Notes: generated by a model not told the origin, from the sequence alone. Shown: positions 1-64,000, counted from the first letter of the stretch. The stretch: DNA of 64,000 nucleotides from Candidatus Aldehydirespiratoraceae bacterium (GCA_965198315.1 OZ240616.1:3383671-3447670); one strand, 5' to 3'. Translations and numbers: made by a program.

Positions 1-2213
<2,213 letters not shown>

Positions 2214-2216
2214 CAG

Positions 2217-3431
2217 TCACTCTCCCACTGGTTCGCGGGCCGACACTTCTCGACTGCGCCTGAGCAACTCAATCAACTTCGGTGCCGGTGTCAGGGAAGT
2301 CTCTGTGAGTTCCCAACCGATGCCGGCCTCAACCGCCGCGGCTGATGCTTGCGATAGCAACTGTGCGGCAGAATCGCGGTCAACTTCAAGTGGCTCCGGA
2401 GCTGAACCATCACGGCCCACTAGCTCCAGAACCGGCTTGTGTTCTGGGATCAACAGGCAACGAGACCGAAGATCGTGATCTGCCTCGTATCCGTAGGCAA
2501 TAGCCGCGACACCCAGTGCGGCTACGGCTGTGCGCGCTGCCACCTCTGCCTCTCGGCTTACGTTGCTAAAACGCAGACGTCTTAGTGCAGCAAGCGAGAT
2601 CACCGTCGTCTGGCGGGCTTCTGAAATGGTCACCCCACCAGACTGTGCATCGATTGAGGGCGCGATATTGCCGTGATTGATTTCGGAAGGACGACCGTCA
2701 GATCCCGCAGTCTTGGCTTTTCCCTTCTCTTGGGCCGCCTCATCTTTGTCCAGCGTCCATACTTGGGCCGGATCACTGTGTTCATACGCAATCGCTGCGG
2801 CACGTTCGATCTGGAGCGGATCAATGCGGCTCCCGACCTTGCGCCCGATCTGAGCATCCAAGCCGACAATCTCCGACACATAGGCACGTTGAAACTTCGA
2901 GCCCAAGCCACCCTTGGGGCCAGTCGAGTCCCACTGGCCGAACAAGAGCGCCGTTGGTGCATACTGGAACATCGCCCTCGCGTTTCCCGGACGCGCATCG
3001 GTGATGTCTTGACCGACTTCACTCAGCCGGAACAACGTTCCTTCAAGCATGCTGTCGCGGAAGATTGCGTCCGCAAATCGATGGGGCGCATCCAACACCG
3101 TGATCTTGCCAAGGTCTGCGACAGCGGCCTCTCCCGTAAAATCCACGTAAGGAACCGGGAAACGCAGCTCCCCTTCTTCCCAACCTTCCTTCAAAGCAAG
3201 TTCAGCACGGTTTGCCTGGGAAGCCACGGAGTCGAGCAACACAGTTGTCACCACGCTGTCTCCTACCTGCCGTTCCTCAACGGCATACTTGTGCTCTGCG
3301 GTGACTGCGTAGGTCGGCGGAAACACTTTCCCTCCAGGCCCGTCCACGGGTTGCAGTCGCATGATCGAGCGAAGCGCCACTGCCCCGCCCCCAACCGCAT
3401 CGCGCAGCAAGTCAATAGTCAATTCAGCCAT
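2217..3431 (-). CDS. csb1: Type I-G/I-U CRISPR-associated RAMP protein Csb1 (Cas7u)
   Basis: 404-aa ORF containing LQPVDGPGGKVFPPTYA, LLDSVASQANRAE, VLDAPHRFADAIFRDS, LLFGQWDSTG and EINHGNIAPS, which are typical Csb1/Cas7u blocks from memory. A GAAGGAGG RBS lies upstream of ATG 3431. Confidence 0.8.
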   Translation of the reverse strand: MAELTIDLLRDAVGGGAVALRSIMRLQPVDGPGGKVFPPTYAVTAEHKYAVEERQVGDSVVTTVLLDSVASQANRAELALKEGWEEGELRFPVPYVDFTGEAAVADLGKITVLDAPHRFADAIFRDSMLEGTLFRLSEVGQDITDARPGNARAMFQYAPTALLFGQWDSTGPKGGLGSKFQRAYVSEIVGLDAQIGRKVGSRIDPLQIERAAAIAYEHSDPAQVWTLDKDEAAQEKGKAKTAGSDGRPSEINHGNIAPSIDAQSGGVTISEARQTTVISLAALRRLRFSNVSREAEVAARTAVAALGVAAIAYGYEADHDLRSRCLLIPEHKPVLELVGRDGSAPEPLEVDRDSAAQLLSQASAAAVEAGIGWELTETSLTPAPKLIELLRRSREVSAREPVGE

Positions 3432-3595
3432 TCAAGGCCTCCTTCTCTGGGGCTCAAGCACGGCACTCAAGCTAGGCGGATCAACCTAGCGCGGGGGTAT
3501 GACACTTTCGCCATATATACATCATGTCTGCCTTAGAATTTCACCATAAACGTGTGGAAGGGCGTCGCTGTGATGCCGACGAAGTACCCGAAAAC

Positions 3596-3950
3596 CTAGA
3601 ACTCGGCGGCGATGGCGTCTTCGAAGGAGGTGTCGGACTCGATGAGCATTCGGTAGCGCATCACGTGGCGGGGGCGGTTGAAACCCAAGACGCCAACCAA
3701 CCGACCGGCGCGGCCGTAGATCGCCGCGAAGCGCCTCTCGGAAAGGCTTCCCGTGGCGAGATGCATCTCGTCGTCGAGACCGATACGGCCGGCCATCTGA
3801 ATCTTGCGATCGTACTGATCGGACCAGAACCAAGGCACCGGCATAAAAGGCTCAGCCTCATCGTCACCGACCAGCAAGCGTCGGGCCGCATGAGCACCCT
3901 GTGCAACAGCGTTGTCGCGATGCTTGACACGCATCACTTCGCCGAATCGT
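3596..3950 (-). pseudogene. 3'-terminal fragment (last ~118 codons) of a ferredoxin reductase gene, copy of 4925-5279
   Basis: 355 bp align colinearly with 4925-5279 at roughly 90% identity by eye. Similarity starts exactly at the stop codon (ctagaa) and ends after ccgaaNcgt. The peptide RFGEVMRVKHRDNAVAQGAHAARRLL...RMLIESDTSFEDAIAAEF differs at 9 positions from the intact gene's C-terminus. No FAD/NAD-binding N-terminal part is present. Confidence 0.85.
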
Positions 3951-3965
3951 GACAATGTCAGTCTC

Positions 3966-4595
3966 TCACCATCCGGGCGGTTTGGTGATGGTTCCAATTT
4001 CGTCGGTCAACGTGTCAGGGAATTGGCTTCGCTTCAAGTGGCTCTTCCAGAGACGCTTCACGTAGGTCGCAGAATCGACCAGGTTCCTTGTGCTCCGATT
4101 GCGGGGGTCTGGGTTGACCACCACGACGCGCATACCCAAGCCGTCTCGCACAAACCGCATCGCCCCGGCGAAATCGGCGTCGTTGGATACGACTACCGCT
4201 TGCTCACATTCACCGTTGAAGCCATCGACCAGCAAACGAGTCGCAAGGTTCACGTCCGAACCCTTCTCCTCTGAGTTCCTCACCAACACGCTGCTGGGCA
4301 GCCCCGGCACCGGCTCCGCAAGGGGACGACGATTGACACCGGAACTAAAGTAACCGTAATAGACAATCAATTCCGGTAGCGTCTCCAGCGCCCTGAGGTA
4401 GATGAGTTGACGCTGAGGTTGCCCTTGATCGCCAGGACGAATTTCGAGCCGGGCCGTGAAGTAACAGACTCTGTTGATGGTGTCTTCAGGGAAGAGGGTC
4501 TCGGCCAGTTTGTGCAGGTCAAGCCAACGAAACGGGGTGTCCTTAAGAGCGCGGTAGTAGAGATTGAATCCGTCGATGTACACATTGGTGATCAA
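3966..4595 (-). CDS. NYN (LabA-like) domain protein, putative RNase
   Basis: VYIDGFNLYY ... CYFTA ... EEKGSDVNLA ... VVVSNDADF ... ITKPPGW fits the stand-alone bacterial NYN-domain family. The track ORF extends to 4706, but its first ~37 codons translate a repeated terminator-like element and a promoter-like sequence. TTG 4595-4593 is preceded by GGAGG (ggcGGAGGcggcagTTG) and gives M-ITNVYIDGFNLYY. Confidence 0.75.
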   Translation of the reverse strand: MITNVYIDGFNLYYRALKDTPFRWLDLHKLAETLFPEDTINRVCYFTARLEIRPGDQGQPQRQLIYLRALETLPELIVYYGYFSSGVNRRPLAEPVPGLPSSVLVRNSEEKGSDVNLATRLLVDGFNGECEQAVVVSNDADFAGAMRFVRDGLGMRVVVVNPDPRNRSTRNLVDSATYVKRLWKSHLKRSQFPDTLTDEIGTITKPPGW

Positions 4596-4604
4596 CTGCC
4601 GCCT

Positions 4605-4667
4605 CCGCCAAAAGACAGAGACCGCCCCGAAAGGCGGTCTCGACCCTACCGTCGAATCGAATAGGGG
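4605..4667 (-). repeat. 63-bp repeat copy A (hairpin GAGACCGCC-N6-GGCGGTCTC plus T-tract), in the NYN 5' leader
   Basis: 60/63 identical to 4800-4862. Contains a 9-bp perfect stem at 4618-4626/4633-4641. Confidence 0.9.
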
Positions 4668-4677
4668 TGGTGCCTGA

Positions 4678-4706
4678 ACACTATCGTCAGCATCATCGAC
4701 CGTCAA
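4678..4706 (-). promoter_or_regulatory. Candidate promoter for the NYN gene (-35 TTGACG, 17-nt spacer, -10 TAGTGT)
   Basis: The minus strand reads TTGACGgtcgatgatgctgacgaTAGTGT (-35 at 4706-4701, -10 at 4683-4678). It lies between the two 63-bp repeat copies. Motif match only. Confidence 0.3.
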
Positions 4707-4799
4707 CCCTATTCGTCAAGACGGGTTCAAAAAAGAAAGAGGACACGAGAGGACTGGAAACACAACCTGGCTATCAAGCGCCGCCTCGGCCAATAGTTG

Positions 4800-4862
4800 C
4801 CGCCAAAAGACAGAGACCGCCCCGAGAGGCGGTCTCGACCCTACCGCCGAAGCGAATAGGGG
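4800..4862 (-). repeat. 63-bp repeat copy B, downstream of the ferredoxin reductase stop
   Basis: 60/63 identical to 4605-4667. Confidence 0.9.
4803..4836 (-). terminator. Intrinsic terminator-like hairpin after the ferredoxin reductase gene
   Basis: Minus strand: GAGACCGCC-tctcgg-GGCGGTCTC followed by TGTCTTTTGG, about 90 nt after the stop at 4925. Confidence 0.6.
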
Positions 4863-4924
4863 GCAGTGCTTGAACCCTGCCATGGCGAGGCCAACTGACA
4901 ACTCCGCGGTTGGTGACCAACGCG

Positions 4925-6142
4925 CTAGAAATCGGCGGCGATTGCGTCGCTGAAGGAGGTGTCGGATTCGATGAGCATCCGGTAGCGCATCACGTGGCGG
5001 GGGCGGTTGAAACCCAAGACGCCGACCAGGCGACCGGCGCGGCCGTAGATCGTCGCGAAGCGCCTCTCGGCGAGGCTGCCCGTGGCGACATGCATCTCGT
5101 CGTCGAGACCGATACGGCCGGCCATCTGGATCTTGCGATCGTACTGATCGGACCAGAACCAAGGCACCGGCACGAAAGGCTCAGCCTCATCGTCATCAAC
5201 CAGCAAACGCCGGGCCGCGTGCGCACCCTGTGCAACAGCGTTGTCCCAATGCTCGACTCGCATAACCTCACCGAAACGTTGATTGGGCCAGCGAGCAACA
5301 TCACCGGCAGCAGTCACCCCCCGAGCCGCCAGACAAGTGGCGTCGCACACCACACCGTTGTCGATCCTCAACCCTGAACCCTCGAGCCATTCCGTGTTGG
5401 GGATCACTCCGATCCCAACGACAACCACGTCGGTCTCGATCACATTGCCGTCGCTGAGCCGCACCCGCTCCACCCGGCCGTCGCCTTCGATCGCCTCAAC
5501 ACCGACGCCGGTGCGCAGATCAACACCGTGTTCACGGTGCAACTCAGCGCACACCGCGCCCATCTCATCGCCCAGCACCCGACTCAAGGGCTGAGGCAAC
5601 GACTCGATCATCGTCACCTCAAGTCCCTGTGTTCTGGCGGTGGCGGCCACCTCGGCACCAATAAACCCGGCACCCACGATGACCACCCGAGCCGGACCCG
5701 CATCAAAAGCAGCCCGGATCGCCAGCGAGTCGTCCAAGCTGCGCAACACGAATACACCGTCGAGTTCCTCAGAACCCCCCAGCGTGCGACAACGCGCACC
5801 CGTAGCGATCAACAGCCCGTCAACGGCGAGCTCCTCACTGCTCTGATCATCGAGATCCACGATCCCCAAGCGCCGAGACGACAGATCAAAGCTCCTAGCC
5901 CGCACACCCAAACGAAGATCAAGATCAAGGTCATCGAGCTTTTCGGGCTGGGTCAACACCAGACGATCCTCGCCCCAATCACCTGCAAGGAACTGCTTGG
6001 ACAAGGGCGGGCGGTCGTACGGAGCATGCAGTTCGTCGCCGATCAGCGTGATCGGCCCGTCGAAGTCATGACGCCGAAGCGACTCCGCTGCCCGTAACCC
6101 TGCCAGAGAAGCTCCGACGATAGTGACAGAGCGCCGCGTCAT
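4925..6142 (-). CDS. NAD(P)H-dependent ferredoxin reductase (FAD-dependent pyridine nucleotide-disulfide oxidoreductase family)
   Basis: 405 aa. It has two dinucleotide-binding motifs (VTIVGASLAGLRAAESL and VVIVGAGFIGAEVA), and its overall layout resembles putidaredoxin/rhodocoxin-type reductases. It lies directly downstream of a small ferredoxin gene. Confidence 0.85.
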   Translation of the reverse strand: MTRRSVTIVGASLAGLRAAESLRRHDFDGPITLIGDELHAPYDRPPLSKQFLAGDWGEDRLVLTQPEKLDDLDLDLRLGVRARSFDLSSRRLGIVDLDDQSSEELAVDGLLIATGARCRTLGGSEELDGVFVLRSLDDSLAIRAAFDAGPARVVIVGAGFIGAEVAATARTQGLEVTMIESLPQPLSRVLGDEMGAVCAELHREHGVDLRTGVGVEAIEGDGRVERVRLSDGNVIETDVVVVGIGVIPNTEWLEGSGLRIDNGVVCDATCLAARGVTAAGDVARWPNQRFGEVMRVEHWDNAVAQGAHAARRLLVDDDEAEPFVPVPWFWSDQYDRKIQMAGRIGLDDEMHVATGSLAERRFATIYGRAGRLVGVLGFNRPRHVMRYRMLIESDTSFSDAIAADF

Positions 6143-6194
6143 AGATGCAAAAACCGTGGTGAGCCCTCAGTCGGCCCCTCAGCCCCCCAGCCCC

Positions 6195-6386
6195 TCAGCC
6201 CTGAACAGAGATGGCCTGCTTGGGGCAACGCTGAACGCACTCGTCGACTCGTGCGCGGTCTTCCTCACCGGGTTCTTCGTTCAGCACATACAAGAAGTCG
6301 TCGTCACGCACTTCAAAGATGTCCGGCGCGATCTGCATGCAGATGGCGTTGCTCTCACAGAGGTCGAAGTCAACCACGATCTTCAT
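6195..6386 (-). CDS. Small ferredoxin (3Fe-4S/4Fe-4S type, P450-system-like)
   Basis: 63 aa: MKIVVDFDLCESNAICMQIAPDIF...CVQRCPKQAISV, with the CxxxxxC...CP cluster-binding pattern. An AGGAAAGG RBS is present. Confidence 0.85.
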   Translation of the reverse strand: MKIVVDFDLCESNAICMQIAPDIFEVRDDDFLYVLNEEPGEEDRARVDECVQRCPKQAISVQG

Positions 6387-6468
6387 GGGTCACCTTTCCT
6401 ATCAGGTCACAGGGGAACAGGTCACTCCGGAACTTAGCCCACGCAGGGCTCTGGTGTGAACATCAGCG

Positions 6469-6534
6469 TCAACCAACGCCAGATCCGGCACGGCCTCCGC
6501 TGCGATCCACCACGATGTTGTACCGCTCGCGAAC
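6469..6534 (-). pseudogene. Displaced 3' end of an mttB-family gene (remnant)
   Basis: The minus strand reads ...VRERYNIVVDRSGGRAGSGVG-stop (TGA 6471-6469). The VRERYNIVVDRS part is encoded by the 38-bp repeat shared with the intact gene's 3' end at 11667-11704. Confidence 0.65.
6497..6534. repeat. 38-bp direct repeat, left copy (cassette boundary)
   Basis: ccgctgcgatccaccacgatgttgtaccgctcgcgaac is 36/38 identical to 11667-11704. Flanks on both sides are unrelated. Confidence 0.9.
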
Positions 6535-6702
6535 AACCTCCCACATCCCCGAGTCGATCAACAAGTTGTAATTCCCACCTTTAAGTCCTGGCCGCACTGC
6601 GTTACGGGCCTGCACCGTAATCCATAGAGGAGTGTTTTCATATTATTTCATGTACTTTACGAACGGAAGGAATCGAAAAGCCATGAAGATAGAAGTGATA
6701 AC

Positions 6703-7119
6703 TTGTCACCCCCCTACTACAACCAGTTGCCTGAGCAGCTTCAACGGGAGTTGGAGACAGCTGAGCGAGTCCGCCTCACCCCTGTTGAGATTCCCAGCGA
6801 AGAATTTAACTCCTTGGCAGCCGACGGTGTGCCAATGATCTACGTCCTGGTGGGCGGACATCTGCTGGTGTCGAAACGAAAAGTCGGCGATGAGCACATC
6901 TCCCATGCCGTGCTCGCAAACGGTGGCCCTGTGCAAGCCGCCGGGGAGTTCGATATCGGGACCGAACACGGAGCGCCCGTCGTATCGACCCTCAACAACA
7001 TGAGCGGTCACTACCGTCCAGCCGCAGCAAGCCTCGAGGTCGCCCGAACAGCATTCGAATCAGCTGGGGTACGGATCCCACCGGGTGCTGTCCAAAGCTA
7101 CGATTGGGGAGAATCATGA
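6703..7119 (+). CDS. Hypothetical protein (138 aa), upstream partner of the giant ORF
   Basis: ORF with a TTG start directly after in-frame stops (tgataacTTG). Its stop overlaps the next start (ATGA at 7116-7119). I recognise no family. Start uncertain (see findings). Confidence 0.55.
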   Translation: MSPPYYNQLPEQLQRELETAERVRLTPVEIPSEEFNSLAADGVPMIYVLVGGHLLVSKRKVGDEHISHAVLANGGPVQAAGEFDIGTEHGAPVVSTLNNMSGHYRPAAASLEVARTAFESAGVRIPPGAVQSYDWGES

Positions 7120-10100
7120 CTGCCGCAACCGCGCCGAGACAGCCCGCCGAGCCGGAGCCAACGATAGTCGACTCCGCACTTGAACGAATCGCGGAGGCGA
7201 CCGACTTCTTCGAATTTGAACAGGCGTGGATTAACGGATTGCGCCAACTGTCCGCCTCAGACGGAAGCGATTGCAGAGCGATGCTCTTGGCCGAAGCTGG
7301 CAGGCGACTCAGTGTGTTTGACGACATCAAGTACGATATTGCGCGGCGGCGCTGGCTCGACCAAGTGGTCGCGGAGGTGCGGATGCGCGGTGACTCATCC
7401 CTGGAAAGAGGGCTTGCGGTAGTGGCGACGAATGAACTCCGCGAGGCCTTCGCTAACGCCCGCCCAGCGATTACAGATCTGCGGGCGGCCGTGAATTCCG
7501 GGGAGAGCCTACATGAGTTCACGATTCGCTGTCCTTTAGCTGCGAATCAAGTCCGTGACCTCGGACGAATCGCAGAGGGACTGAGCGGCAGCGACCTGCT
7601 GGCGCTGTGTTCTGCGGAGGATTGCGAACTCGCCCGTAGTCTGGTGCGAGCCATGAAACCCCCAATCCATCTCGTGCCGACGGTACCTGAGTCCTTGCGG
7701 ATTACCCGAGATGACCTGCTTCAATGGGCTAAGACCAGTGGCGCTGCCACGGCATTCCCGAGGCTGATACGCAGTCTCATCGCCGAGACCGAACCGTCTG
7801 CTGAATCGGTCCACATGCCCGCAGGCACCGGGGTGGCGTCGCCTGGCTTTGACGGGGGCGTTAGATGTGCTCGCGGAAACCGCTTCGTACCAGCGGGAAC
7901 CTCCGTGTGGGAGCTGACAACACAGCAGAGAGGCACCCACGGCAAGGCTGTTGAGGACTACACGAAGCGAGTCAAAAACTCGACGTCTGACCAACGTTCC
8001 GAGACTGCGTACGTGTCGGCCGCGTGCGCCCCTTGGACGAAAGCACAGGCATTTGAGTCCCAATACTCCGACGACGGCGACTTCAGCAGGGTCAGCGCTT
8101 TGAACGTCGACAATCTTGAAGACTGGCTGTCGTGTGCCATCGCCACGACTGTCTGGATGTGTGAGCAGATCGGCAGGCCGACCGACGGCATCAGACTGCT
8201 GGCCGGGTGGTGGGAGAACTGGCTCACAGCAACGACTACTCCCCTTGACGAACGCTTCGTGCTCGCAGGACGCGATAAGGCAGCCACTGATCTGCGCGAT
8301 CGCTGCAAGCAAAACCCCGGCGTCGTCACCATTGGCGGTCAAGTCCACCGCGACGAGATGGTCGCCTTTGTCGCTGCCGCGCTCCTCCCCGAAGAAGCTG
8401 AGGGGATGGGTGTCGGGGATGTGCTCTTCGTGGACGATCACAAGTCCGCTCAACGGCTGTTCGCGCAGGAAGTTCTGTCGATGCCTTCGGACCAGCAAAG
8501 CGCCGGTCCCGTGCTGACGATGGTGGTGCCGTCAGCGGACTATGCGCACCACCTGCCCGCCGGAAGCCCACATCGGATTATCGTGCCGGTCCCCGGAGGT
8601 CCCCAAACCGAAATCGTCCTCGATTCGGTCGACTCGACAGTGGTCAGCAAGCACTTCGAGACCACCGGAATGGAACACCACGAGGCGTACCGCCTGGGTG
8701 GGCTGGCTCGAACGAGCCTGATGGCGCTCCGGCGGCATCTCACCGCCCAAGCAGCCTTGCACATGCCCGAATGGGCGAAGAGGACACCCGACCGAACGAT
8801 ACGGCGAAGCCTGCTGCTCGGCGGTTGGAATGCGGCCCGCAGGGGTGATCGTGAGATCGTTTCACGATTCACCTGCCAGTCACACGAGGATGTGGCCGAG
8901 GAGTTGCGGAAACTCGACCCCGGCGATTCACCGATGACTTCAACCGGCGAACTGTGGCATGCCGTATCACCAGCAGACACTTGGATGCTGCTGCGCGCGC
9001 ACCTATCCCCCAGCGATCTCCAAGAGTTTGCTGAAATCGCAGTCGAGGTGCTCACGGCTTCTGACCCGCTGCGAGAGATGAGTCACGAAGAGGCGCTCCG
9101 AGCCCAGGTCGAGGGCATCAAAGCCAAGTTCTCATCTCAACTCAAGCATGGGATTGCAACGACGCTGGCACTTGCGGGGACCGACCCTCCCACCCACCAC
9201 GGCGAAACGACGCCAGACTCGAACTTCGCGGAGGGAACAACTCGGCAAGTGCTGGACTCTGCCATGGACGACACAACTCCAAGCACGTGGATTGCCGTCA
9301 CTGATGCGTTGCCGATACTTGCCGAGGCTGCGCCCGACGCAGTACTTAAGAGCTTGCGGACCTGTGTAGCCGAGCAGCACGCGTTCACTGAAGCCATGTT
9401 CACCGACCACGATGACAACTTGTTTGGCTTCTCGGCTTCGTCGCCACACCTTCGGATCTTGAATGCGCTCGAAGTCATCGCATGGTCACCTGACCACCTG
9501 CTGGCCGCAGTAGACGTCCTCGCCCGACTCGCCTCCATCGACCCTGGCGGCCAGTATTCGAACCGACCCGATGAGACTCTCGCTTCGATCCTGTGTCCGT
9601 GGATGCCGTACACATCCGCCGACATCGAAGTTCGGCTCAAGGCGGTCCGAATGCTGCGGCAGGCCCATCCAAACGTCGCTTGGCCGCTGATGCTGTCTAT
9701 TTTGCCACGGAACCACAACGTCCAAACCCCTGGGGCATTGCCGCAGTATCGAGACTGGAGGCCCTCGCAGCGGGATGTGACGCTCAGCGAGCGTGTGGCG
9801 CCCGACGAGCGCACGCAAGCAACTACCGAAATCGCCGCGATGCTGATTGACGACGTTGGAGGCGACCCCGAGCGCTGGACGGACTTGATCGGACGTGTCG
9901 GCGACCTTCCTGTGGAAGCCCGCCGAAGTGCAGTTTCGGTCCTAGGGGACCTTGCAGCTGCCGGAGCCGACGAGGCGTTCAGGTCAAGGGTCTGGCCGGT
10001 ACTAAAGGTATTCGTTGCACGTCACCGGCAGTTCCGCGATGTCAAGTGGGCACTCCCGTCAGCCGACCTGCTGGTGTTCGAGCAGATCATGGACGATCTC

Positions 10101-11546
10101 CGTCCCGCTGAACCCTCGATCTCCTCCGGTGAGTTGTTTTCCAACAGCCCCTTCCACCTTGATGGTGTATGGGCTGCGGATGGGTATGAGGAGTTCCGAA
10201 AAGCTCTACTACCGAGACAGACGGAGGCCGTCGACGCGGTCATGTCCAGCGGCGGGTTCAAAGCGCTGTTCGAATTCGCTGCTGCGGTTGACAATCCGCG
10301 TCAAGTTGGCAGAGCCCTTGCGCGCTGTCGGCCGGGTCTTGATGAGCAAGTACTTCCGGCCATGGATTCCGCTCGCGAGGCAGTCACACAGGTATCGCTG
10401 GGCTATTTCGGCCAACGTTTTGCCTCGCTGGAGTGGCAGGGTTTGGAGCAACTGCTCAGAGAGAACGATCTGTCACCTCAAGTCACTGCGGATGTGCTGC
10501 GCGCACCTCCCCCAGTGGCGCGTGCTTGGACGCGGGTAGAAGCTCACGGTGCCGAAGTCGCAGCCGAGTACTGGAGCCGTGTGAGCTACTACGACCTCGG
10601 AATCCCGGACGGATTAGACCAGTTGCTCGAGGTGTATCGCCGGCTACTTGCAGTAGACCGCCACGAACTGGCTCGGTGGTTGCTCACGCTGCGTGCGAAG
10701 GAATACGCGTCCCATCCTGAGTTCGCCGAGGAGGCCGCTGCCCTTCTCGAACACTGGCTTGAACACCCGGGTGGCGAGATCAAGCAGAACGCCATGACCA
10801 GTTGGCGATTGGCCTCGCTCTTCAGGACTCTCGACAACCACCGAGACCATCTGGGTACGGCGCGTGTCGCTGCCCTCGAATGGCAATACCTCCCGCTCCT
10901 TCAAAACGATCCCGAGTTCAGTTCGCCGAATCTGTACCGGGAGATGCTGCATGACCTCGACCTGTTCGTGCATTTCGTGGAAATCGCCTTCATGCCTGCC
11001 AACGCTGCAATGGACGAACGACCCCCGCTGACGACAGCACAACAACAAATGGCACTCAGTGCCTGGGGCGTGCTGCGCGATTGGCCAGCCTCACAGTTCA
11101 CGCCGGGGTTCGACAATGAAGACAAACTCGATGAGGTCTCGCTCAACGAGTGGGTCGACCGCACTCGCGAGAGGCTTGCAGCAGTCGACCGGGCGGACAT
11201 CGGTGATCAGATGATCGGGGCCGCACTCGCCTCTTCTCCGGCAGACTCAAACGGGGATTGGCCCGGTGAGGCCGTTCGCAATCTGCTGGAACGACTGCAG
11301 AGTGACGATGTAGAGCAAGGTCTCTATACCGCCATCCTCAACCAGCGTGGTATCACGACCCGCTCCCCAACTGACGGCGGCAACCAGGAGCGCGAACTCG
11401 CAGACAACTACAAAGAGCAGAGCTGTCGCTACCAGCAGTGGCCCCGTACAGCGGCCCTCTTCAGCCAGCTTGCAAAAAGCTACGAGCACGAGGGCGGCGT
11501 TCTCGACCGTCAGGCCGAGATCTCCCGCCGCGGCTTACCGAGATAA
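7116..11546 (+). CDS. Hypothetical giant protein (1476 aa), no recognisable NTPase motif, largely alpha-helical
   Basis: Uninterrupted 4.4-kb ORF. ATG 7116 follows GGGGAG and overlaps the upstream stop; the track start TTG 7104 is 4 codons earlier. No Walker A, TM segment or signal peptide was seen. Confidence 0.85.
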   Translation: MTAATAPRQPAEPEPTIVDSALERIAEATDFFEFEQAWINGLRQLSASDGSDCRAMLLAEAGRRLSVFDDIKYDIARRRWLDQVVAEVRMRGDSSLERGLAVVATNELREAFANARPAITDLRAAVNSGESLHEFTIRCPLAANQVRDLGRIAEGLSGSDLLALCSAEDCELARSLVRAMKPPIHLVPTVPESLRITRDDLLQWAKTSGAATAFPRLIRSLIAETEPSAESVHMPAGTGVASPGFDGGVRCARGNRFVPAGTSVWELTTQQRGTHGKAVEDYTKRVKNSTSDQRSETAYVSAACAPWTKAQAFESQYSDDGDFSRVSALNVDNLEDWLSCAIATTVWMCEQIGRPTDGIRLLAGWWENWLTATTTPLDERFVLAGRDKAATDLRDRCKQNPGVVTIGGQVHRDEMVAFVAAALLPEEAEGMGVGDVLFVDDHKSAQRLFAQEVLSMPSDQQSAGPVLTMVVPSADYAHHLPAGSPHRIIVPVPGGPQTEIVLDSVDSTVVSKHFETTGMEHHEAYRLGGLARTSLMALRRHLTAQAALHMPEWAKRTPDRTIRRSLLLGGWNAARRGDREIVSRFTCQSHEDVAEELRKLDPGDSPMTSTGELWHAVSPADTWMLLRAHLSPSDLQEFAEIAVEVLTASDPLREMSHEEALRAQVEGIKAKFSSQLKHGIATTLALAGTDPPTHHGETTPDSNFAEGTTRQVLDSAMDDTTPSTWIAVTDALPILAEAAPDAVLKSLRTCVAEQHAFTEAMFTDHDDNLFGFSASSPHLRILNALEVIAWSPDHLLAAVDVLARLASIDPGGQYSNRPDETLASILCPWMPYTSADIEVRLKAVRMLRQAHPNVAWPLMLSILPRNHNVQTPGALPQYRDWRPSQRDVTLSERVAPDERTQATTEIAAMLIDDVGGDPERWTDLIGRVGDLPVEARRSAVSVLGDLAAAGADEAFRSRVWPVLKVFVARHRQFRDVKWALPSADLLVFEQIMDDLRPAEPSISSGELFSNSPFHLDGVWAADGYEEFRKALLPRQTEAVDAVMSSGGFKALFEFAAAVDNPRQVGRALARCRPGLDEQVLPAMDSAREAVTQVSLGYFGQRFASLEWQGLEQLLRENDLSPQVTADVLRAPPPVARAWTRVEAHGAEVAAEYWSRVSYYDLGIPDGLDQLLEVYRRLLAVDRHELARWLLTLRAKEYASHPEFAEEAAALLEHWLEHPGGEIKQNAMTSWRLASLFRTLDNHRDHLGTARVAALEWQYLPLLQNDPEFSSPNLYREMLHDLDLFVHFVEIAFMPANAAMDERPPLTTAQQQMALSAWGVLRDWPASQFTPGFDNEDKLDEVSLNEWVDRTRERLAAVDRADIGDQMIGAALASSPADSNGDWPGEAVRNLLERLQSDDVEQGLYTAILNQRGITTRSPTDGGNQERELADNYKEQSCRYQQWPRTAALFSQLAKSYEHEGGVLDRQAEISRRGLPR

Positions 11547-11656
11547 GAAGACTGACCCGATTCCTTCCGGAACTGCACACGGCTACTGCGCGAAACGTCT
11601 GTCTTCTGTCTGCAGAATAGTGGCGTCATACCAGCCGCGACTACCGAGACTGCTGG

Positions 11657-13249
11657 TCAACTAGCACCGCTGCGATCCACCACAATGTTGTAGCGCTCGC
11701 GAACTGCAGCATCAGCAACAGGGTCAACGTGAGCCGGAAAATGGGAAGACAAAACCTCTTTGGCGTATTCGTGAGCCACTCGCAGCGCGTCCTTACCGCC
11801 AGCATCCACCCAGTCATCGGGCGTGTCACGATCCCCAATGAGCGGATAGATGTACTCCTTCTGCATCAACTCGAGCGTCTGAGGCGAGCCGAGGAAATGA
11901 CCCGGCCCGTTCACGACTTCTGTAATGAGGTTGGCAGACAACGTCTCTTCGTTGACCTCGATACCGCGAACGGTGCGGTTGATCGATCCCAGCATGTCGT
12001 TGTCGATCACCAGAGCTTCCAGTGAGCAACTCAGCAGACTCCCGAGCATCCCCGCGCTCTCATACACGAGATTGGCCCCCGCCTGGCCGGCCAGCACGAC
12101 GTTGATCCCCTTCTCGTAACCGGCCTGGTTGTCCGGGACTTTCGAGTCGGTCATACCCGCCGCCACACCCGATGGCAGCCCCAACCAGTTCACAACCTGC
12201 GCGGCGGCCGCGTTGAGCACCCCCTCCTCACCGCTCCCTCCACTCATCGCCCCCGTACGGAGGTCCGAGACGAAGGGCCAAAGCCCCATCACGCAGGGAT
12301 GACCGGGGCTCATCAGGTTGACCGCGGTGAGCGCAGAGAGGCATTCGGCGAGTGCCTGGGCCAGCGAACCGGCCAGCGCGGCCGGCGAGGTCGCCCCCGC
12401 CTGACCCGCCGACAACAGGTTGATCGGCATGCCCGACTCCACCTGGGCAACCATGCAGTTCGTCGATTCCTCAGCGAAACGCAGCGGCGGAACGACAAAA
12501 GTGTTGTTGGCGGCCACAAACGGTCGCTTCCGAAATGATCCCTCTCCGCCCGCCATCATGTCGTACATCTCGACCGTCTCATAGACATGGGCCCGCTCGA
12601 ACCACGATGTGCCGACAGGTTTACCGGTGCCGACTGTGGCGCCATAGGCAGTGTTGAGATCCAGTTCACGCGAGTCCTCGCGGTCCCGTGCCACCACGGT
12701 GCGGACAAAGAAATGGATGTTGTCGAGATAGTCGACCAGGCGGGCGCAGTTGTAGACGTCTTGAGCGGTGCTGTGCCGGAAGGTGTTGGTCTGGTAGTCG
12801 TACATCAGCACCGCAGCGCCGGCGGTTCCGAAATGGACACGGTCGCCACCGACCTCGATCGAGCGGTCGTCGTCGAAGCCGTGCCAGGTCCATTCCTTGG
12901 CCGCGGTGGCGATGGCGTTCTCTATGAGTGCTCTGGGGTACAGCAGCCGACCCGAATCGTCAAGGGTGCCGCCCGCGTCGACGACTACTTCCACGAACTC
13001 CGGAACTGGAGACCCCATCCCCACATGTTCCAGAAGGCCCAGCGCCGTGTCGTAGACCTGCTGCATATCCGAGTCGGCCAAGGGCTTGAATTTCCCGCCT
13101 GGGAGTCCGGGCCGAACCGGGCGTGCGTCTTCTTGCAGGGGCGCAGCGCGTTCGGCAATGCGCCCGGCACGTCCACCTGACCTACGGCGACGAGGCTCGT
13201 CGCTCACTGTGGGTTCACAGTCCCTCCCGTGCGGTTGCCCGACCGACAA
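11657..13249 (-). CDS. Trimethylamine methyltransferase (MttB) superfamily protein, non-pyrrolysine type (quaternary amine, e.g. glycine betaine, methyltransferase candidate)
   Basis: 530 aa. The N-terminus ...RRRRSGGRAGRIAERAAPL...PGLPGGKFKPLADSDMQQVYDTALGLLEHVGM is typical of the MttB family. There is no in-frame amber codon. Confidence 0.8.
   Translation of the reverse strand: MSVGQPHGRDCEPTVSDEPRRRRSGGRAGRIAERAAPLQEDARPVRPGLPGGKFKPLADSDMQQVYDTALGLLEHVGMGSPVPEFVEVVVDAGGTLDDSGRLLYPRALIENAIATAAKEWTWHGFDDDRSIEVGGDRVHFGTAGAAVLMYDYQTNTFRHSTAQDVYNCARLVDYLDNIHFFVRTVVARDREDSRELDLNTAYGATVGTGKPVGTSWFERAHVYETVEMYDMMAGGEGSFRKRPFVAANNTFVVPPLRFAEESTNCMVAQVESGMPINLLSAGQAGATSPAALAGSLAQALAECLSALTAVNLMSPGHPCVMGLWPFVSDLRTGAMSGGSGEEGVLNAAAAQVVNWLGLPSGVAAGMTDSKVPDNQAGYEKGINVVLAGQAGANLVYESAGMLGSLLSCSLEALVIDNDMLGSINRTVRGIEVNEETLSANLITEVVNGPGHFLGSPQTLELMQKEYIYPLIGDRDTPDDWVDAGGKDALRVAHEYAKEVLSSHFPAHVDPVADAAVRERYNIVVDRSGAS
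11667..11704. repeat. 38-bp direct repeat, right copy (inside the 3' end of mttB)
   Basis: ccgctgcgatccaccacaatgttgtagcgctcgcgaac; see 6497-6534. Confidence 0.9.
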
Positions 13250-13287
13250 AACAGTGCGGCTGCGAAACTGTAACGCATCGTAAGCAG

Positions 13288-15711
13288 CTAGGCGCGAAGC
13301 ACCGAGTTAGTCGGGTCATAGGCAGGCTCTGACAGCACGGTCGCGGTTCTCATCTCACCGAGAAGTTCCAACTCGAAGGTCGAACCAGGTGCCTCGAACC
13401 CAGGAGCGACATACACAAAGGCGAGACTCTTGCCGACCGTGTGACCCCAGGTGCCGCTGGTGGCGATGCCCATGACTTTGCCGTCTTGGTCGAATGCGCC
13501 TTCGTTGCCGCGCACATCGTTGTCGGTGGCGTCGACTTCGCAATAGACGAGCACCATCGACAGCGGTTCAGCCTGCTCGGCGCGCGCAACCGTGGCGTCC
13601 TTGCCGATGAAATCGCCGGTGAAGTCGACGAAACGTTCGAGGCGGGCTTCGATCGGGGTGATCTCGGTGGTGAGTTCGCTGCCCCAGGCCTTGTACCCCT
13701 TCTCGATGCGCATGACGTTCATGGCATATGCACCGAAGTGGATCATTCCGTGGGGTTCTCCGGCAGCCACGAGCGCACCGTAGAGTTCGGCCATCTCAGC
13801 GATCGGACAATGCAGTTCCCAACCAAGTTCGCCCACATAAGACACCCGCAATGCCTTACAGGCAACTCCTGCCACTTCGATCTCTTGAGCCGTCAACCAG
13901 CGAAATGACTCGTTGCTGAGGTCGGCTCCGGTGAGAGGTGCAAGCACCTCTCGGGCGCGTGGTCCAGTAACGGCCAACAGGCCATAAGAATCGGTCATAT
14001 CGGTGACGGTCACATCCTCTCCCGTATCGATGTGCTGGTTCAACCAGTCCAGGTCGTGGGTGGTGCCGATGACCGCGGAGTTGAGATAGAAGCGATCAGC
14101 AGCAAAGCGGGTGATCGTCATTTCACATTCGATACCGCCCAGTGAGGTGAGCATGTGTACCAGCCGCATACCGCCGTCTCGGACTGGGATCTTGTTGGCG
14201 GAGACTCGATCAAGCAGCGCCGCGGCATCAACTCCTGTGACCTCGAACTTGGCAAAAGCGGTGAGATCAGCGATGCCGACCCGTTGGCGAGTTCCGTTGA
14301 CTTCACGAGCGACGAAGTCGAAGGCGTTGGAGCGCCGGAACGAGTGCCGTTCTGGATCGCCGAAGTACTGCGGACGCTCCCAGCCGTACACCTCCTGCCA
14401 CTGAGCTCCCAACGCGTCGAGACGGCTATAGATCGGGTTGACCTTCTGGCCTCGCGCCACCGGCCGCTGCTCCCCGGGGAGACGGACCTGATACATCTCG
14501 TGGTATTCGTCGATCGCTTTTTCGATGGCGAACACCGATTTGGGGCCGGTGTGGTCTCCGAAGCGGCGCGGGTCCATGGCCCGCACATTGATTTCAGTCT
14601 GACCATGCACGATCCATTGGGCGAGATACTTGCCCGCTCCAGGACCCTGGGTGATTCCGATTGAGGCACCGTTGCAATGCCAGTAGTTGCAAAAACCAGG
14701 GGCTGGTCCCATGAGATAGCCGGAGTCCGGAGTGTGGGTGATCGGACCCGACACGATCTTCTTGATCCCCGCTTCAGACCAAGAAGGGATACGCAGCATC
14801 GCCAGTTCGAGGCACTCGGCGATGTTGTCGATGTCTGGCGGTGTGAGATAGAAGTCAAGCCCCCAGTCGATCCCGTCAACACCATAGATTTGAGCGTTGG
14901 CCATCTCGTAGGGTCCGATCAGCAACCCGTCGATCTCGCGACGGTAGTAACAACTCGACCGGGGGTCGCGTGTCACCGGCGGTTCGAAGCCGAGATTGCG
15001 CATTGACTCGAGCGGTTCGGTGATGACGTATTGGTGGATGACCGAGACGATCGGCACGTCGAGGCCGATCATCGCGCCCAACTGAGGGGCGTAGTGGCCC
15101 GCGGCGTTGACCACGTGCTCGCAGGTGATGGTGCCTTTCTCGGTGACGACCTGCCAGCGTCCGTCGGCCAGCTGGGCCATGTCGACAACCCGGTTGTGGC
15201 GCTGGACCTCACACCCGAGTTGACGGGCCCCTTTGGCCATTGCGTTGGTGCAACCCGTGGGATCGGTCCACCCGTCGTGGGGAGTGTAGAAACCCGTTTT
15301 CACGTCGGAGACATCTTCGAGAAGCGGGTTGAGTTGTTGGACCTCTTTTGGCCCGACGATGTGGGACTCGACACCGATCTGGTTGAGCATGGCGTGCACG
15401 TAGCGGTGCCAGTCGACTTCATCATCAGTGCGCGCGATACGCACCGCCCCACATCCGTGCCAGCCCGCTGAAAGGCCGGTCTCCTCCTCGATGTCGGGGT
15501 AAAGGGCGATCGCGTCTTGATGCACTTTCGCCATGTTGAGATCACCGATGAAGTTGGGGATCAATCCCGCCGCGTGCCAAGTGGAACCCGAAGTCAGTTC
15601 ACCCTTTTCGACCAGGATCGTGTCGGTCCAGCCTTCGTGGGCGAGGTGGTAGAGCAGACCCACACCCATGGCCCCGCCTCCAATGATGACGCAGCGCACC
15701 TCTTGGTTCAT
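13288..15711 (-). CDS. FAD-dependent oxidoreductase with C-terminal GcvT-type folate-binding domain (dimethylglycine/sarcosine dehydrogenase-oxidase family)
   Basis: VRCVIIGGGAMGVGLLYHLA (GxGxxG) is followed by a GcvT-like C-terminal half (~800 aa in total). The start is corrected to ATG 15711 (RBS AAGGAGAG); the track start 15843 would overlap the upstream gene. Confidence 0.85.
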   Translation of the reverse strand: MNQEVRCVIIGGGAMGVGLLYHLAHEGWTDTILVEKGELTSGSTWHAAGLIPNFIGDLNMAKVHQDAIALYPDIEEETGLSAGWHGCGAVRIARTDDEVDWHRYVHAMLNQIGVESHIVGPKEVQQLNPLLEDVSDVKTGFYTPHDGWTDPTGCTNAMAKGARQLGCEVQRHNRVVDMAQLADGRWQVVTEKGTITCEHVVNAAGHYAPQLGAMIGLDVPIVSVIHQYVITEPLESMRNLGFEPPVTRDPRSSCYYRREIDGLLIGPYEMANAQIYGVDGIDWGLDFYLTPPDIDNIAECLELAMLRIPSWSEAGIKKIVSGPITHTPDSGYLMGPAPGFCNYWHCNGASIGITQGPGAGKYLAQWIVHGQTEINVRAMDPRRFGDHTGPKSVFAIEKAIDEYHEMYQVRLPGEQRPVARGQKVNPIYSRLDALGAQWQEVYGWERPQYFGDPERHSFRRSNAFDFVAREVNGTRQRVGIADLTAFAKFEVTGVDAAALLDRVSANKIPVRDGGMRLVHMLTSLGGIECEMTITRFAADRFYLNSAVIGTTHDLDWLNQHIDTGEDVTVTDMTDSYGLLAVTGPRAREVLAPLTGADLSNESFRWLTAQEIEVAGVACKALRVSYVGELGWELHCPIAEMAELYGALVAAGEPHGMIHFGAYAMNVMRIEKGYKAWGSELTTEITPIEARLERFVDFTGDFIGKDATVARAEQAEPLSMVLVYCEVDATDNDVRGNEGAFDQDGKVMGIATSGTWGHTVGKSLAFVYVAPGFEAPGSTFELELLGEMRTATVLSEPAYDPTNSVLRA

Positions 15712-15745
15712 TCTTTCTCTCCTTGGTTCACCGTCTCGAGCTCCC

Positions 15746-18217
15746 TTACTGCTTCGGGCGTTGGTTGTTCGGGTCGAACCAACTGCGGATGGAGGTACTG
15801 ACAGGCACTCGCCGTCCAGCGATGTTGGTTTCCCACGAACCACTGTCGAGCCAGTCTTTGGTCACCGCTTCGTGATTCTCGACGTAACCCATGGCGCAGC
15901 AGCGGTTCTGGGTGGCGCTCCACATCGACGACGATATTCGACCAACGACAACCTCGTCGCGATACAGCGGCTCGTCGTGGTAGGTCAGCAGATCGGGGTC
16001 TTCGATGCGCAACTGTACGAGTCTTTTCGTGCGGGGCTGTTCGCGCTGTTCCTTCAAAGCGCGCCGCCCGTTGAAATCGACGGGCTTGTCCCAGCAAATC
16101 GTAAAACCAAGTCCTGCTTCCAGGGGGGTGTCCTCGTCGGTGATGTCATGGCCCCAGTGCCGCATACCGGCCTCCAAGCGAAGCGAATTCATGGCGTGGT
16201 AGCCGGCGTGCACCAGCCCGTGGAGCCTGCCCTCTTCGATCAGCGCGTCGTAGACACCGACCGCGTCGGCATTGGGTATGTACAGCTCCCAGCCCAAGTC
16301 ACCGACGTAGCTCATCCGCAAAGCAAACACGTCAACCCCAGCGAGGTTGATGCTGCGACCAGTGCCGAACTCGAAACCAGCGTTTGAAAGGTCCGCATCG
16401 GTCACCGCTGACAACACGGCCCGACTGTTGGGTCCCATCAGGCCGATCATCGCCTGATCATGGGTGATGTTGGTGAGCGTCACCTGCTTGTCTCGACAGG
16501 CTCGCCGCAGCCAAGCCCAATCTCGGCCCTCCGATGCTGCGGCTGTAACCACAAAGAAACGGTCATCGCTCATGCGGTTGACGGTCAGGTCAGCTTCGAT
16601 TCCGCCTGCTTGGTTGCACCACTGTGTGTAGACCGCTTTGCCGATCGGCGCATCGATATCGGCGACACTGACAGTGTTGAGCACAGCCAGCGCATCAGGT
16701 CCGGCAACTGTGAATTTGGCGAACGACGTCTGGTCGAAAAGGCCGACGGTTTCCCTGACTCCGAGGCATTCCTGCACCATGTTGTCGTGCCAGTTCTGCT
16801 TGCCGTAGGAGTACTCGTATTCAGCGGTTTGACCCGCACGTGCGTACCAGTTGGGTCGCTCCCAGCCAGCAGTCTCGCCGAACACCGCTCCAGCGGCAGC
16901 AATCCGATCATGCAACGGCGACAGCCGCTGACCCCGGGCGCTCTCGTACTGCCTGAACGGCCAGTGCATGGCGTAGAGCAAGCCAAGGCTTTCCGAAATC
17001 CTGTCTTGGAGATAGTCGGTGTCTGCCTGGAAAGGCAGTGCCCGGCGGATATCGACGGAGTTGAGGTCCATCGGGGGGCGTCGGTCCGCTATCCAGTCGG
17101 CCAACGCCCAACCAACACCACCCGCTGACTGGATCCCCACGGAATTGAAGCCTGCCGCCACGAAACACCCGTCGACTTCAGGCGCTTCACCCATGTAATA
17201 CACGCCGTCGGGAGTGAAGGACTCAGGTCCGTTGAAGAACAGTTGGAGTCCACATTCGCCCAACGCGGGCACGCGATGAATGGCGCGTTCAAAGATCGGC
17301 CCGAGGTGTTCCCAGTCCTCGTCAAGAGTGCCGAAGGAGAAGTCGCGAGGGATCCGATCAGTGCGCCACACCTTGCCGCGGGGTTCGAAGAATCCGGCCA
17401 TGAGCTTGCCAGTTTCTTCTTTGAAATACGTGTAGTTGCCCGGATCGCGCAGGGTCGGCCTACCGATCTCCATGCCCTCGAGTGGTTCGGTGACGATGTA
17501 GAAGTGCTCGCATGCCTGAAGCGGGACGTTGACCCCGATCTGGGCGGCGAGGTGGCGGGTCCACATACCGGTGGCGAGCACAACAGTGTCGGTTTCGATC
17601 TCACCCTGCTCGGTGACCACCCCGGAGATCCTGCCGTTGGCCGCCTTCAACTCCGTAACCGAGACGCCTTCGATGATCTTGGCCCCACGGGCTTTGGCCC
17701 CTTTCGCCAGAGCCATGGTGGTGTCCACCGGTGAGGTTTGTCCGTCGCGGGGGATGTACAGCGCTCCGACGAGGTCGTCGGTACGGATCAGCGGCCACAG
17801 TTCGCTTGCTTCGTCGAGGTCGATCACCTGAGTCTCGACACCGACACCCTCCGCCATCGTCGCACCGCGCAGGATCTCCTCCCAGCGTTGTTCGTTGTCG
17901 GCGACCGATATTGATCCCGGGGTTCGATAGCCGGTTGCCTGACCGGTTTCATCTTCGAGTTCTTCAAACAGGCGCGCCGAGTAGGTCGCCAGCCTGGTCA
18001 ACGAATGCGTCGACTTGAGTTGCGACACCAATCCCGCAGCGTGCCAGGTGGTCCCGCAGGTGAGAGTGCCCTGTTCCAACAGCACCACATCGCTGATGTC
18101 ACGGCGAGTCAGATGGTAGGCAATGGAGCACCCGACGATGCCCCCGCCGATCACAACGACTTCAGCTCGGTCCGGGAGCGCCGGACCCGAACGCAGCGAA
18201 CGAGCCATGAGCCCCAA
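15746..18217 (-). CDS. FAD-dependent oxidoreductase with GcvT-type folate-binding domain (second dimethylglycine/sarcosine dehydrogenase-family paralog)
   Basis: 823 aa. VVVIGGGIVGCSIAYHL, the same two-domain layout as 13288-15711. Confidence 0.85.
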   Translation of the reverse strand: MGLMARSLRSGPALPDRAEVVVIGGGIVGCSIAYHLTRRDISDVVLLEQGTLTCGTTWHAAGLVSQLKSTHSLTRLATYSARLFEELEDETGQATGYRTPGSISVADNEQRWEEILRGATMAEGVGVETQVIDLDEASELWPLIRTDDLVGALYIPRDGQTSPVDTTMALAKGAKARGAKIIEGVSVTELKAANGRISGVVTEQGEIETDTVVLATGMWTRHLAAQIGVNVPLQACEHFYIVTEPLEGMEIGRPTLRDPGNYTYFKEETGKLMAGFFEPRGKVWRTDRIPRDFSFGTLDEDWEHLGPIFERAIHRVPALGECGLQLFFNGPESFTPDGVYYMGEAPEVDGCFVAAGFNSVGIQSAGGVGWALADWIADRRPPMDLNSVDIRRALPFQADTDYLQDRISESLGLLYAMHWPFRQYESARGQRLSPLHDRIAAAGAVFGETAGWERPNWYARAGQTAEYEYSYGKQNWHDNMVQECLGVRETVGLFDQTSFAKFTVAGPDALAVLNTVSVADIDAPIGKAVYTQWCNQAGGIEADLTVNRMSDDRFFVVTAAASEGRDWAWLRRACRDKQVTLTNITHDQAMIGLMGPNSRAVLSAVTDADLSNAGFEFGTGRSINLAGVDVFALRMSYVGDLGWELYIPNADAVGVYDALIEEGRLHGLVHAGYHAMNSLRLEAGMRHWGHDITDEDTPLEAGLGFTICWDKPVDFNGRRALKEQREQPRTKRLVQLRIEDPDLLTYHDEPLYRDEVVVGRISSSMWSATQNRCCAMGYVENHEAVTKDWLDSGSWETNIAGRRVPVSTSIRSWFDPNNQRPKQ

Positions 18218-18346
18218 ACACTAGCGAATACAGACCGCGCAAGTGTGTCGATCTGGCCGGGTATTTTTCGAGTTTTTGTCGAAGTGGGCAGGCGTGGCGA
18301 TCGTCGGGTTTCGGGCCACCACAACGAGTGCCGTATTGTCGGGTTG

Positions 18347-19540
18347 ATGAGTGAAACCGAACAAAGTCGACCAGTCGATGCAGAGAGTTCCGCCGACCAG
18401 GAATCCGAGGTGCCACCGGACCTTAGTGGCGCGCCGAAATTCCACACTGATCGCAGCCACTACGGACCCGCTTTGGAACAATGGATCACCAGGCGATACC
18501 CGAACCGTGCCGGTGCCACCGTCACCAACATCGACATCCCGGTATCCACCGGTTTTTCCAACGAGACGGTGTTCTTCGACGCCTCATGGTCCGAGGACCG
18601 AACCGAATGCTCCGACCGCTTCGTGGCCCGCATCGAACCCGCCGGAGGCGCGCTGTTCCCAGCCCAGAGCAGCCACTGCGGAGTCTCTGTTGAGGTGCAG
18701 TACCGGGCAATGAAGGCCGTCGGGCTTCACTGTGATGCTCCGGTGCCCGAACTGCTCGGCTACGAATCAGACCCAGCGGTCATCGGTCAACCCTTCTTCG
18801 TGATGGGATTCACCGAGGGCCGGGTGCCCGCTGATCAGCCCCGCTATTCCGAGGAGGGATTCCTGGTCGACGAGGCGACACCGGCCGAGCGCCGTCGCAT
18901 GGTCGCCACCGGTCTGGAGGCGATGGCGCAGATCCATTCAATCGACTGGCGCGAGGCCGGACTGGATTGGCTCGACACCAGCGGGACCGGACAACCCAGC
19001 ACACGAGTGCAGCTTGATCTCTACCGGGCGTCCACCACCCGTGAACTGGCCGGTCGGGAACATCCGGTACTTTCAGCAGCTCTTGATTGGTTGATCACCA
19101 ACGATCCCCAAGACGATCGTGTTGGTCTGTCGTGGGGTGACAGTCGGTTGGGAAATGTCTTGTGGCAGGACTACCGCCCGGCAGCGGTGCTCGATTGGGA
19201 GGCTTGTGCCTTGTCGCCCACTGAGGCTGACGTTGGTTGGTGGCTGATGTTTGATCGGATGTCGTTCGATGATGTGGGAGCTGCCCGCATGGAGGGGTTT
19301 CCGACCCGATCCGAGATGATCTCTCTCTACGAGCAGGCGTCTGGTCGTGAGGTTCAAGCCCCGCACTACTGGGAAGTCTTCGGAGCTATGCGCTTTTGTG
19401 CGATCTTCATCGGGCTCGGCGACCGCATGACCAACAGTGGTCTTCTTCCCCCCGAGATGAACCCCGCGGTACACAACATGGTCACTCAGGCTCTAGCTGA
19501 CCTACTTGGTATCGACAACCCGACGCCGTCAACTATCTAG
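18347..19540 (+). CDS. Phosphotransferase family protein (aminoglycoside phosphotransferase/kinase-like fold)
   Basis: LSWGDSRLGNVLW ... VLDWE is a catalytic-loop-like pattern. The start is corrected to ATG 18347 (MSETEQ...); the track start 18005 overlaps the divergent gene. Confidence 0.7.
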   Translation: MSETEQSRPVDAESSADQESEVPPDLSGAPKFHTDRSHYGPALEQWITRRYPNRAGATVTNIDIPVSTGFSNETVFFDASWSEDRTECSDRFVARIEPAGGALFPAQSSHCGVSVEVQYRAMKAVGLHCDAPVPELLGYESDPAVIGQPFFVMGFTEGRVPADQPRYSEEGFLVDEATPAERRRMVATGLEAMAQIHSIDWREAGLDWLDTSGTGQPSTRVQLDLYRASTTRELAGREHPVLSAALDWLITNDPQDDRVGLSWGDSRLGNVLWQDYRPAAVLDWEACALSPTEADVGWWLMFDRMSFDDVGAARMEGFPTRSEMISLYEQASGREVQAPHYWEVFGAMRFCAIFIGLGDRMTNSGLLPPEMNPAVHNMVTQALADLLGIDNPTPSTI

Positions 19541-19544
19541 CACG

Positions 19545-22500
19545 CTAGGCGACATCGCCTATGGCGCTGGCGGCCTTTTCGCTGACGACAGTGCTGGAAC
19601 CACCGGGTTTCATAGAGACGCCGTAGAGACAGTCGGCGATTTCCATCGTCCGTTTTTGATGGCTGACCAGAACCAATTGCGCGTCAGCTCTGAACTCGTC
19701 GACCAAATTCAAGAAGCGATGCAGGTTGACGTCGTCGAGAGCCACCTCCACTTCGTCTAGGACGTAGAACGGCGAAGGGCGGCTCATAAATACCGCAAAG
19801 AGGAATGCCAATGCCGTCAGAGTCCGTTCACCACCGGACAACAACGACAGCTTGCGAACGTTCTTCCCGCCCGGTTTTGCCGAGACATCAATTCCTGTAT
19901 TGAGCAGATCGTCAGGAGTGCTCAGTTGAATTGATCCACTCCCACCTGGGAAGAGAGTCTCGAACAGCTGCTCAAAATTGATAGCGACATCCGCGAAAGC
20001 GTTCGCGAAGATTGTCACAATATCGTCGTCGATTGAAGCGATGACCTTCGTCAGTTCACGTCGCGTGGCAGCGATGTCGGCGAGCTGAGCTTGCAGAAAC
20101 TCGTGGCGCTCCTGCAATGCCTGGCATTCCTCCAGGGCCAGCGGATTGATCGGACCCATGATCTCAAGCTCGTTCTGCAGTTGCTCTATTCGGCGTGCAG
20201 GGTCAACTCCCTCATCAAGCGGCGGGCAAGGGGCCGACACGGCGACATCCGGAGCCACCTTGTGTTCTGCGCGGAGGCTTTCAACAACAGTCTGGAGTTT
20301 GGTTCTGAGTTCGGCCCGCTCAATTGCCGCACTGGCTACCCGTTCCCGCAGATTCTCGAACTGTTGGTTCAGACCTACCCTCTCGCTGCGGAGATCAGTG
20401 AGCTGTTGCACTATCTGGCGGACAGTTTCGGACTGCTGCTCATGAGCCATGCGCGCCTTGCTCAGTCTGGATTCGATCGTCGCTGACCGTGAGTCAAGCA
20501 CCTCCGCCAGCTTGTCGAGCACAGTTGCGCGACGGTCCAGCAATTCTCGTTGTTGGCCCGCTGTGGATCTTTCCGAAACATCGCGTTCAAGTCTGGCTTC
20601 GATCTCCGCTATGCGGGTCCGTAACCCGTTTTCGCGTTCGTTGATCGCCGCGGCACGAACCTCAACATCGGTGCGCAACGCGGCGACCGCGTCTGCACGA
20701 TCTTGAATATCTGCTCTTGCGACTGAAATGCGGAGCGTCTCTTCTCGTTGCTCGGATTCGGCAGCTTCGAGCACCAAGCGGGAACTCTCGAGTTCGTCAT
20801 ATCTGCTCTGTTCGCTACCTAGGCGGGCGAGCAGCTCATCAAGACCGGTCCGAAGCGCATCGGATTCGGTGTTGAAATCACGGCGCTCAGCTTCAAGCTG
20901 CTGACATGCAGCAACTGCAGTCTCAAGTGTAGAACCGACCTCCGCGAGGCGCTCTGAGAGATCGGCCGCAGCATCGACGCGATCGGCAAGTTCCAAACGG
21001 GCTGCGGTGACCCGTTCCGACGCTTTTTGGCACTCGACTCCCGCCACAACGACCTGTTCGCTTGCTTCGGTGAGCGCGGCGGCGGTCGCAGTCGAACCGC
21101 TACCGCCAATACGCCAGCCGTCTGGTCCAATGAACTCGCCGGTGGAAGTAACGAAGCAACGCATGGGGTCTTGCAACGCCCGATCTACCGCGGTCTGCCA
21201 GTCGCCATCAACTATCTCAACATCACCGATCAGCACCTCCAGCAGCGCATCAACGCCTTTCTGAGTGCCTCGTACCCGGTCGCGAAGCAGGTTCTTGGAA
21301 CCCGCAGAGTCCAAAGACAACCAGCTACGCAACCTGGAACCTTCGCCAGCGGCTTTGTCAGAACCGTGCTTGGGCAGAATCCCCAGAGTCAATACTGCGC
21401 CAGAGGATCCGCTGGCGCGCAGCGCCTCAAAACTGGCACGAGCCGCACTGGGGTCCCTCACGACGATCGCATTCAACCCTGCGCCGACTGCAGCTTCGAA
21501 CGCAGTCTCGAATCCCTCGTCGATGGCCACCAAGTCGAGCAGCGTGCCCAGCACGCCTTCGACATCGGCCACTCGCTCGGCCCCTGCGAGCGAGCGAGCC
21601 TCGTGCAGCGCGAGCGTCAGCGCTTCGGCCCGAGCCAACCATCGTTGCTGGGTCGCGTCGGCTTCGGTGTGAGCAGCGATTGCTGTGTCGAGAGTTGCCT
21701 CGGCTGCCTGTTGGGCTGCCTGAGCTGCGTCTAGATCAGCAACCAACCCACGGTGTTCTGCTTGAATTCCTTCAAGTTCGAGCCGCTGGGAGCCCAAGCG
21801 TGAGCCGAGCGTCGAGTGCCGCTCTGCCAGTTCGTCCAAGCGCTCTTGTGACCGCTGTCGTTCTCTGGTTCCTGTTTCGACAGCAGCGCGAAGACCTGCA
21901 AGCTCACCGCGGGCCTCAGCAGCCTTGTTTGTGGGCGCTGATTCTACTTCGGCTGATTGTTCATCAAGAACCGTTCTATCGCTCACCAGTTGCTGCTCCT
22001 TCGCTTCCAGCGTTACTGCGTCACCTCTCAGCGTCGTGGCTTCGGTTTCGGCTTCGGCGAGGGCCAGACGCAGGCGTGTGGCCTCCGACTCAAGGTTGGC
22101 TATAACGCCCCGATCCGCGAATGCGGATCGGTCGCGGTCGATGCCGCGACGACGTTCGGTCACAAGTGCCGACAGTCCCCTGGCGCGTTCCCGCATGGAT
22201 TCGAGTCGCCGCAAGGTGTCGCCGAGGTCATCCTCTGAACGGTCTGAGAGTTGGCTCTCGCAACCCGAGACGGCTTCGTCGAGATCAGCTAGTCGAGCCT
22301 GCGCAGACTGTTGCAGAGCGTGGATCGGTTGTTCTTGGATGGCTTGCAACTGGTTGCGCAGCTCGGCGATCTGTCTGCCCGCCATGTGCAGTCGCTGAGC
22401 CGCCAGTTCTTCGACGAGGTCACCATGGAGGCGGGCAGCCTCAGCCTGCTTCTCAAGCGGGCGCAGCTGACGCCTGACTTCCCGAATGATGTCTTTCACC

Positions 22501-23069
22501 CTGGTGAGATCGCTGTCCGATGTTGCCAGGCGACGTTCAGCGCGTTCCTTGCGCTTGCGGTACTTCAAGACGCCTGCGGCTTCTTCGATGATCGCTCGCC
22601 GATCCTGGGGTCGAGATGTGAGGACCGCGTCGATCTGTCCCTGCGAGACGATCACATGTTGCTGCCGTCCAACTCCACCGTCGCTCAACAACTCTGCGAC
22701 GTCGATGAGACGACAGCCGACACCATTGATTGCGTACTCGGACTCTCCGCTGCGAAACAGCGTGCGACTGATCCTCACCTCGTTGAAGTCGATCGGCAGC
22801 GTGCCTGAGTGATTGTCGATCGTGAGGGAGACTTCGGCTCGACCCAAGGCGGGCTTCTCGCTGGTCCCGGCAAAAATCACGTCGTCCATCTTGGAGGACC
22901 GCAGCGCATTCGGAGCCTGTGATCCGAGCACCCAGGCAATGGCGTCCACAACATTCGACTTTCCGCTGCCGTTGGGACCGACAATAACAGTGACGCCCGG
23001 CTCAAGATCAATCGAAGTCGTATCTGCGAACGACTTGAATCCCTTCAATGTGAGGTTCTTCAGATACAT
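19545..23069 (-). CDS. smc: Chromosome segregation protein SMC
   Basis: MYLKNLTLKGFKSF..., Walker A GPNGSGKSN, a long coiled coil, and a C-terminal LSGGERTLTALAFLFA signature. ATG 23069 is the likely start (the track TTG 23078 is 3 codons earlier). Confidence 0.95.
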   Translation of the reverse strand: MYLKNLTLKGFKSFADTTSIDLEPGVTVIVGPNGSGKSNVVDAIAWVLGSQAPNALRSSKMDDVIFAGTSEKPALGRAEVSLTIDNHSGTLPIDFNEVRISRTLFRSGESEYAINGVGCRLIDVAELLSDGGVGRQQHVIVSQGQIDAVLTSRPQDRRAIIEEAAGVLKYRKRKERAERRLATSDSDLTRVKDIIREVRRQLRPLEKQAEAARLHGDLVEELAAQRLHMAGRQIAELRNQLQAIQEQPIHALQQSAQARLADLDEAVSGCESQLSDRSEDDLGDTLRRLESMRERARGLSALVTERRRGIDRDRSAFADRGVIANLESEATRLRLALAEAETEATTLRGDAVTLEAKEQQLVSDRTVLDEQSAEVESAPTNKAAEARGELAGLRAAVETGTRERQRSQERLDELAERHSTLGSRLGSQRLELEGIQAEHRGLVADLDAAQAAQQAAEATLDTAIAAHTEADATQQRWLARAEALTLALHEARSLAGAERVADVEGVLGTLLDLVAIDEGFETAFEAAVGAGLNAIVVRDPSAARASFEALRASGSSGAVLTLGILPKHGSDKAAGEGSRLRSWLSLDSAGSKNLLRDRVRGTQKGVDALLEVLIGDVEIVDGDWQTAVDRALQDPMRCFVTSTGEFIGPDGWRIGGSGSTATAAALTEASEQVVVAGVECQKASERVTAARLELADRVDAAADLSERLAEVGSTLETAVAACQQLEAERRDFNTESDALRTGLDELLARLGSEQSRYDELESSRLVLEAAESEQREETLRISVARADIQDRADAVAALRTDVEVRAAAINERENGLRTRIAEIEARLERDVSERSTAGQQRELLDRRATVLDKLAEVLDSRSATIESRLSKARMAHEQQSETVRQIVQQLTDLRSERVGLNQQFENLRERVASAAIERAELRTKLQTVVESLRAEHKVAPDVAVSAPCPPLDEGVDPARRIEQLQNELEIMGPINPLALEECQALQERHEFLQAQLADIAATRRELTKVIASIDDDIVTIFANAFADVAINFEQLFETLFPGGSGSIQLSTPDDLLNTGIDVSAKPGGKNVRKLSLLSGGERTLTALAFLFAVFMSRPSPFYVLDEVEVALDDVNLHRFLNLVDEFRADAQLVLVSHQKRTMEIADCLYGVSMKPGGSSTVVSEKAASAIGDVA

Positions 23070-23109
23070 CCCACTCAAATCTATCAGCCCAAATTACATT
23101 GCTGAGACT

Positions 23110-23943
23110 TCACACCTGTGTTTGACAGAAATAGGTCCAGGTGCCACGGAACTTGACCCGCTGTATCGGCAGACGGGACCTGGCACTGAGTTCACCATGG
23201 CGCCCCCAGACCATCAGGTGGCTGCCGTACTCACCGGGGTTGCCCACAGGATCAATGAACTCCCGTTCGGGGATCGATGTGCCGCGATGCTTGATGGCGT
23301 CGTGCAGGGTTCCAACCAGCGCACGATGAAGCCGCCTGATCTCCTGGCTTGTCAAGGAGTCGCTCATCCGATTGTGGCGAAGCCCCGCGTGGAACAAGAT
23401 CTCATCGGCATAGATATCGCCGATCCCGACGACAAACGACGGATCAGTGAGCAGAGTCTTCAACCTGACCCGGCGCTGGAGCAGACTCCGGCCGAACGTC
23501 GTCCAAGTGACCGGCTCAGAGACCGGGTCAAGCCCGAGATTTTTAAGGTCAGGGAGTTCATCGTCGATTGAGTCGTTATCGACGACGAACATCTCAGAAG
23601 TGCCCCTTGCGTCGAGCAGACGCAACTGACCATGCTGCGTGAACGTGATGACCACTTCGGTGTCTGGATCCACCGCTTGCCTGTTGGCTGTACGACGCAA
23701 CGATCCGCTTGAACCCAAGTCCACAACCAAGTTGGACTCATTGTCGAGCCCGATTGTGATGTGCAACCCGAGGCGCTGAACTGCGGTGATCTTGTGCCCA
23801 ACCAGACGAGAGACGAACGAATTGCGGGTTCGATATCGCCTCAGCACCTTCATGCTCATCGCCTCAGCGCTCTTTATTTTCTTCCCAACGATGTCTCGCT
23901 CGAGATCACGGCGCACCGTTTCCACTTCAGGTAACTCAAACAT
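23110..23943 (-). CDS. mutM: Formamidopyrimidine-DNA glycosylase (Fpg/MutM) family protein, atypical (no Pro2, degenerate zinc finger)
   Basis: MFELPEVETVRRDLE..., an H2TH block LTDPSFVVGIGDIYADEILFHAGL, and the positional ortholog context (rnc-mutM-smc). The start ATG 23943 overlaps the rnc stop (ATGTTTGA). The track's 310-aa version over-extends into rnc. Confidence 0.8.
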   Translation of the reverse strand: MFELPEVETVRRDLERDIVGKKIKSAEAMSMKVLRRYRTRNSFVSRLVGHKITAVQRLGLHITIGLDNESNLVVDLGSSGSLRRTANRQAVDPDTEVVITFTQHGQLRLLDARGTSEMFVVDNDSIDDELPDLKNLGLDPVSEPVTWTTFGRSLLQRRVRLKTLLTDPSFVVGIGDIYADEILFHAGLRHNRMSDSLTSQEIRRLHRALVGTLHDAIKHRGTSIPEREFIDPVGNPGEYGSHLMVWGRHGELSARSRLPIQRVKFRGTWTYFCQTQV

Positions 23944-24622
23944 CGAGTGCTCCATCCTCACCGGAGCGGGCTTCCCATGCGACACGGGCAGCTCGCCGTT
24001 GAGCTTGCTTGATTGTGGTGCCTTCCCCAGTCCCGAAGACATCGCCTCCGATCCTCACCGCTGCTCGAAACAGCCTGTTGTGGTGAGGGCCCGTCTGCGT
24101 AACGTCGTACTCCGGTGAAGCCAGCCCGTCGCGGACGGTGGATTCTTGCAACAGCGTCTTGTAGTCGCGCGCACCAGGTTGACTAGCCGCCTCGTCGATA
24201 CGGTCACCAAGCTGGGCTAGGACGAACTCGCGGGCTGACTCAAGCCCACCATCAACGTAGACCGCACCAATAATTGCTTCGAGCGCATCGGAGACGATAG
24301 ACGCCTTGGTGCGTCCACCAGAACCCTCTTCTCCCTTCCCGAGGCGAAGGTGTCCGCCGAGTTCAATGTCCACCGCCAGATCGGTAAGTGTGGCGGCGTT
24401 CACGACAGCGGCTCGTGTTTTTGCCATCTGCCCCTCGGGCAGGTCGGGAAATCGTTGGTAAAGGAAATCTGCGACAACCAGGCCAAGGACTGCGTCACCG
24501 AGGAACTCGAGTCGTTCGTTGCTGGGTCCGCCATCATGTTCGGCGCACCAAGAACGGTGCGTGACCGCCAACTCGAGTTGACCGGGTTCGTCGAAACGAT
24601 ACCCGAGTCGGTTCTCGAGCAC
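23936..24622 (-). CDS. rnc: Ribonuclease III
   Basis: NERLEFLGDAVLGLVVADFLY signature plus a C-terminal dsRBD. Confidence 0.95.
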   Translation of the reverse strand: MLENRLGYRFDEPGQLELAVTHRSWCAEHDGGPSNERLEFLGDAVLGLVVADFLYQRFPDLPEGQMAKTRAAVVNAATLTDLAVDIELGGHLRLGKGEEGSGGRTKASIVSDALEAIIGAVYVDGGLESAREFVLAQLGDRIDEAASQPGARDYKTLLQESTVRDGLASPEYDVTQTGPHHNRLFRAAVRIGGDVFGTGEGTTIKQAQRRAARVAWEARSGEDGALDV

Positions 24623-24648
24623 AGATAGCGGACGCAGTGCTCAGCGCC

Positions 24649-24945
24649 TCAACCCAGCTTTGCGGCGACGTAATCGACGGCGTCGCGAACGGTTCGTAGA
24701 TCCTCAAGATCTTCATCCTCGATTCGAAAACCCGCTGAACGTTCAGCTAGTTCCTCTTCGAGAGCTTCAACAAGTTCAATAAGAGCTAGCGAGTCAGCGT
24801 CGAGATCATCAGCGAATGCATCGCCTTCGTTGATCGACAGCGGCTCAATCTCAAGAATGTCGGCAAGCTGGTCCCTGACGAGAGCGAGGATCTCCTCACG
24901 ACTCATGGGAGCCTGTTCCACATGCGTTTCTGCGGGCAACTGCAC
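24649..24945 (-). CDS. acpP: Acyl carrier protein
   Basis: The DLDADSLALIELVEALEEE (DSL) phosphopantetheine-attachment motif. The start is either GTG 24945 or ATG 24906. Confidence 0.9.
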   Translation of the reverse strand: MQLPAETHVEQAPMSREEILALVRDQLADILEIEPLSINEGDAFADDLDADSLALIELVEALEEELAERSAGFRIEDEDLEDLRTVRDAVDYVAAKLG

Positions 24946-25039
24946 CCCTCCTAGTCACCAGAACGGTCCGATGCTATCGGAAGTCATGGGCCACTCCTCT
25001 ATCTAGGATTGAGATAACATTGAATACATTAAAATTTTG

Positions 25040-26029
25040 TTAATGCTGGCGGACCGCTGCGGACAAATGATCGACCATTCCGACATCAACCATCTCCGCG
25101 GCGATACGGATGGCATTGGCCATGGCATCAGCCGAACTGGAGCCGTGCGAAATGACACACACCCCCTTCACGCCCAACAACAGCGCCCCACCAGTGGAGT
25201 CGGGATGCAACTCAGCGAGCATCGAATCGAGCGGAGCAGACAAAATCTCACCAGCTCGTCGGGTCGTATCGTCAGTATCGATCGCGGTAAGCAGTCGGCT
25301 GAGAAGCGCCGACATAGCGCCCTCCAGTGTCTTTAGAGTCACGTTGCCGGTGAACCCGTCGGTGACGACCACGTCAACTTCGTCGGTCATAACGTCGCGA
25401 CCTTCAACGTTGCCGATCCATTCGGCACCGCTCGACTTCGCCCAGTTGTTTTCGTTGAGTAGTTCGAAACACTCCTTCACAAACTTGTTGCCCTTGCCCG
25501 CTTCTTCACCGATCGACAGCAACCCGACTCTGGGACGTTCAATTCTGAAACGATCACGGGCGTAAACGCAGCCCATCTGGGCGAACTCAACGAGCCATTC
25601 GGGGCGACACTCCGCATTTGCCCCCGCATCAAGCAAAGTCGTGGGAGTGCTCTGGGGCACCGGTACAGGTATGGCGATCGCCGGCCGATTGATCCCCCTT
25701 ATACGCCCCATGCGCAGCAACGCAGATGCCATGGTGGCGCCCGTGTTTCCGGCGGACACCATCGCTGAAGCACGTCCATCACGAACCGCCGTAGCAGCAC
25801 GCACCAACGACGAGTCTCTCATACGACGAACGCTTGAACCCGGTTCAGCATCCATAGCGATCACTTCGCTGGCTTCAATTACTTCCAAGCCTCCGGTATC
25901 GGTGAGGTCCGCTGATCTTCCAACCAATACAACCGGGATGCCCATTTCGGATGCGGCGCGTCGAGCACCGGCAACGATTTCTGTTGGGGCGTTGTCACCA
26001 CCCATGGCGTCAACCGCAATGGGCAGCAT
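25040..26029 (-). CDS. plsX: Phosphate acyltransferase PlsX
   Basis: MLPIAVDAMGGDNAP... is a typical PlsX N-terminus; 329 aa. Confidence 0.92.
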   Translation of the reverse strand: MLPIAVDAMGGDNAPTEIVAGARRAASEMGIPVVLVGRSADLTDTGGLEVIEASEVIAMDAEPGSSVRRMRDSSLVRAATAVRDGRASAMVSAGNTGATMASALLRMGRIRGINRPAIAIPVPVPQSTPTTLLDAGANAECRPEWLVEFAQMGCVYARDRFRIERPRVGLLSIGEEAGKGNKFVKECFELLNENNWAKSSGAEWIGNVEGRDVMTDEVDVVVTDGFTGNVTLKTLEGAMSALLSRLLTAIDTDDTTRRAGEILSAPLDSMLAELHPDSTGGALLLGVKGVCVISHGSSSADAMANAIRIAAEMVDVGMVDHLSAAVRQH

Positions 26030-26032
26030 TGA

Positions 26033-26212
26033 TCAGCTGACGTCGATGGCTTGGCGGCCGCCGTACCACCCACAATTGCCGCAAGCCCGGTGCGGGCGTT
26101 TGGTGGCGTCACAACGCGGACAAGCGCTGCGAGCCGACGCTCGAACGCGCCAAGCCGAAGCACGCCTGCTCCGACTCTTCGATTTCGACGTTTTTTTCTT
26201 CGGGACGGCCAT
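26033..26212 (-). CDS. rpmF: 50S ribosomal protein L32
   Basis: MAVPKKKTSKSKSRSRRA...CPRC...CGNCG. The start is corrected to ATG 26212 (the track ORF extends to 26308). Confidence 0.92.
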   Translation of the reverse strand: MAVPKKKTSKSKSRSRRASAWRVRASARSACPRCDATKRPHRACGNCGWYGGRQAIDVS

Positions 26213-26325
26213 CGCGAACCTGTTTCTTGGGAATCTCTCAGGCCGAAGTTGACCGACCCGAGCAACAAAGGTTATCGACACCCCGCGACGACACCACCGC
26301 GAACACATCGATTAAGGCATCGATA

Positions 26326-26892
26326 TCACCCGTCGAAAGTCAACTCGTCGAGGATCGACCAACGGGGATCAATTCTTGAGTCATCGTCTTCGGGTTCCCC
26401 GGTTGGGAATCGGTCCGGCGCCGGACCCTCGCATTCGGTACGACAAAGGGGAGCGAGCGGGAGGCAGATTAAAGCAACCTCACGCAGCATGGGTCCGAGA
26501 TCAATGCCTTCTTCTTGGATCGCCCATGTCTCTGGTTCGGTTGGGTGAACCTCAAACAGTTCCTGAATCTCAGCTAGGAGATCCCCTTGCATCGGCTCTA
26601 GACAGCGTCGACAGGGCACAGACCAGCGTCCACTGGCGGTACCGGTAACCAAGACTCCCTCGGTGTCAGTCCGTTGAGAATCGTGATCGGACACTCTGGC
26701 CGCGTCGGGGTCAGCACCAGTGCGCTCCAAAACGAGATCTAGCACCAGACGACCATCGACGACCGTTGAGCGCATTCCATGCTCAGACAACTCCATATCG
26801 GCGAGCTCTGCTTCTGTTCGCAGAACAAAGCGTGATTCGGCTTGACTGAAAAGCCCAGCCGTTTCCACCACAAATTGAGCGCCGTGCTTCAC
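26326..26892 (-). CDS. YceD/DUF177 family protein (large-subunit ribosome accumulation protein-like)
   Basis: 188 aa, acidic, with a CRRCLEPM...CxxxC pattern, immediately upstream of rpmF as is usual. Confidence 0.75.
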   Translation of the reverse strand: MKHGAQFVVETAGLFSQAESRFVLRTEAELADMELSEHGMRSTVVDGRLVLDLVLERTGADPDAARVSDHDSQRTDTEGVLVTGTASGRWSVPCRRCLEPMQGDLLAEIQELFEVHPTEPETWAIQEEGIDLGPMLREVALICLPLAPLCRTECEGPAPDRFPTGEPEDDDSRIDPRWSILDELTFDG

Positions 26893-27464
26893 TCGCGATC
26901 CTGGTCGAAAAACTCGTCCCTTTCCGGAGTTGGAAGTGCGGGAACCGACTCATTGGATTGCGTGGCGCCTTGCATACGCGACCTGCCAAATGCAACTGAG
27001 CGAGAAATACGTTCAAGCACAACCTCCAGACGACCGAGTTCTTGGTCGCACCAATCCTCAGTATTCAAACGAAGATCCCTGGCTTCTTGTTCCGCGTCCG
27101 AGACGACTCGTCGAGCGTGATCGTTTGCCTCTTTCACCAGTTCAGTTCGCTGCACCATGCGCTGGGCGGTATCGCGCGCCCTTGCAATCAACAGATCGCC
27201 TTCTCCTTGAACACGAGCCAAAAAATCATCGCGTTCCTTGAGTAGCCAGCGAGCAGCCCGAAATTCGTCGGGAAGGCGCTGCACTGCAGCGTTCAACAAT
27301 TCCAATACCTCGTTCTTGTTGATTATCGAAGACGCCGACATCGGCATCGGGCGAGCTCTCTCGATCAGATCAATCACCGCGTTCAGAATTTCTTCAGCCT
27401 CTAAAGGACGGTACGCTAAAGGCGCGGTCTCAGCGGGCGAGTCTCCGGTATTTTGATCGGTCAT
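26889..27464 (-). CDS. Conserved coiled-coil protein of unknown function
   Basis: 191-aa ORF in an operon between coaD and yceD, rich in heptad-like charged helices. I am not confident of any family assignment. Confidence 0.6.
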   Translation of the reverse strand: MTDQNTGDSPAETAPLAYRPLEAEEILNAVIDLIERARPMPMSASSIINKNEVLELLNAAVQRLPDEFRAARWLLKERDDFLARVQGEGDLLIARARDTAQRMVQRTELVKEANDHARRVVSDAEQEARDLRLNTEDWCDQELGRLEVVLERISRSVAFGRSRMQGATQSNESVPALPTPERDEFFDQDRE

Positions 27465-27934
27465 ACGTATCGCTCTCTTAATCGACGAGCCACGCTTGTT
27501 GGAACCATTTTAGATATATCACCGCCGAACCTGGTGAAGTCACGGATGAACTTCGATGCCAAGAACGAACTGCTCGACGCCGATGGGATGAACAGGGTGT
27601 GGATACCCGACGCGGCGTTGTTCATCTGAGCCATCTGCAACTCGTTTTCGAAATCGGAGACGGCCCGCAGACCTTTCAGAATGAAGTCGGCTTCTATCTC
27701 CGAAGCAAGGTCGACAACTAGCCCCGCGAACATCCGCACCGTGACGTTGGGCAGATGTTCGGTGGCCTCGCGAAGCATGGCCTCACGGTCGTTGAGATCG
27801 AAGACGCCGTCCTTGGTGGTGTTGACCATGGTCGCGACCACAACTTCGTCGAACAACTTCGCCGCAGTCTCGATGATCTCAATGTGCCCGTTGTGGACGG
27901 GATCAAACGAACCGGGGTAGAGGACGCGGGTCAC
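27461..27934 (-). CDS. coaD: Phosphopantetheine adenylyltransferase
   Basis: VLYPGSFDPVHNGHIEII (PGSFDP..GH motif). GTG 27934 overlaps the rsmD stop (GTGA). The track ORF over-extends to 28018. Confidence 0.92.
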   Translation of the reverse strand: MTRVLYPGSFDPVHNGHIEIIETAAKLFDEVVVATMVNTTKDGVFDLNDREAMLREATEHLPNVTVRMFAGLVVDLASEIEADFILKGLRAVSDFENELQMAQMNNAASGIHTLFIPSASSSSFLASKFIRDFTRFGGDISKMVPTSVARRLRERYV

Positions 27935-28470
27935 GAGGTTTGGTTCTCCGTAGCAGCGGGGGCAAAGGCGAGCGTCACCACGGTACCTCCGTAACGGCGC
28001 ACCCGATGAGTATCCCACGATTTGGGGAGTTCGACCTCCCGGTCGGATTCGATGGCGACTACTGAATCTCTGACCTCAGCGAGCAGTGCTGGCCAGCAGT
28101 CGAACGAATACGGGGGGTCCAACAACAAAAGGTCGTACGGCTCGGCGCGGGCGAGGAACGCCGTTGCGTCGGCAGGCAACACAGTCGCCTGATGCTGCAA
28201 TCCCAAAGACACAAGGTTCTCACGAAGGACCGCTAATGCCCGCCGGTCATTCTCGACGAAAATAACTCGAGCCGCTCCACGCGACAACGCTTCGATCCCG
28301 AGCGCACCTGATCCCGCGAACAGGTCGAGCACAACCGCGTCGGTGATGGCACCTAGGGAATACAAAGAGTTGAACATTGCTTCGCGTACTCGGTCTGGGG
28401 TGGGGCGAAGGTTCTCGGAGTCCCCGGCGTTGATTCGCCGCCCTCCTAACGACCCGGCTACGACACGCAT
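27931..28470 (-). CDS. rsmD: 16S rRNA (guanine966-N2)-methyltransferase RsmD
   Basis: RPTPDRVREAMFNSL and DLFAGSGALGIEALSRGA motifs. Confidence 0.9.
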   Translation of the reverse strand: MRVVAGSLGGRRINAGDSENLRPTPDRVREAMFNSLYSLGAITDAVVLDLFAGSGALGIEALSRGAARVIFVENDRRALAVLRENLVSLGLQHQATVLPADATAFLARAEPYDLLLLDPPYSFDCWPALLAEVRDSVVAIESDREVELPKSWDTHRVRRYGGTVVTLAFAPAATENQTS

Positions 28471-28506
28471 GTGTACCAGTGTGGCCCGTCAAGATACGGT
28501 CACCTC

Positions 28507-28686
28507 ATGGGTGCACCCGAAACCATTGTCTGCGTTGATTGCGGAGGCAGGTGCCATCTCCTCTCCTATGCGCCCGACGAGGGTTTCGAGCCGGGTGATA
28601 TCGTCGCTTATCGTTGTGCTGACTGCGGTGATCGCTGGGATATCGAGTTGGCCATAGACGATCTTGAGCCACCCGGAACTGGTTAG
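28507..28686 (+). CDS. Small zinc-ribbon protein (hypothetical)
   Basis: MGAPETIVCVDCGGRCH...YRCADCGDRW, with two CxxC pairs. The start was chosen at ATG 28507 because 28471 abuts the divergent rsmD start. The 3' end overlaps recG by 4 nt (convergent). Confidence 0.4.
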   Translation: MGAPETIVCVDCGGRCHLLSYAPDEGFEPGDIVAYRCADCGDRWDIELAIDDLEPPGTG

Positions 28687-30821
28687 CTTTTCATCAGGAA
28701 CTCGGCTTCGTCGTCGCCGAGCATGAAGTCGACCTCTTCGCTGAGTTCGAGATGTTCGGTTAGTTCCGGGTCCTGGGTGATGATCTCGGTGGCTACCTCG
28801 CGAGCAAGTTTCACCCACTCTTTGTCACGTCGTAACGAGGCCAGGCGAAGGTCGTTCCTGCCCTTTTGGCGCTCCCCCATTATCGTTCCCTCTCCCCGCA
28901 ACTCGAGGTCGATTTCTGCCAACTCGAACCCGTCGGTGCTCTCCACAAGCGCTTCGAGGCGGGCTTTGCCGACCTTGGTGCCCGGATCGCCGAGCAGGTA
29001 GCAACGTCCTTGATGTTGTCCACGACCGACCCTCCCACGGAGTTGGTGTAGCTGAGCTATCCCGAAACGGTCGGCATCAAAAATGACGATCACGGTGGCG
29101 TTGGGCACGTCAACGCCTACTTCGATCACTGTGGTCGCAACCAGCACGTCGATGGATCCCGACCGAAAGTGGGCCATGGTCGCTTCTTTTTCAGCCGGCG
29201 ACACCCGTCCGTGCAGCAGCCCCACACGCAGGCCCGCAAGCTCGCCGTCCTGCAGTTCGAGATGGGTGTCTTCGACGCTGCGCACTTCGATTGCCGCGGA
29301 CTCTTCGATCAGTGGGCAGACAACGTAGGCCTGACGGCTGTGGGCCACCTCGGCTCGAACCGTTTCCCACACCGCGCTCTCGGCTATCGGTCCTTCGGCC
29401 CAACTCGTTATGCTCGGGGATCGGCCCGGTGGCATCTCGTCGAGCACGCTGACATCAAGGTCGCCGTAGACGGTCATTGCTGCGGTGCGCGGGATCGGGG
29501 TTGCAGTCATCACCAACACATCGGGCACGCTTATCGACTCGCCCTTATCCCTGAGCGCAGCCCTCTGTTCAACTCCAAACCGATGCTGTTCATCAATGAC
29601 CACCATGCCCAGTGATCGATACTGGACCGTCTCTTGAATGAGTGCGTGGGTTCCGATGACGATGTCGACCTTGCCGACGATCAGGTCGGCGAGAACTTTG
29701 CGGCGCACCGACGCTCCGACGCTGTTGGTCAACAATTCGACTCGCAGCGGACGGTCACCCATCAGCGAGGTCGGATCCGGCACCGACAGATCACCGAGCA
29801 TGTCGCTCACAGTGAGATAGTGCTGTTCGGCAAGCACCTCCGTTGGAGCCATGAAGGCACCTTGGTAACCGCCCTGAACCGCGGTCAACAGCGCTGTCAC
29901 CGCGACCAGAGTCTTGCCCGAACCAACGTCGCCTTGCAGCAGGCGGTGCATCGGATATTCGACAGAGAGGTCACGGGCGATCTCGGCGTTGACTCGCTGT
30001 TGCGCTCCAGTCAGCGCGAAGGGCAAGCGCGCATGGAACCGGTCAACGAGCTCACCAGACATGTCGTGGGCAACTCCAGATGTTTCGCGTTCGATGCTCT
30101 TCTTGCGACGAATCAACTCCAGCTGCACTCGAAAGAGTTCGTCGAACACGAGTCGGCGGCGCGCTTCTTGCATCTCTTCCATTGAGGTCGGGTGGTGAAT
30201 ACCGTGCAGCGCGGCTTCGCGATCGACAAAGTCGAACCTGTCGAGCACTTCAGGCGGAACTGGATCGCTGAAGCCCCGCGTCCGGCATCGTCTCAGAGCC
30301 GCGTCCACGAGTCGGGCCAGATCGGATGTCGTCAACCCGGCCTTCTCAGACTGGGGGTACACACCGATGATCCGACCGGTCTGGTTTCCAAGAAGATCGA
30401 CCACGGGAGAGGTCATCTGGCGTGTCCCTCGGAAGAGTTCGAACTTGCCGTGTACCAGCACTTCCATTCCCTCGGTGAGCTGTTTCTCGCGCCATCGCTG
30501 GTTGAAGAACACAAGCGTGAGTTTGCCGGTGCCGTCGCCTATCACAATCTGGGTCAGCGTTCGACGCCCTCTCAGCTTGCGGCTGTAGGTACTACGCACC
30601 GTGCCCAGCACAGTCGCCTCATCACCAGGGAGGAGTTCGCCGATCTTGGCCTGCCTGGTGCGATCCAGATAACGGCGCGGATAGTGCTGCAACAAATCGA
30701 GGATCGTCGAGATTTCCAAGGCTAGGAGTCCGTTTGCGGTTTGTTCGCCAACTCCGCGTAACCGTGTGACCTTGAATCCCGCGAGATCCGGCAACGTCAG
30801 CGGGGGGTCACCGGCCGGCAT
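28683..30821 (-). CDS. recG: ATP-dependent DNA helicase RecG
   Basis: 712 aa with an N-terminal wedge/OB region, GDVGSGKT, DEQHRFG and QLHQLRGRVGRG. Confidence 0.95.
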   Translation of the reverse strand: MPAGDPPLTLPDLAGFKVTRLRGVGEQTANGLLALEISTILDLLQHYPRRYLDRTRQAKIGELLPGDEATVLGTVRSTYSRKLRGRRTLTQIVIGDGTGKLTLVFFNQRWREKQLTEGMEVLVHGKFELFRGTRQMTSPVVDLLGNQTGRIIGVYPQSEKAGLTTSDLARLVDAALRRCRTRGFSDPVPPEVLDRFDFVDREAALHGIHHPTSMEEMQEARRRLVFDELFRVQLELIRRKKSIERETSGVAHDMSGELVDRFHARLPFALTGAQQRVNAEIARDLSVEYPMHRLLQGDVGSGKTLVAVTALLTAVQGGYQGAFMAPTEVLAEQHYLTVSDMLGDLSVPDPTSLMGDRPLRVELLTNSVGASVRRKVLADLIVGKVDIVIGTHALIQETVQYRSLGMVVIDEQHRFGVEQRAALRDKGESISVPDVLVMTATPIPRTAAMTVYGDLDVSVLDEMPPGRSPSITSWAEGPIAESAVWETVRAEVAHSRQAYVVCPLIEESAAIEVRSVEDTHLELQDGELAGLRVGLLHGRVSPAEKEATMAHFRSGSIDVLVATTVIEVGVDVPNATVIVIFDADRFGIAQLHQLRGRVGRGQHQGRCYLLGDPGTKVGKARLEALVESTDGFELAEIDLELRGEGTIMGERQKGRNDLRLASLRRDKEWVKLAREVATEIITQDPELTEHLELSEEVDFMLGDDEAEFLMKS

Positions 30822-30827
30822 GTGCGT

Positions 30828-32498
30828 CTACTCCAACCCGAAGAAATAGGGGTAGAGCGGTTGGCCGCCGTGGTGTACCTCCACCTCCACCTCGGGATGG
30901 TTTCGGGTGATCCACGACTCGATCATCGCGGTTGTGTAATGGTCGGCGTCCTCACCCGTAATGACGGTCAGCAACTCGTGGTCTTCGTCGACGATCGCGG
31001 CAAGTAACCCAGTTGCGGCGGCAACCATTGATGAGTCCACCGCTTGGATTCCCGCTTGGCAAATACCTAGCCAATCTCCTTGCGCAATAGGTCCTGCGTC
31101 GCTCGTCGCATCACGCACGGCTCTGGTTACTTCGCCCGAAACCACTCCGCTGAACGCTTCGGTCATCGCTGCCGCGTTCACAGACGCGGTCGCTTGAGGG
31201 TCATAGGCCATAAGACTTGCCAGCGCTTCTGTGACACTCGTCGTGGCAACAACTTCCACGGTACGGCTTGTCTGTTCTGAAACTTGTCGGGCCACCGCGA
31301 TGATGTTCTTGTTGTTGGGAAGAATGATCACTTCAGGCGCTGAGACCGACTCGACTGCAGCCACCAACTCCGCTGTCGACGGATTCATTGACTGTCCGCC
31401 GGCGACAACAGCCTGAACACCCATTGATTTCAAGATGGCGACCACACCCGACCCAGCGCCGACGGCAACAACCGCGGTGGGCACCGTCGGGCCTTTTGCT
31501 GCGCCATCACCGTGGCGCGATGTGTCGCTGTCGAGAGCCGCGGCGACCCAATCACGTTCTTCGAGTTCTGCAAGTTCATCAAGCAGATCCGTGATCCTGA
31601 TGTTGTGGGGGCGCCCAATCTCAATGCCGCATTCGATGGCCGCTCCGATGTCGTCGCAGTGGATGTGGCAGTTATAGATGCCCCCGTCGCCGACGACGAC
31701 GATGGAGTCGCCGACTCGAGCCCACGCCTCTTTGAAACCGGAGATTTCCTGATCGGGAGCGTCAAGCAGAAACATGACCTCGTATCTGAGATCCGCGATC
31801 GACGGTCCGCCTTCTCCGCGCGCCGCACCCAGCTGTCGGTGATGGGGAGCCGCGGGTGAAGTGGCCTCTGGTTCGGGCATCGGCCGATCGTCGACAACAT
31901 GGAGCGCCGCGTCATACAGGAGCAGGAGTCCGGCCCCACCGGCGTCTACTACACCAGCGTCAGCCAAAACCTGCAACAGCGTCGGGGTTCGCTCGAGCGA
32001 TGCAGCCGCTTCATCGCGAGCCGCTTCAAGGACTCCGCAGAGATCGGTGCCTCGGGTTGCAGCATCGGCGGCCGCTTTTGAGGATTCCCTGATCACCGTG
32101 AGGATCGTTCCTTCGACTGGATTCCCAACTGCGGTGTAGGCACCCTTGGCCGCGGCGGTCAAACCTGTTGCGAGAAGCCGACCGTCGATGGAGGCATGCT
32201 CAGCTACTACGCCAGAGAATTCGCGCAGGATTTGCGACAAGATCACACCACTGTTTCCCCGGGCTCCCATCAGCGAGCCGTGAGCGATGCCGTTGCACAC
32301 CGAAGCCATGTCGTCACCGGTGTCGTCGAGTTCTTCAACAACCGAGCGCAGGGTCAACGACATGTTGGTTCCGGTGTCACCGTCTGGAACCGGATAGACG
32401 TTGAGGTTGTTGATCGCCTCTCGATGGTCGGTCAACGCGTCGCGAAAAGTGATGACGATGCCACGAAGGGAGGCTGCATCAATTGAGTCGAGCGCCAC
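30828..32498 (-). CDS. DAK2 domain-containing protein (YloV-like)
   Basis: N-terminal Dak2-type block (VPDGDTGTNM) and a DegV-like C-terminal part, with the conserved position next to recG. Confidence 0.85.
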   Translation of the reverse strand: MALDSIDAASLRGIVITFRDALTDHREAINNLNVYPVPDGDTGTNMSLTLRSVVEELDDTGDDMASVCNGIAHGSLMGARGNSGVILSQILREFSGVVAEHASIDGRLLATGLTAAAKGAYTAVGNPVEGTILTVIRESSKAAADAATRGTDLCGVLEAARDEAAASLERTPTLLQVLADAGVVDAGGAGLLLLYDAALHVVDDRPMPEPEATSPAAPHHRQLGAARGEGGPSIADLRYEVMFLLDAPDQEISGFKEAWARVGDSIVVVGDGGIYNCHIHCDDIGAAIECGIEIGRPHNIRITDLLDELAELEERDWVAAALDSDTSRHGDGAAKGPTVPTAVVAVGAGSGVVAILKSMGVQAVVAGGQSMNPSTAELVAAVESVSAPEVIILPNNKNIIAVARQVSEQTSRTVEVVATTSVTEALASLMAYDPQATASVNAAAMTEAFSGVVSGEVTRAVRDATSDAGPIAQGDWLGICQAGIQAVDSSMVAAATGLLAAIVDEDHELLTVITGEDADHYTTAMIESWITRNHPEVEVEVHHGGQPLYPYFFGLE

Positions 32499-32572
32499 GA
32501 CGACGGATGGTACCTCCCGCGAGTAGTCCGCGCGAGGTTCAAACCCGCTCTTGTTCGGTACGCTCTGTTCCC

Positions 32573-32794
32573 ATGCAGGGCGTCATCAAGAATTTCGACC
32601 CGGGCACCGGTGACGGGGTCTTGATCAACGAAGCTGACCTCGCCGACGTTGATCTCGCCGACGACGCTCTGGAAGGTTCGGTTTTTCGGATGCTGCGACA
32701 AGGCCAGCGTGTGCAGTTCGATCTCGACGAATCCGGCAGGGCAACCGCTCTGCGCCTTGGTTCCGAGGTCGACATGGCAACCCCCGACCTCTAA
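32573..32794 (+). CDS. Cold-shock-domain-like OB-fold protein (hypothetical)
   Basis: MQGVIKNFDPGTGDGVLINEAD...QGQRVQFDL resembles a CSD layout without canonical RNP motifs. The start is corrected to ATG 32573. Confidence 0.5.
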   Translation: MQGVIKNFDPGTGDGVLINEADLADVDLADDALEGSVFRMLRQGQRVQFDLDESGRATALRLGSEVDMATPDL

Positions 32795-32809
32795 GCAGGG
32801 CCGACGGGA

Positions 32810-34516
32810 CTACATCACCTCAGCAATCCCCAACTCGGCGTATCGCTGATTCGCGTAGTTGGTTCGAAACATATCACGCAACTTCAAGGCAGCTTCGTCG
32901 TATGCCTCGGGGTCGGTCCAGGTGTCGCGTGGGTTGAATATCGTGTCATCAACGCCATCGCACTTTTTTGGCATTTTCAGTCCGAGGATCGGCTGTACCG
33001 CAAGTTCAGCGTCGTCGAACTCGCCGCGTAGCGCAGCATTCAGCAGTCGACGCGTCACCTTCAGCGACATCCGCTCTCCAGTGCCATACGGACCACCGCT
33101 CCACCCGGTGTTCAACAAGATGCAGCGCGAGTTGTGGTCCGCCATCCGTTGAGCCAACAACTCCGCGTAAACGGAGGGCTTCTGCGACATGAAAGCGGCA
33201 CCGAAGCAGCCCGAAAAAGCAGGAACCGGTTCAGTGACTCCCACTTCGGTTCCCGCCAATTTTGAGGTGAAACCCATCACGAAGTGGTACATCGCCTCGT
33301 CGGGGTCAAGAACGGAGACCGGTGGGAGCACACCGAAGGCATCCGCGGTGAGCAGGACGATCGATTCAGGGTGCGGCCCACTCGCCCCGTTGGCGACATT
33401 GGGGTTGGCGCTCAGCGGATAGGCGAAGCGAGTGTTCTCGGTGATCGCCCCATCGGCGAGGTCCAACTCTTGGGGGTCAGAATCGGCGAGTGACTTACCT
33501 GCAAGTTGCGGCACGTTCTCTATCAGCGTTCCTTTCATAGACAGCGCCGCGGCGATCACAGGCTCCGCTGTCTTGTCCAGATTGATGAGTTTGGCGTAGC
33601 ACCCGTGCTCCAGGTTCGAGATGCCGCTTTCGGTCCACACATGCTCGTCGTCGCCAATCAGTTCACGATCGGGATCGGCTGACAGCGTGGTCTTTCCCGT
33701 GCCCGAGAGTCCGAACAGCAGCGCCGTGTCTCCTGTGCTGCCAACGTTGGCTGAAGAGTGCATTGAGAGTTGGCCCTTGGCGGGGAGCACAAAATTCATG
33801 ATCGTGAACATGGCTTTCTTGTTGATGCCGCAGTAGTCGGCGGGGCCGAGGACGAGCGCTATCTCGCGTTCGATGTCGATGATCACCGCGAGTTCGCTGC
33901 GGGTTCCATCGCGTGCCGGCACGCACGTGTACGACGGTACGTTCAGCACCGTCCAGCCATGCTCGGCGCGATCACTGTCGTCGCGAACATGGTGGGGCAG
34001 CATGATGTTGCAGAAGTAGGCGTGAGAGGCGTATTCCCCGACGAACCTGCACGGTTCGCTGAACTGAACGTCCGAGCCACAGAACAGGTCCGTCACGTAC
34101 AAGTGTCGGCCCCTGTCGTTGAGATGTCCGATGACCCGGGGAAGCAGCGCGTCGAAGGCGACCGGGTCGAACTTGGCGAACCCCTTCTTCCACCAGATCA
34201 AGTCCGTGACGCTGGCTCGGTCCACGCAGAAGGTGTCGTTCACTGGTCGGCCGGTGCAAGCCGGATCGGTGTAGAAGACAAGCGGGCCCTCCACTCCCAA
34301 CGCGGTCGCAAATGCCTTTCGGGCATCGCTCGGACCGTCGAAGGAGACCCTTCCGCGATCGTTGGCGACCGCCTCGAAGAACAGTTCGTCCTGCGACAGG
34401 CCGAAACGGAGTTCAGGACCCGACAAGCCCAGAGACTGTCGAAGCTGGACGGCAGCTTCAGCGGCTGTGCTCACGCAGGGACTCCCCCTCCATCGAACGA
34501 CCGGACCGGCAACCAA
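32810..34516 (-). CDS. pckA: Phosphoenolpyruvate carboxykinase (ATP)
   Basis: LLFGLSGTGKTTLSADPDRELIGDDEHVW is the kinase-1a/ATP-PEPCK signature. The true start may be somewhat downstream of 34516. Confidence 0.92.
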   Translation of the reverse strand: MVAGPVVRWRGSPCVSTAAEAAVQLRQSLGLSGPELRFGLSQDELFFEAVANDRGRVSFDGPSDARKAFATALGVEGPLVFYTDPACTGRPVNDTFCVDRASVTDLIWWKKGFAKFDPVAFDALLPRVIGHLNDRGRHLYVTDLFCGSDVQFSEPCRFVGEYASHAYFCNIMLPHHVRDDSDRAEHGWTVLNVPSYTCVPARDGTRSELAVIIDIEREIALVLGPADYCGINKKAMFTIMNFVLPAKGQLSMHSSANVGSTGDTALLFGLSGTGKTTLSADPDRELIGDDEHVWTESGISNLEHGCYAKLINLDKTAEPVIAAALSMKGTLIENVPQLAGKSLADSDPQELDLADGAITENTRFAYPLSANPNVANGASGPHPESIVLLTADAFGVLPPVSVLDPDEAMYHFVMGFTSKLAGTEVGVTEPVPAFSGCFGAAFMSQKPSVYAELLAQRMADHNSRCILLNTGWSGGPYGTGERMSLKVTRRLLNAALRGEFDDAELAVQPILGLKMPKKCDGVDDTIFNPRDTWTDPEAYDEAALKLRDMFRTNYANQRYAELGIAEVM

Positions 34517-34736
34517 CCGAGTCGGTCGGGCAGCCGTGATCCTGCGCTCACCCTAACTAATCGCCGGGCTGGAACGAAGTCGGGCCGACATCGGTCAGTG
34601 ATCGAGATCATCGTTGGAATTGATAGCCGACCAGAGGCCTTGGGGAGTGATCCCAAAGCGGTTGCGTCGGACTGATATCGGGGCAATTGAGTTGTTCAGG
34701 CCGTGCGCTTAGACTGAAAGAAAAACAGGAGGCCGC

Positions 34737-34973
34737 ATGTCTGTAAGCGCCTATATCTTGATCCAGGCCAGTGTTGGCACCGCAGTCGATGTGGCTCACG
34801 CCACCGCGGAACTCGACGAGATCGTTTCTGCCGAGGTGGCGATGGGTCCCTACGACGTGATCGCGCGGGCAGAAGCAACCTCAGTGGACGATCTGGGCCA
34901 GATCGTGGTACACGCCGTACAAGGTATCGCCGGGGTCGAGCGCACACTGCTGTGTCCCATTGTCAAGATCTGA
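34737..34973 (+). CDS. Lrp/AsnC ligand-binding (RAM) domain protein, stand-alone
   Basis: 78 aa: YILIQASVG...GPYDVIARAEA...VERTL, with an AGGAGG RBS. Confidence 0.65.
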   Translation: MSVSAYILIQASVGTAVDVAHATAELDEIVSAEVAMGPYDVIARAEATSVDDLGQIVVHAVQGIAGVERTLLCPIVKI

Positions 34974-35004
34974 TCGTCAAGATCTGATCACATCCAAATC
35001 CCGA

Positions 35005-35358
35005 TCACACCAACACGATCGCTCGAATCCCGAGGCCCATCAGCCACAAGCTGCCGAGTCCGTACAACAGATACGGGCGGTCGCGCATCTCGTTGCGGTA
35101 AGCGAAGATGATCCCAACCGAGACGAAGGCCGCGAATCCGTACAGCTGATGCTGCCCGCCTATACCGTCGCTCTCGACCTGGATTGCCACCCCGGCCAGG
35201 GTCTGGGCTACGACGATCGCTTGCGCGACGCCGATCGCGATCCATCCTGCCCGGCCACGGAATCGCTCATGACGATGGGCCAGCAGAGCCCAGATCCCAA
35301 CTGCTCCGTTGGTTGTGATGAGCAACCAGCCGCCGATCTCATGGAGGTCGTGGATCAC
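35005..35358 (-). CDS. Small integral membrane protein (hypothetical)
   Basis: 117 aa with 3-4 hydrophobic segments, directly downstream of the CoA-transferase gene. Confidence 0.55.
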   Translation of the reverse strand: MIHDLHEIGGWLLITTNGAVGIWALLAHRHERFRGRAGWIAIGVAQAIVVAQTLAGVAIQVESDGIGGQHQLYGFAAFVSVGIIFAYRNEMRDRPYLLYGLGSLWLMGLGIRAIVLV

Positions 35359-35364
35359 GAGGAT

Positions 35365-36507
35365 TCAGGCAACGGCACCCGCCGAACGCAGCGTTGCGAC
35401 CTCGTCGAGACTGAATCCGCACTCCGCGAGCAGTTCGTCGCTGTGTTGACCGGCGTGAGGCGGTGGTCGCATGATTTCTCCGTCCGTACGGCTGAAACGG
35501 GGGGCCGGGCGAGGCTGTACTACGCCAGCCACTTCGGTGAACGTGCCTCGCTGAAGGTTGTGGGAATGGCGGGGCGCTTCGGTCATGGACAGCACCGGAG
35601 CAAAACACACATCGGAGCCTTCGATCAGTTCAGTCCATTCGTCGCGAGTCCGGGTTTTGAAAATCGCGGCGAGGTCGGATTTGCGGTCCGCCCATTGACG
35701 CTTGTCGTTCTGGGCGTCCCATTTATCATCATCAAGTTCGAGTTTCTCTCTGAGTTCAGCGTAGAACTGAGGCTCGATCGAACCGATGGAGACATATTTA
35801 CCGTCGGCGCACTCATAGACGTCGTAGTAGTGAGATCCTGTGTCGAGCATGTTGGTTCCGCGTTGGTCGTCCCAAATACCCATCGCCCGCAGCCCGTAGA
35901 AGAAGGTGGCCAACGACGCCGCCCCATCGACCATCGCGGCATCAACGACCTGCCCCTGCTGAGAGGTTCTGGCTTCAAGAATCGCGCAGACCATGCCAAA
36001 GGCCAGATACATGCCTCCGCCTCCGAAGTCACCGACGAGATTGAGCGGGGGCACAGGACCAGAATCGACTCGGCCGATGGCATCCAAGGTGCCCGACAAC
36101 GCCACATAGTTGATGTCGTGGCCCGCGGTCGATGCGTAGGGGCCGTCTTGACCCCAGCCCGTCATTCGACCGTAGACCAGAGCGGGATTACGAACCAAGC
36201 AATCTTCGGGACCGATGCCGAGCCGTTCGGCCACACCCGGTCGGAACCCCTCGACTAAGCCGTCACTGGACTCAACGAGGCGCATCACGACTTCGATACC
36301 TTCGGCAGACTTGAGGTCGACCCCGATTGAGCGGCGCCCACGGTTCATGACATCAGCGGGAGGCAGGTTCGGGTCTCCGCCGCGCACCCGGTCTGCCCGG
36401 TCAACCCGGATCACATCAGCTCCCATGTCGGCCAGCATCATGGCGCAGAACGGACCCGGCCCGATTCCCGCAATCTCAACGATTCTCAAGCCCCCGAGCG
36501 GCCCCAT
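35365..36507 (-). CDS. CaiB/BaiF family III CoA-transferase (alpha-methylacyl-CoA racemase-like)
   Basis: LGGLRIVEIAGIGPGPFCAMMLADMGADVIRVDR closely resembles the Mcr/family III CoA-transferase N-terminus. Confidence 0.85.
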   Translation of the reverse strand: MGPLGGLRIVEIAGIGPGPFCAMMLADMGADVIRVDRADRVRGGDPNLPPADVMNRGRRSIGVDLKSAEGIEVVMRLVESSDGLVEGFRPGVAERLGIGPEDCLVRNPALVYGRMTGWGQDGPYASTAGHDINYVALSGTLDAIGRVDSGPVPPLNLVGDFGGGGMYLAFGMVCAILEARTSQQGQVVDAAMVDGAASLATFFYGLRAMGIWDDQRGTNMLDTGSHYYDVYECADGKYVSIGSIEPQFYAELREKLELDDDKWDAQNDKRQWADRKSDLAAIFKTRTRDEWTELIEGSDVCFAPVLSMTEAPRHSHNLQRGTFTEVAGVVQPRPAPRFSRTDGEIMRPPPHAGQHSDELLAECGFSLDEVATLRSAGAVA

Positions 36508-36607
36508 CAGTTGCTTCTCCCCTATGTGTGCTTGGTTCGGACCCTAGCTGAGTTCAGAGGCCGAGCGGATCGATCCCAAACAGGGCCGCGACACGGCGAG
36601 GCCGTGG

Positions 36608-36709
36608 CCCGAGCGGCCCGCCCGCGGCCCGAGCGGCCCGCCCGCGGCCGGAGCGGCCCCGTGAGCGCAGCGAACAAGAGCGGGTAGTAGAGCGCAGCGA
36701 ACAAGAGCG
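36608..36709. repeat. Intergenic tandem repeats (20-bp unit x ~2.6, then a 21-bp unit x 2 at 26-bp period)
   Basis: cccgagcggcccgcccgcgg occurs at 36608-36627 and 36628-36647, with a partial third copy. gagcgcagcgaacaagagcgg occurs at 36663-36683 and 36689-36709. Confidence 0.85.
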
Positions 36710-36765
36710 GAAGACAACCGGTGTCGGCGCAACTCCCTGTCCAATCCGCGCATGTTCCCAGTTCT

Positions 36766-37605
36766 TCAACTGAAGGTGCGGGCCGCGAGCGCGGTGACCG
36801 CTTCGACCACTGCCGGCCAGGCTTGCGGGACGAAGTCGTGTGACATCTCCTCGATCAGCAGATATTCGGCACCACCGATCAGTTCCGCCGTTCGTGCGCC
36901 TCCCGACGGATCGATCAGCGTGTCCGAACCGCCATGAACAACGAGTGTCGGCACGGTCAGCTCAGACAGACCGGCGACACGATCACCGCTGCGCATGATG
37001 GCGTTGATCTGCCGTTGAGCCGCGCCGGGGTTCCAGGCCCGCTGATATCCCGCTGCCAAGTTGGACCTCAAGGTGTCGAGGTCGAACCATTCCGGGTTGG
37101 ACCAGATTCGGCTGGCTTTCACATCAGCTTCGATCTGGGCCTCAATAGAGTCTTCGGGGGGCGCGGTGAGAACGTCCCAGGCTTCGAGCGTGGGGTTGCC
37201 GACATTTGACTCACCGGTAGTCGACATGATCGACACCAGCGCTCGGGTGCGCTCTGGGTGGCGAATCGCGGTGACTTGGGCGATCATTCCACCCATCGAC
37301 ACTCCCAGGACCACCGCGTCCTGTACTTCGGCGTGGTCTAGGACAGCAACCACATCGTCAGCCATATCGTCGAGCGTGTAGCTGTCGTCATCGCTGCTCA
37401 TCGACGACAACCCGGCATCGCGGTTGTCCATTCTGATCACCAGAAAGCCGCGGTCCACGAAGGCTTGACACAACTCAACGGGGTATGACAGCAGTTGACT
37501 GCCAAGCCCCGAGATGCAGATCAGCGCCGGATCGTCTGTCGATCCGAACGTTTCGTATTCGATTTCAATGGAACCGTTGCTCGCTCGTGGCATGGCTGAC
37601 AGCAT
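36766..37605 (-). CDS. Alpha/beta hydrolase
   Basis: IEIEYETFGS...GVSMGGMIAQ (GxSxG)...HGGSD...SHD. The start is corrected to ATG 37605 or 37593. The track's 425-aa version runs antisense through the riboswitch and the SBP gene. Confidence 0.8.
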   Translation of the reverse strand: MLSAMPRASNGSIEIEYETFGSTDDPALICISGLGSQLLSYPVELCQAFVDRGFLVIRMDNRDAGLSSMSSDDDSYTLDDMADDVVAVLDHAEVQDAVVLGVSMGGMIAQVTAIRHPERTRALVSIMSTTGESNVGNPTLEAWDVLTAPPEDSIEAQIEADVKASRIWSNPEWFDLDTLRSNLAAGYQRAWNPGAAQRQINAIMRSGDRVAGLSELTVPTLVVHGGSDTLIDPSGGARTAELIGGAEYLLIEEMSHDFVPQAWPAVVEAVTALAARTFS

Positions 37606-37681
37606 GCCCGACCGCGGCGAGCGTTCGGCGCTAGCCACACATCTTTCGCGGCAAAGACCTAGACTTGGCCGCGCATACGAA

Positions 37682-37770
37682 TCCGGGGAGCTCGGGGCAG
37701 CCGGGCTGAGAGGTCGACCATCCGCGTCGGCGACCCGCAAGAACCTGATCTGGGTAATGCCAGCGGAGGA
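37682..37770 (+). promoter_or_regulatory. TPP (THI-box) riboswitch
   Basis: CCGGGGAGC...GGGCUGAGAGG...ACCC...GAACCUGAUCUGGGUAAUGCCAGCGGAGGA matches the conserved CUGAGA and ACCUGAUCUGGAUAAUGCCAGCG cores. The 3' side includes the GGAGGA SD, 4 nt before ATG 37775. Confidence 0.88.
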
Positions 37771-37774
37771 AACC

Positions 37775-38920
37775 ATGACTCGACCAAATCTCCCCGTAAG
37801 CCTCACAGCCTGCGTGATCGGCCTCATTGCCGTGGCCGGCGTAATAGCCGCAGCCTGCGGAAACGACGACGACGATGGCGTTGCCGACTCCCCAACGGAC
37901 GCTGGTGAAGCAACAGACGACGGTGCCGCGACTTCGACATATGCCACAACCGGCGGCGACGAACCCGACACGGACCCTTCGAGCATCACCCTGCTGACCC
38001 ACGATTCGTTCGCTCTCTCCGACGAAACGCTTGCGGCCTTCACCTCTCAGACAGGCATTAAGGTGACGCTTCTGCAAGCCGGCGACACCGGCCAGATGGT
38101 GAGCGAGGCAATCCTCACCGCCGGCAATCCACTCGGTGACGTGATGTTCGGCGTCGACAACACCTTCTTGGCACGTGCACTGAACGCCGACTTGTTCGAG
38201 CCTTACCAGTCACCCAACCTCGCCGACGTACCCGACGAGTTCAAACTGGATCCTCAGCACCGGGTCACGCCCATCGACTATGGCGACGTCTGCATCAACT
38301 ATTGGACCGATGCGCTGCTGACCGACCCCCCCACAACCCTCGAGGACCTGACTGCTCCGGAGTTCGCCGACCAACTCGTAGTGCAGAATCCCGAGACCTC
38401 GTCGCCGGGCCTGGCATTCCTGTTGGCCACGATCGCCGGTACCGACGATTGGGAACAGTTCTGGGCCGATCTCGCCGACAACGGTGTTGCGGTCACTGCA
38501 GGCTGGGAAGACGCCTACTACGGAGAGTTCATCTCCGGTGGAGGCGAGCGCTCGATGGTTGTCTCCTACGCCTCCAGCCCACCGGCGGAGGTGATCTATG
38601 CAAGTTCACCCATCGACACCCCTCCAACCCAAGTGCTTCTTGATTCGTGTTTCCGCCAAATCGAGTTCGCCGGGGTGCTCGCCGGTACCGATCACCCTGC
38701 CGAAGCTCAGGCGTTGATCGACTTCATGCTCACGCCTACTTTCCAAGACGATGTGCCGCTCAACATGTTCGTGTTCCCGGTGGCCGACAGCGCCACGCTG
38801 CCGCAGGCCTTCGTCGATCACGCACAGATCGCTGATGATCCGCTGTTCGTCGATCCCGCCGATATCGAGGCGCGCCGCGATGAATGGACAGACCGGTGGG
38901 TCGAAATCGTTCTCGGATAG
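37775..38920 (+). CDS. thiB: ABC transporter substrate-binding lipoprotein, thiamine (ThiB/TbpA)-type
   Basis: Lipoprotein signal MTRPNLPVSLTACVIGLIAVAGVIAAAC-GND, an ThiB/FbpA-family body, and the TPP riboswitch directly upstream. The start is corrected from 37514. Confidence 0.8.
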   Translation: MTRPNLPVSLTACVIGLIAVAGVIAAACGNDDDDGVADSPTDAGEATDDGAATSTYATTGGDEPDTDPSSITLLTHDSFALSDETLAAFTSQTGIKVTLLQAGDTGQMVSEAILTAGNPLGDVMFGVDNTFLARALNADLFEPYQSPNLADVPDEFKLDPQHRVTPIDYGDVCINYWTDALLTDPPTTLEDLTAPEFADQLVVQNPETSSPGLAFLLATIAGTDDWEQFWADLADNGVAVTAGWEDAYYGEFISGGGERSMVVSYASSPPAEVIYASSPIDTPPTQVLLDSCFRQIEFAGVLAGTDHPAEAQALIDFMLTPTFQDDVPLNMFVFPVADSATLPQAFVDHAQIADDPLFVDPADIEARRDEWTDRWVEIVLG

Positions 38921-40521
38921 GGGGATCTGCGGTCCGCTGGGTTGCGGCTGGGGTGCCCGCAGTCTTCTTGGCGGTGTTCTTCGTCTATCCGGTCGGGGCG
39001 ATCCTGTGGCGCGGCCTCGGCGCGGAGGGACTCGGGCCAATGTCGGATCTGTTCGCTTCATCGCGGACCCGTGGTGTCGTGTGGTTCACCGTCTGGCAGG
39101 CACTGGCGTCGACGGCGATCACGCTGGTAGTCGCCCTTCCCGCGGCGGCACTCGTCTCCCGACTCAGGGGCCGACACCGACACTGGATCCGGGGGCTGGT
39201 CACCGTGCCTTTCGTGCTTCCGACGGTGGTGGTCGCCGGTGCTTTCGAAGGGGTCTTTTTTAGGTTCGGACTCGATCAGGGGGACTTTCGTCTGCGGCAT
39301 ACGGTGTGGGCAATCCTGCTCGCTCATGTGTTCTTCAACTATGCGGTGGTTGTGCGCATCGTCGGATCGTTCTGGAGTGGTCTGGATCACCATCTTGAGG
39401 AGCAGGCCCGAGTGTTGGGTGCGGGGCCGATCCAAACGTTTCGGGCCGTGACGCTGCCCAGGTTGCGGCCGGCTATCGCTTCGGCTTCGGCGATCGTCTT
39501 TCTCTTCTCGTTTACTTCCTTCGGCGTGATTCTGCTGCTCGGCGGGCCACGTCGGGCGACTCTGGAAACGGAGATCTATCGCCAAGCCGTTACCCGTAGC
39601 GACCTGCGTTCCGCAGCGGCTTTAGCGCTGCTGCAACTCTTCGCGGTGTTGGCTTTGATCGCGGTGGCTACTCGACTTGAGCGCCGTCGACCTGCACCGA
39701 CGGGAGTCGTACACCGTCCGCCAAAGCCAATGCGACGGGCCTTCACCTGGGCCAACTTGGCGATGATGACGGTCCTGCTCGGCTCCCCGATCGCGATCCT
39801 CGTCGAACGCTCGTTGGCCGTGGGCAACAGCTACGGGTTCGATCACTATCGAGCACTCACCGAACGCGTTCCCCAGCTTCCGGCTTCGGCAGCGACAGCG
39901 TTGAGCACTTCTTTGGCCTTCGCGACCGCGGCCACTGCGATGGCGTTGACGGTCGGCACGTTGACCGCGTTCGTGGTGGTGCATGGACGTTTGAGTCTGC
40001 GCCGTATTTTCGACCTGGGTCTGACCCTTCCGCTCGGTACTTCAGCAGTGACGATCGGCTTCGGGATTCTCATCGCGCTCGACGAACCACCTCTTGATCT
40101 GCGGACCTCCTGGTGGATCATCCCGATTGCCCACGCACTTGTTGGAACGCCTTTCGTGGTGCGGACCATGGTTCCTGTGCTGCGCAGAATCGATCCGCAG
40201 ATCCGCGAGGCAGCGGCTGTGTTGGGGGCATCGCCGGGACGGGTGCGACGCCTGGTTGATCTGCCGATCGCCGGCCGGGGGATGCTGGTTGGAGCTGGTT
40301 TCGCCTTCGCGGTGTCGCTTGGTGAGTTCGGGGCGACTTCGTTCCTGCCTCGCCGTCCCGAGACTCTGACGGCTCCCTTGGCGCTGTTCCGACTGCTTTC
40401 CACTCCCGGCGAGTTGCTACGGGGTCAAGCGATGGCGCTGGCGGTTGTGCTGATGGCCATCGTGGCTCTGTCGGTGGTGGCGATTGAAGCGGCTCGTGGA
40501 ACCGAACAGGACTTCTTGTGA
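38884..40521 (+). CDS. thiP: ABC transporter permease, duplicated 12-TM type (ThiP-like)
   Basis: 545 aa with two tandem permease halves. The exact start is uncertain (37-nt overlap with the SBP gene). Confidence 0.8.
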   Translation: MDRPVGRNRSRIGGSAVRWVAAGVPAVFLAVFFVYPVGAILWRGLGAEGLGPMSDLFASSRTRGVVWFTVWQALASTAITLVVALPAAALVSRLRGRHRHWIRGLVTVPFVLPTVVVAGAFEGVFFRFGLDQGDFRLRHTVWAILLAHVFFNYAVVVRIVGSFWSGLDHHLEEQARVLGAGPIQTFRAVTLPRLRPAIASASAIVFLFSFTSFGVILLLGGPRRATLETEIYRQAVTRSDLRSAAALALLQLFAVLALIAVATRLERRRPAPTGVVHRPPKPMRRAFTWANLAMMTVLLGSPIAILVERSLAVGNSYGFDHYRALTERVPQLPASAATALSTSLAFATAATAMALTVGTLTAFVVVHGRLSLRRIFDLGLTLPLGTSAVTIGFGILIALDEPPLDLRTSWWIIPIAHALVGTPFVVRTMVPVLRRIDPQIREAAAVLGASPGRVRRLVDLPIAGRGMLVGAGFAFAVSLGEFGATSFLPRRPETLTAPLALFRLLSTPGELLRGQAMALAVVLMAIVALSVVAIEAARGTEQDFL

Positions 40522-41594
40522 TCTGGGAACTGGATTCGGTATCGGTGCGTTTCGGCGAAGTGCTGGCCGTCGACAACGCTTCACTTGAAATCTCAAGCGG
40601 CGAACTGGTCGTGATCCTTGGTCCCAGCGGTTGTGGCAAGTCGACGATGTTGCGGGTGACTGCTGGCCTTCAAACCCCGGACTCGGGTCGGGTGTTGATC
40701 GACGGCACTGACGCGGCCCTACTTTTGCCGCATCAACGGAGCATCGGACTGATGTTCCAGCAACACACGTTGTTTCCGCATCATGATGTGGCGGGCAACG
40801 TTGAGTTCGGGCTGCGAATGGCAGGCTTGGCGCCGGCACAGAGGGCCCATCGGGTCAGTGAACTGCTGGTGTTGGTGGGGCTCGCTGGTTTCGAGTCCCG
40901 AGACGTGGCGACTTTGTCGGGAGGAGAGGCACAGCGGGTGGCTTTGGCGAGGTCTCTGGCACCAAATCCGTCGCTGCTGCTGCTTGACGAGCCGTTCGGT
41001 TCGCTTGATCGGAGTTTGCGTGACCGCTTGACCGACGAGTTGCCTCAAGTCCTGTCTGAAGGGGGCACTACCGCAATTCATGTGACCCATGATCACGACG
41101 AAGCTTTCAGCCTTGCTGACCGTCTCGTGGTGATGGAAAGCGGGCGCATCTTGCGGGTTGGACCTCCCGGTGAGGTTTGGGCCGATCCGCGTACCGTCAC
41201 GGTCGCTGAGTTCCTGGGCCATCGCAACATCGTGACCCGTGGTTCGCAACTGGAGGTGATTCGCCGCGACGCCGCGACGGTCGCTGCTGATGGCGAGTTG
41301 GAGGGAATCGTCATCGCTTCACGTTTCAGGGGCGATTATCACGACCTGACAGTTGACACTGCTTTGGGTGAACTCCGCTTTCGCGTCAGCGAAGCCCTCG
41401 GGGCGGGTGACCGTGTCCGCTTGAGAATCGACCCGAGCCGCGTCGCTCGCCTCAACTCCAACCCGCGCCTCAACCCCAACCCGCGCCTCAACCCCAACCC
41501 GCGCCTCAACCCCAACCCGCGCCTCAACCCCAACCCGCGCCTCAACCCCAACCCGCGCCTCAACCCCAACCCGCGCCTCAACCCCAACCCATAG
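40518..41594 (+). CDS. ABC transporter ATP-binding protein with TOBE-like domain and a (PRLNPN)n C-terminal tail
   Basis: GPSGCGKST, LSGGEAQRVALARSL and LLLDEP motifs. The GTG start overlaps the permease stop (GTGA). Confidence 0.9.
   Translation: MIWELDSVSVRFGEVLAVDNASLEISSGELVVILGPSGCGKSTMLRVTAGLQTPDSGRVLIDGTDAALLLPHQRSIGLMFQQHTLFPHHDVAGNVEFGLRMAGLAPAQRAHRVSELLVLVGLAGFESRDVATLSGGEAQRVALARSLAPNPSLLLLDEPFGSLDRSLRDRLTDELPQVLSEGGTTAIHVTHDHDEAFSLADRLVVMESGRILRVGPPGEVWADPRTVTVAEFLGHRNIVTRGSQLEVIRRDAATVAADGELEGIVIASRFRGDYHDLTVDTALGELRFRVSEALGAGDRVRLRIDPSRVARLNSNPRLNPNPRLNPNPRLNPNPRLNPNPRLNPNPRLNPNPRLNPNP
41451..41591. repeat. 18-bp tandem repeat, 7.8 copies (ctcaaccccaacccgcgc)
   Basis: Copies 2-7 are identical, copy 1 has one mismatch, and the last copy is truncated at the stop. 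In-frame it encodes ARLNSN(PRLNPN)x7-P. Confidence 0.95.
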
Positions 41595-41922
41595 TGTGCA
41601 GCGAGTCGTCGTCGATGCCGAAGTGATGGGCGATTTCGTGGATCACAGTGATTTCGATCTCGGAGGCCAGTTCGGTCTCGTCTTGGCACATCTCGCATAA
41701 CGGGAGCCGGTAGACGCTTATCTTGTCGGGCATCTCGAAGGCGCCGTAGGTCTCCCGCTCAGTGAGGGGTATTCCCTCGTACAGGCCGAGAAGGTCTTCT
41801 GTGGGGTGCCGGTCTTCGACCACGACCGCAACATTCTCCATCATTGCGCCCAGCCCTGGCGGAAGCGCATCGATTACTTCAGCCACCAACCGCTCGAAAC
41901 GTACGGAGTTAAGCGGTTCCAC
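41578..41922 (-). CDS. Metallopeptidase family protein (zinc-binding HExxH, DUF1025/SprT-like small protein)
   Basis: 114 aa with HEIAHHFG near the C-terminus. The last codons and the stop lie in the terminal repeat unit. Confidence 0.75.
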   Translation of the reverse strand: MEPLNSVRFERLVAEVIDALPPGLGAMMENVAVVVEDRHPTEDLLGLYEGIPLTERETYGAFEMPDKISVYRLPLCEMCQDETELASEIEITVIHEIAHHFGIDDDSLHTMGWG

Positions 41923-41960
41923 CTACCAGAGGCTAATGATCGACTCGGTAAGGTGCGGGC

Positions 41961-43904
41961 ATGATCGCTGCTGATCACCCTGAGGGCCGCGCCGAGGAGT
42001 TACTCACAGCGCTGAGTTCGGAGCAACGCGACGCGGTGACCACCGCCGCATCACCGCTTTGCATTATCGCTGGTGCTGGGTCCGGCAAGACCCGAGTACT
42101 GACGCGGCGAGTGGCCTGGCAGTCAGCTGAGGGCAACATTGACCCTCGCCGCGTCCTGGTGCTCACCTTTACTCGGCGGGCCGCGTCTGAGTTGCGTTCG
42201 AGGCTGCGGAGGTTGGGGATGCGGGAGGACGTCGCGGCCGGAACCTTCCACTCGGCAGCTTTGGCATTGCTGCGGCGCTACTGGGATCACTGCGAACGAC
42301 CCCATATGAAGCTCCTGACAAGCCGTTATTCGTTCCTGGCCAAGTCAAAACCGGACCTTGACCAGGTAACCATCGCCGCGCTCAACACTGAGATCGGTTG
42401 GGCTCGAGCTCGGCTGATCACACCGGAGCGCTACGCCGATGAAGCGACGCTGGCTCGCCGACGACCTCCGCAGAGCGCCGATTTCACCGCATCGGTCTAC
42501 GCCGTCTACCAAGAGGCCAAGCGAAAACGCCGACTCATCGACTTCGACGATGTTCTGGCTCTTTGCCATGCCGTATTGACCCAGGAACAGGCTTTCGCCG
42601 ACGCTCAGCGTTGGTTCTACCAACACTTTTTCGTTGATGAGTTCCAAGACGTCAATCCTCTTCAGTTCGCGGTCTTGCAGGCGTGGATCGGCTCCGAGTC
42701 GTCGCTTGCTCTAGTGGGTGATCCAGATCAGGCCATCTATGGTTGGAACGGCGCCGACCCCGACTTCATCCGCCAAGTCGATCAGCACTTTCCCGGTGTC
42801 GCCGTGGTGAATCTACAGACCAACTTTCGTTCGACCCCGGAAGTGCTCAGCGCTGCCGCCCGGGTGCTGTATGCAGAACCCCAGCCCGCCGTTCGGGTTG
42901 CTGGCGACGCACCCACGGTGACCGCGACTACCGGCGACAACGAAGGCTCGGCGTTGGCACAGGCCGTGCGCGCGAGGCGCCAGGTGGGTGCATCTTGGCG
43001 GGAGCAGGCAGTGCTGGCTCGCACCAACGCACAACTCCCTATTCTGCAAGCAGCGCTGAAGGCTTCGGGAGTGCCAACTCGAAGTCGTGACACTGGCGTT
43101 TTGCGACGCCCTGAGATCGTCGATTTGTTGAATCGCTGGCCCAACGATGCTGCGCTTTCCACGGTCTTGGCCGACGAGCAAATGCGCGAAACCGACAGCA
43201 GTCTCGACACCGAACCCCTCGCCATGGTCGAGACATTCGTCGGGCTGGCACGGGACCATCTTGTGCTTGAACCCAGCGCAACCGTTGCTGATTTCGTGGC
43301 GTCGCTGCGCAGCGATGATCGTGTTGGAGCGGCTCTCGATGCTGTCGAACTCTGCACGTTCCACGCGGCCAAGGGGCTTGAGTGGCCGATCGTTCATCTG
43401 GTCGGTCTCGAGGACGGGTTGGTACCGGTGGCCTTTGCTCGCTCTGCGGCCGCGCGCCAAGAAGAACAACGTTTGCTCTATGTTGCGACCACCAGGGCCC
43501 GCCAGGAGCTTCACGTCATGTGGTGTACAAGCCGCCTGGTCAGAAGCAAGCTTGTCGAGCGAGCCCCCTCTCCCTGGTTGGGGGCCTTCGCATCCGACAA
43601 ATCTCAAGAGTCGGTAGATCCACCCAGTGAAGTCGTCGAGTTGCTTGAGCGGCTGAATCAGTCGAGTTCCCGCCGCGAGTCTGACGACCGCACCAGCGAA
43701 CTGGTCACCGACCTTCAACGGTGGCGAACCGCTGCCGCTCGAAACGCCAGGATCACACCTGCCGCAGTGTTGAGCGACAGCATGCTGCGAAGCATCGCCG
43801 AACTGGAACCGTCGACGATCTCAGAACTCGCCACCATCATTGGCCCCAACATGGCCCACCGCTTCGGCCCCCGCCTCCTAGAAATCATCTACCCCCCAAC
43901 CTAG
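41961..43904 (+). CDS. UvrD/PcrA-family DNA helicase with C-terminal HRDC-like domain (UvrD2-like)
   Basis: AGAGSGKTRVLTRR (Walker A), FVDEFQDVN, and a C-terminal ...ARITPAAVLSDSMLRSIAELEPSTISELATIIG (HRDC-like). Confidence 0.85.
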   Translation: MIAADHPEGRAEELLTALSSEQRDAVTTAASPLCIIAGAGSGKTRVLTRRVAWQSAEGNIDPRRVLVLTFTRRAASELRSRLRRLGMREDVAAGTFHSAALALLRRYWDHCERPHMKLLTSRYSFLAKSKPDLDQVTIAALNTEIGWARARLITPERYADEATLARRRPPQSADFTASVYAVYQEAKRKRRLIDFDDVLALCHAVLTQEQAFADAQRWFYQHFFVDEFQDVNPLQFAVLQAWIGSESSLALVGDPDQAIYGWNGADPDFIRQVDQHFPGVAVVNLQTNFRSTPEVLSAAARVLYAEPQPAVRVAGDAPTVTATTGDNEGSALAQAVRARRQVGASWREQAVLARTNAQLPILQAALKASGVPTRSRDTGVLRRPEIVDLLNRWPNDAALSTVLADEQMRETDSSLDTEPLAMVETFVGLARDHLVLEPSATVADFVASLRSDDRVGAALDAVELCTFHAAKGLEWPIVHLVGLEDGLVPVAFARSAAARQEEQRLLYVATTRARQELHVMWCTSRLVRSKLVERAPSPWLGAFASDKSQESVDPPSEVVELLERLNQSSSRRESDDRTSELVTDLQRWRTAAARNARITPAAVLSDSMLRSIAELEPSTISELATIIGPNMAHRFGPRLLEIIYPPT

Positions 43905-46027
43905 GTGCGGCGTGGGAGAGCAACTACTACGACATTGGCATCACACTGCTCAAGGACCGTCTCGACGGTGTGGCCCAAGAACGGGCGACCATCAACGTTG
44001 CGCAACTGAGCGCCGAGGACCACGAGATCACAGTCTTCATCTTTAGCAATGCCTACCAGCGCCGACGGCACAGTAGCAGAGCTAGGAATCAAGGTTCGAG
44101 GCCAAACCCCGGCTTCGACAGCCCGGAGCGTGGCAATGTCCATCAGTTCCTTGGCGATCACTTCGCTCGGGTCCAATTCCGAAGTGCGACGTTTCAACAC
44201 ACGCGGAACGAACGTCTTGCGGTTGAGCACATGCGTGAGGAGCACCTCGGTGCCCAGCTGATCTGCGATGCTGAACGCCACTTCTTGAGCCGCGCTTGAA
44301 GAGCGAGTACCTGTGACCGGGACAACTACCCGGCTGAACGCAGCGGGCAAAGGACGTTCAAGCCCACGAGCTCGGCGCACGATCACCACTGGGATCGTCG
44401 CGTTCAGCAAGATTTCATCGACCATCGGCGAATACAGCTGACCCTCGTGACGTGTCGCCACACCGACCGCAATCACTCCATAACCCAAGCGAGACTCCGC
44501 GGTGATCTGTGCTGCAGCATTGCTGCCGCTCACCGATCGGTGATCAACCGCTCGTTCGTTGAGCACGGCTTCCAGCACCGAAACGTCCGGTCGATCAGCT
44601 CCGTCCACAACCGAAACCAGGGTGGTGGGAGCCTCTTTCGGCCAGGCAAATTGTACGAGTTGCGCCGCTGATATCGAGGCTGGCCCGCCCCTGGACGGCA
44701 ACAGAATCCGAGACGATTTCACAACCAGGTTCCGGCTGAGCGCCTCCTCACGATCCAGGCGTTCTCGTTCTTCGGGAGAACCCCTCCAGCCACGTACCAC
44801 GATGCGCAGCGACACAGCAGCGAACACCGAAGTAACCACGGGCACGATGACGATCACTGTGTACGCCGTCTCGCTGAACACACCGAGCGAAAGCCCGACC
44901 GAAGCGATCACAATCTCAAGCGCTCCACGGGCGTTGAGACCGGCGCCCAGCGCCACCGCGGCCCGTGGGCTCTGGCCGGCTAAACGAGCCCCGACGAACG
45001 CTCCGGCGAACTTGGCACCGATGGCAACGGCAAGCACTATGCCCACCCAACTGAGCGCCTCAGAATCGAGGAGTCCGAGATCAACACGCATTCCTGCGGT
45101 AGCGAAGAAGATCGGCGCGAGGAGACTGGTTGTGAGCGATTCGATGTGATGCAGCACCTCGGGTTGGCCGAACCGTGAGCGGTGTAGCACAACCCCGGCC
45201 ACGAAAGCACCCAACACAGCTTCGATACCCAAAGCTTGAGTGGCAACTCCATAGACGAGCATGGTGACTACCACCACGGTCATTGCCCCGGCGATGTTGG
45301 CTCCATCTCGTCGCACCCATCGCAACGCCCTGTCAACCAGCCGCTGACCGACCGTCATGGCCAGCGCCAAGAACGCAGCCAAACCGAGAACCGTTTCGAG
45401 CACCACTCGGACCGAAACCGTGCCCGAGGCAGCAAAGCTGGCAAAGATCGCCAACATCACCCATCCAATGACGTCGTTGGCCATACCAGCGGCGACCGTG
45501 ATCTGTCCGAAGTCGCGCCGCATCAGACCGAGTTCGGAGAGAATCTTGGCGATTACTGCCAGAGCCGAGACCGACAATGCCGCGGCCACGAACAAGGCGA
45601 AAACACTGCGGTCACTATCGACGCCCACGAAAGCGTCTGGCAGTGCGAAACCAACCAGCAGGCCACCAATCAAAGGCACCACCAGGCTGAACCCGGTCAC
45701 CAACGCTGCGGCACGCCCGAGGCTTCTGATCAACCCGAGATCGGTCTCGAAACCCGCGGTAACCAACAAAAGGGCCACACCCAGCCAACTGACTGCCAGC
45801 AGAGCTCCCGAGGAAATCTCTTCTTCGGGAAGAAACCACTCGAAGCCGGCTGGCCAGACACGCCCGAAAATCGACGGGCCGACGATGATTCCCGCAGCTA
45901 GTTGCCCGATCACCGAGGGGAGGTTGATGCGACGCATGAGGCCGCCAAACAAGCGGGCAACTGAAACCAAGACCAGTAGCTGCGTCCAAAACACAAGAAG
46001 TTGATGCTCGTCGAGCGGAATCAACAT
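43901..46027 (-). CDS. Cation:proton antiporter (CPA2-type) fused to tandem universal stress protein domains
   Basis: About 400 aa of multi-TM Na+/H+-exchanger-like region, followed by two Usp-like alpha/beta modules; 708 aa. Confidence 0.8.
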   Translation of the reverse strand: MLIPLDEHQLLVFWTQLLVLVSVARLFGGLMRRINLPSVIGQLAAGIIVGPSIFGRVWPAGFEWFLPEEEISSGALLAVSWLGVALLLVTAGFETDLGLIRSLGRAAALVTGFSLVVPLIGGLLVGFALPDAFVGVDSDRSVFALFVAAALSVSALAVIAKILSELGLMRRDFGQITVAAGMANDVIGWVMLAIFASFAASGTVSVRVVLETVLGLAAFLALAMTVGQRLVDRALRWVRRDGANIAGAMTVVVVTMLVYGVATQALGIEAVLGAFVAGVVLHRSRFGQPEVLHHIESLTTSLLAPIFFATAGMRVDLGLLDSEALSWVGIVLAVAIGAKFAGAFVGARLAGQSPRAAVALGAGLNARGALEIVIASVGLSLGVFSETAYTVIVIVPVVTSVFAAVSLRIVVRGWRGSPEERERLDREEALSRNLVVKSSRILLPSRGGPASISAAQLVQFAWPKEAPTTLVSVVDGADRPDVSVLEAVLNERAVDHRSVSGSNAAAQITAESRLGYGVIAVGVATRHEGQLYSPMVDEILLNATIPVVIVRRARGLERPLPAAFSRVVVPVTGTRSSSAAQEVAFSIADQLGTEVLLTHVLNRKTFVPRVLKRRTSELDPSEVIAKELMDIATLRAVEAGVWPRTLIPSSATVPSALVGIAKDEDCDLVVLGAQLRNVDGRPFLGHTVETVLEQCDANVVVVALPRRT

Positions 46028-46031
46028 CTGA

Positions 46032-46814
46032 CTAGCGATTTCCGTCGATCAGCACGGGCGCGTGGTCGCTCGGGGGATCGTCTTTGGGGCCCTTGCGTTC
46101 ATTTCGGTCAACCAAGGCCACCTCCGTTGTGTCGGCCACAGAGCGCGAGGTCATCAACAAGTCGATGCGCATACCCATCTTCTTGTGGAAGTTACCGCCG
46201 CGGTAGTCCCACCATGAGTAGAGGCGATCGTCGTTGTGGTGCTCGCGAAACACGTCTACGAGACCCCATTGTTGGAGCGCCTCTATCCTCGCACGCTCCG
46301 GTTCGCTGGTATGGGTTTGCGTAACGAACTTGGCTGGGTCATAGACATCTCGATCTTCGGGGGCAATATTGAAGTCACCGCAGACGACGATGTCGTCGCC
46401 TGGGACGCACTGACCGTCGAGATCACCCACTAGTCGGTCGAGCCACGCAAGCTTGTACTGGTAGTGATCGTGGTCGAGCGCCCGGCCGTTGGGCACATAG
46501 CAGGAGGCCACTCGGACACCGCCACAGGTCGCCCAAGCGATACGCGCATCGACGTCTGGTTGTTGGCCGTCGCCGAAACCGGCAATCGGATCTTCTATTT
46601 CCATTCGCGACAGGATCGCGACTCCGTTCCAGCGCCCTTCGCCGTGATGGAAACTGTCGTAGCCGAGTGCTTCAAAGGTCATAGCCGGAAACGCATCGTC
46701 TGCCAGCTTCGTTTCTTGCAGACACAACACGTCTGGTTCAAACATCTCAAGCCAGCGCTCCACCCGCCCGAGTCGAGCTTTCAGGGAGTTCACGTTCCAG
46801 GTGGCGATCCGCAC
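46032..46814 (-). CDS. xthA: Exodeoxyribonuclease III
   Basis: MRIATWNVNSLKARL..., CLQETK, SDHAPV. Confidence 0.92.
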   Translation of the reverse strand: MRIATWNVNSLKARLGRVERWLEMFEPDVLCLQETKLADDAFPAMTFEALGYDSFHHGEGRWNGVAILSRMEIEDPIAGFGDGQQPDVDARIAWATCGGVRVASCYVPNGRALDHDHYQYKLAWLDRLVGDLDGQCVPGDDIVVCGDFNIAPEDRDVYDPAKFVTQTHTSEPERARIEALQQWGLVDVFREHHNDDRLYSWWDYRGGNFHKKMGMRIDLLMTSRSVADTTEVALVDRNERKGPKDDPPSDHAPVLIDGNR

Positions 46815-46914
46815 CTCCGGGATCCTAGTGCGCCATCAAGACGTATCCAGAAATGCCGAATCCCGTTTCGACGTCTTTCTGATACGCCAACAAACGCTCG
46901 CCTACAATAGCGGC

Positions 46915-49900
46915 GTGACGACAACCGACGCATCCTCCCAGCACGGCCCCAACGACTGGCTTATCGATGAAATGCGAGCGCGCTGGAACGCTGATCCCGC
47001 TTCGGTGGATCACGAATGGCGGGTCATTTTCGACGACGAGAACGGAACCCAAACAGCATCGACCCCACAAGCCAAGCCCCTCATCGACACCACCGCGAGC
47101 GACGTTACCCCCACCCCCACCCGACCAGCTCCCGCGGCTCCGGCCACGCCCGGCGCAAGCACAGCCACGCCCCCGCGACCCACAACCGCGGCTCCGGCCA
47201 CACCCGGCACAAGCACAACCCCACCCCCGCGACCCACAACCGCGGCTCCGGCCACACCCGGCACAAGCACAACCCCACCCCCGCGACCCACAACCGCGGC
47301 TCCGGCCACACCCGGCACAAGCACAACCACGCCCCCGCGACCCACAACCGCGGCTCCGGCCACACCCCCGCGACCCACTCCCGCGGCTCCGGCCACGCCC
47401 GGCGCAAGCACAGCCCCACCCCCGCGACCCACAACCGCGGCTCCGGCCACACCCGGCACAAGCACAACCGCGGCTCCGGCTACGCCCGGCGACAGCACAG
47501 AAAGCACAGTGATCAGGGGAGGCGGGGCCCGCATCGTGGCCAACATGGAAGCGTCGCTTGATGTGCCGACCGCAACCAGCTTCCGGGAGATCCCAGCAAA
47601 GCTCTTGGAGGTCAATCGCAAAATTATCAACGGCTATCTCGGACGAAAGATGGCCGACAAGATTTCGTTCACCCACTTGATCGGATACGCGGTCGTACGA
47701 GCGATCGCCGACGATTTCCCGGTGATGAACAACTCGTTCAGCCAGGGTCCGAAAGGCGAACCCGTACTGGTGCGCAACAAGCATGTGGCACTCGGTATCG
47801 CAGTCGATATCGCCAAGTCCGACGGATCTCGCACGCTCATGGTCCCCTGTATCAAAGAAGCCGACACTCTGACCTTTCGAGAATTTGCGACAAGATACGA
47901 AGACATTCTCAGACGGGTCCGCAACAACGAGATCAGCCCCGACGACCTCACCGGAACAACCGTTTCCCTCACCAATCCGGGGACCATCGGCACAGTGCAG
48001 TCCGTTCCCAGACTGATGCCCGGCCAGGGTCTCATAGTCGGTGTCGGCTCGATCTCGTATCCCACTGAGTTTGAGGCGGCAGATCCAGCCACGTTGGCCG
48101 ATCTCGGGCTTTCGAAGGTCGTCACAATCACCTCCACCTACGACCATCGGGTCATCCAGGGCGCCGAGTCAGGATTGTTCCTGCGCAAGGTTCATGACCT
48201 GTTGCTCGGCAGCGACGACTTCTACGTCAAAGTCTTCCAGTCCCTGGAAGTTCCCTATGAAGCGGTTAAATGGCGTCGGGACATCAACCCGATCGACCGT
48301 GAGGGATCCCTGCTTGAGAAGCAGGCCAAGGTCAACCAATTGATCAACATGTACCGGGTTCGCGGCCACCTCATCGCCGATCTGGACCCGCTCCAGGTCA
48401 AAGAGCCGAAGATGCACGCCGAGCTCGACCCCGCAACCTACGGTCTCACGATCTGGGACCTCGACCGCGAGTTCCTGACCGGGACCGACACGGGCATCTA
48501 TGCGATGGTCGGCGACACGGCGAAGATGGCGTTGGGCGACCTTCTGGGGGTCTTGCGCGACGCATACTGCCGAACCATCGGCGTCGAGTACATGCACATC
48601 CAGGACCCGGTGGAGAAGCGCTGGATGCAGGAGCAACTCGAAGGAGCCGACTCCCATATCGAGCCCGAAGAGCAACGCCACATCCTCAGTCGTCTCAACG
48701 CCGCTGAAGCGCTCGAAACCTTCCTCGGCACAAAATACGTGGGTCAGAAGCGCTTCGGCATCGAAGGAGCCGAAAGCACCATCCCGTTGGTCGACGCGGT
48801 GCTCGGCGCGGCGGCTGACAACAACCTGGCCGGCGCGGTGATGGGTATGGCCCACCGGGGTCGTCTGAATGTGCTGGTCAACATAGTCGGCAAGACCTAC
48901 AAGGAACTCTTCACAGAGTTCGAGGGGGGCGATATCGAGCAGATGACCCAAGGGTCCGGCGACGTCAAATACCACCTCGGCCAGAAGGGCACCTTCGTCA
49001 GCCGCAAAGGCAACGAACTCCCCCTCGAATTGGCCGCCAACCCGAGCCACCTCGAAGCCGTTGATCCGGTCGTGGTGGGTATGGCACGGGCGCAGATGGA
49101 CCTGATCGACCCCGAGAGCGGTTATGGCAAGTTCCCGGTCCTGCCGCTGTTGATCCACGGCGACGCAGCCTTCGCGGGGCAGGGGGTGGTCGCCGAGACC
49201 CTCAACCTCTCCCAGATTCAGGGGTACCGGGTAGGCGGCACGATCCACGTGATCATCAACAACCAACTCGGTTTCACAACCACGCCCGACGTAGCCCGCT
49301 CGTCCGAATACTCGACCGATGTGGCCAAAATGATCCAGGCGCCGATCTTCCATGTCAACGGCGACGACCCCGAAGCCTGCGTGCGCGTGGCCCGCCTGGC
49401 ATTCGCGTACCGCCAGCGGTTCAACAAGGACGTCGTCATCGACATGATCTGCTACCGACGCCACGGACACAACGAAGGAGACGACCCCAGCTACACACTC
49501 CCGGAGATGTACCGCCGTGTCGACGCCAGGCCCTCGGTACGGGCCCACTTCACCGAATCACTCACCAAGCGCGGAGACCTGACCCCGACACAAGCGGAAG
49601 AGGCCTTGGCGGACTTTCAAGCACGCCTGCAGTCGGCTCTCGACGAAACACGGGGGATGGCCTCGGACCCCGACGCGCGGGCAGCGCCCCCGCGACAGCC
49701 CGTCGGCGTTCTGCCCCACGTGCGAACCTCCATAGACCACGTCAGTGTGCAGCGGATCTACCGGGCGCTCTCGATCATGCCCGACGGGTTCACGCTCCAT
49801 CCCAAGCTCGCCCAGCAGTTCGAGAAGCGCGACGAGATGTTCTCATCGGGCGAGGTCGACTGGGCGTTGGCTGAAGCGATGGCCCTGGGTTCGCTTCTGC

Positions 49901-50880
49901 TGGAAGGCAACAGCATTCGACTGGCAGGCCAGGACTCCCGCCGCGGCACCTTCAGCCATCGCCACTCGACACTGGTCGACTACGAGACCAGCGCCGAGTA
50001 CGTACCACTGCGCACTCTTGCCGGCGGCGACACCCGACTGTGGATATACGACTCACTGCTCTCGGAATACGCTGCTCTGGGCTTCGAATACGGATACTCG
50101 ATCACCAACCGCGACGCGCTGGTCATGTGGGAGGCGCAGTTCGGCGATTTCGCCAACGGTGCCCAGATAATCATCGACCAGTTCATCGTCTCCGCGAAGG
50201 ACAAATGGGACGAGGAGACCGGCCTGGTCATGTTGTTGCCCCACGGTCTCGAGGGACAGGGACCGGAGCATTCCTCGGCTCGTGTCGAGCGTTACCTGTT
50301 GGCCGCTGCGGAGGACAATCTGCAGATCTGCAACGCCACGACAGCCGCTCAGTTCTTCCATCTGCTGCGCCGTCAAACGTTGCTCAATGTGCGAGTGCCG
50401 CTGATCGTGTTCACGCCCAAATCGTTGCTGCGGGCGCGTACCTCACGCTCACCGGTAGCGCACCTCTTGTCGGGAACCTTCGAGGAAGTTCTCAGTGACC
50501 CTGCCGATCCCGACCCCGCATCGGTGAAACGGGTGATTCTGGCCAGTGGCAAAGTTGCTTTCGATGCCATGGCACAGCGGGATCGCATGGGCGCGCCCGT
50601 AGCTATTATCCGAGTCGAACAACTCTACCCCTGGCCTTACGACGCCATCGCCGCGCAACTGGCCAAGTATGGGGCTGCCTCCGAGCTTGTCTGGCTGCAA
50701 GAAGAACCCGAGAACATGGGCCCCTGGAACGCCATCAAAGGGCGTATGTATGAAGCGCACGAACAGACGCACTCGATACGGCGGGTCAGCCGCTTCGAAT
50801 CCGGCAGCCCTGCTTGCGGAAGCATCAAGGTTCACGCTCAAGAGCATGCCGAACTGCTGCGAAACGCCCTCAGCTTCTGA
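46915..50880 (+). CDS. kgd: Multifunctional 2-oxoglutarate metabolism enzyme (Kgd/OdhA type: E2-like succinyltransferase domain fused to E1)
   Basis: GPNDWLIDEMRARWNADPASVD is a Kgd-like N-terminus, followed by a Pro-rich linker, an E2 catalytic block (TYDHRVIQGAESG) and an E1 ThDP region. GTG 46915 was chosen as the start; TACAAT at 46902-46907 lies 7 nt upstream, so the mRNA may be leaderless. The track start 46801 overlaps xthA. Confidence 0.9.
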   Translation: MTTTDASSQHGPNDWLIDEMRARWNADPASVDHEWRVIFDDENGTQTASTPQAKPLIDTTASDVTPTPTRPAPAAPATPGASTATPPRPTTAAPATPGTSTTPPPRPTTAAPATPGTSTTPPPRPTTAAPATPGTSTTTPPRPTTAAPATPPRPTPAAPATPGASTAPPPRPTTAAPATPGTSTTAAPATPGDSTESTVIRGGGARIVANMEASLDVPTATSFREIPAKLLEVNRKIINGYLGRKMADKISFTHLIGYAVVRAIADDFPVMNNSFSQGPKGEPVLVRNKHVALGIAVDIAKSDGSRTLMVPCIKEADTLTFREFATRYEDILRRVRNNEISPDDLTGTTVSLTNPGTIGTVQSVPRLMPGQGLIVGVGSISYPTEFEAADPATLADLGLSKVVTITSTYDHRVIQGAESGLFLRKVHDLLLGSDDFYVKVFQSLEVPYEAVKWRRDINPIDREGSLLEKQAKVNQLINMYRVRGHLIADLDPLQVKEPKMHAELDPATYGLTIWDLDREFLTGTDTGIYAMVGDTAKMALGDLLGVLRDAYCRTIGVEYMHIQDPVEKRWMQEQLEGADSHIEPEEQRHILSRLNAAEALETFLGTKYVGQKRFGIEGAESTIPLVDAVLGAAADNNLAGAVMGMAHRGRLNVLVNIVGKTYKELFTEFEGGDIEQMTQGSGDVKYHLGQKGTFVSRKGNELPLELAANPSHLEAVDPVVVGMARAQMDLIDPESGYGKFPVLPLLIHGDAAFAGQGVVAETLNLSQIQGYRVGGTIHVIINNQLGFTTTPDVARSSEYSTDVAKMIQAPIFHVNGDDPEACVRVARLAFAYRQRFNKDVVIDMICYRRHGHNEGDDPSYTLPEMYRRVDARPSVRAHFTESLTKRGDLTPTQAEEALADFQARLQSALDETRGMASDPDARAAPPRQPVGVLPHVRTSIDHVSVQRIYRALSIMPDGFTLHPKLAQQFEKRDEMFSSGEVDWALAEAMALGSLLLEGNSIRLAGQDSRRGTFSHRHSTLVDYETSAEYVPLRTLAGGDTRLWIYDSLLSEYAALGFEYGYSITNRDALVMWEAQFGDFANGAQIIIDQFIVSAKDKWDEETGLVMLLPHGLEGQGPEHSSARVERYLLAAAEDNLQICNATTAAQFFHLLRRQTLLNVRVPLIVFTPKSLLRARTSRSPVAHLLSGTFEEVLSDPADPDPASVKRVILASGKVAFDAMAQRDRMGAPVAIIRVEQLYPWPYDAIAAQLAKYGAASELVWLQEEPENMGPWNAIKGRMYEAHEQTHSIRRVSRFESGSPACGSIKVHAQEHAELLRNALSF
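47107..47500. repeat. Imperfect 54-bp tandem repeats encoding the Pro/Thr/Ala-rich Kgd linker
   Basis: Units ccgcgacccacaaccgcggctccggccacacccggcacaagcacaaccccaccc (PRPTTAAPATPGTSTTPP) repeat about 6 times with variants. Confidence 0.85.
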
Positions 50881-50952
50881 GTGACGGTGTTTCCGAGCCG
50901 AGGGCATCGACTCACCCGATCCAAGTCGACCTGCTGATAGATTTTTGGCGCT

Positions 50953-52659
<1,707 letters not shown>

Positions 52660-52684
52660 AACATCTGGACGACCTAGGGTCAAA

Positions 52685-53107
52685 GTGATGGAGGACATTT
52701 TTCCTGCGCGGGTGCTACCCAAGCTCGACCCGCAGAACCGGCAGTTCTGGACATCGGGTGAGGACGGCAAACTGCGAATTGAGCGCTGCAGCGAATGCGG
52801 CACCTGGATTCATCCTCCTGTCGGCACCTGTTTCTCATGTCACAGCAGTTCCGTCGAACCCACCGCCGTCAGTGGACGCGGCACGATCTACTCGTTCACC
52901 ATCAATCACCAGCCATGGTTCGGCGATATCGGACCGTATTGCGTGGTGCTCGTCGATCTCGAAGAGGGCAGCGATGCACAGCCCCTTCGCATCACTAGCA
53001 ACCTGATCGGAACCGACCCCGACGACGTAGCAATCGGCAGGCCTGTCGAAGTTTTCTTTCTCCACTGTGACGACGTTTGGCTACCGCAGTTCCGGGAGAT
53101 CCGATGA
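52685..53107 (+). CDS. Zn-ribbon/OB-fold protein (DUF35 family)
   Basis: CSECGTWIHPPVGTCFSC plus an OB-fold C-terminal part, coupled (ATGA) to a thiolase-like gene as is typical. Confidence 0.8.
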   Translation: MMEDIFPARVLPKLDPQNRQFWTSGEDGKLRIERCSECGTWIHPPVGTCFSCHSSSVEPTAVSGRGTIYSFTINHQPWFGDIGPYCVVLVDLEEGSDAQPLRITSNLIGTDPDDVAIGRPVEVFFLHCDDVWLPQFREIR

Positions 53108-54321
53108 CCCGGCGAATTGGCGAACGTGACAGCATCATCAGCGGCATCGGCCAGTCTGAGGTGGGACGACGCCTGAGTCGAACCGCAATGAGCCTCACCG
53201 TCGAAGCGTGTCTCGACGCAGTATCAGACGCTGGTCTGGCGATGAGCGACATCGATGGTCTCGCCTCTTACCCGGGTGGCGCCATGGACGGATTGACGCC
53301 GGGTTTCGCCGGACCCGGCACCGACGCAGTGCAGGATGCTCTGCGCCTTGATCTGAATTGGCACAGTGCCGGCCCCGAGGGTCCCGCTCAGATCCAAGCA
53401 GTGATCAACGCTGCCGTTGCGGTGTCGGCCGGGTTGGCTCGTCATGTGCTGGTGTACCGAACCGTCTGGGAGTCGACCGCGCAGGGCTCCGGAGGGCGCC
53501 AGGGTATAGGCGGCGGTGGCGGCGGCGGCGGAAGTAGCCCACGGCTCGGCGGAACCCTTCAGTATCTGCTTCCCTTCGGTGCTGTCTCGGCGGCCAACTG
53601 GCTGGCCATGAACGCTCAGCGCCACTTTCACACCTATGGCACTACTCGAGAGACGCTCGGGACAATCGCGCTCAACGCCCGCCGCAACGCCGGGCTCAAT
53701 CCCAAGGCGATCTTCCGCGATCAAATGACCATGGACGACTACCTGAACGCCCGAATCATCACCACACCACTGTGCCTGTTCGACTGTGACGTCCCCGTTG
53801 ACGGAGCGACAGCTTTCGTCGTTTCTCACCGCGACTACGCCACCGATGTGCCCGCCACCGCCGTCGGGATCAACGCTGTGGGCACCGCGATGCACGGACG
53901 GCCATCGTGGGATCAACGCCCGAACATGGAGGAATCTCCGCTACGCGCAGCAGCCGACGCTATGTGGCGCCGTACTGAATTGACCTGCTCCGATGTCGAC
54001 ACCGCGCAGTTGTACGACGGCTTCAGCATCATCACGCTCATGGCGATCGAAGCCCTGGGGTTTTGCGCCACCGGCGAATCCAAGGACTACCTCGAAGGCG
54101 GACACCGGATCTCTCTGGAGGGCGAACTTCCGCTCAACACCGCTGGTGGTCAGCTCTCCGCGGGCAGGTTGCACGGCTTCGGATTGTTGCACGAAGCCTG
54201 TGTCCAGTTGCGTGGCCAAGGCGGCGAACGCCAAGTCGAAGGCGAACCCGAGGTTGCGGTGGTCGCCAACGGAGGCGGCCCTATAGCCGGCACCATGCTC
54301 GTTACCCGCGGCGTCTCCTAG
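53104..54321 (+). CDS. Thiolase-like lipid-transfer protein (SCP-x-type thiolase family)
   Basis: Thiolase-fold layout with a C-terminal GGQLS.GRLHG...NGGG pattern. The start is corrected to ATG 53104. It contains an unusual GGGGGGGG insertion. Confidence 0.75.
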   Translation: MTRRIGERDSIISGIGQSEVGRRLSRTAMSLTVEACLDAVSDAGLAMSDIDGLASYPGGAMDGLTPGFAGPGTDAVQDALRLDLNWHSAGPEGPAQIQAVINAAVAVSAGLARHVLVYRTVWESTAQGSGGRQGIGGGGGGGGSSPRLGGTLQYLLPFGAVSAANWLAMNAQRHFHTYGTTRETLGTIALNARRNAGLNPKAIFRDQMTMDDYLNARIITTPLCLFDCDVPVDGATAFVVSHRDYATDVPATAVGINAVGTAMHGRPSWDQRPNMEESPLRAAADAMWRRTELTCSDVDTAQLYDGFSIITLMAIEALGFCATGESKDYLEGGHRISLEGELPLNTAGGQLSAGRLHGFGLLHEACVQLRGQGGERQVEGEPEVAVVANGGGPIAGTMLVTRGVS

Positions 54322-54350
54322 CCCGAGTTCGTTGGTTCAGCCGCCTCGGT

Positions 54351-55283
54351 TCACGTTCCGAACACGAAGTCTTCGATCAGCGCGGCCAGTTCCACTGGAG
54401 TGTCGCCTTGAACGCTGTGGCCAGCTTTCTCGACGTGTTCGATCCGGGCGGACGGACAGCGGCGCACCAGCTCAGCTTCATCCGCATCGTCCACAACAGA
54501 CTGCTCACGCATACCGCGTACAAGCATCAAAGGAACCGTCAAGTCCGATACCGAGTCCCAGAGGTTCCCGAACCTCGGGAAACGGTCGCCCTCACCGCCC
54601 GTCTCACTCGCACGGGTCTCACTCGCACGGAAGCGCGCATAACGCCACACCCATGAACCGTCAGGCCGCTGCTGCGCGTTGTGGAGGATGCCGCGGCGCA
54701 GAGACTCCACGGTTCTGGTCGGGTTGAACTCGATCGTCCGAGCCAGCAGGTCGTCGAAACTGTCGAAACTCTCCGGCCCGTCGATGAACGCTGCGATGTT
54801 GCTGCTCTTCTTCTCATCAACACCTGGAGTCACATCGACGAGCACAGCCTTGCGCACCAACTCAGGGGCCTGGTCGGCCAACGCCAACAAGGTCATGCCC
54901 CCCAGTGACATCCCGATCACCGCGCACGCGTCCGCGCCGAGGGCCCCGACGGCCACGGCGATGTCCGCCGCGTTGCCGAAAGCATCAGCGCTGTCCTTTC
55001 GTGCTGCCCCCGAATGTCCATGGCCTGGCAGGTCAAGGCAAACCAGCGGACGGTCCAGGGCCAGAGCAACTGTGTCCCAGGTGTGGGCATTCTGAGCCCC
55101 GCCGTGCAGGAAGACGAGTTCAGGCGGACTGTCGCCCCAGACCAGAGCGCTGATATGACGACCATCGTCCAGATCGACACGTTCCCGCCGCACAAGGGGC
55201 GGGCCTTCGTACGGCAACCCGAACTCAGAAGCGTTCTCGTGGAACATCGAGAACTCGTCGTAGGGGACCCGCTCAACGCTCAT
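54351..55283 (-). CDS. Alpha/beta hydrolase
   Basis: LVFLHGGAQNAHTWD and VIGMSLGG (GxSxG). Confidence 0.8.
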   Translation of the reverse strand: MSVERVPYDEFSMFHENASEFGLPYEGPPLVRRERVDLDDGRHISALVWGDSPPELVFLHGGAQNAHTWDTVALALDRPLVCLDLPGHGHSGAARKDSADAFGNAADIAVAVGALGADACAVIGMSLGGMTLLALADQAPELVRKAVLVDVTPGVDEKKSSNIAAFIDGPESFDSFDDLLARTIEFNPTRTVESLRRGILHNAQQRPDGSWVWRYARFRASETRASETGGEGDRFPRFGNLWDSVSDLTVPLMLVRGMREQSVVDDADEAELVRRCPSARIEHVEKAGHSVQGDTPVELAALIEDFVFGT

Positions 55284-55296
55284 AGAACTGTCCAGT

Positions 55297-55902
55297 CTAT
55301 TTGGTCACGCGGTCGAGCAGCGAGACCACGAGCGCAGCCACGGCCTCGGCGTCACCGTCGGTGGGGACGAGACGAAGTTCAGGATTCAAGGGCGGTTCAT
55401 AAGGATCGTCGATGCCGGTGAAACCACTGATCTCCCCCGCGCGGGCCTTGGCGTACAGCCCTTTGACATCGCGTTGCTCGCAGACGTCGATCGGCGTGTC
55501 CACGAACACTTCGACGAACGGGATCTCCGCTGCTTCATGGAGTGCGCGAGCATTGTTGCGGGCCGCACGATACGGCGACACCAGCGGGACCAGCGCAACC
55601 GCTCCCGCATCTGCCAGCAGACGACCGACTTCTGCGACCCTCCGCACGTTCTCGTCGCGGTCTGCAGCAGTGAATCCAAGACCGCGGTTGAGGCCGTGGC
55701 GGATGTTGTCGCCGTCCAGCACATAGGCGAGCCGGCCGGACTCGACCAGAATCCTCTCCACAGCGATCGCCACACTCGATTTTCCTGAACCCGACAGACC
55801 CGTGAACCACACGGTTGCACCGCGTTGACCCAGAGCGTTCCAACGCTGCGAACGCGAGAGATGCCCCTGATGCCAAACGATGTTGTCAGCGGACTCACTC
55901 AC
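55297..55902 (-). CDS. cysC: Adenylylsulfate kinase
   Basis: VWFTGLSGSGKSSVA P-loop; 201 aa. Confidence 0.92.
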   Translation of the reverse strand: MSESADNIVWHQGHLSRSQRWNALGQRGATVWFTGLSGSGKSSVAIAVERILVESGRLAYVLDGDNIRHGLNRGLGFTAADRDENVRRVAEVGRLLADAGAVALVPLVSPYRAARNNARALHEAAEIPFVEVFVDTPIDVCEQRDVKGLYAKARAGEISGFTGIDDPYEPPLNPELRLVPTDGDAEAVAALVVSLLDRVTK

Positions 55903-55949
55903 CCCGACACCGCCATTAGCAAGACACCGAACTCATAGGGACACCGTGC

Positions 55950-57209
55950 TCATGAAGACACCGAGCCCAGGATCATGCCCGCGCCCACGGTCACGTTGGT
56001 CGTCTCGTCGATCAGAACGAAACTGCCGGTCTGGCGATTCCGCCGGAACTCATCGAAGAACAGGGGCACCTGGCTGCGGATCCGAACCCGCCCGATCTCG
56101 TTGAGCGACAACTCAGAGGCGCTGTCGTCGCGGTGCAGGGTGTTGATGTCGAGCAAGTAGGTCAAGTCCTTGACGATGGCCTTGGTTGAGCGAGTGGTGT
56201 GCTTGATCTCGAACTTGCCGTTCGGATGCAACAAGACACGTTCGCTCATCCAGCAGACCATCGCATCGATGTCTTGAGCCACAGTCGGCTGATTGTTGGG
56301 GCGCACGATCATGTCGCCCCGGGAGATGTCGATCTCGTCGTTGAGCCGAATGGTGACCGCCATCGGTGAGAACGCCTCGGTGACCGGACCGTCGAACGTG
56401 TCGATGCTCTTGATGGTCGAGGAGAAACCCGACGCCAACACCGTCACCTCATCGCCGGTGCGCAGCACACCGCCCGCAACAGTCCCCGCATAGCCGCGGT
56501 AGTCGTGGTACTGATCGGACTGCGGGCGAATCACGTACTGAACCGGAAAGCGAGCATCGATGAGATTGCGGTCAGATGCAATGTGGACCTCCTCGAGGTG
56601 GTGCAGCAGCGATGGACCCTGATACCAGGCCATGCTTGCAGAGCGGTCGACAATGTTGTCCCCGTGCAGCGCCGACACCGGGATAAAAGTCAAGTCCGCG
56701 ATGTTGAGCTTGGCAGCGAAGTCTCGGAATTCATTTCTGAGGGCCTCGAAACGCTCCTGGTCATAATCGACAAGGTCCATTTTGTTGACCGCCAGAACCA
56801 GATGCGGGATCCGTAGCAGCGAAGCTAAAAAAGCGTGACGCTTCGATTGTTCCAGCACTCCTTTGCGGGCGTCGATCAGGACGATTGCGAGGTCGGCGGT
56901 GGAGGCGCCCGTCACCATGTTGCGGGTGTATTGAATGTGGCCCGGGGTATCGGCGATTATGAATTTGCGTCGTGGAGTCGAGAAGTAGCGGTAGGCGACA
57001 TCGATGGTGATGCCTTGTTCGCGTTCGGCTCGGAGGCCATCGGTAAGCAGCGCCAGGTTGGTGTATTCGGTACCCATCTGAACCGAGGCCCTCTCTACAG
57101 CCTCTATTTGGTCCTCGAAGATCGTTTTGGTGTCGTACAACAGGCGACCGATCAGTGTGGACTTACCGTCATCGACCGAGCCGGCGGTGGCGAAACGGAG
57201 CATCTCCAT
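55950..57209 (-). CDS. cysN: Sulfate adenylyltransferase subunit 1 (GTPase)
   Basis: LRFATAGSVDDGKSTLIGRLL, DTPGH and NKMD. Confidence 0.92.
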   Translation of the reverse strand: MEMLRFATAGSVDDGKSTLIGRLLYDTKTIFEDQIEAVERASVQMGTEYTNLALLTDGLRAEREQGITIDVAYRYFSTPRRKFIIADTPGHIQYTRNMVTGASTADLAIVLIDARKGVLEQSKRHAFLASLLRIPHLVLAVNKMDLVDYDQERFEALRNEFRDFAAKLNIADLTFIPVSALHGDNIVDRSASMAWYQGPSLLHHLEEVHIASDRNLIDARFPVQYVIRPQSDQYHDYRGYAGTVAGGVLRTGDEVTVLASGFSSTIKSIDTFDGPVTEAFSPMAVTIRLNDEIDISRGDMIVRPNNQPTVAQDIDAMVCWMSERVLLHPNGKFEIKHTTRSTKAIVKDLTYLLDINTLHRDDSASELSLNEIGRVRIRSQVPLFFDEFRRNRQTGSFVLIDETTNVTVGAGMILGSVSS

Positions 57210-58123
57210 CAGAAGTAGCCCTCTTTCTTGCGGTCTTCCATAGCCGCCTCGGACACTTTGTCATCCGCGCGCGTAGCGCCGCGCTCCGTGATGCGAGTCG
57301 CCGCCACTTCCTCGATGATCTTGTCGATTGTGTCGGCACTCGACTCCACGGCACCGGTGCAACTCATGTCTCCAACCGTGCGATACCTCACCGTCTCGGT
57401 GAAAGGTTCTTCGCCGTCCATCAAAGTGATATAGGGACCGGTCGACAACAGCATGAAATCGCGTTCAAACACTTCACGTTGGTGCGCGAAGTAAACCGAC
57501 GGAATCTCGATCTGTTCTTCTTTGATGTACTGCCAGATGTCGAGTTCGGTGTAGTTGCTGATCGGAAATACCCGGATGTGTTCACCAACCCGAATCCGAC
57601 CGTTGTAGAGACTCCAAAGCTCTGGGCGTTGATTCTTGGGGTCCCACTGGCCGAACTCGTCACGAAACGAGTACACGCGTTCTTTGGCCCGTGCTTTTTC
57701 TTCGTCTCGGCGAGCACCACCGAAAAGAGCATCGAAACGATGCTCTTCAATAGCGTCGAGCAGCACTGCGGTCTGCAACCGATTGCGGCTCGCTCTCGGG
57801 CCTGTCTCCTCCACGACCTTTCCGGCGTCAATTGCTTCTTGCACCGAGGCGACCACCAGCCGGACTCCCAGTTCGGCCACCCGTCGGTCCCGGAACTCAA
57901 GCACCTCAGCGAAGTTGTGGCCGGTGTCGACATGCATCACCACGAACGGCAGCTTCGCCGGCCAGAACGCCTTTCGCGCTATGTGCAACATGACGATGCT
58001 GTCCTTGCCGCCTGAGAACAAAAGGCAGGGATTCTCAAACTCCGCGGCCACCTCGCGGAAGATGTGAATCGATTCCGCTTCAAGTTGGCGAAGATGGGTG
58101 AGGTCAAAGGACATCGGCGCCAA
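57209..58123 (-). CDS. cysD: Sulfate adenylyltransferase subunit 2
   Basis: LLFSGGKDS PP-loop. The stop overlaps the cysN start by 1 nt. Confidence 0.92.
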   Translation of the reverse strand: MAPMSFDLTHLRQLEAESIHIFREVAAEFENPCLLFSGGKDSIVMLHIARKAFWPAKLPFVVMHVDTGHNFAEVLEFRDRRVAELGVRLVVASVQEAIDAGKVVEETGPRASRNRLQTAVLLDAIEEHRFDALFGGARRDEEKARAKERVYSFRDEFGQWDPKNQRPELWSLYNGRIRVGEHIRVFPISNYTELDIWQYIKEEQIEIPSVYFAHQREVFERDFMLLSTGPYITLMDGEEPFTETVRYRTVGDMSCTGAVESSADTIDKIIEEVAATRITERGATRADDKVSEAAMEDRKKEGYF

Positions 58124-58131
58124 TGTTACGG

Positions 58132-59274
58132 TCAGTTGAGGAGCGCTACACCAATCACTGGGATGACAATGAAAGCCATCGCAACGTATGCGACCGCGTA
58201 CGTTCGGCGTTCCACGGCAAGCGCAGCAAGGGCCTCGGATGCTCTAATCGGTATCTTCCGGAGCGCCGGAAACGGATAGACCAAGAGAATGCCGACAACA
58301 TTGAAGATCGTGTGCACCAAAGCGATGGTAAGAGCTTCCGGGGCGTCGGTGGCCAGTGCGGCAAGCAGGGCGGTGATGGTTGTGCCGACATTGGCACCGA
58401 GCGTCACCGGAAAGGCGTTTCGCAACGACAACACCCCTGCTGCCGACATCGGAATCAGAACCGAGGTCGTGATCGACGACGACTGAACGGCGATCGTGAT
58501 GATCACGCCCAGCCCCATGGCGACCATGCCGGCTCCCTTGCTGAGAACAATGTTGAGCGTGCGTTCCACCCTCTCAGCGACCAGCAGGCGCATGTTGCGG
58601 GTAATCAACGCCAGTGCCAGGAGCACAATCACCAGCCCAGAGCCGACCACCAGCGACCCAAGGACGTTGCTGCCGGTCCCCACCGCCTCCCAGAGATCCT
58701 GGATCCAACCGACGGGTTCTTTGACGTACTGTTTGATCGGACTGCGCCACTCGGTGCCGGCACTGCCCAGCAACCGACTGCTGATCGACTCGGCAATGCT
58801 CGATAGCACACCAGTGGCCAGTTCGATGGGCAGCAGAACCGCCACCGCGATCACGTTGAAGAAGTCATGGACCGTCGCCACGCTGAAGGCGCGCTTGAAC
58901 TCTTCAGATTGGCGTATGTGAGCCAGCGACACCAGCGTATTCGTCACCGTGGTGCCGATGTTGGCACCCATAATCATCGGCACCGCGTCATCGATCTTCA
59001 GCGCCCTGGCGGCAACCAAACCGACGATGACTGAAGTGCTGGCCGACGACGACTGCACCAGAATCGTGCCGAGAATGCCGATGAACAACCCCGCGAGCGG
59101 GTTCGAGACCGTCGAGAACAGCCGCTCCTGGGTATCGGCGCCCATTATCTTGATGCCCGTTTCGAGCGATGACACCCCAACCAAAAAGAAGTAGATCAGC
59201 GCGACGACGAGAGCAGATCGAAGAAGCGGAGAGATCCGCGGTTCTGTTGTTGGAGGCACCTCTGCAATCGTCAT
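58132..59274 (-). CDS. Na+/phosphate cotransporter (NptA/PF02690) family membrane protein
   Basis: 380 aa, polytopic, with duplicated GANIGTT.T / GANVGTT.T motifs. It is the first gene of the cysDNC operon (8-nt gap). Confidence 0.75.
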   Translation of the reverse strand: MTIAEVPPTTEPRISPLLRSALVVALIYFFLVGVSSLETGIKIMGADTQERLFSTVSNPLAGLFIGILGTILVQSSSASTSVIVGLVAARALKIDDAVPMIMGANIGTTVTNTLVSLAHIRQSEEFKRAFSVATVHDFFNVIAVAVLLPIELATGVLSSIAESISSRLLGSAGTEWRSPIKQYVKEPVGWIQDLWEAVGTGSNVLGSLVVGSGLVIVLLALALITRNMRLLVAERVERTLNIVLSKGAGMVAMGLGVIITIAVQSSSITTSVLIPMSAAGVLSLRNAFPVTLGANVGTTITALLAALATDAPEALTIALVHTIFNVVGILLVYPFPALRKIPIRASEALAALAVERRTYAVAYVAMAFIVIPVIGVALLN

Positions 59275-59281
59275 CCCGTCT

Positions 59282-60220
59282 GTGCAACGTAACAGGTTCT
59301 CGTGGCATCTCTCACATGAACGTCAACGATCTTGCCAGTCACCGAAGAACTCGTTCCCCAAGAACGCGGTCGCGGGCCTGGATTTGTCTAACGGCAAGGC
59401 GACTGCTGGAATCTCTGACATCACTGTCGAACCAACTGTCGAACCAGCCAGTGCGTCGCTCGAAGACCATCGTCTTGCGGCTCAATTGGCGGATGAAGCA
59501 GGTCGTCTTCTGGTTGAACTTCGCGCCCGACTGCACGCCGGAGACGCGCCCTCAGCGGTACTGAAGGCGCAAGGCGACCGGCAAGCCCACGAGTTTCTCA
59601 TGGAGCGGTTGCAAGCGGCGCGTCCAGACGATGCGATTCTGTCGGAGGAAGGCACAGACGTTCTTGCGCGCCTCGATGCTGAGCGCACCTGGATTATCGA
59701 CCCTCTCGACGGCACCCGCGAGTTTTCCGAGGTTCCTCGTACTGATTGGGCGGTTCATGTCGCCCTTGTGGCCAACAGTCGTCCAATCGCCGGCGCGGTG
59801 GCACTTCCTGCTCTTGGTTTGCTCTTGAGCACTGCCAATCCCACGTCGCTTCCCCCCATCGGTGATTCTGCTGTGCGTTTAATCGTGTCGCGCACCAGGC
59901 CCCCGGCCGCGGCCATTCATGTCGCCAACGATCTCGGTGCCGATTTGGTGGAGATGGGTTCGGCTGGCGCCAAGACGATGGCAGTGGTTCGCGGCGAGTG
60001 CGAAATATATGCCCACAGCGGGGGTCAATACGAGTGGGATTCATGTGCCCCGGTGGCTGTCGCCGCGGCGGCGGGTTGCCATGTAAGCCGCATCAACGGC
60101 CAAGAATTGCTCTACAACCAAAAAGACCCATATCTCCCGGACCTGCTGGTCTGTCGTCCCGAGTTGGCAGAAGCCACGCTCACGAGCCTGGCGCGCTTCG
60201 CTTCCCAACAGACATGTTGA
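59282..60220 (+). CDS. cysQ: 3'(2'),5'-bisphosphate nucleotidase CysQ (inositol monophosphatase family)
   Basis: AILSEEG...WIIDPLDGTREF...WDSCA motifs. The true start is probably downstream of the track start (e.g. TTG 59384), since 59282 is 7 nt from the divergent gene. Confidence 0.8.
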   Translation: MQRNRFSWHLSHERQRSCQSPKNSFPKNAVAGLDLSNGKATAGISDITVEPTVEPASASLEDHRLAAQLADEAGRLLVELRARLHAGDAPSAVLKAQGDRQAHEFLMERLQAARPDDAILSEEGTDVLARLDAERTWIIDPLDGTREFSEVPRTDWAVHVALVANSRPIAGAVALPALGLLLSTANPTSLPPIGDSAVRLIVSRTRPPAAAIHVANDLGADLVEMGSAGAKTMAVVRGECEIYAHSGGQYEWDSCAPVAVAAAAGCHVSRINGQELLYNQKDPYLPDLLVCRPELAEATLTSLARFASQQTC

Positions 60221-60894
60221 ACCGCAAGCTGGCAGCTGAGACCACGGGAACCGCTTTCCTGCTGATCGGTGTCGTGGGTTCGGGCATCATGGCCGAACGC
60301 CTTTCGCCCAACGACGTGGGTTTGCAACTGTTCCAGAATGCAGCGGCCACCGCCGGTGTGCTGTTTGCCATCATCGTCATGTTCGGTCCGCTGTCAGGAG
60401 CTCACTTCAACCCGGCGGTGACGCTGGCCGACTGGGCCCTGGGGAGTTTTCCCCGTCGTCACGTCCTCCCCTACATCGCCGCTCAGGTGACCGGTGCGGT
60501 GGCCGGTACGGTGCTGGCCAACCTGATGTTCGACCTGGACGCGGTGAACTGGTCCACCAAAACTCGATCCGCCGGGCACCTTTGGCTAGGCGAAGTGATC
60601 GCCACGGTCGGGCTGATAGCCCTCATCTTCTCGCTGGTCCGAACTGAGCGGCTTCGGCTGGTTGCAGGGTCGGTTGCTGCCTACATCGGCGCGGCGTACT
60701 ACTTCACCTCTTCCACCAGTTTCGCCAACCCGGCGGTGACGGTCGGTCGCATGTTCTCCGACACGTTTGCGGGGATAGAGCCTTCTTCTGCGCCGATGTT
60801 CATCGTCATGCAAATGATCGGGCTGGTACTAGCCGTGGGCCTGATCCGTTTCGTCTACCCCGACCCCGACACCCAACCAGGCTCCGACCTCTAG
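60214..60894 (+). CDS. MIP/aquaporin family channel
   Basis: Two NPA boxes (GAHFNPAVT and FANPAVT). The start is corrected to ATG 60214, overlapping the cysQ stop (ATGTTGA). Confidence 0.85.
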   Translation: MLNRKLAAETTGTAFLLIGVVGSGIMAERLSPNDVGLQLFQNAAATAGVLFAIIVMFGPLSGAHFNPAVTLADWALGSFPRRHVLPYIAAQVTGAVAGTVLANLMFDLDAVNWSTKTRSAGHLWLGEVIATVGLIALIFSLVRTERLRLVAGSVAAYIGAAYYFTSSTSFANPAVTVGRMFSDTFAGIEPSSAPMFIVMQMIGLVLAVGLIRFVYPDPDTQPGSDL

Positions 60895-60929
60895 GACCCC
60901 GATTACGTCTCCGGAGATAGCATTGGCGG

Positions 60930-61595
60930 ATGCGTCTTGTTGTGGCTCGCTGCACAGTTGACTACAACGGGCGGTTACAAGCCCATCTGCCCGAAGCAGT
61001 GCGCCTGTTGATGGTCAAGGCTGACGGCAGCGTGGCGATTCACGCAGACGGCGGCGCCTACAAACCCCTCAACTGGATGAACCCCCCGAACCGACTGTCG
61101 GAGCATCCCGAAGATGGCACATGGACGGTCACCAACCCGAAGGGCGAAGTTCTGACGATCACCCTTCATGAGGTGATCAGCGACTCGTCATTTGAGATGG
61201 GGCGAGATCCTGGTCTCCAGAAAGACGGCGTCGAAGCGCACCTGCAGGAGCTTTTGGCCGACGATCCCACATCGATTACCGAAGGTTTGCGCTTGGTGCG
61301 CCGTGAATTCCCGACCAGCGTCGGTCCCGTAGATCTGATGTGTCGTGACGCCGACGGCGTGGCCGTAGCGATTGAGGTCAAACGCCGCGGCGAGATTGAC
61401 GGAGTTGAGCAACTCAGCCGTTATCTGGAATTCCTCAACCGCGACCCGGCCTTGCGACCGGTGAGAGGCGTGTTCGTGGCCCAAGAAATCAAGCCGCAAG
61501 CGAAGGTATTGGCCGAGGATCGCGAGATTCAGTGCGTTGAGGTCGACTACGACGAACTACGCGGCATCGAATCACCCAACCCGAGACTCTTCTAA
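60930..61595 (+). CDS. nucS: Endonuclease NucS (EndoMS)
   Basis: [16 protein letters not shown]...[18 protein letters not shown]...[16 protein letters not shown]. Confidence 0.92.
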
Positions 61596-61613
61596 AGCTC
61601 ACGGCCTATACGA

Positions 61614-63410
61614 TTGGGCACCGTGCGCGCGACCCTTGCGGTGCTAGCCGCGACTGTCATCTTGATTGTGGTCGCCTGGATCATTGACGATGTCGTGAGC
61701 GGCGAGGACATCCCGCGAGGGGTGGAGATCGACGAAATCTCGGTCGGATCGATGAGCCGCGAAGAAGCGGCTATCCGGCTCGCTTCGCACCCCTCGCTCG
61801 ACAAGTCCATAACCGTGGTTTGGGACGAAGCTTCTGTAACCGCCACCGCAACCGAGTTGGGGATCGGTATCAACATTGAGACCACACTTGATGAAGCTGC
61901 CGAAAAAGGCGGCGCTACCCAACCGTTTCGCTGGCTCTTTTCTCCGGTCGCGAATCGCAGAGTGGCACCCCACTATTTCCTTGATCGAAACACTCTGGTG
62001 GAATTGCTCGGTGAGGGTACTCACGCGGTGCTTCTGGTCGATCCGGATGGCTTGAGCGTGGCGCTGGCAAATGGGGTTTTCGTCGCCGCCGACACAACCA
62101 AGATACCTATCGTCGACATCAATGAACTCGAGCGACTGCTCCTGATCGCAGTTGCGGGCGAAGGCGAGGATCCTGTTGAGCTGCCTTCGCTCGGGAGCGA
62201 GGCCATAGACGTTGGCGGAACGGAACTCGCGCGTCATGCCAACGAGCTGACCCAAGATGGCTTCGAGGTGGCGCTGCTCGGTTTCTCTGAGTACCACTTG
62301 ATTCCCGCGCGAGCCTTGCGGCAGTGGGTGCGCTTCAGTCCAACAGGCGAGATCTCGCTGGATAATGACGCCGTTGTCTCGACGTTGGCCGCTCTTTTTG
62401 TCGGTCTTGGAGACCCCGGCCAAGAGACAACATTCTTTGTCGACTATCTTGAGAATATTCACATTGTCGGCGGTTCTCCTGGAAGCATCTGCTGTATCGA
62501 AGACACCGGTGAGCGGATTCTTGAGGCTCTGATCGCAGGCGAGAGCCAGGTTCAGGTACGTCCCACCGAAGACCCTGACGCAAAGGGCGTTGCCTGGGCC
62601 GAATCGTTGGGTATCAAAGAGGTGGTGGGCCAGTTCACGACGAACTTCGCGCCCGGGCAAGCACGTGTAATCAATATCTTCCGCATCGCCGAGTTGACTC
62701 AAGGGGCGGTCATTGAACCCGGTGAGACCTTCTCGGTCAACGCGTATGTCGGTCCCCGAACTACTGAAAAGGGCTTTGTACCAGCAGGAATGATCGACCA
62801 CGGGATCTTCGTCGACTCCGTCGGCGGAGGAATCTCACAGTACGCAACAACCCTGTTCAACGCCGCATTTTTTGCTGGACTCGATTTCGGCGAGTACCAG
62901 AGCCATTCCATCTACATTGGGCGTTATCCCTATGGCCGTGAAGCGACCGTGTCCTATCCCGCCCCCGATTTGCAGATAATCAACAACACGCCGTACGGCG
63001 TTCTGGTGTGGCCGACGGTGACCGAAGATTCCATCACTGTGCGGCTCTATTCCACCCGGTCGGTCTTCGCCGAGCAGACGGGCCAGACGAGCATGCCTCA
63101 TGGTCTGGTATGTACCAATGTGTTGACCGAGCGGACCAGAATTTTCGTGGAGGACGGACGTCGGGAGGTGGACACGGTTTTTGCTCGGTACCACCCGGAG
63201 GCCACCCTCTGCGACGGCACTCCAAGCGTTTCCACAACCACGACCACCATCGGTGACGGCGATAACGAAGGCGATCTCTCAGACAACGACGAGGTTGACG
63301 ACGGCGATGACACCAACGACGACGGGACAGACGAGCACGAAACCAACCAGGACCAAACCAACAGGGACCAAACCAACCAGGACGAATCAGACCAGGACGG
63401 GTCATCGTGA
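61614..63410 (+). CDS. VanW family protein with N-terminal membrane anchor and acidic low-complexity tail
   Basis: An N-terminal TM segment, a VanW core (GGGISQYATTLFNAAFFAGL...YPYGREATV), and a D/N/Q/T-rich C-terminus. Confidence 0.8.
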   Translation: MGTVRATLAVLAATVILIVVAWIIDDVVSGEDIPRGVEIDEISVGSMSREEAAIRLASHPSLDKSITVVWDEASVTATATELGIGINIETTLDEAAEKGGATQPFRWLFSPVANRRVAPHYFLDRNTLVELLGEGTHAVLLVDPDGLSVALANGVFVAADTTKIPIVDINELERLLLIAVAGEGEDPVELPSLGSEAIDVGGTELARHANELTQDGFEVALLGFSEYHLIPARALRQWVRFSPTGEISLDNDAVVSTLAALFVGLGDPGQETTFFVDYLENIHIVGGSPGSICCIEDTGERILEALIAGESQVQVRPTEDPDAKGVAWAESLGIKEVVGQFTTNFAPGQARVINIFRIAELTQGAVIEPGETFSVNAYVGPRTTEKGFVPAGMIDHGIFVDSVGGGISQYATTLFNAAFFAGLDFGEYQSHSIYIGRYPYGREATVSYPAPDLQIINNTPYGVLVWPTVTEDSITVRLYSTRSVFAEQTGQTSMPHGLVCTNVLTERTRIFVEDGRREVDTVFARYHPEATLCDGTPSVSTTTTTIGDGDNEGDLSDNDEVDDGDDTNDDGTDEHETNQDQTNRDQTNQDESDQDGSS

Positions 63411-64000
63411 GCGCGGAGACAGTAGTGGTGGGTGGAGGGCCTGGCGGCGCGGCGGCCGCCATTGTCCTGGCGCGGGCAGGCCGCGACGTCCTGCTCGTCG
63501 ACAAGGCAACGTTCCCACGGGACAAGTGCTGCGGCGATGGCCTCACAGCCCTGGCGCTGCGTGAATATGAGTTCTTGGGCCTCGATCCGAGCCATATCGA
63601 ATCTTGGAATGTGGTTCGCGACGTAGCGGTGCGGTCACCTTCGGGAACCGAGCGGTACTATCCCCTCCCCGATGGACCCGGCTATCACGCAGCCGTGGTA
63701 CCGCGAATCGATCTGGATGCCGCGGTACTGGAACTGGCACGTGCTGCGGGTGCTCGTGTCGAACCCGGATGCGCTGTGACCGGCATCGAAGTATCCGACG
63801 ACACCATTGATGTGCTCATCGACGACAACCTTGACAACGAGAGCGAGCGCTGCATACGGACCTCGAACCTGATCGCGGCTGACGGGATGTGGTCGCCGGT
63901 TCGCAAGTCACTGGGTCTCGGGGTCGACCAATACCTTGGCGAGTGGCACGCCTTTCGCCAGTACTACTGCAACGTCACCGGCCGAGCCGCAGAGGAACTG
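63407..64000 (+). CDS. Geranylgeranyl reductase family FAD-dependent oxidoreductase (5' part; continues past the right window edge)
   Basis: Not in the track. My translation from GTG 63407 reads VSAETVVVGGGPGGAAAAIVLARAGRDVLLVDKATFPRDKCCGDGLT...LIAADGMWSPVRK. The GTG overlaps the vanW stop (GTGA). Confidence 0.8.
   Translation, partial: MSAETVVVGGGPGGAAAAIVLARAGRDVLLVDKATFPRDKCCGDGLTALALREYEFLGLDPSHIESWNVVRDVAVRSPSGTERYYPLPDGPGYHAAVVPRIDLDAAVLELARAAGARVEPGCAVTGIEVSDDTIDVLIDDNLDNESERCIRTSNLIAADGMWSPVRKSLGLGVDQYLGEWHAFRQYYCNVTGRAAEEL

Follow-up and report, generated by a model that had tools for sequence, protein, structure and literature searches.

Some integrative elements use the 3' end of a gene as their insertion site and carry a replacement for that end, as e14 does in icd. 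In some toxin-based abortive-infection systems a large scaffold or sensor protein holds a toxin, and examples of these are AriA-AriB of PARIS and the fused protein CapRel. In polymorphic toxin systems, Rhs, PT-HINT or ALF-repeat proteins end in a C-terminal toxin domain and an immunity gene follows downstream (Zhang et al. 2012, PMC3482391). The Hma (HmaABC) and BREX-related DUF1156/DUF499 loci are insertion hotspots for defence genes (PMC11232893; PMC12839542), and other defence systems have been reported as inserted in the same position of the hma region (PMC11232893). PD-lambda-4, to which some relatives of one of our proteins show a weak match, is the same system as Avs8 (bioRxiv 10.64898/2026.01.04.697583). 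The two-gene cassette described here shares features with all of these and is probably an undescribed toxin-based defence module.

The cassette was found in the window, by which is meant the whole stretch of 64,000 nucleotides that was analysed, from an acidimicrobial bacterium, and the coordinates of its features are collected in Table 1. As had been read from the sequence beforehand, it contains two plus-strand ORFs of 138 and 1476 aa (the second at 7116-11546) which overlap by the four nucleotides ATGA, and these are preceded by an AT-rich leader with a G+C content of 0.54 against about 0.60 in the surroundings. Among the loci examined (the window, L004-L008, L016, L018, L096-L101 and L117-L122) the two genes are always adjacent, the small gene being placed directly upstream of every intact large gene for which there was upstream contig sequence. 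Moreover, the pair is intact in about 20 loci with distant contexts. In the leader the hexamer TTTCAT occurs twice, at 6636-6641 and 6646-6651, 10 nt apart, and the motif accompanies the pair both at the mttB site (L004, L005, L016 and L018) and in an unrelated context (L006). A scan of the leader for sigma-70 consensus promoters returned no sites; to judge from its sequence, the leader is probably a promoter or operator region. The strand of the cassette is opposite to that of the surrounding operon.

Table 1. Features of the cassette and of its flanks, with positions counted from the first nucleotide of the window.
Feature	Position	Strand	Remarks
Ferredoxin gene fdx	6195-6386	-	directly after mttB in empty-site relatives
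Displaced original mttB 3' end	6469-6534	-	left repeat 6497-6534, ancestral tail GGRAGSGVG and stop 6469-6471
Cassette leader, probable promoter/operator region	6535-6702	+	G+C 0.54; two TTTCAT hexamers
Small gene, free-standing homolog of a polymorphic-toxin C-terminal domain	6703-7119	+	138 aa, TTG start; domain only
Large gene, residues 1-195, N-terminal extension	7116-7700	+	acidimicrobial-lineage-specific; replaces HTH of most family members
Large gene, residues ~196-355, α/β domain of PD-(D/E)XK-like topology	7701-8180	+	AF2 model; alignments A2, A3, A4
Large gene, residues ~359-505, second α/β domain	8190-8630	+	AF2 model; no specific match found
Large gene, residues ~507-1476, helical HEAT/ARM-like solenoid	8634-11546	+	AF2 model, conservation
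Spacer, large-gene stop to mttB stop	11547-11656		cassette origin (junction alignment)
mttB-family methyltransferase gene, insertion target	11657-13249	-	530-aa ORF; Pfam MTTB E 1e-101; orthologs in 80 genomes
Right direct repeat	11667-11704	-	present 3' end of functional mttB; replacement tail GAS and stop

A profile search with the small protein (alignment A1) gave 1162 hits. In most of the listed multi-domain hits the domain is C-terminal; RHS and PT-HINT proteins carry it at their very end, in some hits directly after PT-HINT (3549-3653 then 3656-3774 in one, 958-1090 then 1092-1214 in another) or after RHS repeats, and the PT-HINT 'VHN' motif precedes it in several members. The homology of the small protein to this C-terminal toxin domain of polymorphic toxins (Rhs and PT-HINT) extends over its full length, such homology being what marks the toxin domain of a polymorphic toxin system, and its partner gene follows immediately downstream like an immunity gene. 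Unlike in those systems, it is a free-standing protein of 138 aa with no secretion or repeat region, and the downstream gene encodes 1476 aa and not a small immunity protein. Its residues 1-195, in which no homology was found to the ORFs placed after the distant toxin homologs, could act as a fused immunity module. A further difference is the lack of a Pfam model: when 69 diverse homologs of the small domain were scanned against Pfam at E <= 1, only the upstream PT-HINT and RHS regions were matched, so the toxin domain itself has no Pfam name. Its motif was not found in Zhang et al. 2012 (PMC3482391).

Residues R59, H68, A79, A80, G81, S101, G102, H103, Y104 and P106 of the small protein are invariant across the acidimicrobial homologs (alignment A1) and E82 is nearly so, and the gene has a dN/dS of 0.29-0.34. 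The AF2 model has a pLDDT of 93, and Foldseek against the PDB found no fold match for it (best E 0.12). The order of the conserved residues and this lack of a fold match argue against an ADP-ribosyltransferase, and the latter also argues against a barnase-like protein. The conserved His, Glu, Ser and His suggest that the small protein may be an enzyme toxin of the hydrolase type, possibly a metal-independent RNase. Small ORFs of about 105-195 aa, the size of immunity proteins, come after the distant free-standing homologs. In addition, the domain is present in 3-5 copies in tandem within a single protein in some homologs, with the SGHY motif lost in some, which is unusual for a toxin domain.

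The first 195 residues of the large protein are conserved within the Acidimicrobiia (alignment A5) and fall outside the PHROG and plasmid homology, which begins at about residue 196. They had no Pfam hit, so no HTH was found in the window's copy, and we propose that this extension may be a docking or neutralising module for the small protein. That the extension is a fused copy of the ORF that follows the distant toxin homologs is unsupported, no similarity being found between them (BLASTP E 0.14; hhalign probability 0.2%). The '1283-aa' homologs that seemed to lack the extension were a gene-calling artefact.

The α/β domain at residues ~196-355 holds the family-wide motif GWDG...VPAG.S.WE(I/L)(G/T)T...KA..D(Y/F).KR, which includes D246, E266 and K277. 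D246 and E266 are invariant in the alignments, and the secondary structure of the AF2 model (in model numbering, helix 15-30, strands 34-38, 52-56 and 66-73, helix 79-93 and strand 102-108) has a topology that fits the αβββαβ core of the PD-(D/E)XK nucleases, in which an acidic residue begins β2 and (D/E)xK is in β3. The lysine of ExK is replaced by T or G, K277 is found in the next helix, and the invariant D, E and K are all intact in the window's copy. Searches of Pfam, the PDB and Foldseek gave no support for a nuclease fold in these residues; topology and motif suggest a putative nuclease-like domain, K277 being assumed to substitute for the missing lysine. Towards the C-terminus of the large protein the motif N.RGVT.R.P.DGG.QER.LA..YR...WPRTA...LA.SYE..A..D..AE is strongly conserved. 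The AF2 model of the large protein reaches residue 1395 with a pLDDT of 86.5, and Foldseek matched it in the PDB to generic solenoids only (CAND1, importins, SA2 and SAMD9, TM <= 0.25) and gave nothing significant in BFVD. Neither a Walker A motif nor a Pfam NTPase was found in the large protein.

Both cassette proteins had zero matches in Pfam, NCBIfam and PADLOC, none that would place either ORF in a housekeeping family, and PDB sequence searches with single sequences and profiles gave nothing below E 0.06. The original remark that neither protein could be placed in a named family stands as far as these databases are concerned, but both have large homologous families, and judged by these neither is an orphan. 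Among the family databases only PHROGs gave a match: the large protein hits PHROG 18693, a family of unknown function, with an E of 8.6e-108 (residues 196-1466 against profile positions 4-1248 of 1258). Over residues 196-1468 the core is 24-29% identical to its homologs, the lowest E value being 1e-125, and a core of about 1,260-1,280 residues is shared full-length with this family, which has more than 1,102 clusters. Members were found in 24 plasmid records (tblastn coverage 86-92%), in an integrase island of E. coli (82 of the 5426 genomes, 1.5%) and in viral contigs, where one copy adjoins lambda P. The family is widespread in plasmids, genomic islands and prophages. Most members are annotated as 'XRE regulator', and those from plasmids, viruses and enterobacteria contain HTH_3 or HTH_17. 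The ~1,350-aa 'XRE family / helix-turn-helix' proteins of PHROG 18693 (E. coli WP_022645558.1, Rhizobium WP_105009704.1 and Shewanella WP_012197948.1) resemble the window protein in the core, in the invariant residues and in being mobile or island cargo, but they carry an HTH at the N-terminus and lack a toxin gene upstream, whereas the window protein has its 195-residue non-HTH extension and the small gene.

In most lineages no toxin gene accompanies the core family. In the enterobacteria the gene after the large one encodes a 1004-aa ResIII/DEAD helicase, and in E. coli FDAARGOS_497 this pair is WP_022645558.1 and WP_229479625.1; in Adhaeribacter the large gene is placed after an HTH and ImmA/IrrE pair and a YhcG gene (PDC-S02) and before a DUF4238 gene; and in L115 a RelA_SpoT gene (PDC-S33) is directly upstream of it. 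It may be that the YhcG and RelA/SpoT neighbours are single-gene systems of their own and not partners. Nothing on these families came up in literature searches on PHROG 18693, on Poriferisodalis and on defence by HEAT-repeat proteins with polymorphic toxins. No Pfam model covers the family, and it matches no PADLOC family: four other members had no core match in PADLOC-DB v2.0.0, and the only two core hits are weak ones to PD-Lambda-4_A, from a Shewanella (E 9.5e-5) and a Salmonella homolog. The large protein is like the Avs/STAND sensors in its size, in its putative nuclease-like N-terminal domain and in its long helical repeats, with SAMD9 among the Foldseek hits and the weak PADLOC hit of the Shewanella homolog in addition. 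Unlike them it has no NTPase domain, and the Foldseek TM of 0.13 means generic solenoid similarity only. A STAND/Avs reading of the weak PD-Lambda-4_A hit was rejected because there is no NTPase.

In the window, cas and NYN genes adjoin the cassette region. Elsewhere (L006, L007, L117, L120 and L121) the pair is found between or beside the Hma/BREX-related genes for DUF1156, DUF499/HEPN and SNF2-NOV_C, and genes for RT, PemK, Macro, ARH and SLFN_AlbA are near it in these islands. In L008 and L119 the pair is placed among metabolic genes. Unlike in these Hma-related loci, there are no Hma genes in the window, and the pair is not an Hma component. The location in an accessory or defence hot spot, which had been suggested for the cassette, is supported by the nearby cas and NYN genes and by the Hma/BREX-related islands, and it is from this context that we infer a defence role for the pair.

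The following model can be proposed. The small protein would act as an enzyme toxin, and the 1476-aa protein, encoded at the 'immunity' position downstream, would keep it inactive by means of the 195-residue extension, the conserved core (nuclease-like domain and HEAT-like solenoid) being the scaffold and sensor. A phage or another invader would perturb the complex and free or activate the toxin, so that the infected cell would stop growing (abortive infection). In other family members the N-terminal or upstream module would have been swapped for an XRE/HigA-type HTH, a YhcG nuclease gene, a RelA/SpoT gene or a helicase gene. By analogy, the logic would be that of PARIS AriA-AriB and CapRel, in which a constitutive toxin is restrained by a larger partner and released on infection, and the defence-island context and the rapid evolution are also alike. 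The cassette proteins are, however, unrelated to those systems in sequence and fold, the large one has no ATPase (no Walker A), and the PADLOC models for AriA, AriB and related proteins did not match the cassette proteins.

That a toxin is held and released by the large sensor in such a conflict or defence-type module has, in our judgement, an even chance of being right. More tentatively, it is possible that the whole ~1,300-residue 'XRE regulator' family is a new and widespread immune sensor or scaffold with an exchangeable N-terminal or upstream module, and that in the window's lineage it has docked an Rhs-type toxin of new fold which is released on infection. If true, this would give a first function to a large family now annotated as 'transcriptional regulator' and would reveal an exchange of effector or regulatory modules on a common sensor core. 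Moreover, an unnamed polymorphic-toxin domain, apparently of a new fold, would join the intracellular immune effectors, as another case of toxins common to inter-bacterial warfare and phage defence. The enterobacterial relatives make the model directly testable in E. coli.

The dN/dS of the cassette is 0.29-0.39 against 0.06-0.13 for mttB and fdr, its dS is similar to that of the flanks, and its protein-level evolution is about five times faster than that of the flanking genes. By these rates both genes are under purifying selection and evolve far faster than the flanks, and since the dS of the cassette equals that of the flanks the insertion is old, a recent one being rejected for the same reason. 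In the flank tree, genomes with the cassette are interspersed among empty ones, and pseudogenised copies are present in L015, L025 and L026. The cassette has been lost or pseudogenised repeatedly, being absent or decayed in several close relatives, and can be regarded as a dispensable, vertically persisting accessory module.

Persistence at one site with a dS equal to that of the flanks would also be expected of a selfish toxin-immunity (addiction) module, which would stabilise itself and its island, or of an orphan from an Rhs locus, with the large protein as only an unusually large antitoxin and with no anti-phage role. The toxin-domain homology and the toxin-first order resemble polymorphic toxin and HigBA loci, and many family members have an N-terminal HTH of the HigA/XRE type. 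We consider this explanation unlikely, as purifying selection acts on a conserved core of about 1,280 residues, which far exceeds the needs of neutralisation, repeated loss and pseudogenisation would mean weak addiction, and the core family has no toxin gene in most lineages. The large protein could also be the functional unit, a DNA-directed nuclease or a regulator on mobile elements, with the small protein as a non-toxic accessory subunit (adaptor or regulator) replacing the HTH function, given that most family members lack the small partner and have an HTH instead, that the invariant D, E and K are intact here, and that the small domain occurs in some proteins in tandem copies, partly degenerate, which hints at binding. 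However, the extreme C-terminal slot after PT-HINT or RHS is the classical toxin position and the invariant His/Ser/His pattern looks catalytic, which makes it quite unlikely that the small protein is such a subunit.

The repeats that flank the cassette are direct and identical in 36 of 38 positions. Just two copies were found within the 64 kb in a search that allowed up to 3 mismatches, none in 100 dinucleotide-preserving shuffles, and the local alignment score of 66 compares with a shuffle maximum of 29-30. The right repeat encodes ...VRERYNIVVDRSGAS and the stop that closes the mttB ORF, while the minus-strand translation of the left repeat gives VRERYNIVVDRSGGRAGSGVG and a stop 82 nt from the ATG of fdx at 6386. 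In seven close relatives, with MttB 91-95% identical (L012, L014, L017, L019, L020, L021 and L023), mttB is directly followed by fdx and fdr, which is the empty site that had been proposed as a check. In L020 this site reads ...DRTGGRAGSGAA and stop, the intergenic sequence after it is that of the left junction in the window, and the end of mttB in L020, L012 and L017 reads the same as the displaced end in the window. This identifies the left repeat as the 3' end that mttB originally had, now displaced, as had been supposed, and the relatives confirm the proposed ancestral order DMGDH-DMGDH-mttB-fdx-fdr. No extended homology to mttB was found in 6535-6600, the similarity ending abruptly on the inner side of the left copy as described before, and so this copy is not a decayed mttB paralog. 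The cassette entered the last codons of mttB, the insert gave a replacement 3' end, and the original end was moved to the fdx side. Junctions and empty sites thus bear out the original reading of a 5.1-kb two-gene cassette in the mttB 3' end between direct repeats.

In L004, L005 and L016 the repeat is 44-47 bp long. On its outer side it extends, with an indel, past the stop codon to GTTGAC(GCTG) in the junction alignment, so the duplicated segment is the entire mttB 3' terminus (about 60-85 bp), beyond the 38 bp. The same alignment shows that relatives have extra repeated segments in the spacer between the stops of the large gene and mttB. The sequence CGGTACAACATYGTGGTGGATCGCA is a putative att-site sequence at the mttB-end repeats. 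It had been foreseen that relatives with the same gene order and no repeats would speak against this reading; in part this is the case, as the L018/L025 clade has the genes in this order at that site and lacks the long repeats, a 10-12 bp repeat being left. The mttB-end core sequence was absent from the viral contigs searched. No terminal direct or inverted repeats surround the pair in eight other contexts, so it is not a self-contained mobile element, and the long repeats are the mark of this single insertion, not mobile-element ends.

The direct repeats reconstitute the 3' end of the target gene, as in integrative elements. As with e14, the insert supplies a new end, here GAS and stop for mttB, and the original end is displaced as a direct repeat. 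Unlike such elements, the cassette has only 5.1 kb and has no integrase in or beside it, such repeats do not occur in its other contexts, and the long ones are missing in the L018/L025 clade. A scan of the cassette found no integrase, transposase or terminal inverted repeat, in agreement with the earlier reading; between the repeats there are two ORFs only, neither of them recombinase-like, and there is no recombinase at the mttB site of L026. The footprint is of the integrase type, without an integrase. Such a geometry, together with the pseudogenised copies in L015, L025 and L026, could be expected if the genes were what remains of the cargo of an integrative element, now decayed, whose target was once the mttB 3' end, and were drifting with no current role. 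This is very improbable given that both ORFs are intact over 4.8 kb with a dN/dS of 0.3-0.4 and that about 20 loci in distant contexts have the pair in intact form. A housekeeping or metabolic role tied to the surrounding methylamine and dimethylglycine genes, to which only the position between mttB and fdx points, is effectively refuted by the empty sites, as the 7 close relatives with the same operon lack the cassette, and the pair lies on the strand opposite to the operon and is found in unrelated contexts elsewhere.

Across the relatives the site between mttB and fdx is empty or holds the cassette, a DUF4143 ATPase gene, or both. With these several states and the repeated losses it is a clean natural hotspot.

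The two direct repeats bounding the cassette in the 3' end of mttB are identical at 36 of 38 positions, and within the 64-kb window no further match to the 38-nt sequence was found at three or fewer mismatches; the repeat occurred in 0 of 100 dinucleotide-preserving shuffles. The right copy closes a 530-aa minus-strand ORF with a Pfam MTTB match (E 1e-101), and the stop codon that follows the left copy is placed 82 nt from the ferredoxin (fdx) start at 6386. Re-examination of the sequence showed that the original prediction had described the repeats, the two ORFs, their ATGA overlap and the AT-rich leader correctly, and that the cassette indeed contains no recombinase, transposase or terminal inverted repeat. 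The leader carries two TTTCAT hexamers 10 nt apart and accompanies the pair even in an unrelated context (locus L006).

Features of the cassette, of the alternative insert at the same site in relatives and of a nearby repeat
Feature	Position	Strand	Description
Left copy of the repeat	6497-6534	minus	same peptide as right copy, then GGRAGSGVG, stop 6469-6471
Leader	between left copy and small gene		lower G+C, 0.54 versus about 0.60
Small gene	6703-7119	plus	138 codons, TTG start
Large gene	7116-11546	plus	1476 codons, ATGA overlap with small gene
Right copy of the repeat	11667-11704	minus	last codons (...VRERYNIVVDRSGAS-stop) of the 530-aa ORF
ATPase gene	L022 10791-12047; L024 10759-12024; L026 15159-16436		AAA_14 + DUF4143, 418-425 aa
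63-nt direct repeat	4605-4667; 4800-4862		95% identical, GC-rich hairpin (AGACCGCC...GGCGGTCT)

In three other genomes with the pair at this site (L004, L005 and L016) the repeats measure 44-47 bp. On the outer side the repeat extends, with an indel, past the stop codon to GTTGAC(GCTG), so the duplicated unit is the entire mttB terminus. The long repeats are missing in the L018/L025 clade, where the insert is flanked only by a 10-12 bp repeat (GCGAGTTGGC). Eight other genomic contexts of the pair showed neither direct nor inverted flanking repeats, which argues that the repeats are a trait of the mttB insertion event and not the termini of a mobile element. In the left copy, which is non-coding, a 25-nt core, CGGTACAACAT(C/T)GTGGTGGATCGCA, is invariant in the window, L004, L005 and L016 at a synonymous divergence of 0.2-0.4. 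This invariance may be explained by constraint on a recombination site or by gene conversion from the coding copy.

Relatives of MttB were scanned using one genome per species, and the window genes were mapped onto the 80 loci obtained. The empty site that had been suggested as a check, in which fdx and the ferredoxin reductase gene (fdr) come straight after mttB, was found in seven close relatives (L012, L014, L017, L019, L020, L021 and L023) whose MttB is 91-95% identical. The empty site of L020 (...GATCGCACCGGAGGCCGTGCCGGATCTGGTGCTGCTTGACGCTGATGTTCAC...) reads almost base for base like the left repeat of the window together with its tail and the intergenic stretch leading to fdx, which bears out the proposal that the left copy is the displaced original end of mttB. 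The functional mttB now ends in a replacement tail that came with the insert. A replacement end together with a displaced end is the geometry expected of integrase-mediated insertion into a gene 3' end; no integrase is present. The pair occupies the same site in L013, L016 and L018, as well as in L004 and L005, and is fragmented in L015, L025 and L026. An ATPase gene stands there instead of the pair in L022 and L024, and both inserts, the ATPase gene and a decayed two-gene cassette, are present in L026. This alternative cargo and the double occupancy of L026 make the mttB-fdx site a multi-state hotspot.

In a tree of the 6.5-kb flank formed by mttB and the two DMG/sarcosine-type oxidoreductase genes beside it, the empty L014 and L020 are nested within a clade of repeat-flanked cassettes, and two further clades also contain both occupied and empty genomes. 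The dS values against L004 and L005 were 0.22 and 0.36 for the large gene and 0.25 and 0.32 for the small gene, within the range of the flanks (0.45 and 0.43 for mttB, 0.13 and 0.14 for fdr), and the insertion is therefore old. The cassette, which is dispensable, has descended along with its flanks, and several lineages have lost or inactivated it. The dN/dS ratios were 0.37-0.39 for the large gene, 0.29-0.34 for the small gene (a range that includes L016 and L018), 0.06-0.07 for mttB and 0.10-0.13 for fdr; both cassette genes are kept functional, with protein-level change about five times faster. Such fast protein change in genes kept functional is what accessory conflict genes usually show.

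The coupling of the two genes is strict, the small gene lying directly upstream of every intact large gene examined for which upstream contig sequence exists (about 20 loci), with the ATGA overlap wherever gene calls are available. Apparently shorter large proteins were a gene-calling artefact. The 46 close homologs of the small protein all come from acidimicrobial MAGs, on contigs shared with large-protein homologs, and their alignment has R59, H68, A79, A80, G81, S101, G102, H103, Y104 and P106 invariant. An AlphaFold2 model built from the homolog alignment (pLDDT 93) had no PDB match by Foldseek (best E 0.12), so that the domain appears to be without a solved structural relative. The small-protein profile gave 1162 matches at E <= 1e-3 among 1.84 billion cluster representatives, and in most of the longer matches listed (about 200-4000 aa) the domain is at the extreme C-terminus. 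Pfam recognised RHS and ALF repeats in these longer proteins and pretoxin-HINT immediately ahead of the domain (3549-3653 then 3656-3774; 958-1090 then 1092-1214), and in several members the "VHN" end of PT-HINT directly precedes it. The domain itself has no Pfam model. The C-terminal slot after pretoxin-HINT is the defining toxin-module position in polymorphic toxin systems (Zhang et al. 2012, PMC3482391), and the small protein is thus homologous to toxin domains. Conserved across the whole family are H68, AG(E/Q) at 80-82, SGH(Y/F) at 101-104 and P106; these residues look catalytic and suggest a hydrolase, perhaps an RNase. Distant free-standing homologs on metagenome contigs are followed not by the large gene but by an ORF of immunity-protein size (about 105-195 aa). 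A few homologs (P0287, P0290, P0306, P0307, P0334 and P0362) carry three to five tandem domains, for example four in a 779-aa protein and four in a 1491-aa protein with a Gly/Thr-rich repetitive N-terminus, and some internal copies have lost the SGHY motif.

The large protein had no match in Pfam, NCBIfam or PADLOC; it matched PHROG 18693 (function unknown) over residues 196-1466 (E 8.6e-108). Full-length relatives at 24-29% identity were found by tblastn on 24 plasmids of Rhizobium, Cupriavidus, Shewanella, Arthrobacter, Adhaeribacter and others, and a profile built from them matched more than 1102 clusters, including a Salmonella/E. coli cluster of 813 members. The family is therefore widespread and borne on mobile elements, and it is at present mis-annotated: an XRE, HigA-type or HTH_17 domain at the N-terminus has led to the plasmid relatives being called helix-turn-helix regulators. 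In the window's protein this HTH is replaced by residues 1-195, a segment specific to the acidimicrobial clade. The AlphaFold2 model of residues 196-1395 (pLDDT 86.5) has two α/β domains followed by a long helical solenoid, and Foldseek returned only generic HEAT/ARM proteins (TM-scores <= 0.25). In the model the strands and helices of the N-terminal α/β domain are ordered as in a PD-(D/E)XK nuclease, with family-invariant D246 ahead of β2, E266 in β3 and K277 in the next helix, and on this basis the domain is a putative nuclease. A STAND reading, raised by the weak PADLOC match of one homolog to PD-Lambda-4_A (Avs8), was rejected because the protein lacks a Walker A motif.

Five non-mttB loci (L006, L007, L117, L120 and L121) place the pair in defence islands, beside or between DUF1156, DUF499/HEPN and SNF2-NOV_C genes, the components of the Hma system, with reverse transcriptase, PemK, Macro, ADP-ribosylglycohydrolase, SLFN_AlbA and SMC-like ATPase genes nearby. 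The Hma locus has been documented as a hotspot where defence genes insert (PMC11232893), and Hma has recently been grouped with BREX-related systems (PMC12839542). In Adhaeribacter an HTH and ImmA/IrrE pair and a YhcG nuclease gene (PADLOC candidate PDC-S02) precede the large gene, which is followed by a DUF4238 gene. Family members also occur on eight IMG/VR contigs, in one case immediately behind a lambda P replication gene; on one viral contig a RelA/SpoT-domain gene (PDC-S33) is directly upstream. In the window, Cas_GSU0054, Cas_GSU0053 and NYN genes lie beyond fdr. The surroundings of the pair in L008 and L119 are mostly metabolic.

We put at about even the chance that the cassette is a toxin-effector module held by its giant partner. 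The small protein would be the toxin, and the large protein, translationally coupled to it, would take the immunity position. Its 195-residue extension would neutralise the toxin, the conserved nuclease-like and solenoid core would serve as sensor and scaffold, and the toxin would be freed or activated upon infection. No similarity links the extension with the ORFs downstream of distant toxin homologs; as a single toxin family is often matched by unrelated immunity proteins, this result counts neither for nor against neutralisation. Of the main rival readings, a toxin-antitoxin pair that is purely selfish seems improbable. Slightly less probable again is that the large protein is the effector and the small one a non-toxic accessory. 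In its general logic the toxin-effector reading follows a known kind of arrangement, in which a defence island encodes a toxin together with a large sensor. Neither protein family has a name in the libraries searched, and a literature search found no paper on either; a recent description is possible.

In enterobacteria a 1004-aa ResIII/DEAD helicase gene comes next after the large-family gene, which in E. coli sits in an integrase/RadC island adjoining dhaR in 82 of 5426 complete genomes. The pair of large-family and helicase genes looks like a candidate two-gene system in a tractable host. The HTH-bearing relative of Salmonella and E. coli (L092-L095 and L123) is 1343 aa long, always with the helicase gene next; the island also has DUF2787, and a 1727-aa protein weakly similar to Avs4 adjoins. 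In the viral-contig members L112 (5212-8760, the copy beside lambda P) and L114 (5158-8706) an N-terminal region of about 270 aa (NPFSTGGGGVHFEAHV...) replaces the nuclease-like domain.

ADP-ribosylglycohydrolase genes recur around the pair (L117 2046-16638; also L006, L007 and L121), with Macro-domain genes in L006 and L007; two of the three ADP-ribosylglycohydrolase genes in L117 adjoin a PTP/DSPc phosphatase gene, and two more phosphatase genes are nearby. The flank beyond fdx-fdr differs among close relatives: the window (465-4706) has the Cas_GSU0054/GSU0053 (type I-U/I-G-like) genes and NYN, L005 (1-7451) a type I-E cas set and NYN, and L004 (1448-7006) an 1852-aa cadherin-like/PPC protein. 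Between the NYN gene and fdr of the window lies the 63-nt hairpin repeat, which may be a REP-like or terminator element.

Follow-up and report, generated by a model that had tools for sequence, protein, structure and literature searches.

What does a protein of 1476 residues do when direct scans of Pfam, NCBIfam, PADLOC and the PDB sequences give no match to it, and when profiles built from 120 close and from 32 distant homologs return chance-level matches only in the PDB? This question is raised by a giant gene (7116..11546) in the window, i.e., the whole 64,000-nucleotide stretch of DNA that we analyzed, with all features of the locus given below located on the plus strand. The reading frame runs from an ATG at 7116 to a stop codon at 11544-11546, and is the same uninterrupted 4.4-kb frame described in a first-pass annotation of this DNA. 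A longest-frame variant reaches back to a TTG at 7104; we prefer the ATG at 7116 because it is preceded by GGGGAG (7106..7111), because it overlaps the stop codon of a small upstream gene in an ATGA, and because homologs start at the same methionine. The GGGGAG motif, read from the sequence, lies 4 nt upstream of the giant ATG, within the 3' end of the small gene, and resembles a Shine-Dalgarno sequence with a presumed role in translation. The gene is not a chance open reading frame, since it has 156 close homologs, and since our exhaustive profile search, using residues 187-720 as the query, places the core of the protein (residues 187-1476) in a large family of 4440 representative clusters at 50% identity, 1958 of them at E ≤ 1e-30. 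Members of this family are typically ~1260 aa long and align colinearly with the window protein over their full length, and no Pfam or NCBIfam model spans the family core.

The core begins with a PD-(D/E)xK/Mrr-like domain (residues ~187-330; 7674..8105), as judged by its DSSP topology and its conserved columns. In the AF2 model of residues 1-640 (pLDDT 85, pTM 0.72), this region has the order alpha-beta-beta-beta-alpha-beta, with helices at residues 210-225 and 274-288 and strands at 229-233, 247-251, 261-268 and 297-303; D246 falls just before strand 2 and E266 on strand 3. Alignment of the 120 close and 32 distant homologs identified D246, S263, W265, E266, K277, D281 and R285 as invariant, with D246, E266, K277, D281 and R285 unchanged across the 32 distant homologs at 24-42% identity. 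The first-pass annotation had noted a beta-rich patch here, only loosely PD-(D/E)xK-like and lacking an ExK motif, and had asked for the conservation of its acidic and basic residues to be checked; the modeled core topology and the invariance of D246, E266 and K277 both bear this out. The motif scan found no [DE]xK tripeptide in residues 187-330, and residue 268, the position of the ExK lysine, is Ser or Thr in all 119 close homologs with a residue there and Ser, Gly or Thr in the distant members. A candidate substitute for this lysine is K277, which is invariant and lies on the following helix. Equally, the domain could be non-catalytic, since the canonical lysine is missing, since no nuclease structure is found among the best 50 Foldseek fold matches listed, and since Pfam searches gave no match to Mrr_cat or any other nuclease model for the giant protein and none to Mrr_cat for the 32 distant members.

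Following this domain, residues ~379-640 (8250..9035) are predicted, from the AF2 model, Foldseek and motif columns, to contain STAND/AAA+-like nucleotide-binding, helical and winged-helix domains, with residues ~380-620 modeled as a STAND/AAA+-type fold in which the nucleotide-binding domain comes first and the helical domain and winged helix follow. The best Foldseek matches of the residue 1-640 model were CED-4, the archaeal STAND-like ATPases PAB2304 and SSO1545, SAMD9, RFC, NSF and the Dark apoptosome. Their probability is up to 1.0, their E values are marginal (1.9e-3 to 1e-1) and their TM-scores low (0.2-0.3); the match to CED-4 has an E value of 2e-3 and a probability of 1.0 over 445-506 aligned columns. 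No Avs structure occurs among the best 50 Foldseek matches listed. The likeness to CED-4/Apaf-1, PAB2304, SSO1545 and SAMD9 is at fold level, is confined to residues ~380-620 (7-13% identity, E ≥ 2e-3), and is to proteins that bind nucleotide via a canonical P-loop, which the giant protein does not have. At the P-loop position, the 120 close homologs show a degenerate T405-I-G407-G408-x-V-H411-R-D-E414, and the equivalent loop in distant homologs reads x-A-D-S-x-x-E. A Walker A pattern was present in 15 of 360 fetched family proteins, at scattered, non-homologous sites. A Walker-B-like VLFVDD is located at residues 436-441, where D440 is kept in 99 of the 120 close homologs and shows no conservation across the wider family; among the 32 distant homologs, only E414 and H486 of the central module are nearly invariant, and none of these members matches NACHT or NB-ARC in Pfam. 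These observations suggest an NTPase ancestry that is present in the fold though its motifs are gone, and the lack of a Walker A lysine in every family member examined implies that activation probably proceeds without NTP binding or hydrolysis. The first-pass annotation had called this region a Rossmann-like alpha/beta module, and was right as to its alpha/beta character; the module is better described as STAND/AAA+-type, with a helical domain, a winged helix and a degenerate Walker A. Its statement that the protein contains no Walker A, DEAD motif or transmembrane segment agrees with our motif scan, which found no [AG]xxxxGK[ST], GK[ST] or DEAD motif, and with the Kyte-Doolittle profile, where the maximum over 19-residue windows is 1.33 and no transmembrane segment is present.

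The remainder of the protein is presumably a long alpha-helical repeat body (residues ~641-1400; 9036..11315), rich in Leu, Ala, Arg and Glu. In an alignment-based analysis, 79-88% of the windows in residues 640-1476 had hydrophobic periodicity of the alpha type, compared to 31% in the beta-rich N-terminal core, and AF2 predicts helices plus the winged helix in residues 500-640 that lead into it. This periodicity is in keeping with the ~900-aa helical body proposed in the first-pass annotation, and a weak Pfam match to TPR_4 was seen in 1 of the 32 distant members. By analogy with Avs proteins, the ~800-residue helical body is a putative ligand sensor. It is followed by a conserved C-terminal motif region (residues ~1401-1476; 11316..11546) with the pattern N-x-R-G-x-T-x-R-x4-G-G-x-Q-E-R-x-L ... 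W-P-R-T ... Y-E ... D-R-x-A-E, in which E1425 is invariant and conservation reaches at least 90% at N1409, R1411, G1412, G1421, G1422, P1443 and R1444 among the 32 distant homologs. All the strings by which the first-pass annotation had marked out its modules occur where it placed them, i.e., LLQWAKTS...DYTKR at residues 201-285, VVTIGG at 403-408, VLFVDD in the Walker-B-like position given above, VLTMVVPS at 466-473, RIIVPVP at 487-493, and GGNQERELADNY...DRQAE at 1421-1468.

A link to a known system comes from the relatives of the window protein. Nine of 32 diverse family members match the PADLOC model PD-Lambda-4_A, a profile of 1283 positions, with a best E value of 3e-8, and the window protein itself has no match to it at E ≤ 1. 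The matching segments are 45-150 residues long and colinear with the profile: for example, residues 135-185 of P0333 correspond to profile positions 151-196, 294-336 of P0363 to 151-193, 598-750 of P0372 to 529-677, and 689-794 of P0353 to 596-707. PD-lambda-4 is Avs8. Its large protein, Avs8A (WP_000963924.1 in E. coli), combines an Mrr nuclease with a P-loop NTPase and with repeats at the C-terminus, and Avs8B, the small protein encoded in the same operon, is dispensable (bioRxiv 10.1101/2025.07.02.662641). Binding of Avs8A to the HK97-fold major capsid protein is followed by DNA degradation, and Avs8A is a validated antiphage protein (bioRxiv 10.1101/2025.07.02.662641; PMC13581612). Avs8A is close in size to our family core (1283 profile positions versus ~1260 aa), and shares with the giant protein, as predicted for the latter, the same order of an N-terminal Mrr/PD-(D/E)xK-type domain, a STAND-type module and a long C-terminal repeat body; in addition, both Avs8 of E. 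coli and the window locus are two-gene loci with a small partner. The two also differ. Degenerate Walker motifs have been described in KpAvs8 (PMC13581612), a single homolog, whereas in our family the loss of Walker A extends to every member examined; the ExK lysine is replaced in the family by Ser, Thr or Gly, and the clade of the window protein adds an N-terminal extension of 186 aa. Avs3, Avs4 and Avs7 likewise combine a nuclease-type effector, a STAND module and a large TPR-like sensor, and are found in defense islands (PMC13581612), but these have functional Walker A and B motifs, and no sequence similarity between them and the giant protein was detected. The giant protein is therefore most likely a distant relative of Avs8A, with the short profile segments in 9 of 32 relatives forming the link.

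On this basis, we consider it reasonably probable that the locus is a two-gene antiviral defense module, in which the giant protein would act as a STAND-type pattern-recognition receptor. If the giant protein worked as Avs8 and other Avs proteins do, a conserved phage protein would be bound by its C-terminal helical body of ~800 residues; this binding would lift autoinhibition and allow oligomerization via the central STAND-like module, and the oligomers would bring together the N-terminal Mrr-like PD-(D/E)xK domains, such that DNA is cut and infection aborted. We infer phage sensing, oligomerization, DNA cleavage and NTP independence in this scheme, as well as the role of the small partner considered below.

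The genomic surroundings of the family point in the same direction. About half of the loci examined are located among defense or toxin-antitoxin genes: homologs adjoin DUF1156/DUF499-HEPN, RVT_1, AAA_23/SMC-like, SNF2-NOV_C, PemK and SLFN_AlbA_2 genes, and others adjoin PemK, MmeI-type restriction-modification, SNF2 and DEAD/MZB genes, or AbiE on a conjugative plasmid. In the window, a distance of 3.3 kb separates the pair from cas genes of a type I-U/I-G-like system. The first-pass annotation had suggested a sensor-type immune protein, and had proposed that the neighborhoods of homologs be checked for defense genes; several homologs do occur in defense islands, and these contexts, together with the PD-Lambda-4_A link, support that suggestion as an inference. 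The family is spread over many phyla and on plasmids, including conjugative ones, and members also occur next to IS elements; culturable hosts with a ~1260-aa member include those of the Shewanella baltica, Cupriavidus metallidurans CH34 and Rhizobium plasmid copies. A tblastn search against plasmids recovered members of the giant protein's family, matches confined to an HTH and, on a Salmonella plasmid, a remnant of 110 aa, and nothing else. Contexts that do not resemble defense loci were also seen, i.e., at L007, at L011 and among the immediate metabolic neighbors of the pair in the window. At L007, the pair is located between suf-type genes and next to a PIF1/AAA_30-type helicase gene, and at L010, AAA_34-domain ORFs are present on the opposite strand on both sides of the giant locus; we read these differing positions in related genomes as signs of mobility. 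A 1177-aa ORF elsewhere in the window (19545-23078) was considered as a counterpart of the PIF1-like helicase at L007 and rejected, as BLASTP found no similarity (best E 0.13); by eye, this ORF looks SMC-like.

A different use for the same architecture is suggested by the N-termini of other family members. Many carry an HTH domain of the XRE/HigA, ArsR, LacI or LexA type and are labeled in RefSeq as "helix-turn-helix transcriptional regulator", and Pfam analysis of the 32 distant members identified, apart from the weak TPR_4 match, nothing but HTH domains at the N-terminus and a single AIG2/GGACT domain at the C-terminus. The family could thus be a non-immune, STAND-derived scaffold for signaling or transcription regulation (MalT/AfsR-type), with the N-terminal add-ons as its output and the PD-(D/E)xK-like domain binding DNA or a ligand without cutting. 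The loss of both the ExK lysine and Walker A would fit such a role, as would those loci without nearby defense genes, and a census found defense and non-defense STAND clades to be interspersed (PMC13581612). We nevertheless regard a regulatory scaffold as unlikely. The window protein has no HTH domain in Pfam or NCBIfam, and conservation within the entire protein is highest at the acidic and basic residues of the nuclease-like core, which, like the match of relatives to the PD-Lambda-4_A defense model, argues against a purely regulatory function. HTH fusions are also common in defense proteins, where they serve autoregulation. Furthermore, the gene is accessory, and is found on plasmids and with IS elements, toxin-antitoxin systems and restriction-modification systems as neighbors.

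The defense reading has also to account for the features that set the window clade apart, and which the first-pass annotation, whose three modules are supported, had missed: a small partner gene and residues 1-186 of the giant protein. The partner gene (6703..7119) begins with a TTG and encodes 138 aa, and was identified from the sequence and from its homologs at related loci. Its TGA stop codon (7117-7119) overlaps the giant ATG (7116-7118), and this 4-nt overlap is kept in six loci (the window, L001, L005, L006, L007 and L015). The N-terminal extension (residues 1-186; 7116..7673) is all-helical in the AF2 secondary structure. In the alignment of distant homologs, the window protein, P0243, P0250 and P0257 are the sole sequences with this extension; the ~1260-aa core family lacks it, and it is confined to the clade in which the partner gene is also found. 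Homologs of 1283-1286 aa that seemed to lack the extension are late-start gene calls and no real variant. A homolog of the small gene is present upstream of N-extended giants of only 34-36% identity, and a gene upstream of the giant in Rubricoccus, tried as a further homolog, is unrelated, with its giant having a different N-extension. The small-protein family has 172 members, and we found no match to the small protein of the window in Pfam, NCBIfam or PADLOC (including PD-Lambda-4_B), nor any consistent weak Pfam match over 120 homologs; cNMP_binding, seen in 9 of these 120 at E ≥ 0.003, was judged to be chance. The AF2 model of the small protein (pLDDT 93.3, pTM 0.89) is a compact fold with no match in the PDB (best E 0.2), and matches two unnamed viral proteins in BFVD. 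Its conserved polar motif, H68 ... A-G-E82 ... N99-x-S101-G-H103-Y-x-P106, is kept even where the giants are only 34-36% identical. The most likely role of partner and extension is that of a regulatory or accessory unit, in which the partner would dock on the extension.

The conserved His, Ser-Gly-His and Glu of the partner raise the alternative that the system is immune but the 138-aa protein is its true effector, an enzyme or toxin, with the giant protein as its sensor and carrier only, containing a dead nuclease-like domain. The absent ExK lysine, the confidently predicted fold of the small protein, the retention of its polar motif alongside divergent giants, the translational coupling of the two genes and the co-variation of extension and partner speak for this. 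We think this improbable, since most of the family, its ~1260-aa members, has neither extension nor partner and its D/E/K core is still invariant, since at L004 the small gene is broken and the giant gene intact, since Avs8B, the small protein of the Avs8A operon, is dispensable, and since we found no likeness of the small protein to known toxin or enzyme families. Two overlapping genes could also be an addiction module of the toxin-antitoxin type that stabilizes mobile DNA and senses no phage, all the more as some relatives contain a HigA-antitoxin-type HTH (TIGR02607, E 1.7e-25) and as family members occur on conjugative plasmids beside other toxin-antitoxin systems. This we consider very unlikely: at 1476 aa, and with a helical body of ~800 aa in addition to its STAND-like core, the giant protein far exceeds toxin-antitoxin architecture, most family members are single genes, and no HigB/RelE-like gene was found upstream of one HigA-fused member, on a plasmid with incomplete annotation.

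Returning to the reading that we favor, the giant protein and its partner are most likely a variant of a known, Avs8-like defense in which the whole family is without the usual ATP-binding motif. More tentatively, and with rather more doubt than conviction, the family could be a class of pseudo-STAND receptors that are nucleotide-free, have a re-wired site made of D, E and the next-helix Lys, and use the N-terminus as a plug-in port for HTH, LexA/S24, integrase or docking domains; the 138-aa protein, with a fold that has no solved relatives and resembles two giant-virus or phage proteins, would then be a second effector or a trigger mimic. The locus provides testable hypotheses in the form of a D246/E266/K277 nuclease site, NTP-free activation, and an interaction between the N-extension and the small protein. 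The window clade consists of sponge-symbiont Acidimicrobiia (Candidatus Poriferisodalis), a group for which our full-text literature search with "Poriferisodalis" found no paper naming the genus, and whose defense repertoire is barely studied. If our reading is true, antiviral pattern-recognition receptors would make up more than 4000 clusters that now go under the label "hypothetical" or, mistakenly, "HTH regulator" or "HigA antitoxin", and the family would be a natural experiment on whether a STAND oligomerization switch can work without any P-loop, a question that the degenerate motifs of KpAvs8 already pose.

The gene under study is an uninterrupted 4.4-kb open reading frame (ORF) on the plus strand, running from an ATG at 7116 to a stop codon at 11544-11546 and encoding 1476 residues, exactly as the first-pass annotation had placed it, and all peptide strings quoted there were found at their positions. 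An automatic ORF listing puts the start 12 nt earlier, at a TTG; we prefer the ATG at 7116 because GGGGAG lies upstream of it, it forms an ATGA overlap with the stop codon of the upstream ORF, and homologs share this Met. The gene is clearly real, given its 156 close homologs of equal length (45-84% identity), nearly all of them from sponge-associated Acidimicrobiia MAGs (Candidatus Poriferisodalis, Acidimicrobiaceae). A regular-expression scan of this giant protein found no [AG]xxxxGK[ST], GK[ST] or DEAD box, and no [DE]xK within residues 187-330. The Kyte-Doolittle maximum over 19-residue windows was only 1.33, i.e., the protein has no membrane segment, and the absence of a Walker A, a DEAD-type motif and a TM segment, previously judged by eye, is therefore borne out.

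Using a profile of residues 187-720, an exhaustive HMMER search identified 4440 representative clusters at E <= 1e-3, 1958 of these at E <= 1e-30; most of them are proteins 1250-1270 residues long that match from about residue 7 onwards. A 32-sequence alignment demonstrated that this core family is colinear with giant residues ~187-1476 along its entire length, at 24-42% identity. Members occur in Armatimonadota, Gemmatimonadota, Chloroflexales, Actinomycetota and Rubricoccus, and on plasmids or chromids of Rhizobium, Ensifer, Cupriavidus metallidurans CH34, Ralstonia, Shewanella baltica, Arthrobacter and others. Current annotations call them "hypothetical", "helix-turn-helix transcriptional regulator" or "HigA family antitoxin", and neither Pfam nor NCBIfam has a model for the core. 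The N-terminus is variable, being absent, XRE/HigA, ArsR, LacI, LexA plus S24 peptidase, integrase, PF18929 or an uncharacterised extension. For example, the ~1260-aa core is preceded by a phage-integrase domain in member P0470 and by a LexA DNA-binding domain and S24 peptidase in P0480, while P0294 carries an AIG2/GGACT (gamma-glutamylcyclotransferase-like) domain at the C-terminus of the core (E 3.9e-10).

AlphaFold2, given 120 homologs as input, modeled residues 1-640 with confidence (pLDDT 85, pTM 0.72). The model comprises a helical bundle (residues 14-180), a nuclease-like domain (~198-330), an alpha/beta domain (~400-495), helices (507-568), and a winged-helix-like unit (strand 570-572, helices 576-598, hairpin 607-616). 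The nuclease-like domain is modeled as helix-strand-strand-strand-helix-strand followed by Trp-rich helices, and this predicted order of elements is the core topology of PD-(D/E)xK nucleases. The top Foldseek match of the model in the PDB was CED-4 (E 1.9e-3, probability 1.0, 445-506 aligned columns), followed by the archaeal STAND-like ATPases PAB2304 and SSO1545, human SAMD9, RFC and NSF subunits, and the Drosophila apoptosome. The alpha/beta domain was therefore present where a "Rossmann-like" module had been proposed, but is better called a STAND/AAA+-type nucleotide-binding domain with helical and winged-helix companions. Given the borderline E-values and low TM-scores, we assign the predicted STAND/AAA+-type module at the level of fold, with homology not proven. 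For residues 641-1476, averaged hydrophobicity over the 32-sequence alignment showed alpha-helical periodicity in 79-88% of windows. The same method gave 88% for the modeled helices of region 520-640 and 31% for the nuclease-like core, which is rich in strands. These figures agree with the helical remainder suggested earlier. The last ~70 residues are strikingly conserved (NxRGxTxR-x4-GGxQERxL...WPRT...YE...DRxAE).

Our analysis of the 120 homologs showed that the P-loop position after the first strand reads G-V-[VI]-T-[IV]-G-G-x-V-H-R-D-E-I, with G407, G408 and E414 invariant and Lys-Ser/Thr absent from every one of these sequences; a Walker-B-like VLFVDD lies on the strand following this degenerate P-loop. 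In the wider family, as represented by the 32-sequence alignment, the "P-loop" is shorter still (x-A-D-S-x-x-E-A), and only E414 and H486 are nearly invariant in the alpha/beta domain. As the wider family also lacks a Walker A, its loss is ancestral to the family, not local decay. Judged from these sequences, NTP binding via a classical P-loop would be impossible for all family members examined, and if a switch works in this family, by analogy with the Avs proteins considered below, it would do so without a nucleotide clock.

In the nuclease-like domain, D246, W265, E266, K277, Y282 and R285 are near-invariant among the 120 homologs, and residue 268, where the ExK lysine is expected, is Ser or Thr in all of them. 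Invariant positions in the 32-sequence alignment include D246, S263, W265, E266, K277, D281, R285, G385, R386, W553, D578, D621, E737, W790, G1065, W1153, E1255, G1368, E1392 and E1425. D246, E266 and K277 thus stay invariant at 24-42% identity and rank with the most strongly conserved residues of the giant. The PD-(D/E)xK-like patch noted in the first-pass annotation gains support from its predicted topology and from these residues, and the observation that it contains no canonical ExK also holds. K277, invariant and located at the start of the helix next after the ExK strand, is the obvious candidate replacement for the missing lysine; a non-catalytic, DNA-binding role for the domain is a possible alternative, and the structural matches to the model included no nuclease.

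A PADLOC scan of 32 diverse members found that 9 matched PD-Lambda-4_A, the model for Avs8A, with a best E of 3e-8. Matches with coordinates are colinear with the 1283-position profile: P0333 residues 135-185 align to profile positions 151-196 (E 2.7e-4), P0363 residues 294-336, behind a ~160-aa extension, to 151-193 (E 4.8e-4), P0372 residues 598-750, behind an 87-aa extension, to 529-677 (E 8.9e-7), and P0353 residues 689-794 to 596-707 (E 0.039). The giant itself did not match this model, and on this profile evidence we consider it a distant relative of Avs8A via its family, not an Avs8 member. PD-lambda-4 is now named Avs8. The parts of Avs8A are a nuclease domain of the Mrr family, a P-loop NTPase and a stretch of repeats at the C-terminus; the protein has nanomolar affinity for major capsid proteins of the HK97 fold and, after binding them, degrades dsDNA. 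The operon also encodes Avs8B, a small partner that can be dispensed with and in which no domain is recognisable (bioRxiv 10.1101/2025.07.02.662641). A 2026 STAND census confirms capsid sensing by Avs8 and reports that the Walker A/B motifs of KpAvs8 are degenerate, "suggesting a lack of ATPase activity" (PMC13581612). KpAvs8 is an intermediate case between P-loop Avs8 and the core-family members examined, none of which has a classical P-loop.

Directly upstream of the giant gene, ORF 6703-7119 (plus strand) encodes a 138-aa protein, and its TGA overlaps the giant ATG. In five other loci (L001, L005, L006, L007 and L015), a homolog of this small gene shares 4 nt with the start of the giant gene; in L004 the small gene is interrupted while the giant is intact. 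Homologs that seemed to start after residue 186 proved to be late-start gene calls; for example, the full ORF in L015 is 1463 aa and overlaps the small gene. The small family (172 hits) is as narrowly distributed as the giant's close homologs, and no Pfam domain was found in it. AlphaFold2 predicted a very confident compact fold (pLDDT 93.3, pTM 0.89) with no PDB fold match (best E 0.2), and two unnamed proteins in the viral structure library BFVD matched it, each with probability 1.0: G8DGH9 (351 aa; E 1e-4, 25% identity over 97 columns) and E5EQ39 (166 aa; E 1.5e-3). The conserved positions of the small protein are H68, A80-G-E82, N99, S101-G-H103-Y and P106.

Two more distant members, P0250 (36% identity) and P0257 (34%), have the same kind of N-extension and a recognisably homologous small gene immediately upstream, with a 15-nt gap in one and an 11-nt overlap in the other, and both small proteins retain H-[AS]-V, A-G-E and N-x-x-S-G-H-Y-x-P. 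The Rubricoccus member has a different N-extension and a different upstream gene, encoding 178 aa with a hydrophobic segment, a 4-nt overlap and no similarity to the small partner; no conserved partner was found beside the core-only members examined. Given this co-occurrence, the simplest reading is that the small protein cooperates with the 186-residue extension and probably binds to it, in which case the two would form an accessory unit to a core machine able to function without them. For this clade it is possible that the small protein is the true effector and the giant's nuclease domain is dead, which leaves unexplained why the partner-less majority keeps the D/E/K core; that the pair is a plain addiction module is unlikely in view of the giant's size and architecture.

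The location of the pair varies within the Poriferisodalis clade. Its neighbors are DUF1156 methyltransferase, DUF499/HEPN_Swt1, reverse transcriptase, AAA_23/SMC-like ATPase, SNF2-NOV_C helicase, PemK and SLFN_AlbA_2 genes in L005 and L006, and ADP-ribosylglycohydrolase, phosphatase and DDE transposase genes in L001; in L007 suf-type (SufBD) genes lie on both sides of the pair, and a gene for a PIF1/AAA_30-type helicase is located upstream. L004 and L015, from syntenic Poriferisodalis genomes, have uncharacterised ~970-aa genes and a PDDEXK_1 gene nearby: downstream of the pair, L004 13133-20076 holds two large genes without a Pfam domain (994 and 970 aa) and L015 10498-14262 one (968 aa), each with a PDDEXK_1/DUF2800 gene, and a further uncharacterised module, either defensive or mobile, may be encoded there. 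An overlapping tiny gene pair (61 aa and 112-115 aa), with no Pfam hit, is conserved in differing contexts, at a distance of ~1.3-3.4 kb on the downstream side of the giant gene (L005 16502-17016; L006 15820-16343; L001 15804-15989, 61-aa gene only).

In the window, the pair is 3.3 kb from genes for Cas_GSU0054 (465-2213; E 9e-20), Cas_GSU0053 (2217-3431; E 5e-50) and an NYN-domain protein (3966-4706), all on the minus strand. These cas genes at the left edge are Type I-U/I-G-like; Tandem Repeats Finder found no CRISPR-like array across the whole window, and the remaining cas operon may lie beyond its left end. The immediate neighbors are metabolic. A ferredoxin-reductase-like gene (4925-6142, minus) is apparently adjoined by a short ferredoxin-like ORF read by eye (MKIVVDFDLCESNAICMQ..., ~6190-6390, minus), and a methylamine/glycine-betaine-type catabolic cluster occupies 11657-19540, with an MttB-like methyltransferase (11657-13249, minus), two DMGDH/sarcosine-dehydrogenase-like genes (13288-15843 and 15746-18217, minus) and an APH-family kinase (18005-19540, plus). 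Tandem Repeats Finder also identified two near-perfect tandem repeats, at 41448-41590 and 47132-47500, one with an 18-nt unit (7.9 copies, 99% match) and the other a 54/87-nt array rich in CCACACCC/GGCTCCGG that probably encodes a Pro/Thr/Gly-rich low-complexity protein.

Among wider-family members, one lies between a PemK/RHH pair, an ImmA/IrrE-type gene, an MmeI-type restriction-modification gene, SNF2 genes and a DEAD/MZB helicase, one on a conjugative plasmid adjoins AbiE with IS elements on its flanks, and one has no defence neighbors at its locus. In Rubricoccus marinus (L010 2626-12981), a minus-strand AAA_34 ORF stands on either side of the giant gene and its 178-aa upstream gene: one encodes 1417 aa, including an intein-like LAGLIDADG segment, and the other is a 271-aa fragment. 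This arrangement suggests that the module inserted into an AAA_34 gene; a resolvase lies nearby. Qualitatively, roughly half of eleven contexts contain recognised defence or toxin-antitoxin genes, and the giant gene behaves as accessory and mobile. A non-immune regulator scaffold would fit the frequent HTH fusions and the existing annotations of the core family, but we consider this improbable: the acidic and basic residues of the core are invariant, relatives match PD-Lambda-4_A, and the genomic contexts are mobile and rich in defence genes.

The cautious immune-sensor reading of the first-pass annotation is thus supported and sharpened by architecture, conservation, the remote PD-Lambda-4_A link and genomic contexts. 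The giant is most likely a member of an Avs8-like, STAND-derived sensor lineage in which the NTPase motif was lost family-wide and the nuclease-like site re-wired, and the window clade additionally has the N-extension and a small partner without a known fold class. By analogy with Avs8 and other Avs proteins, we infer that the presumably helical C-terminal body would recognise a phage protein, releasing an autoinhibited state; the STAND-like module would then mediate oligomerisation, and the juxtaposed N-terminal PD-(D/E)xK-type domains would cut DNA and abort infection. This general design is already known, and degenerate Walker motifs have precedent; a large unannotated family with a complete absence of the P-loop and a modular N-terminal port is nonetheless a worthwhile experimental target.
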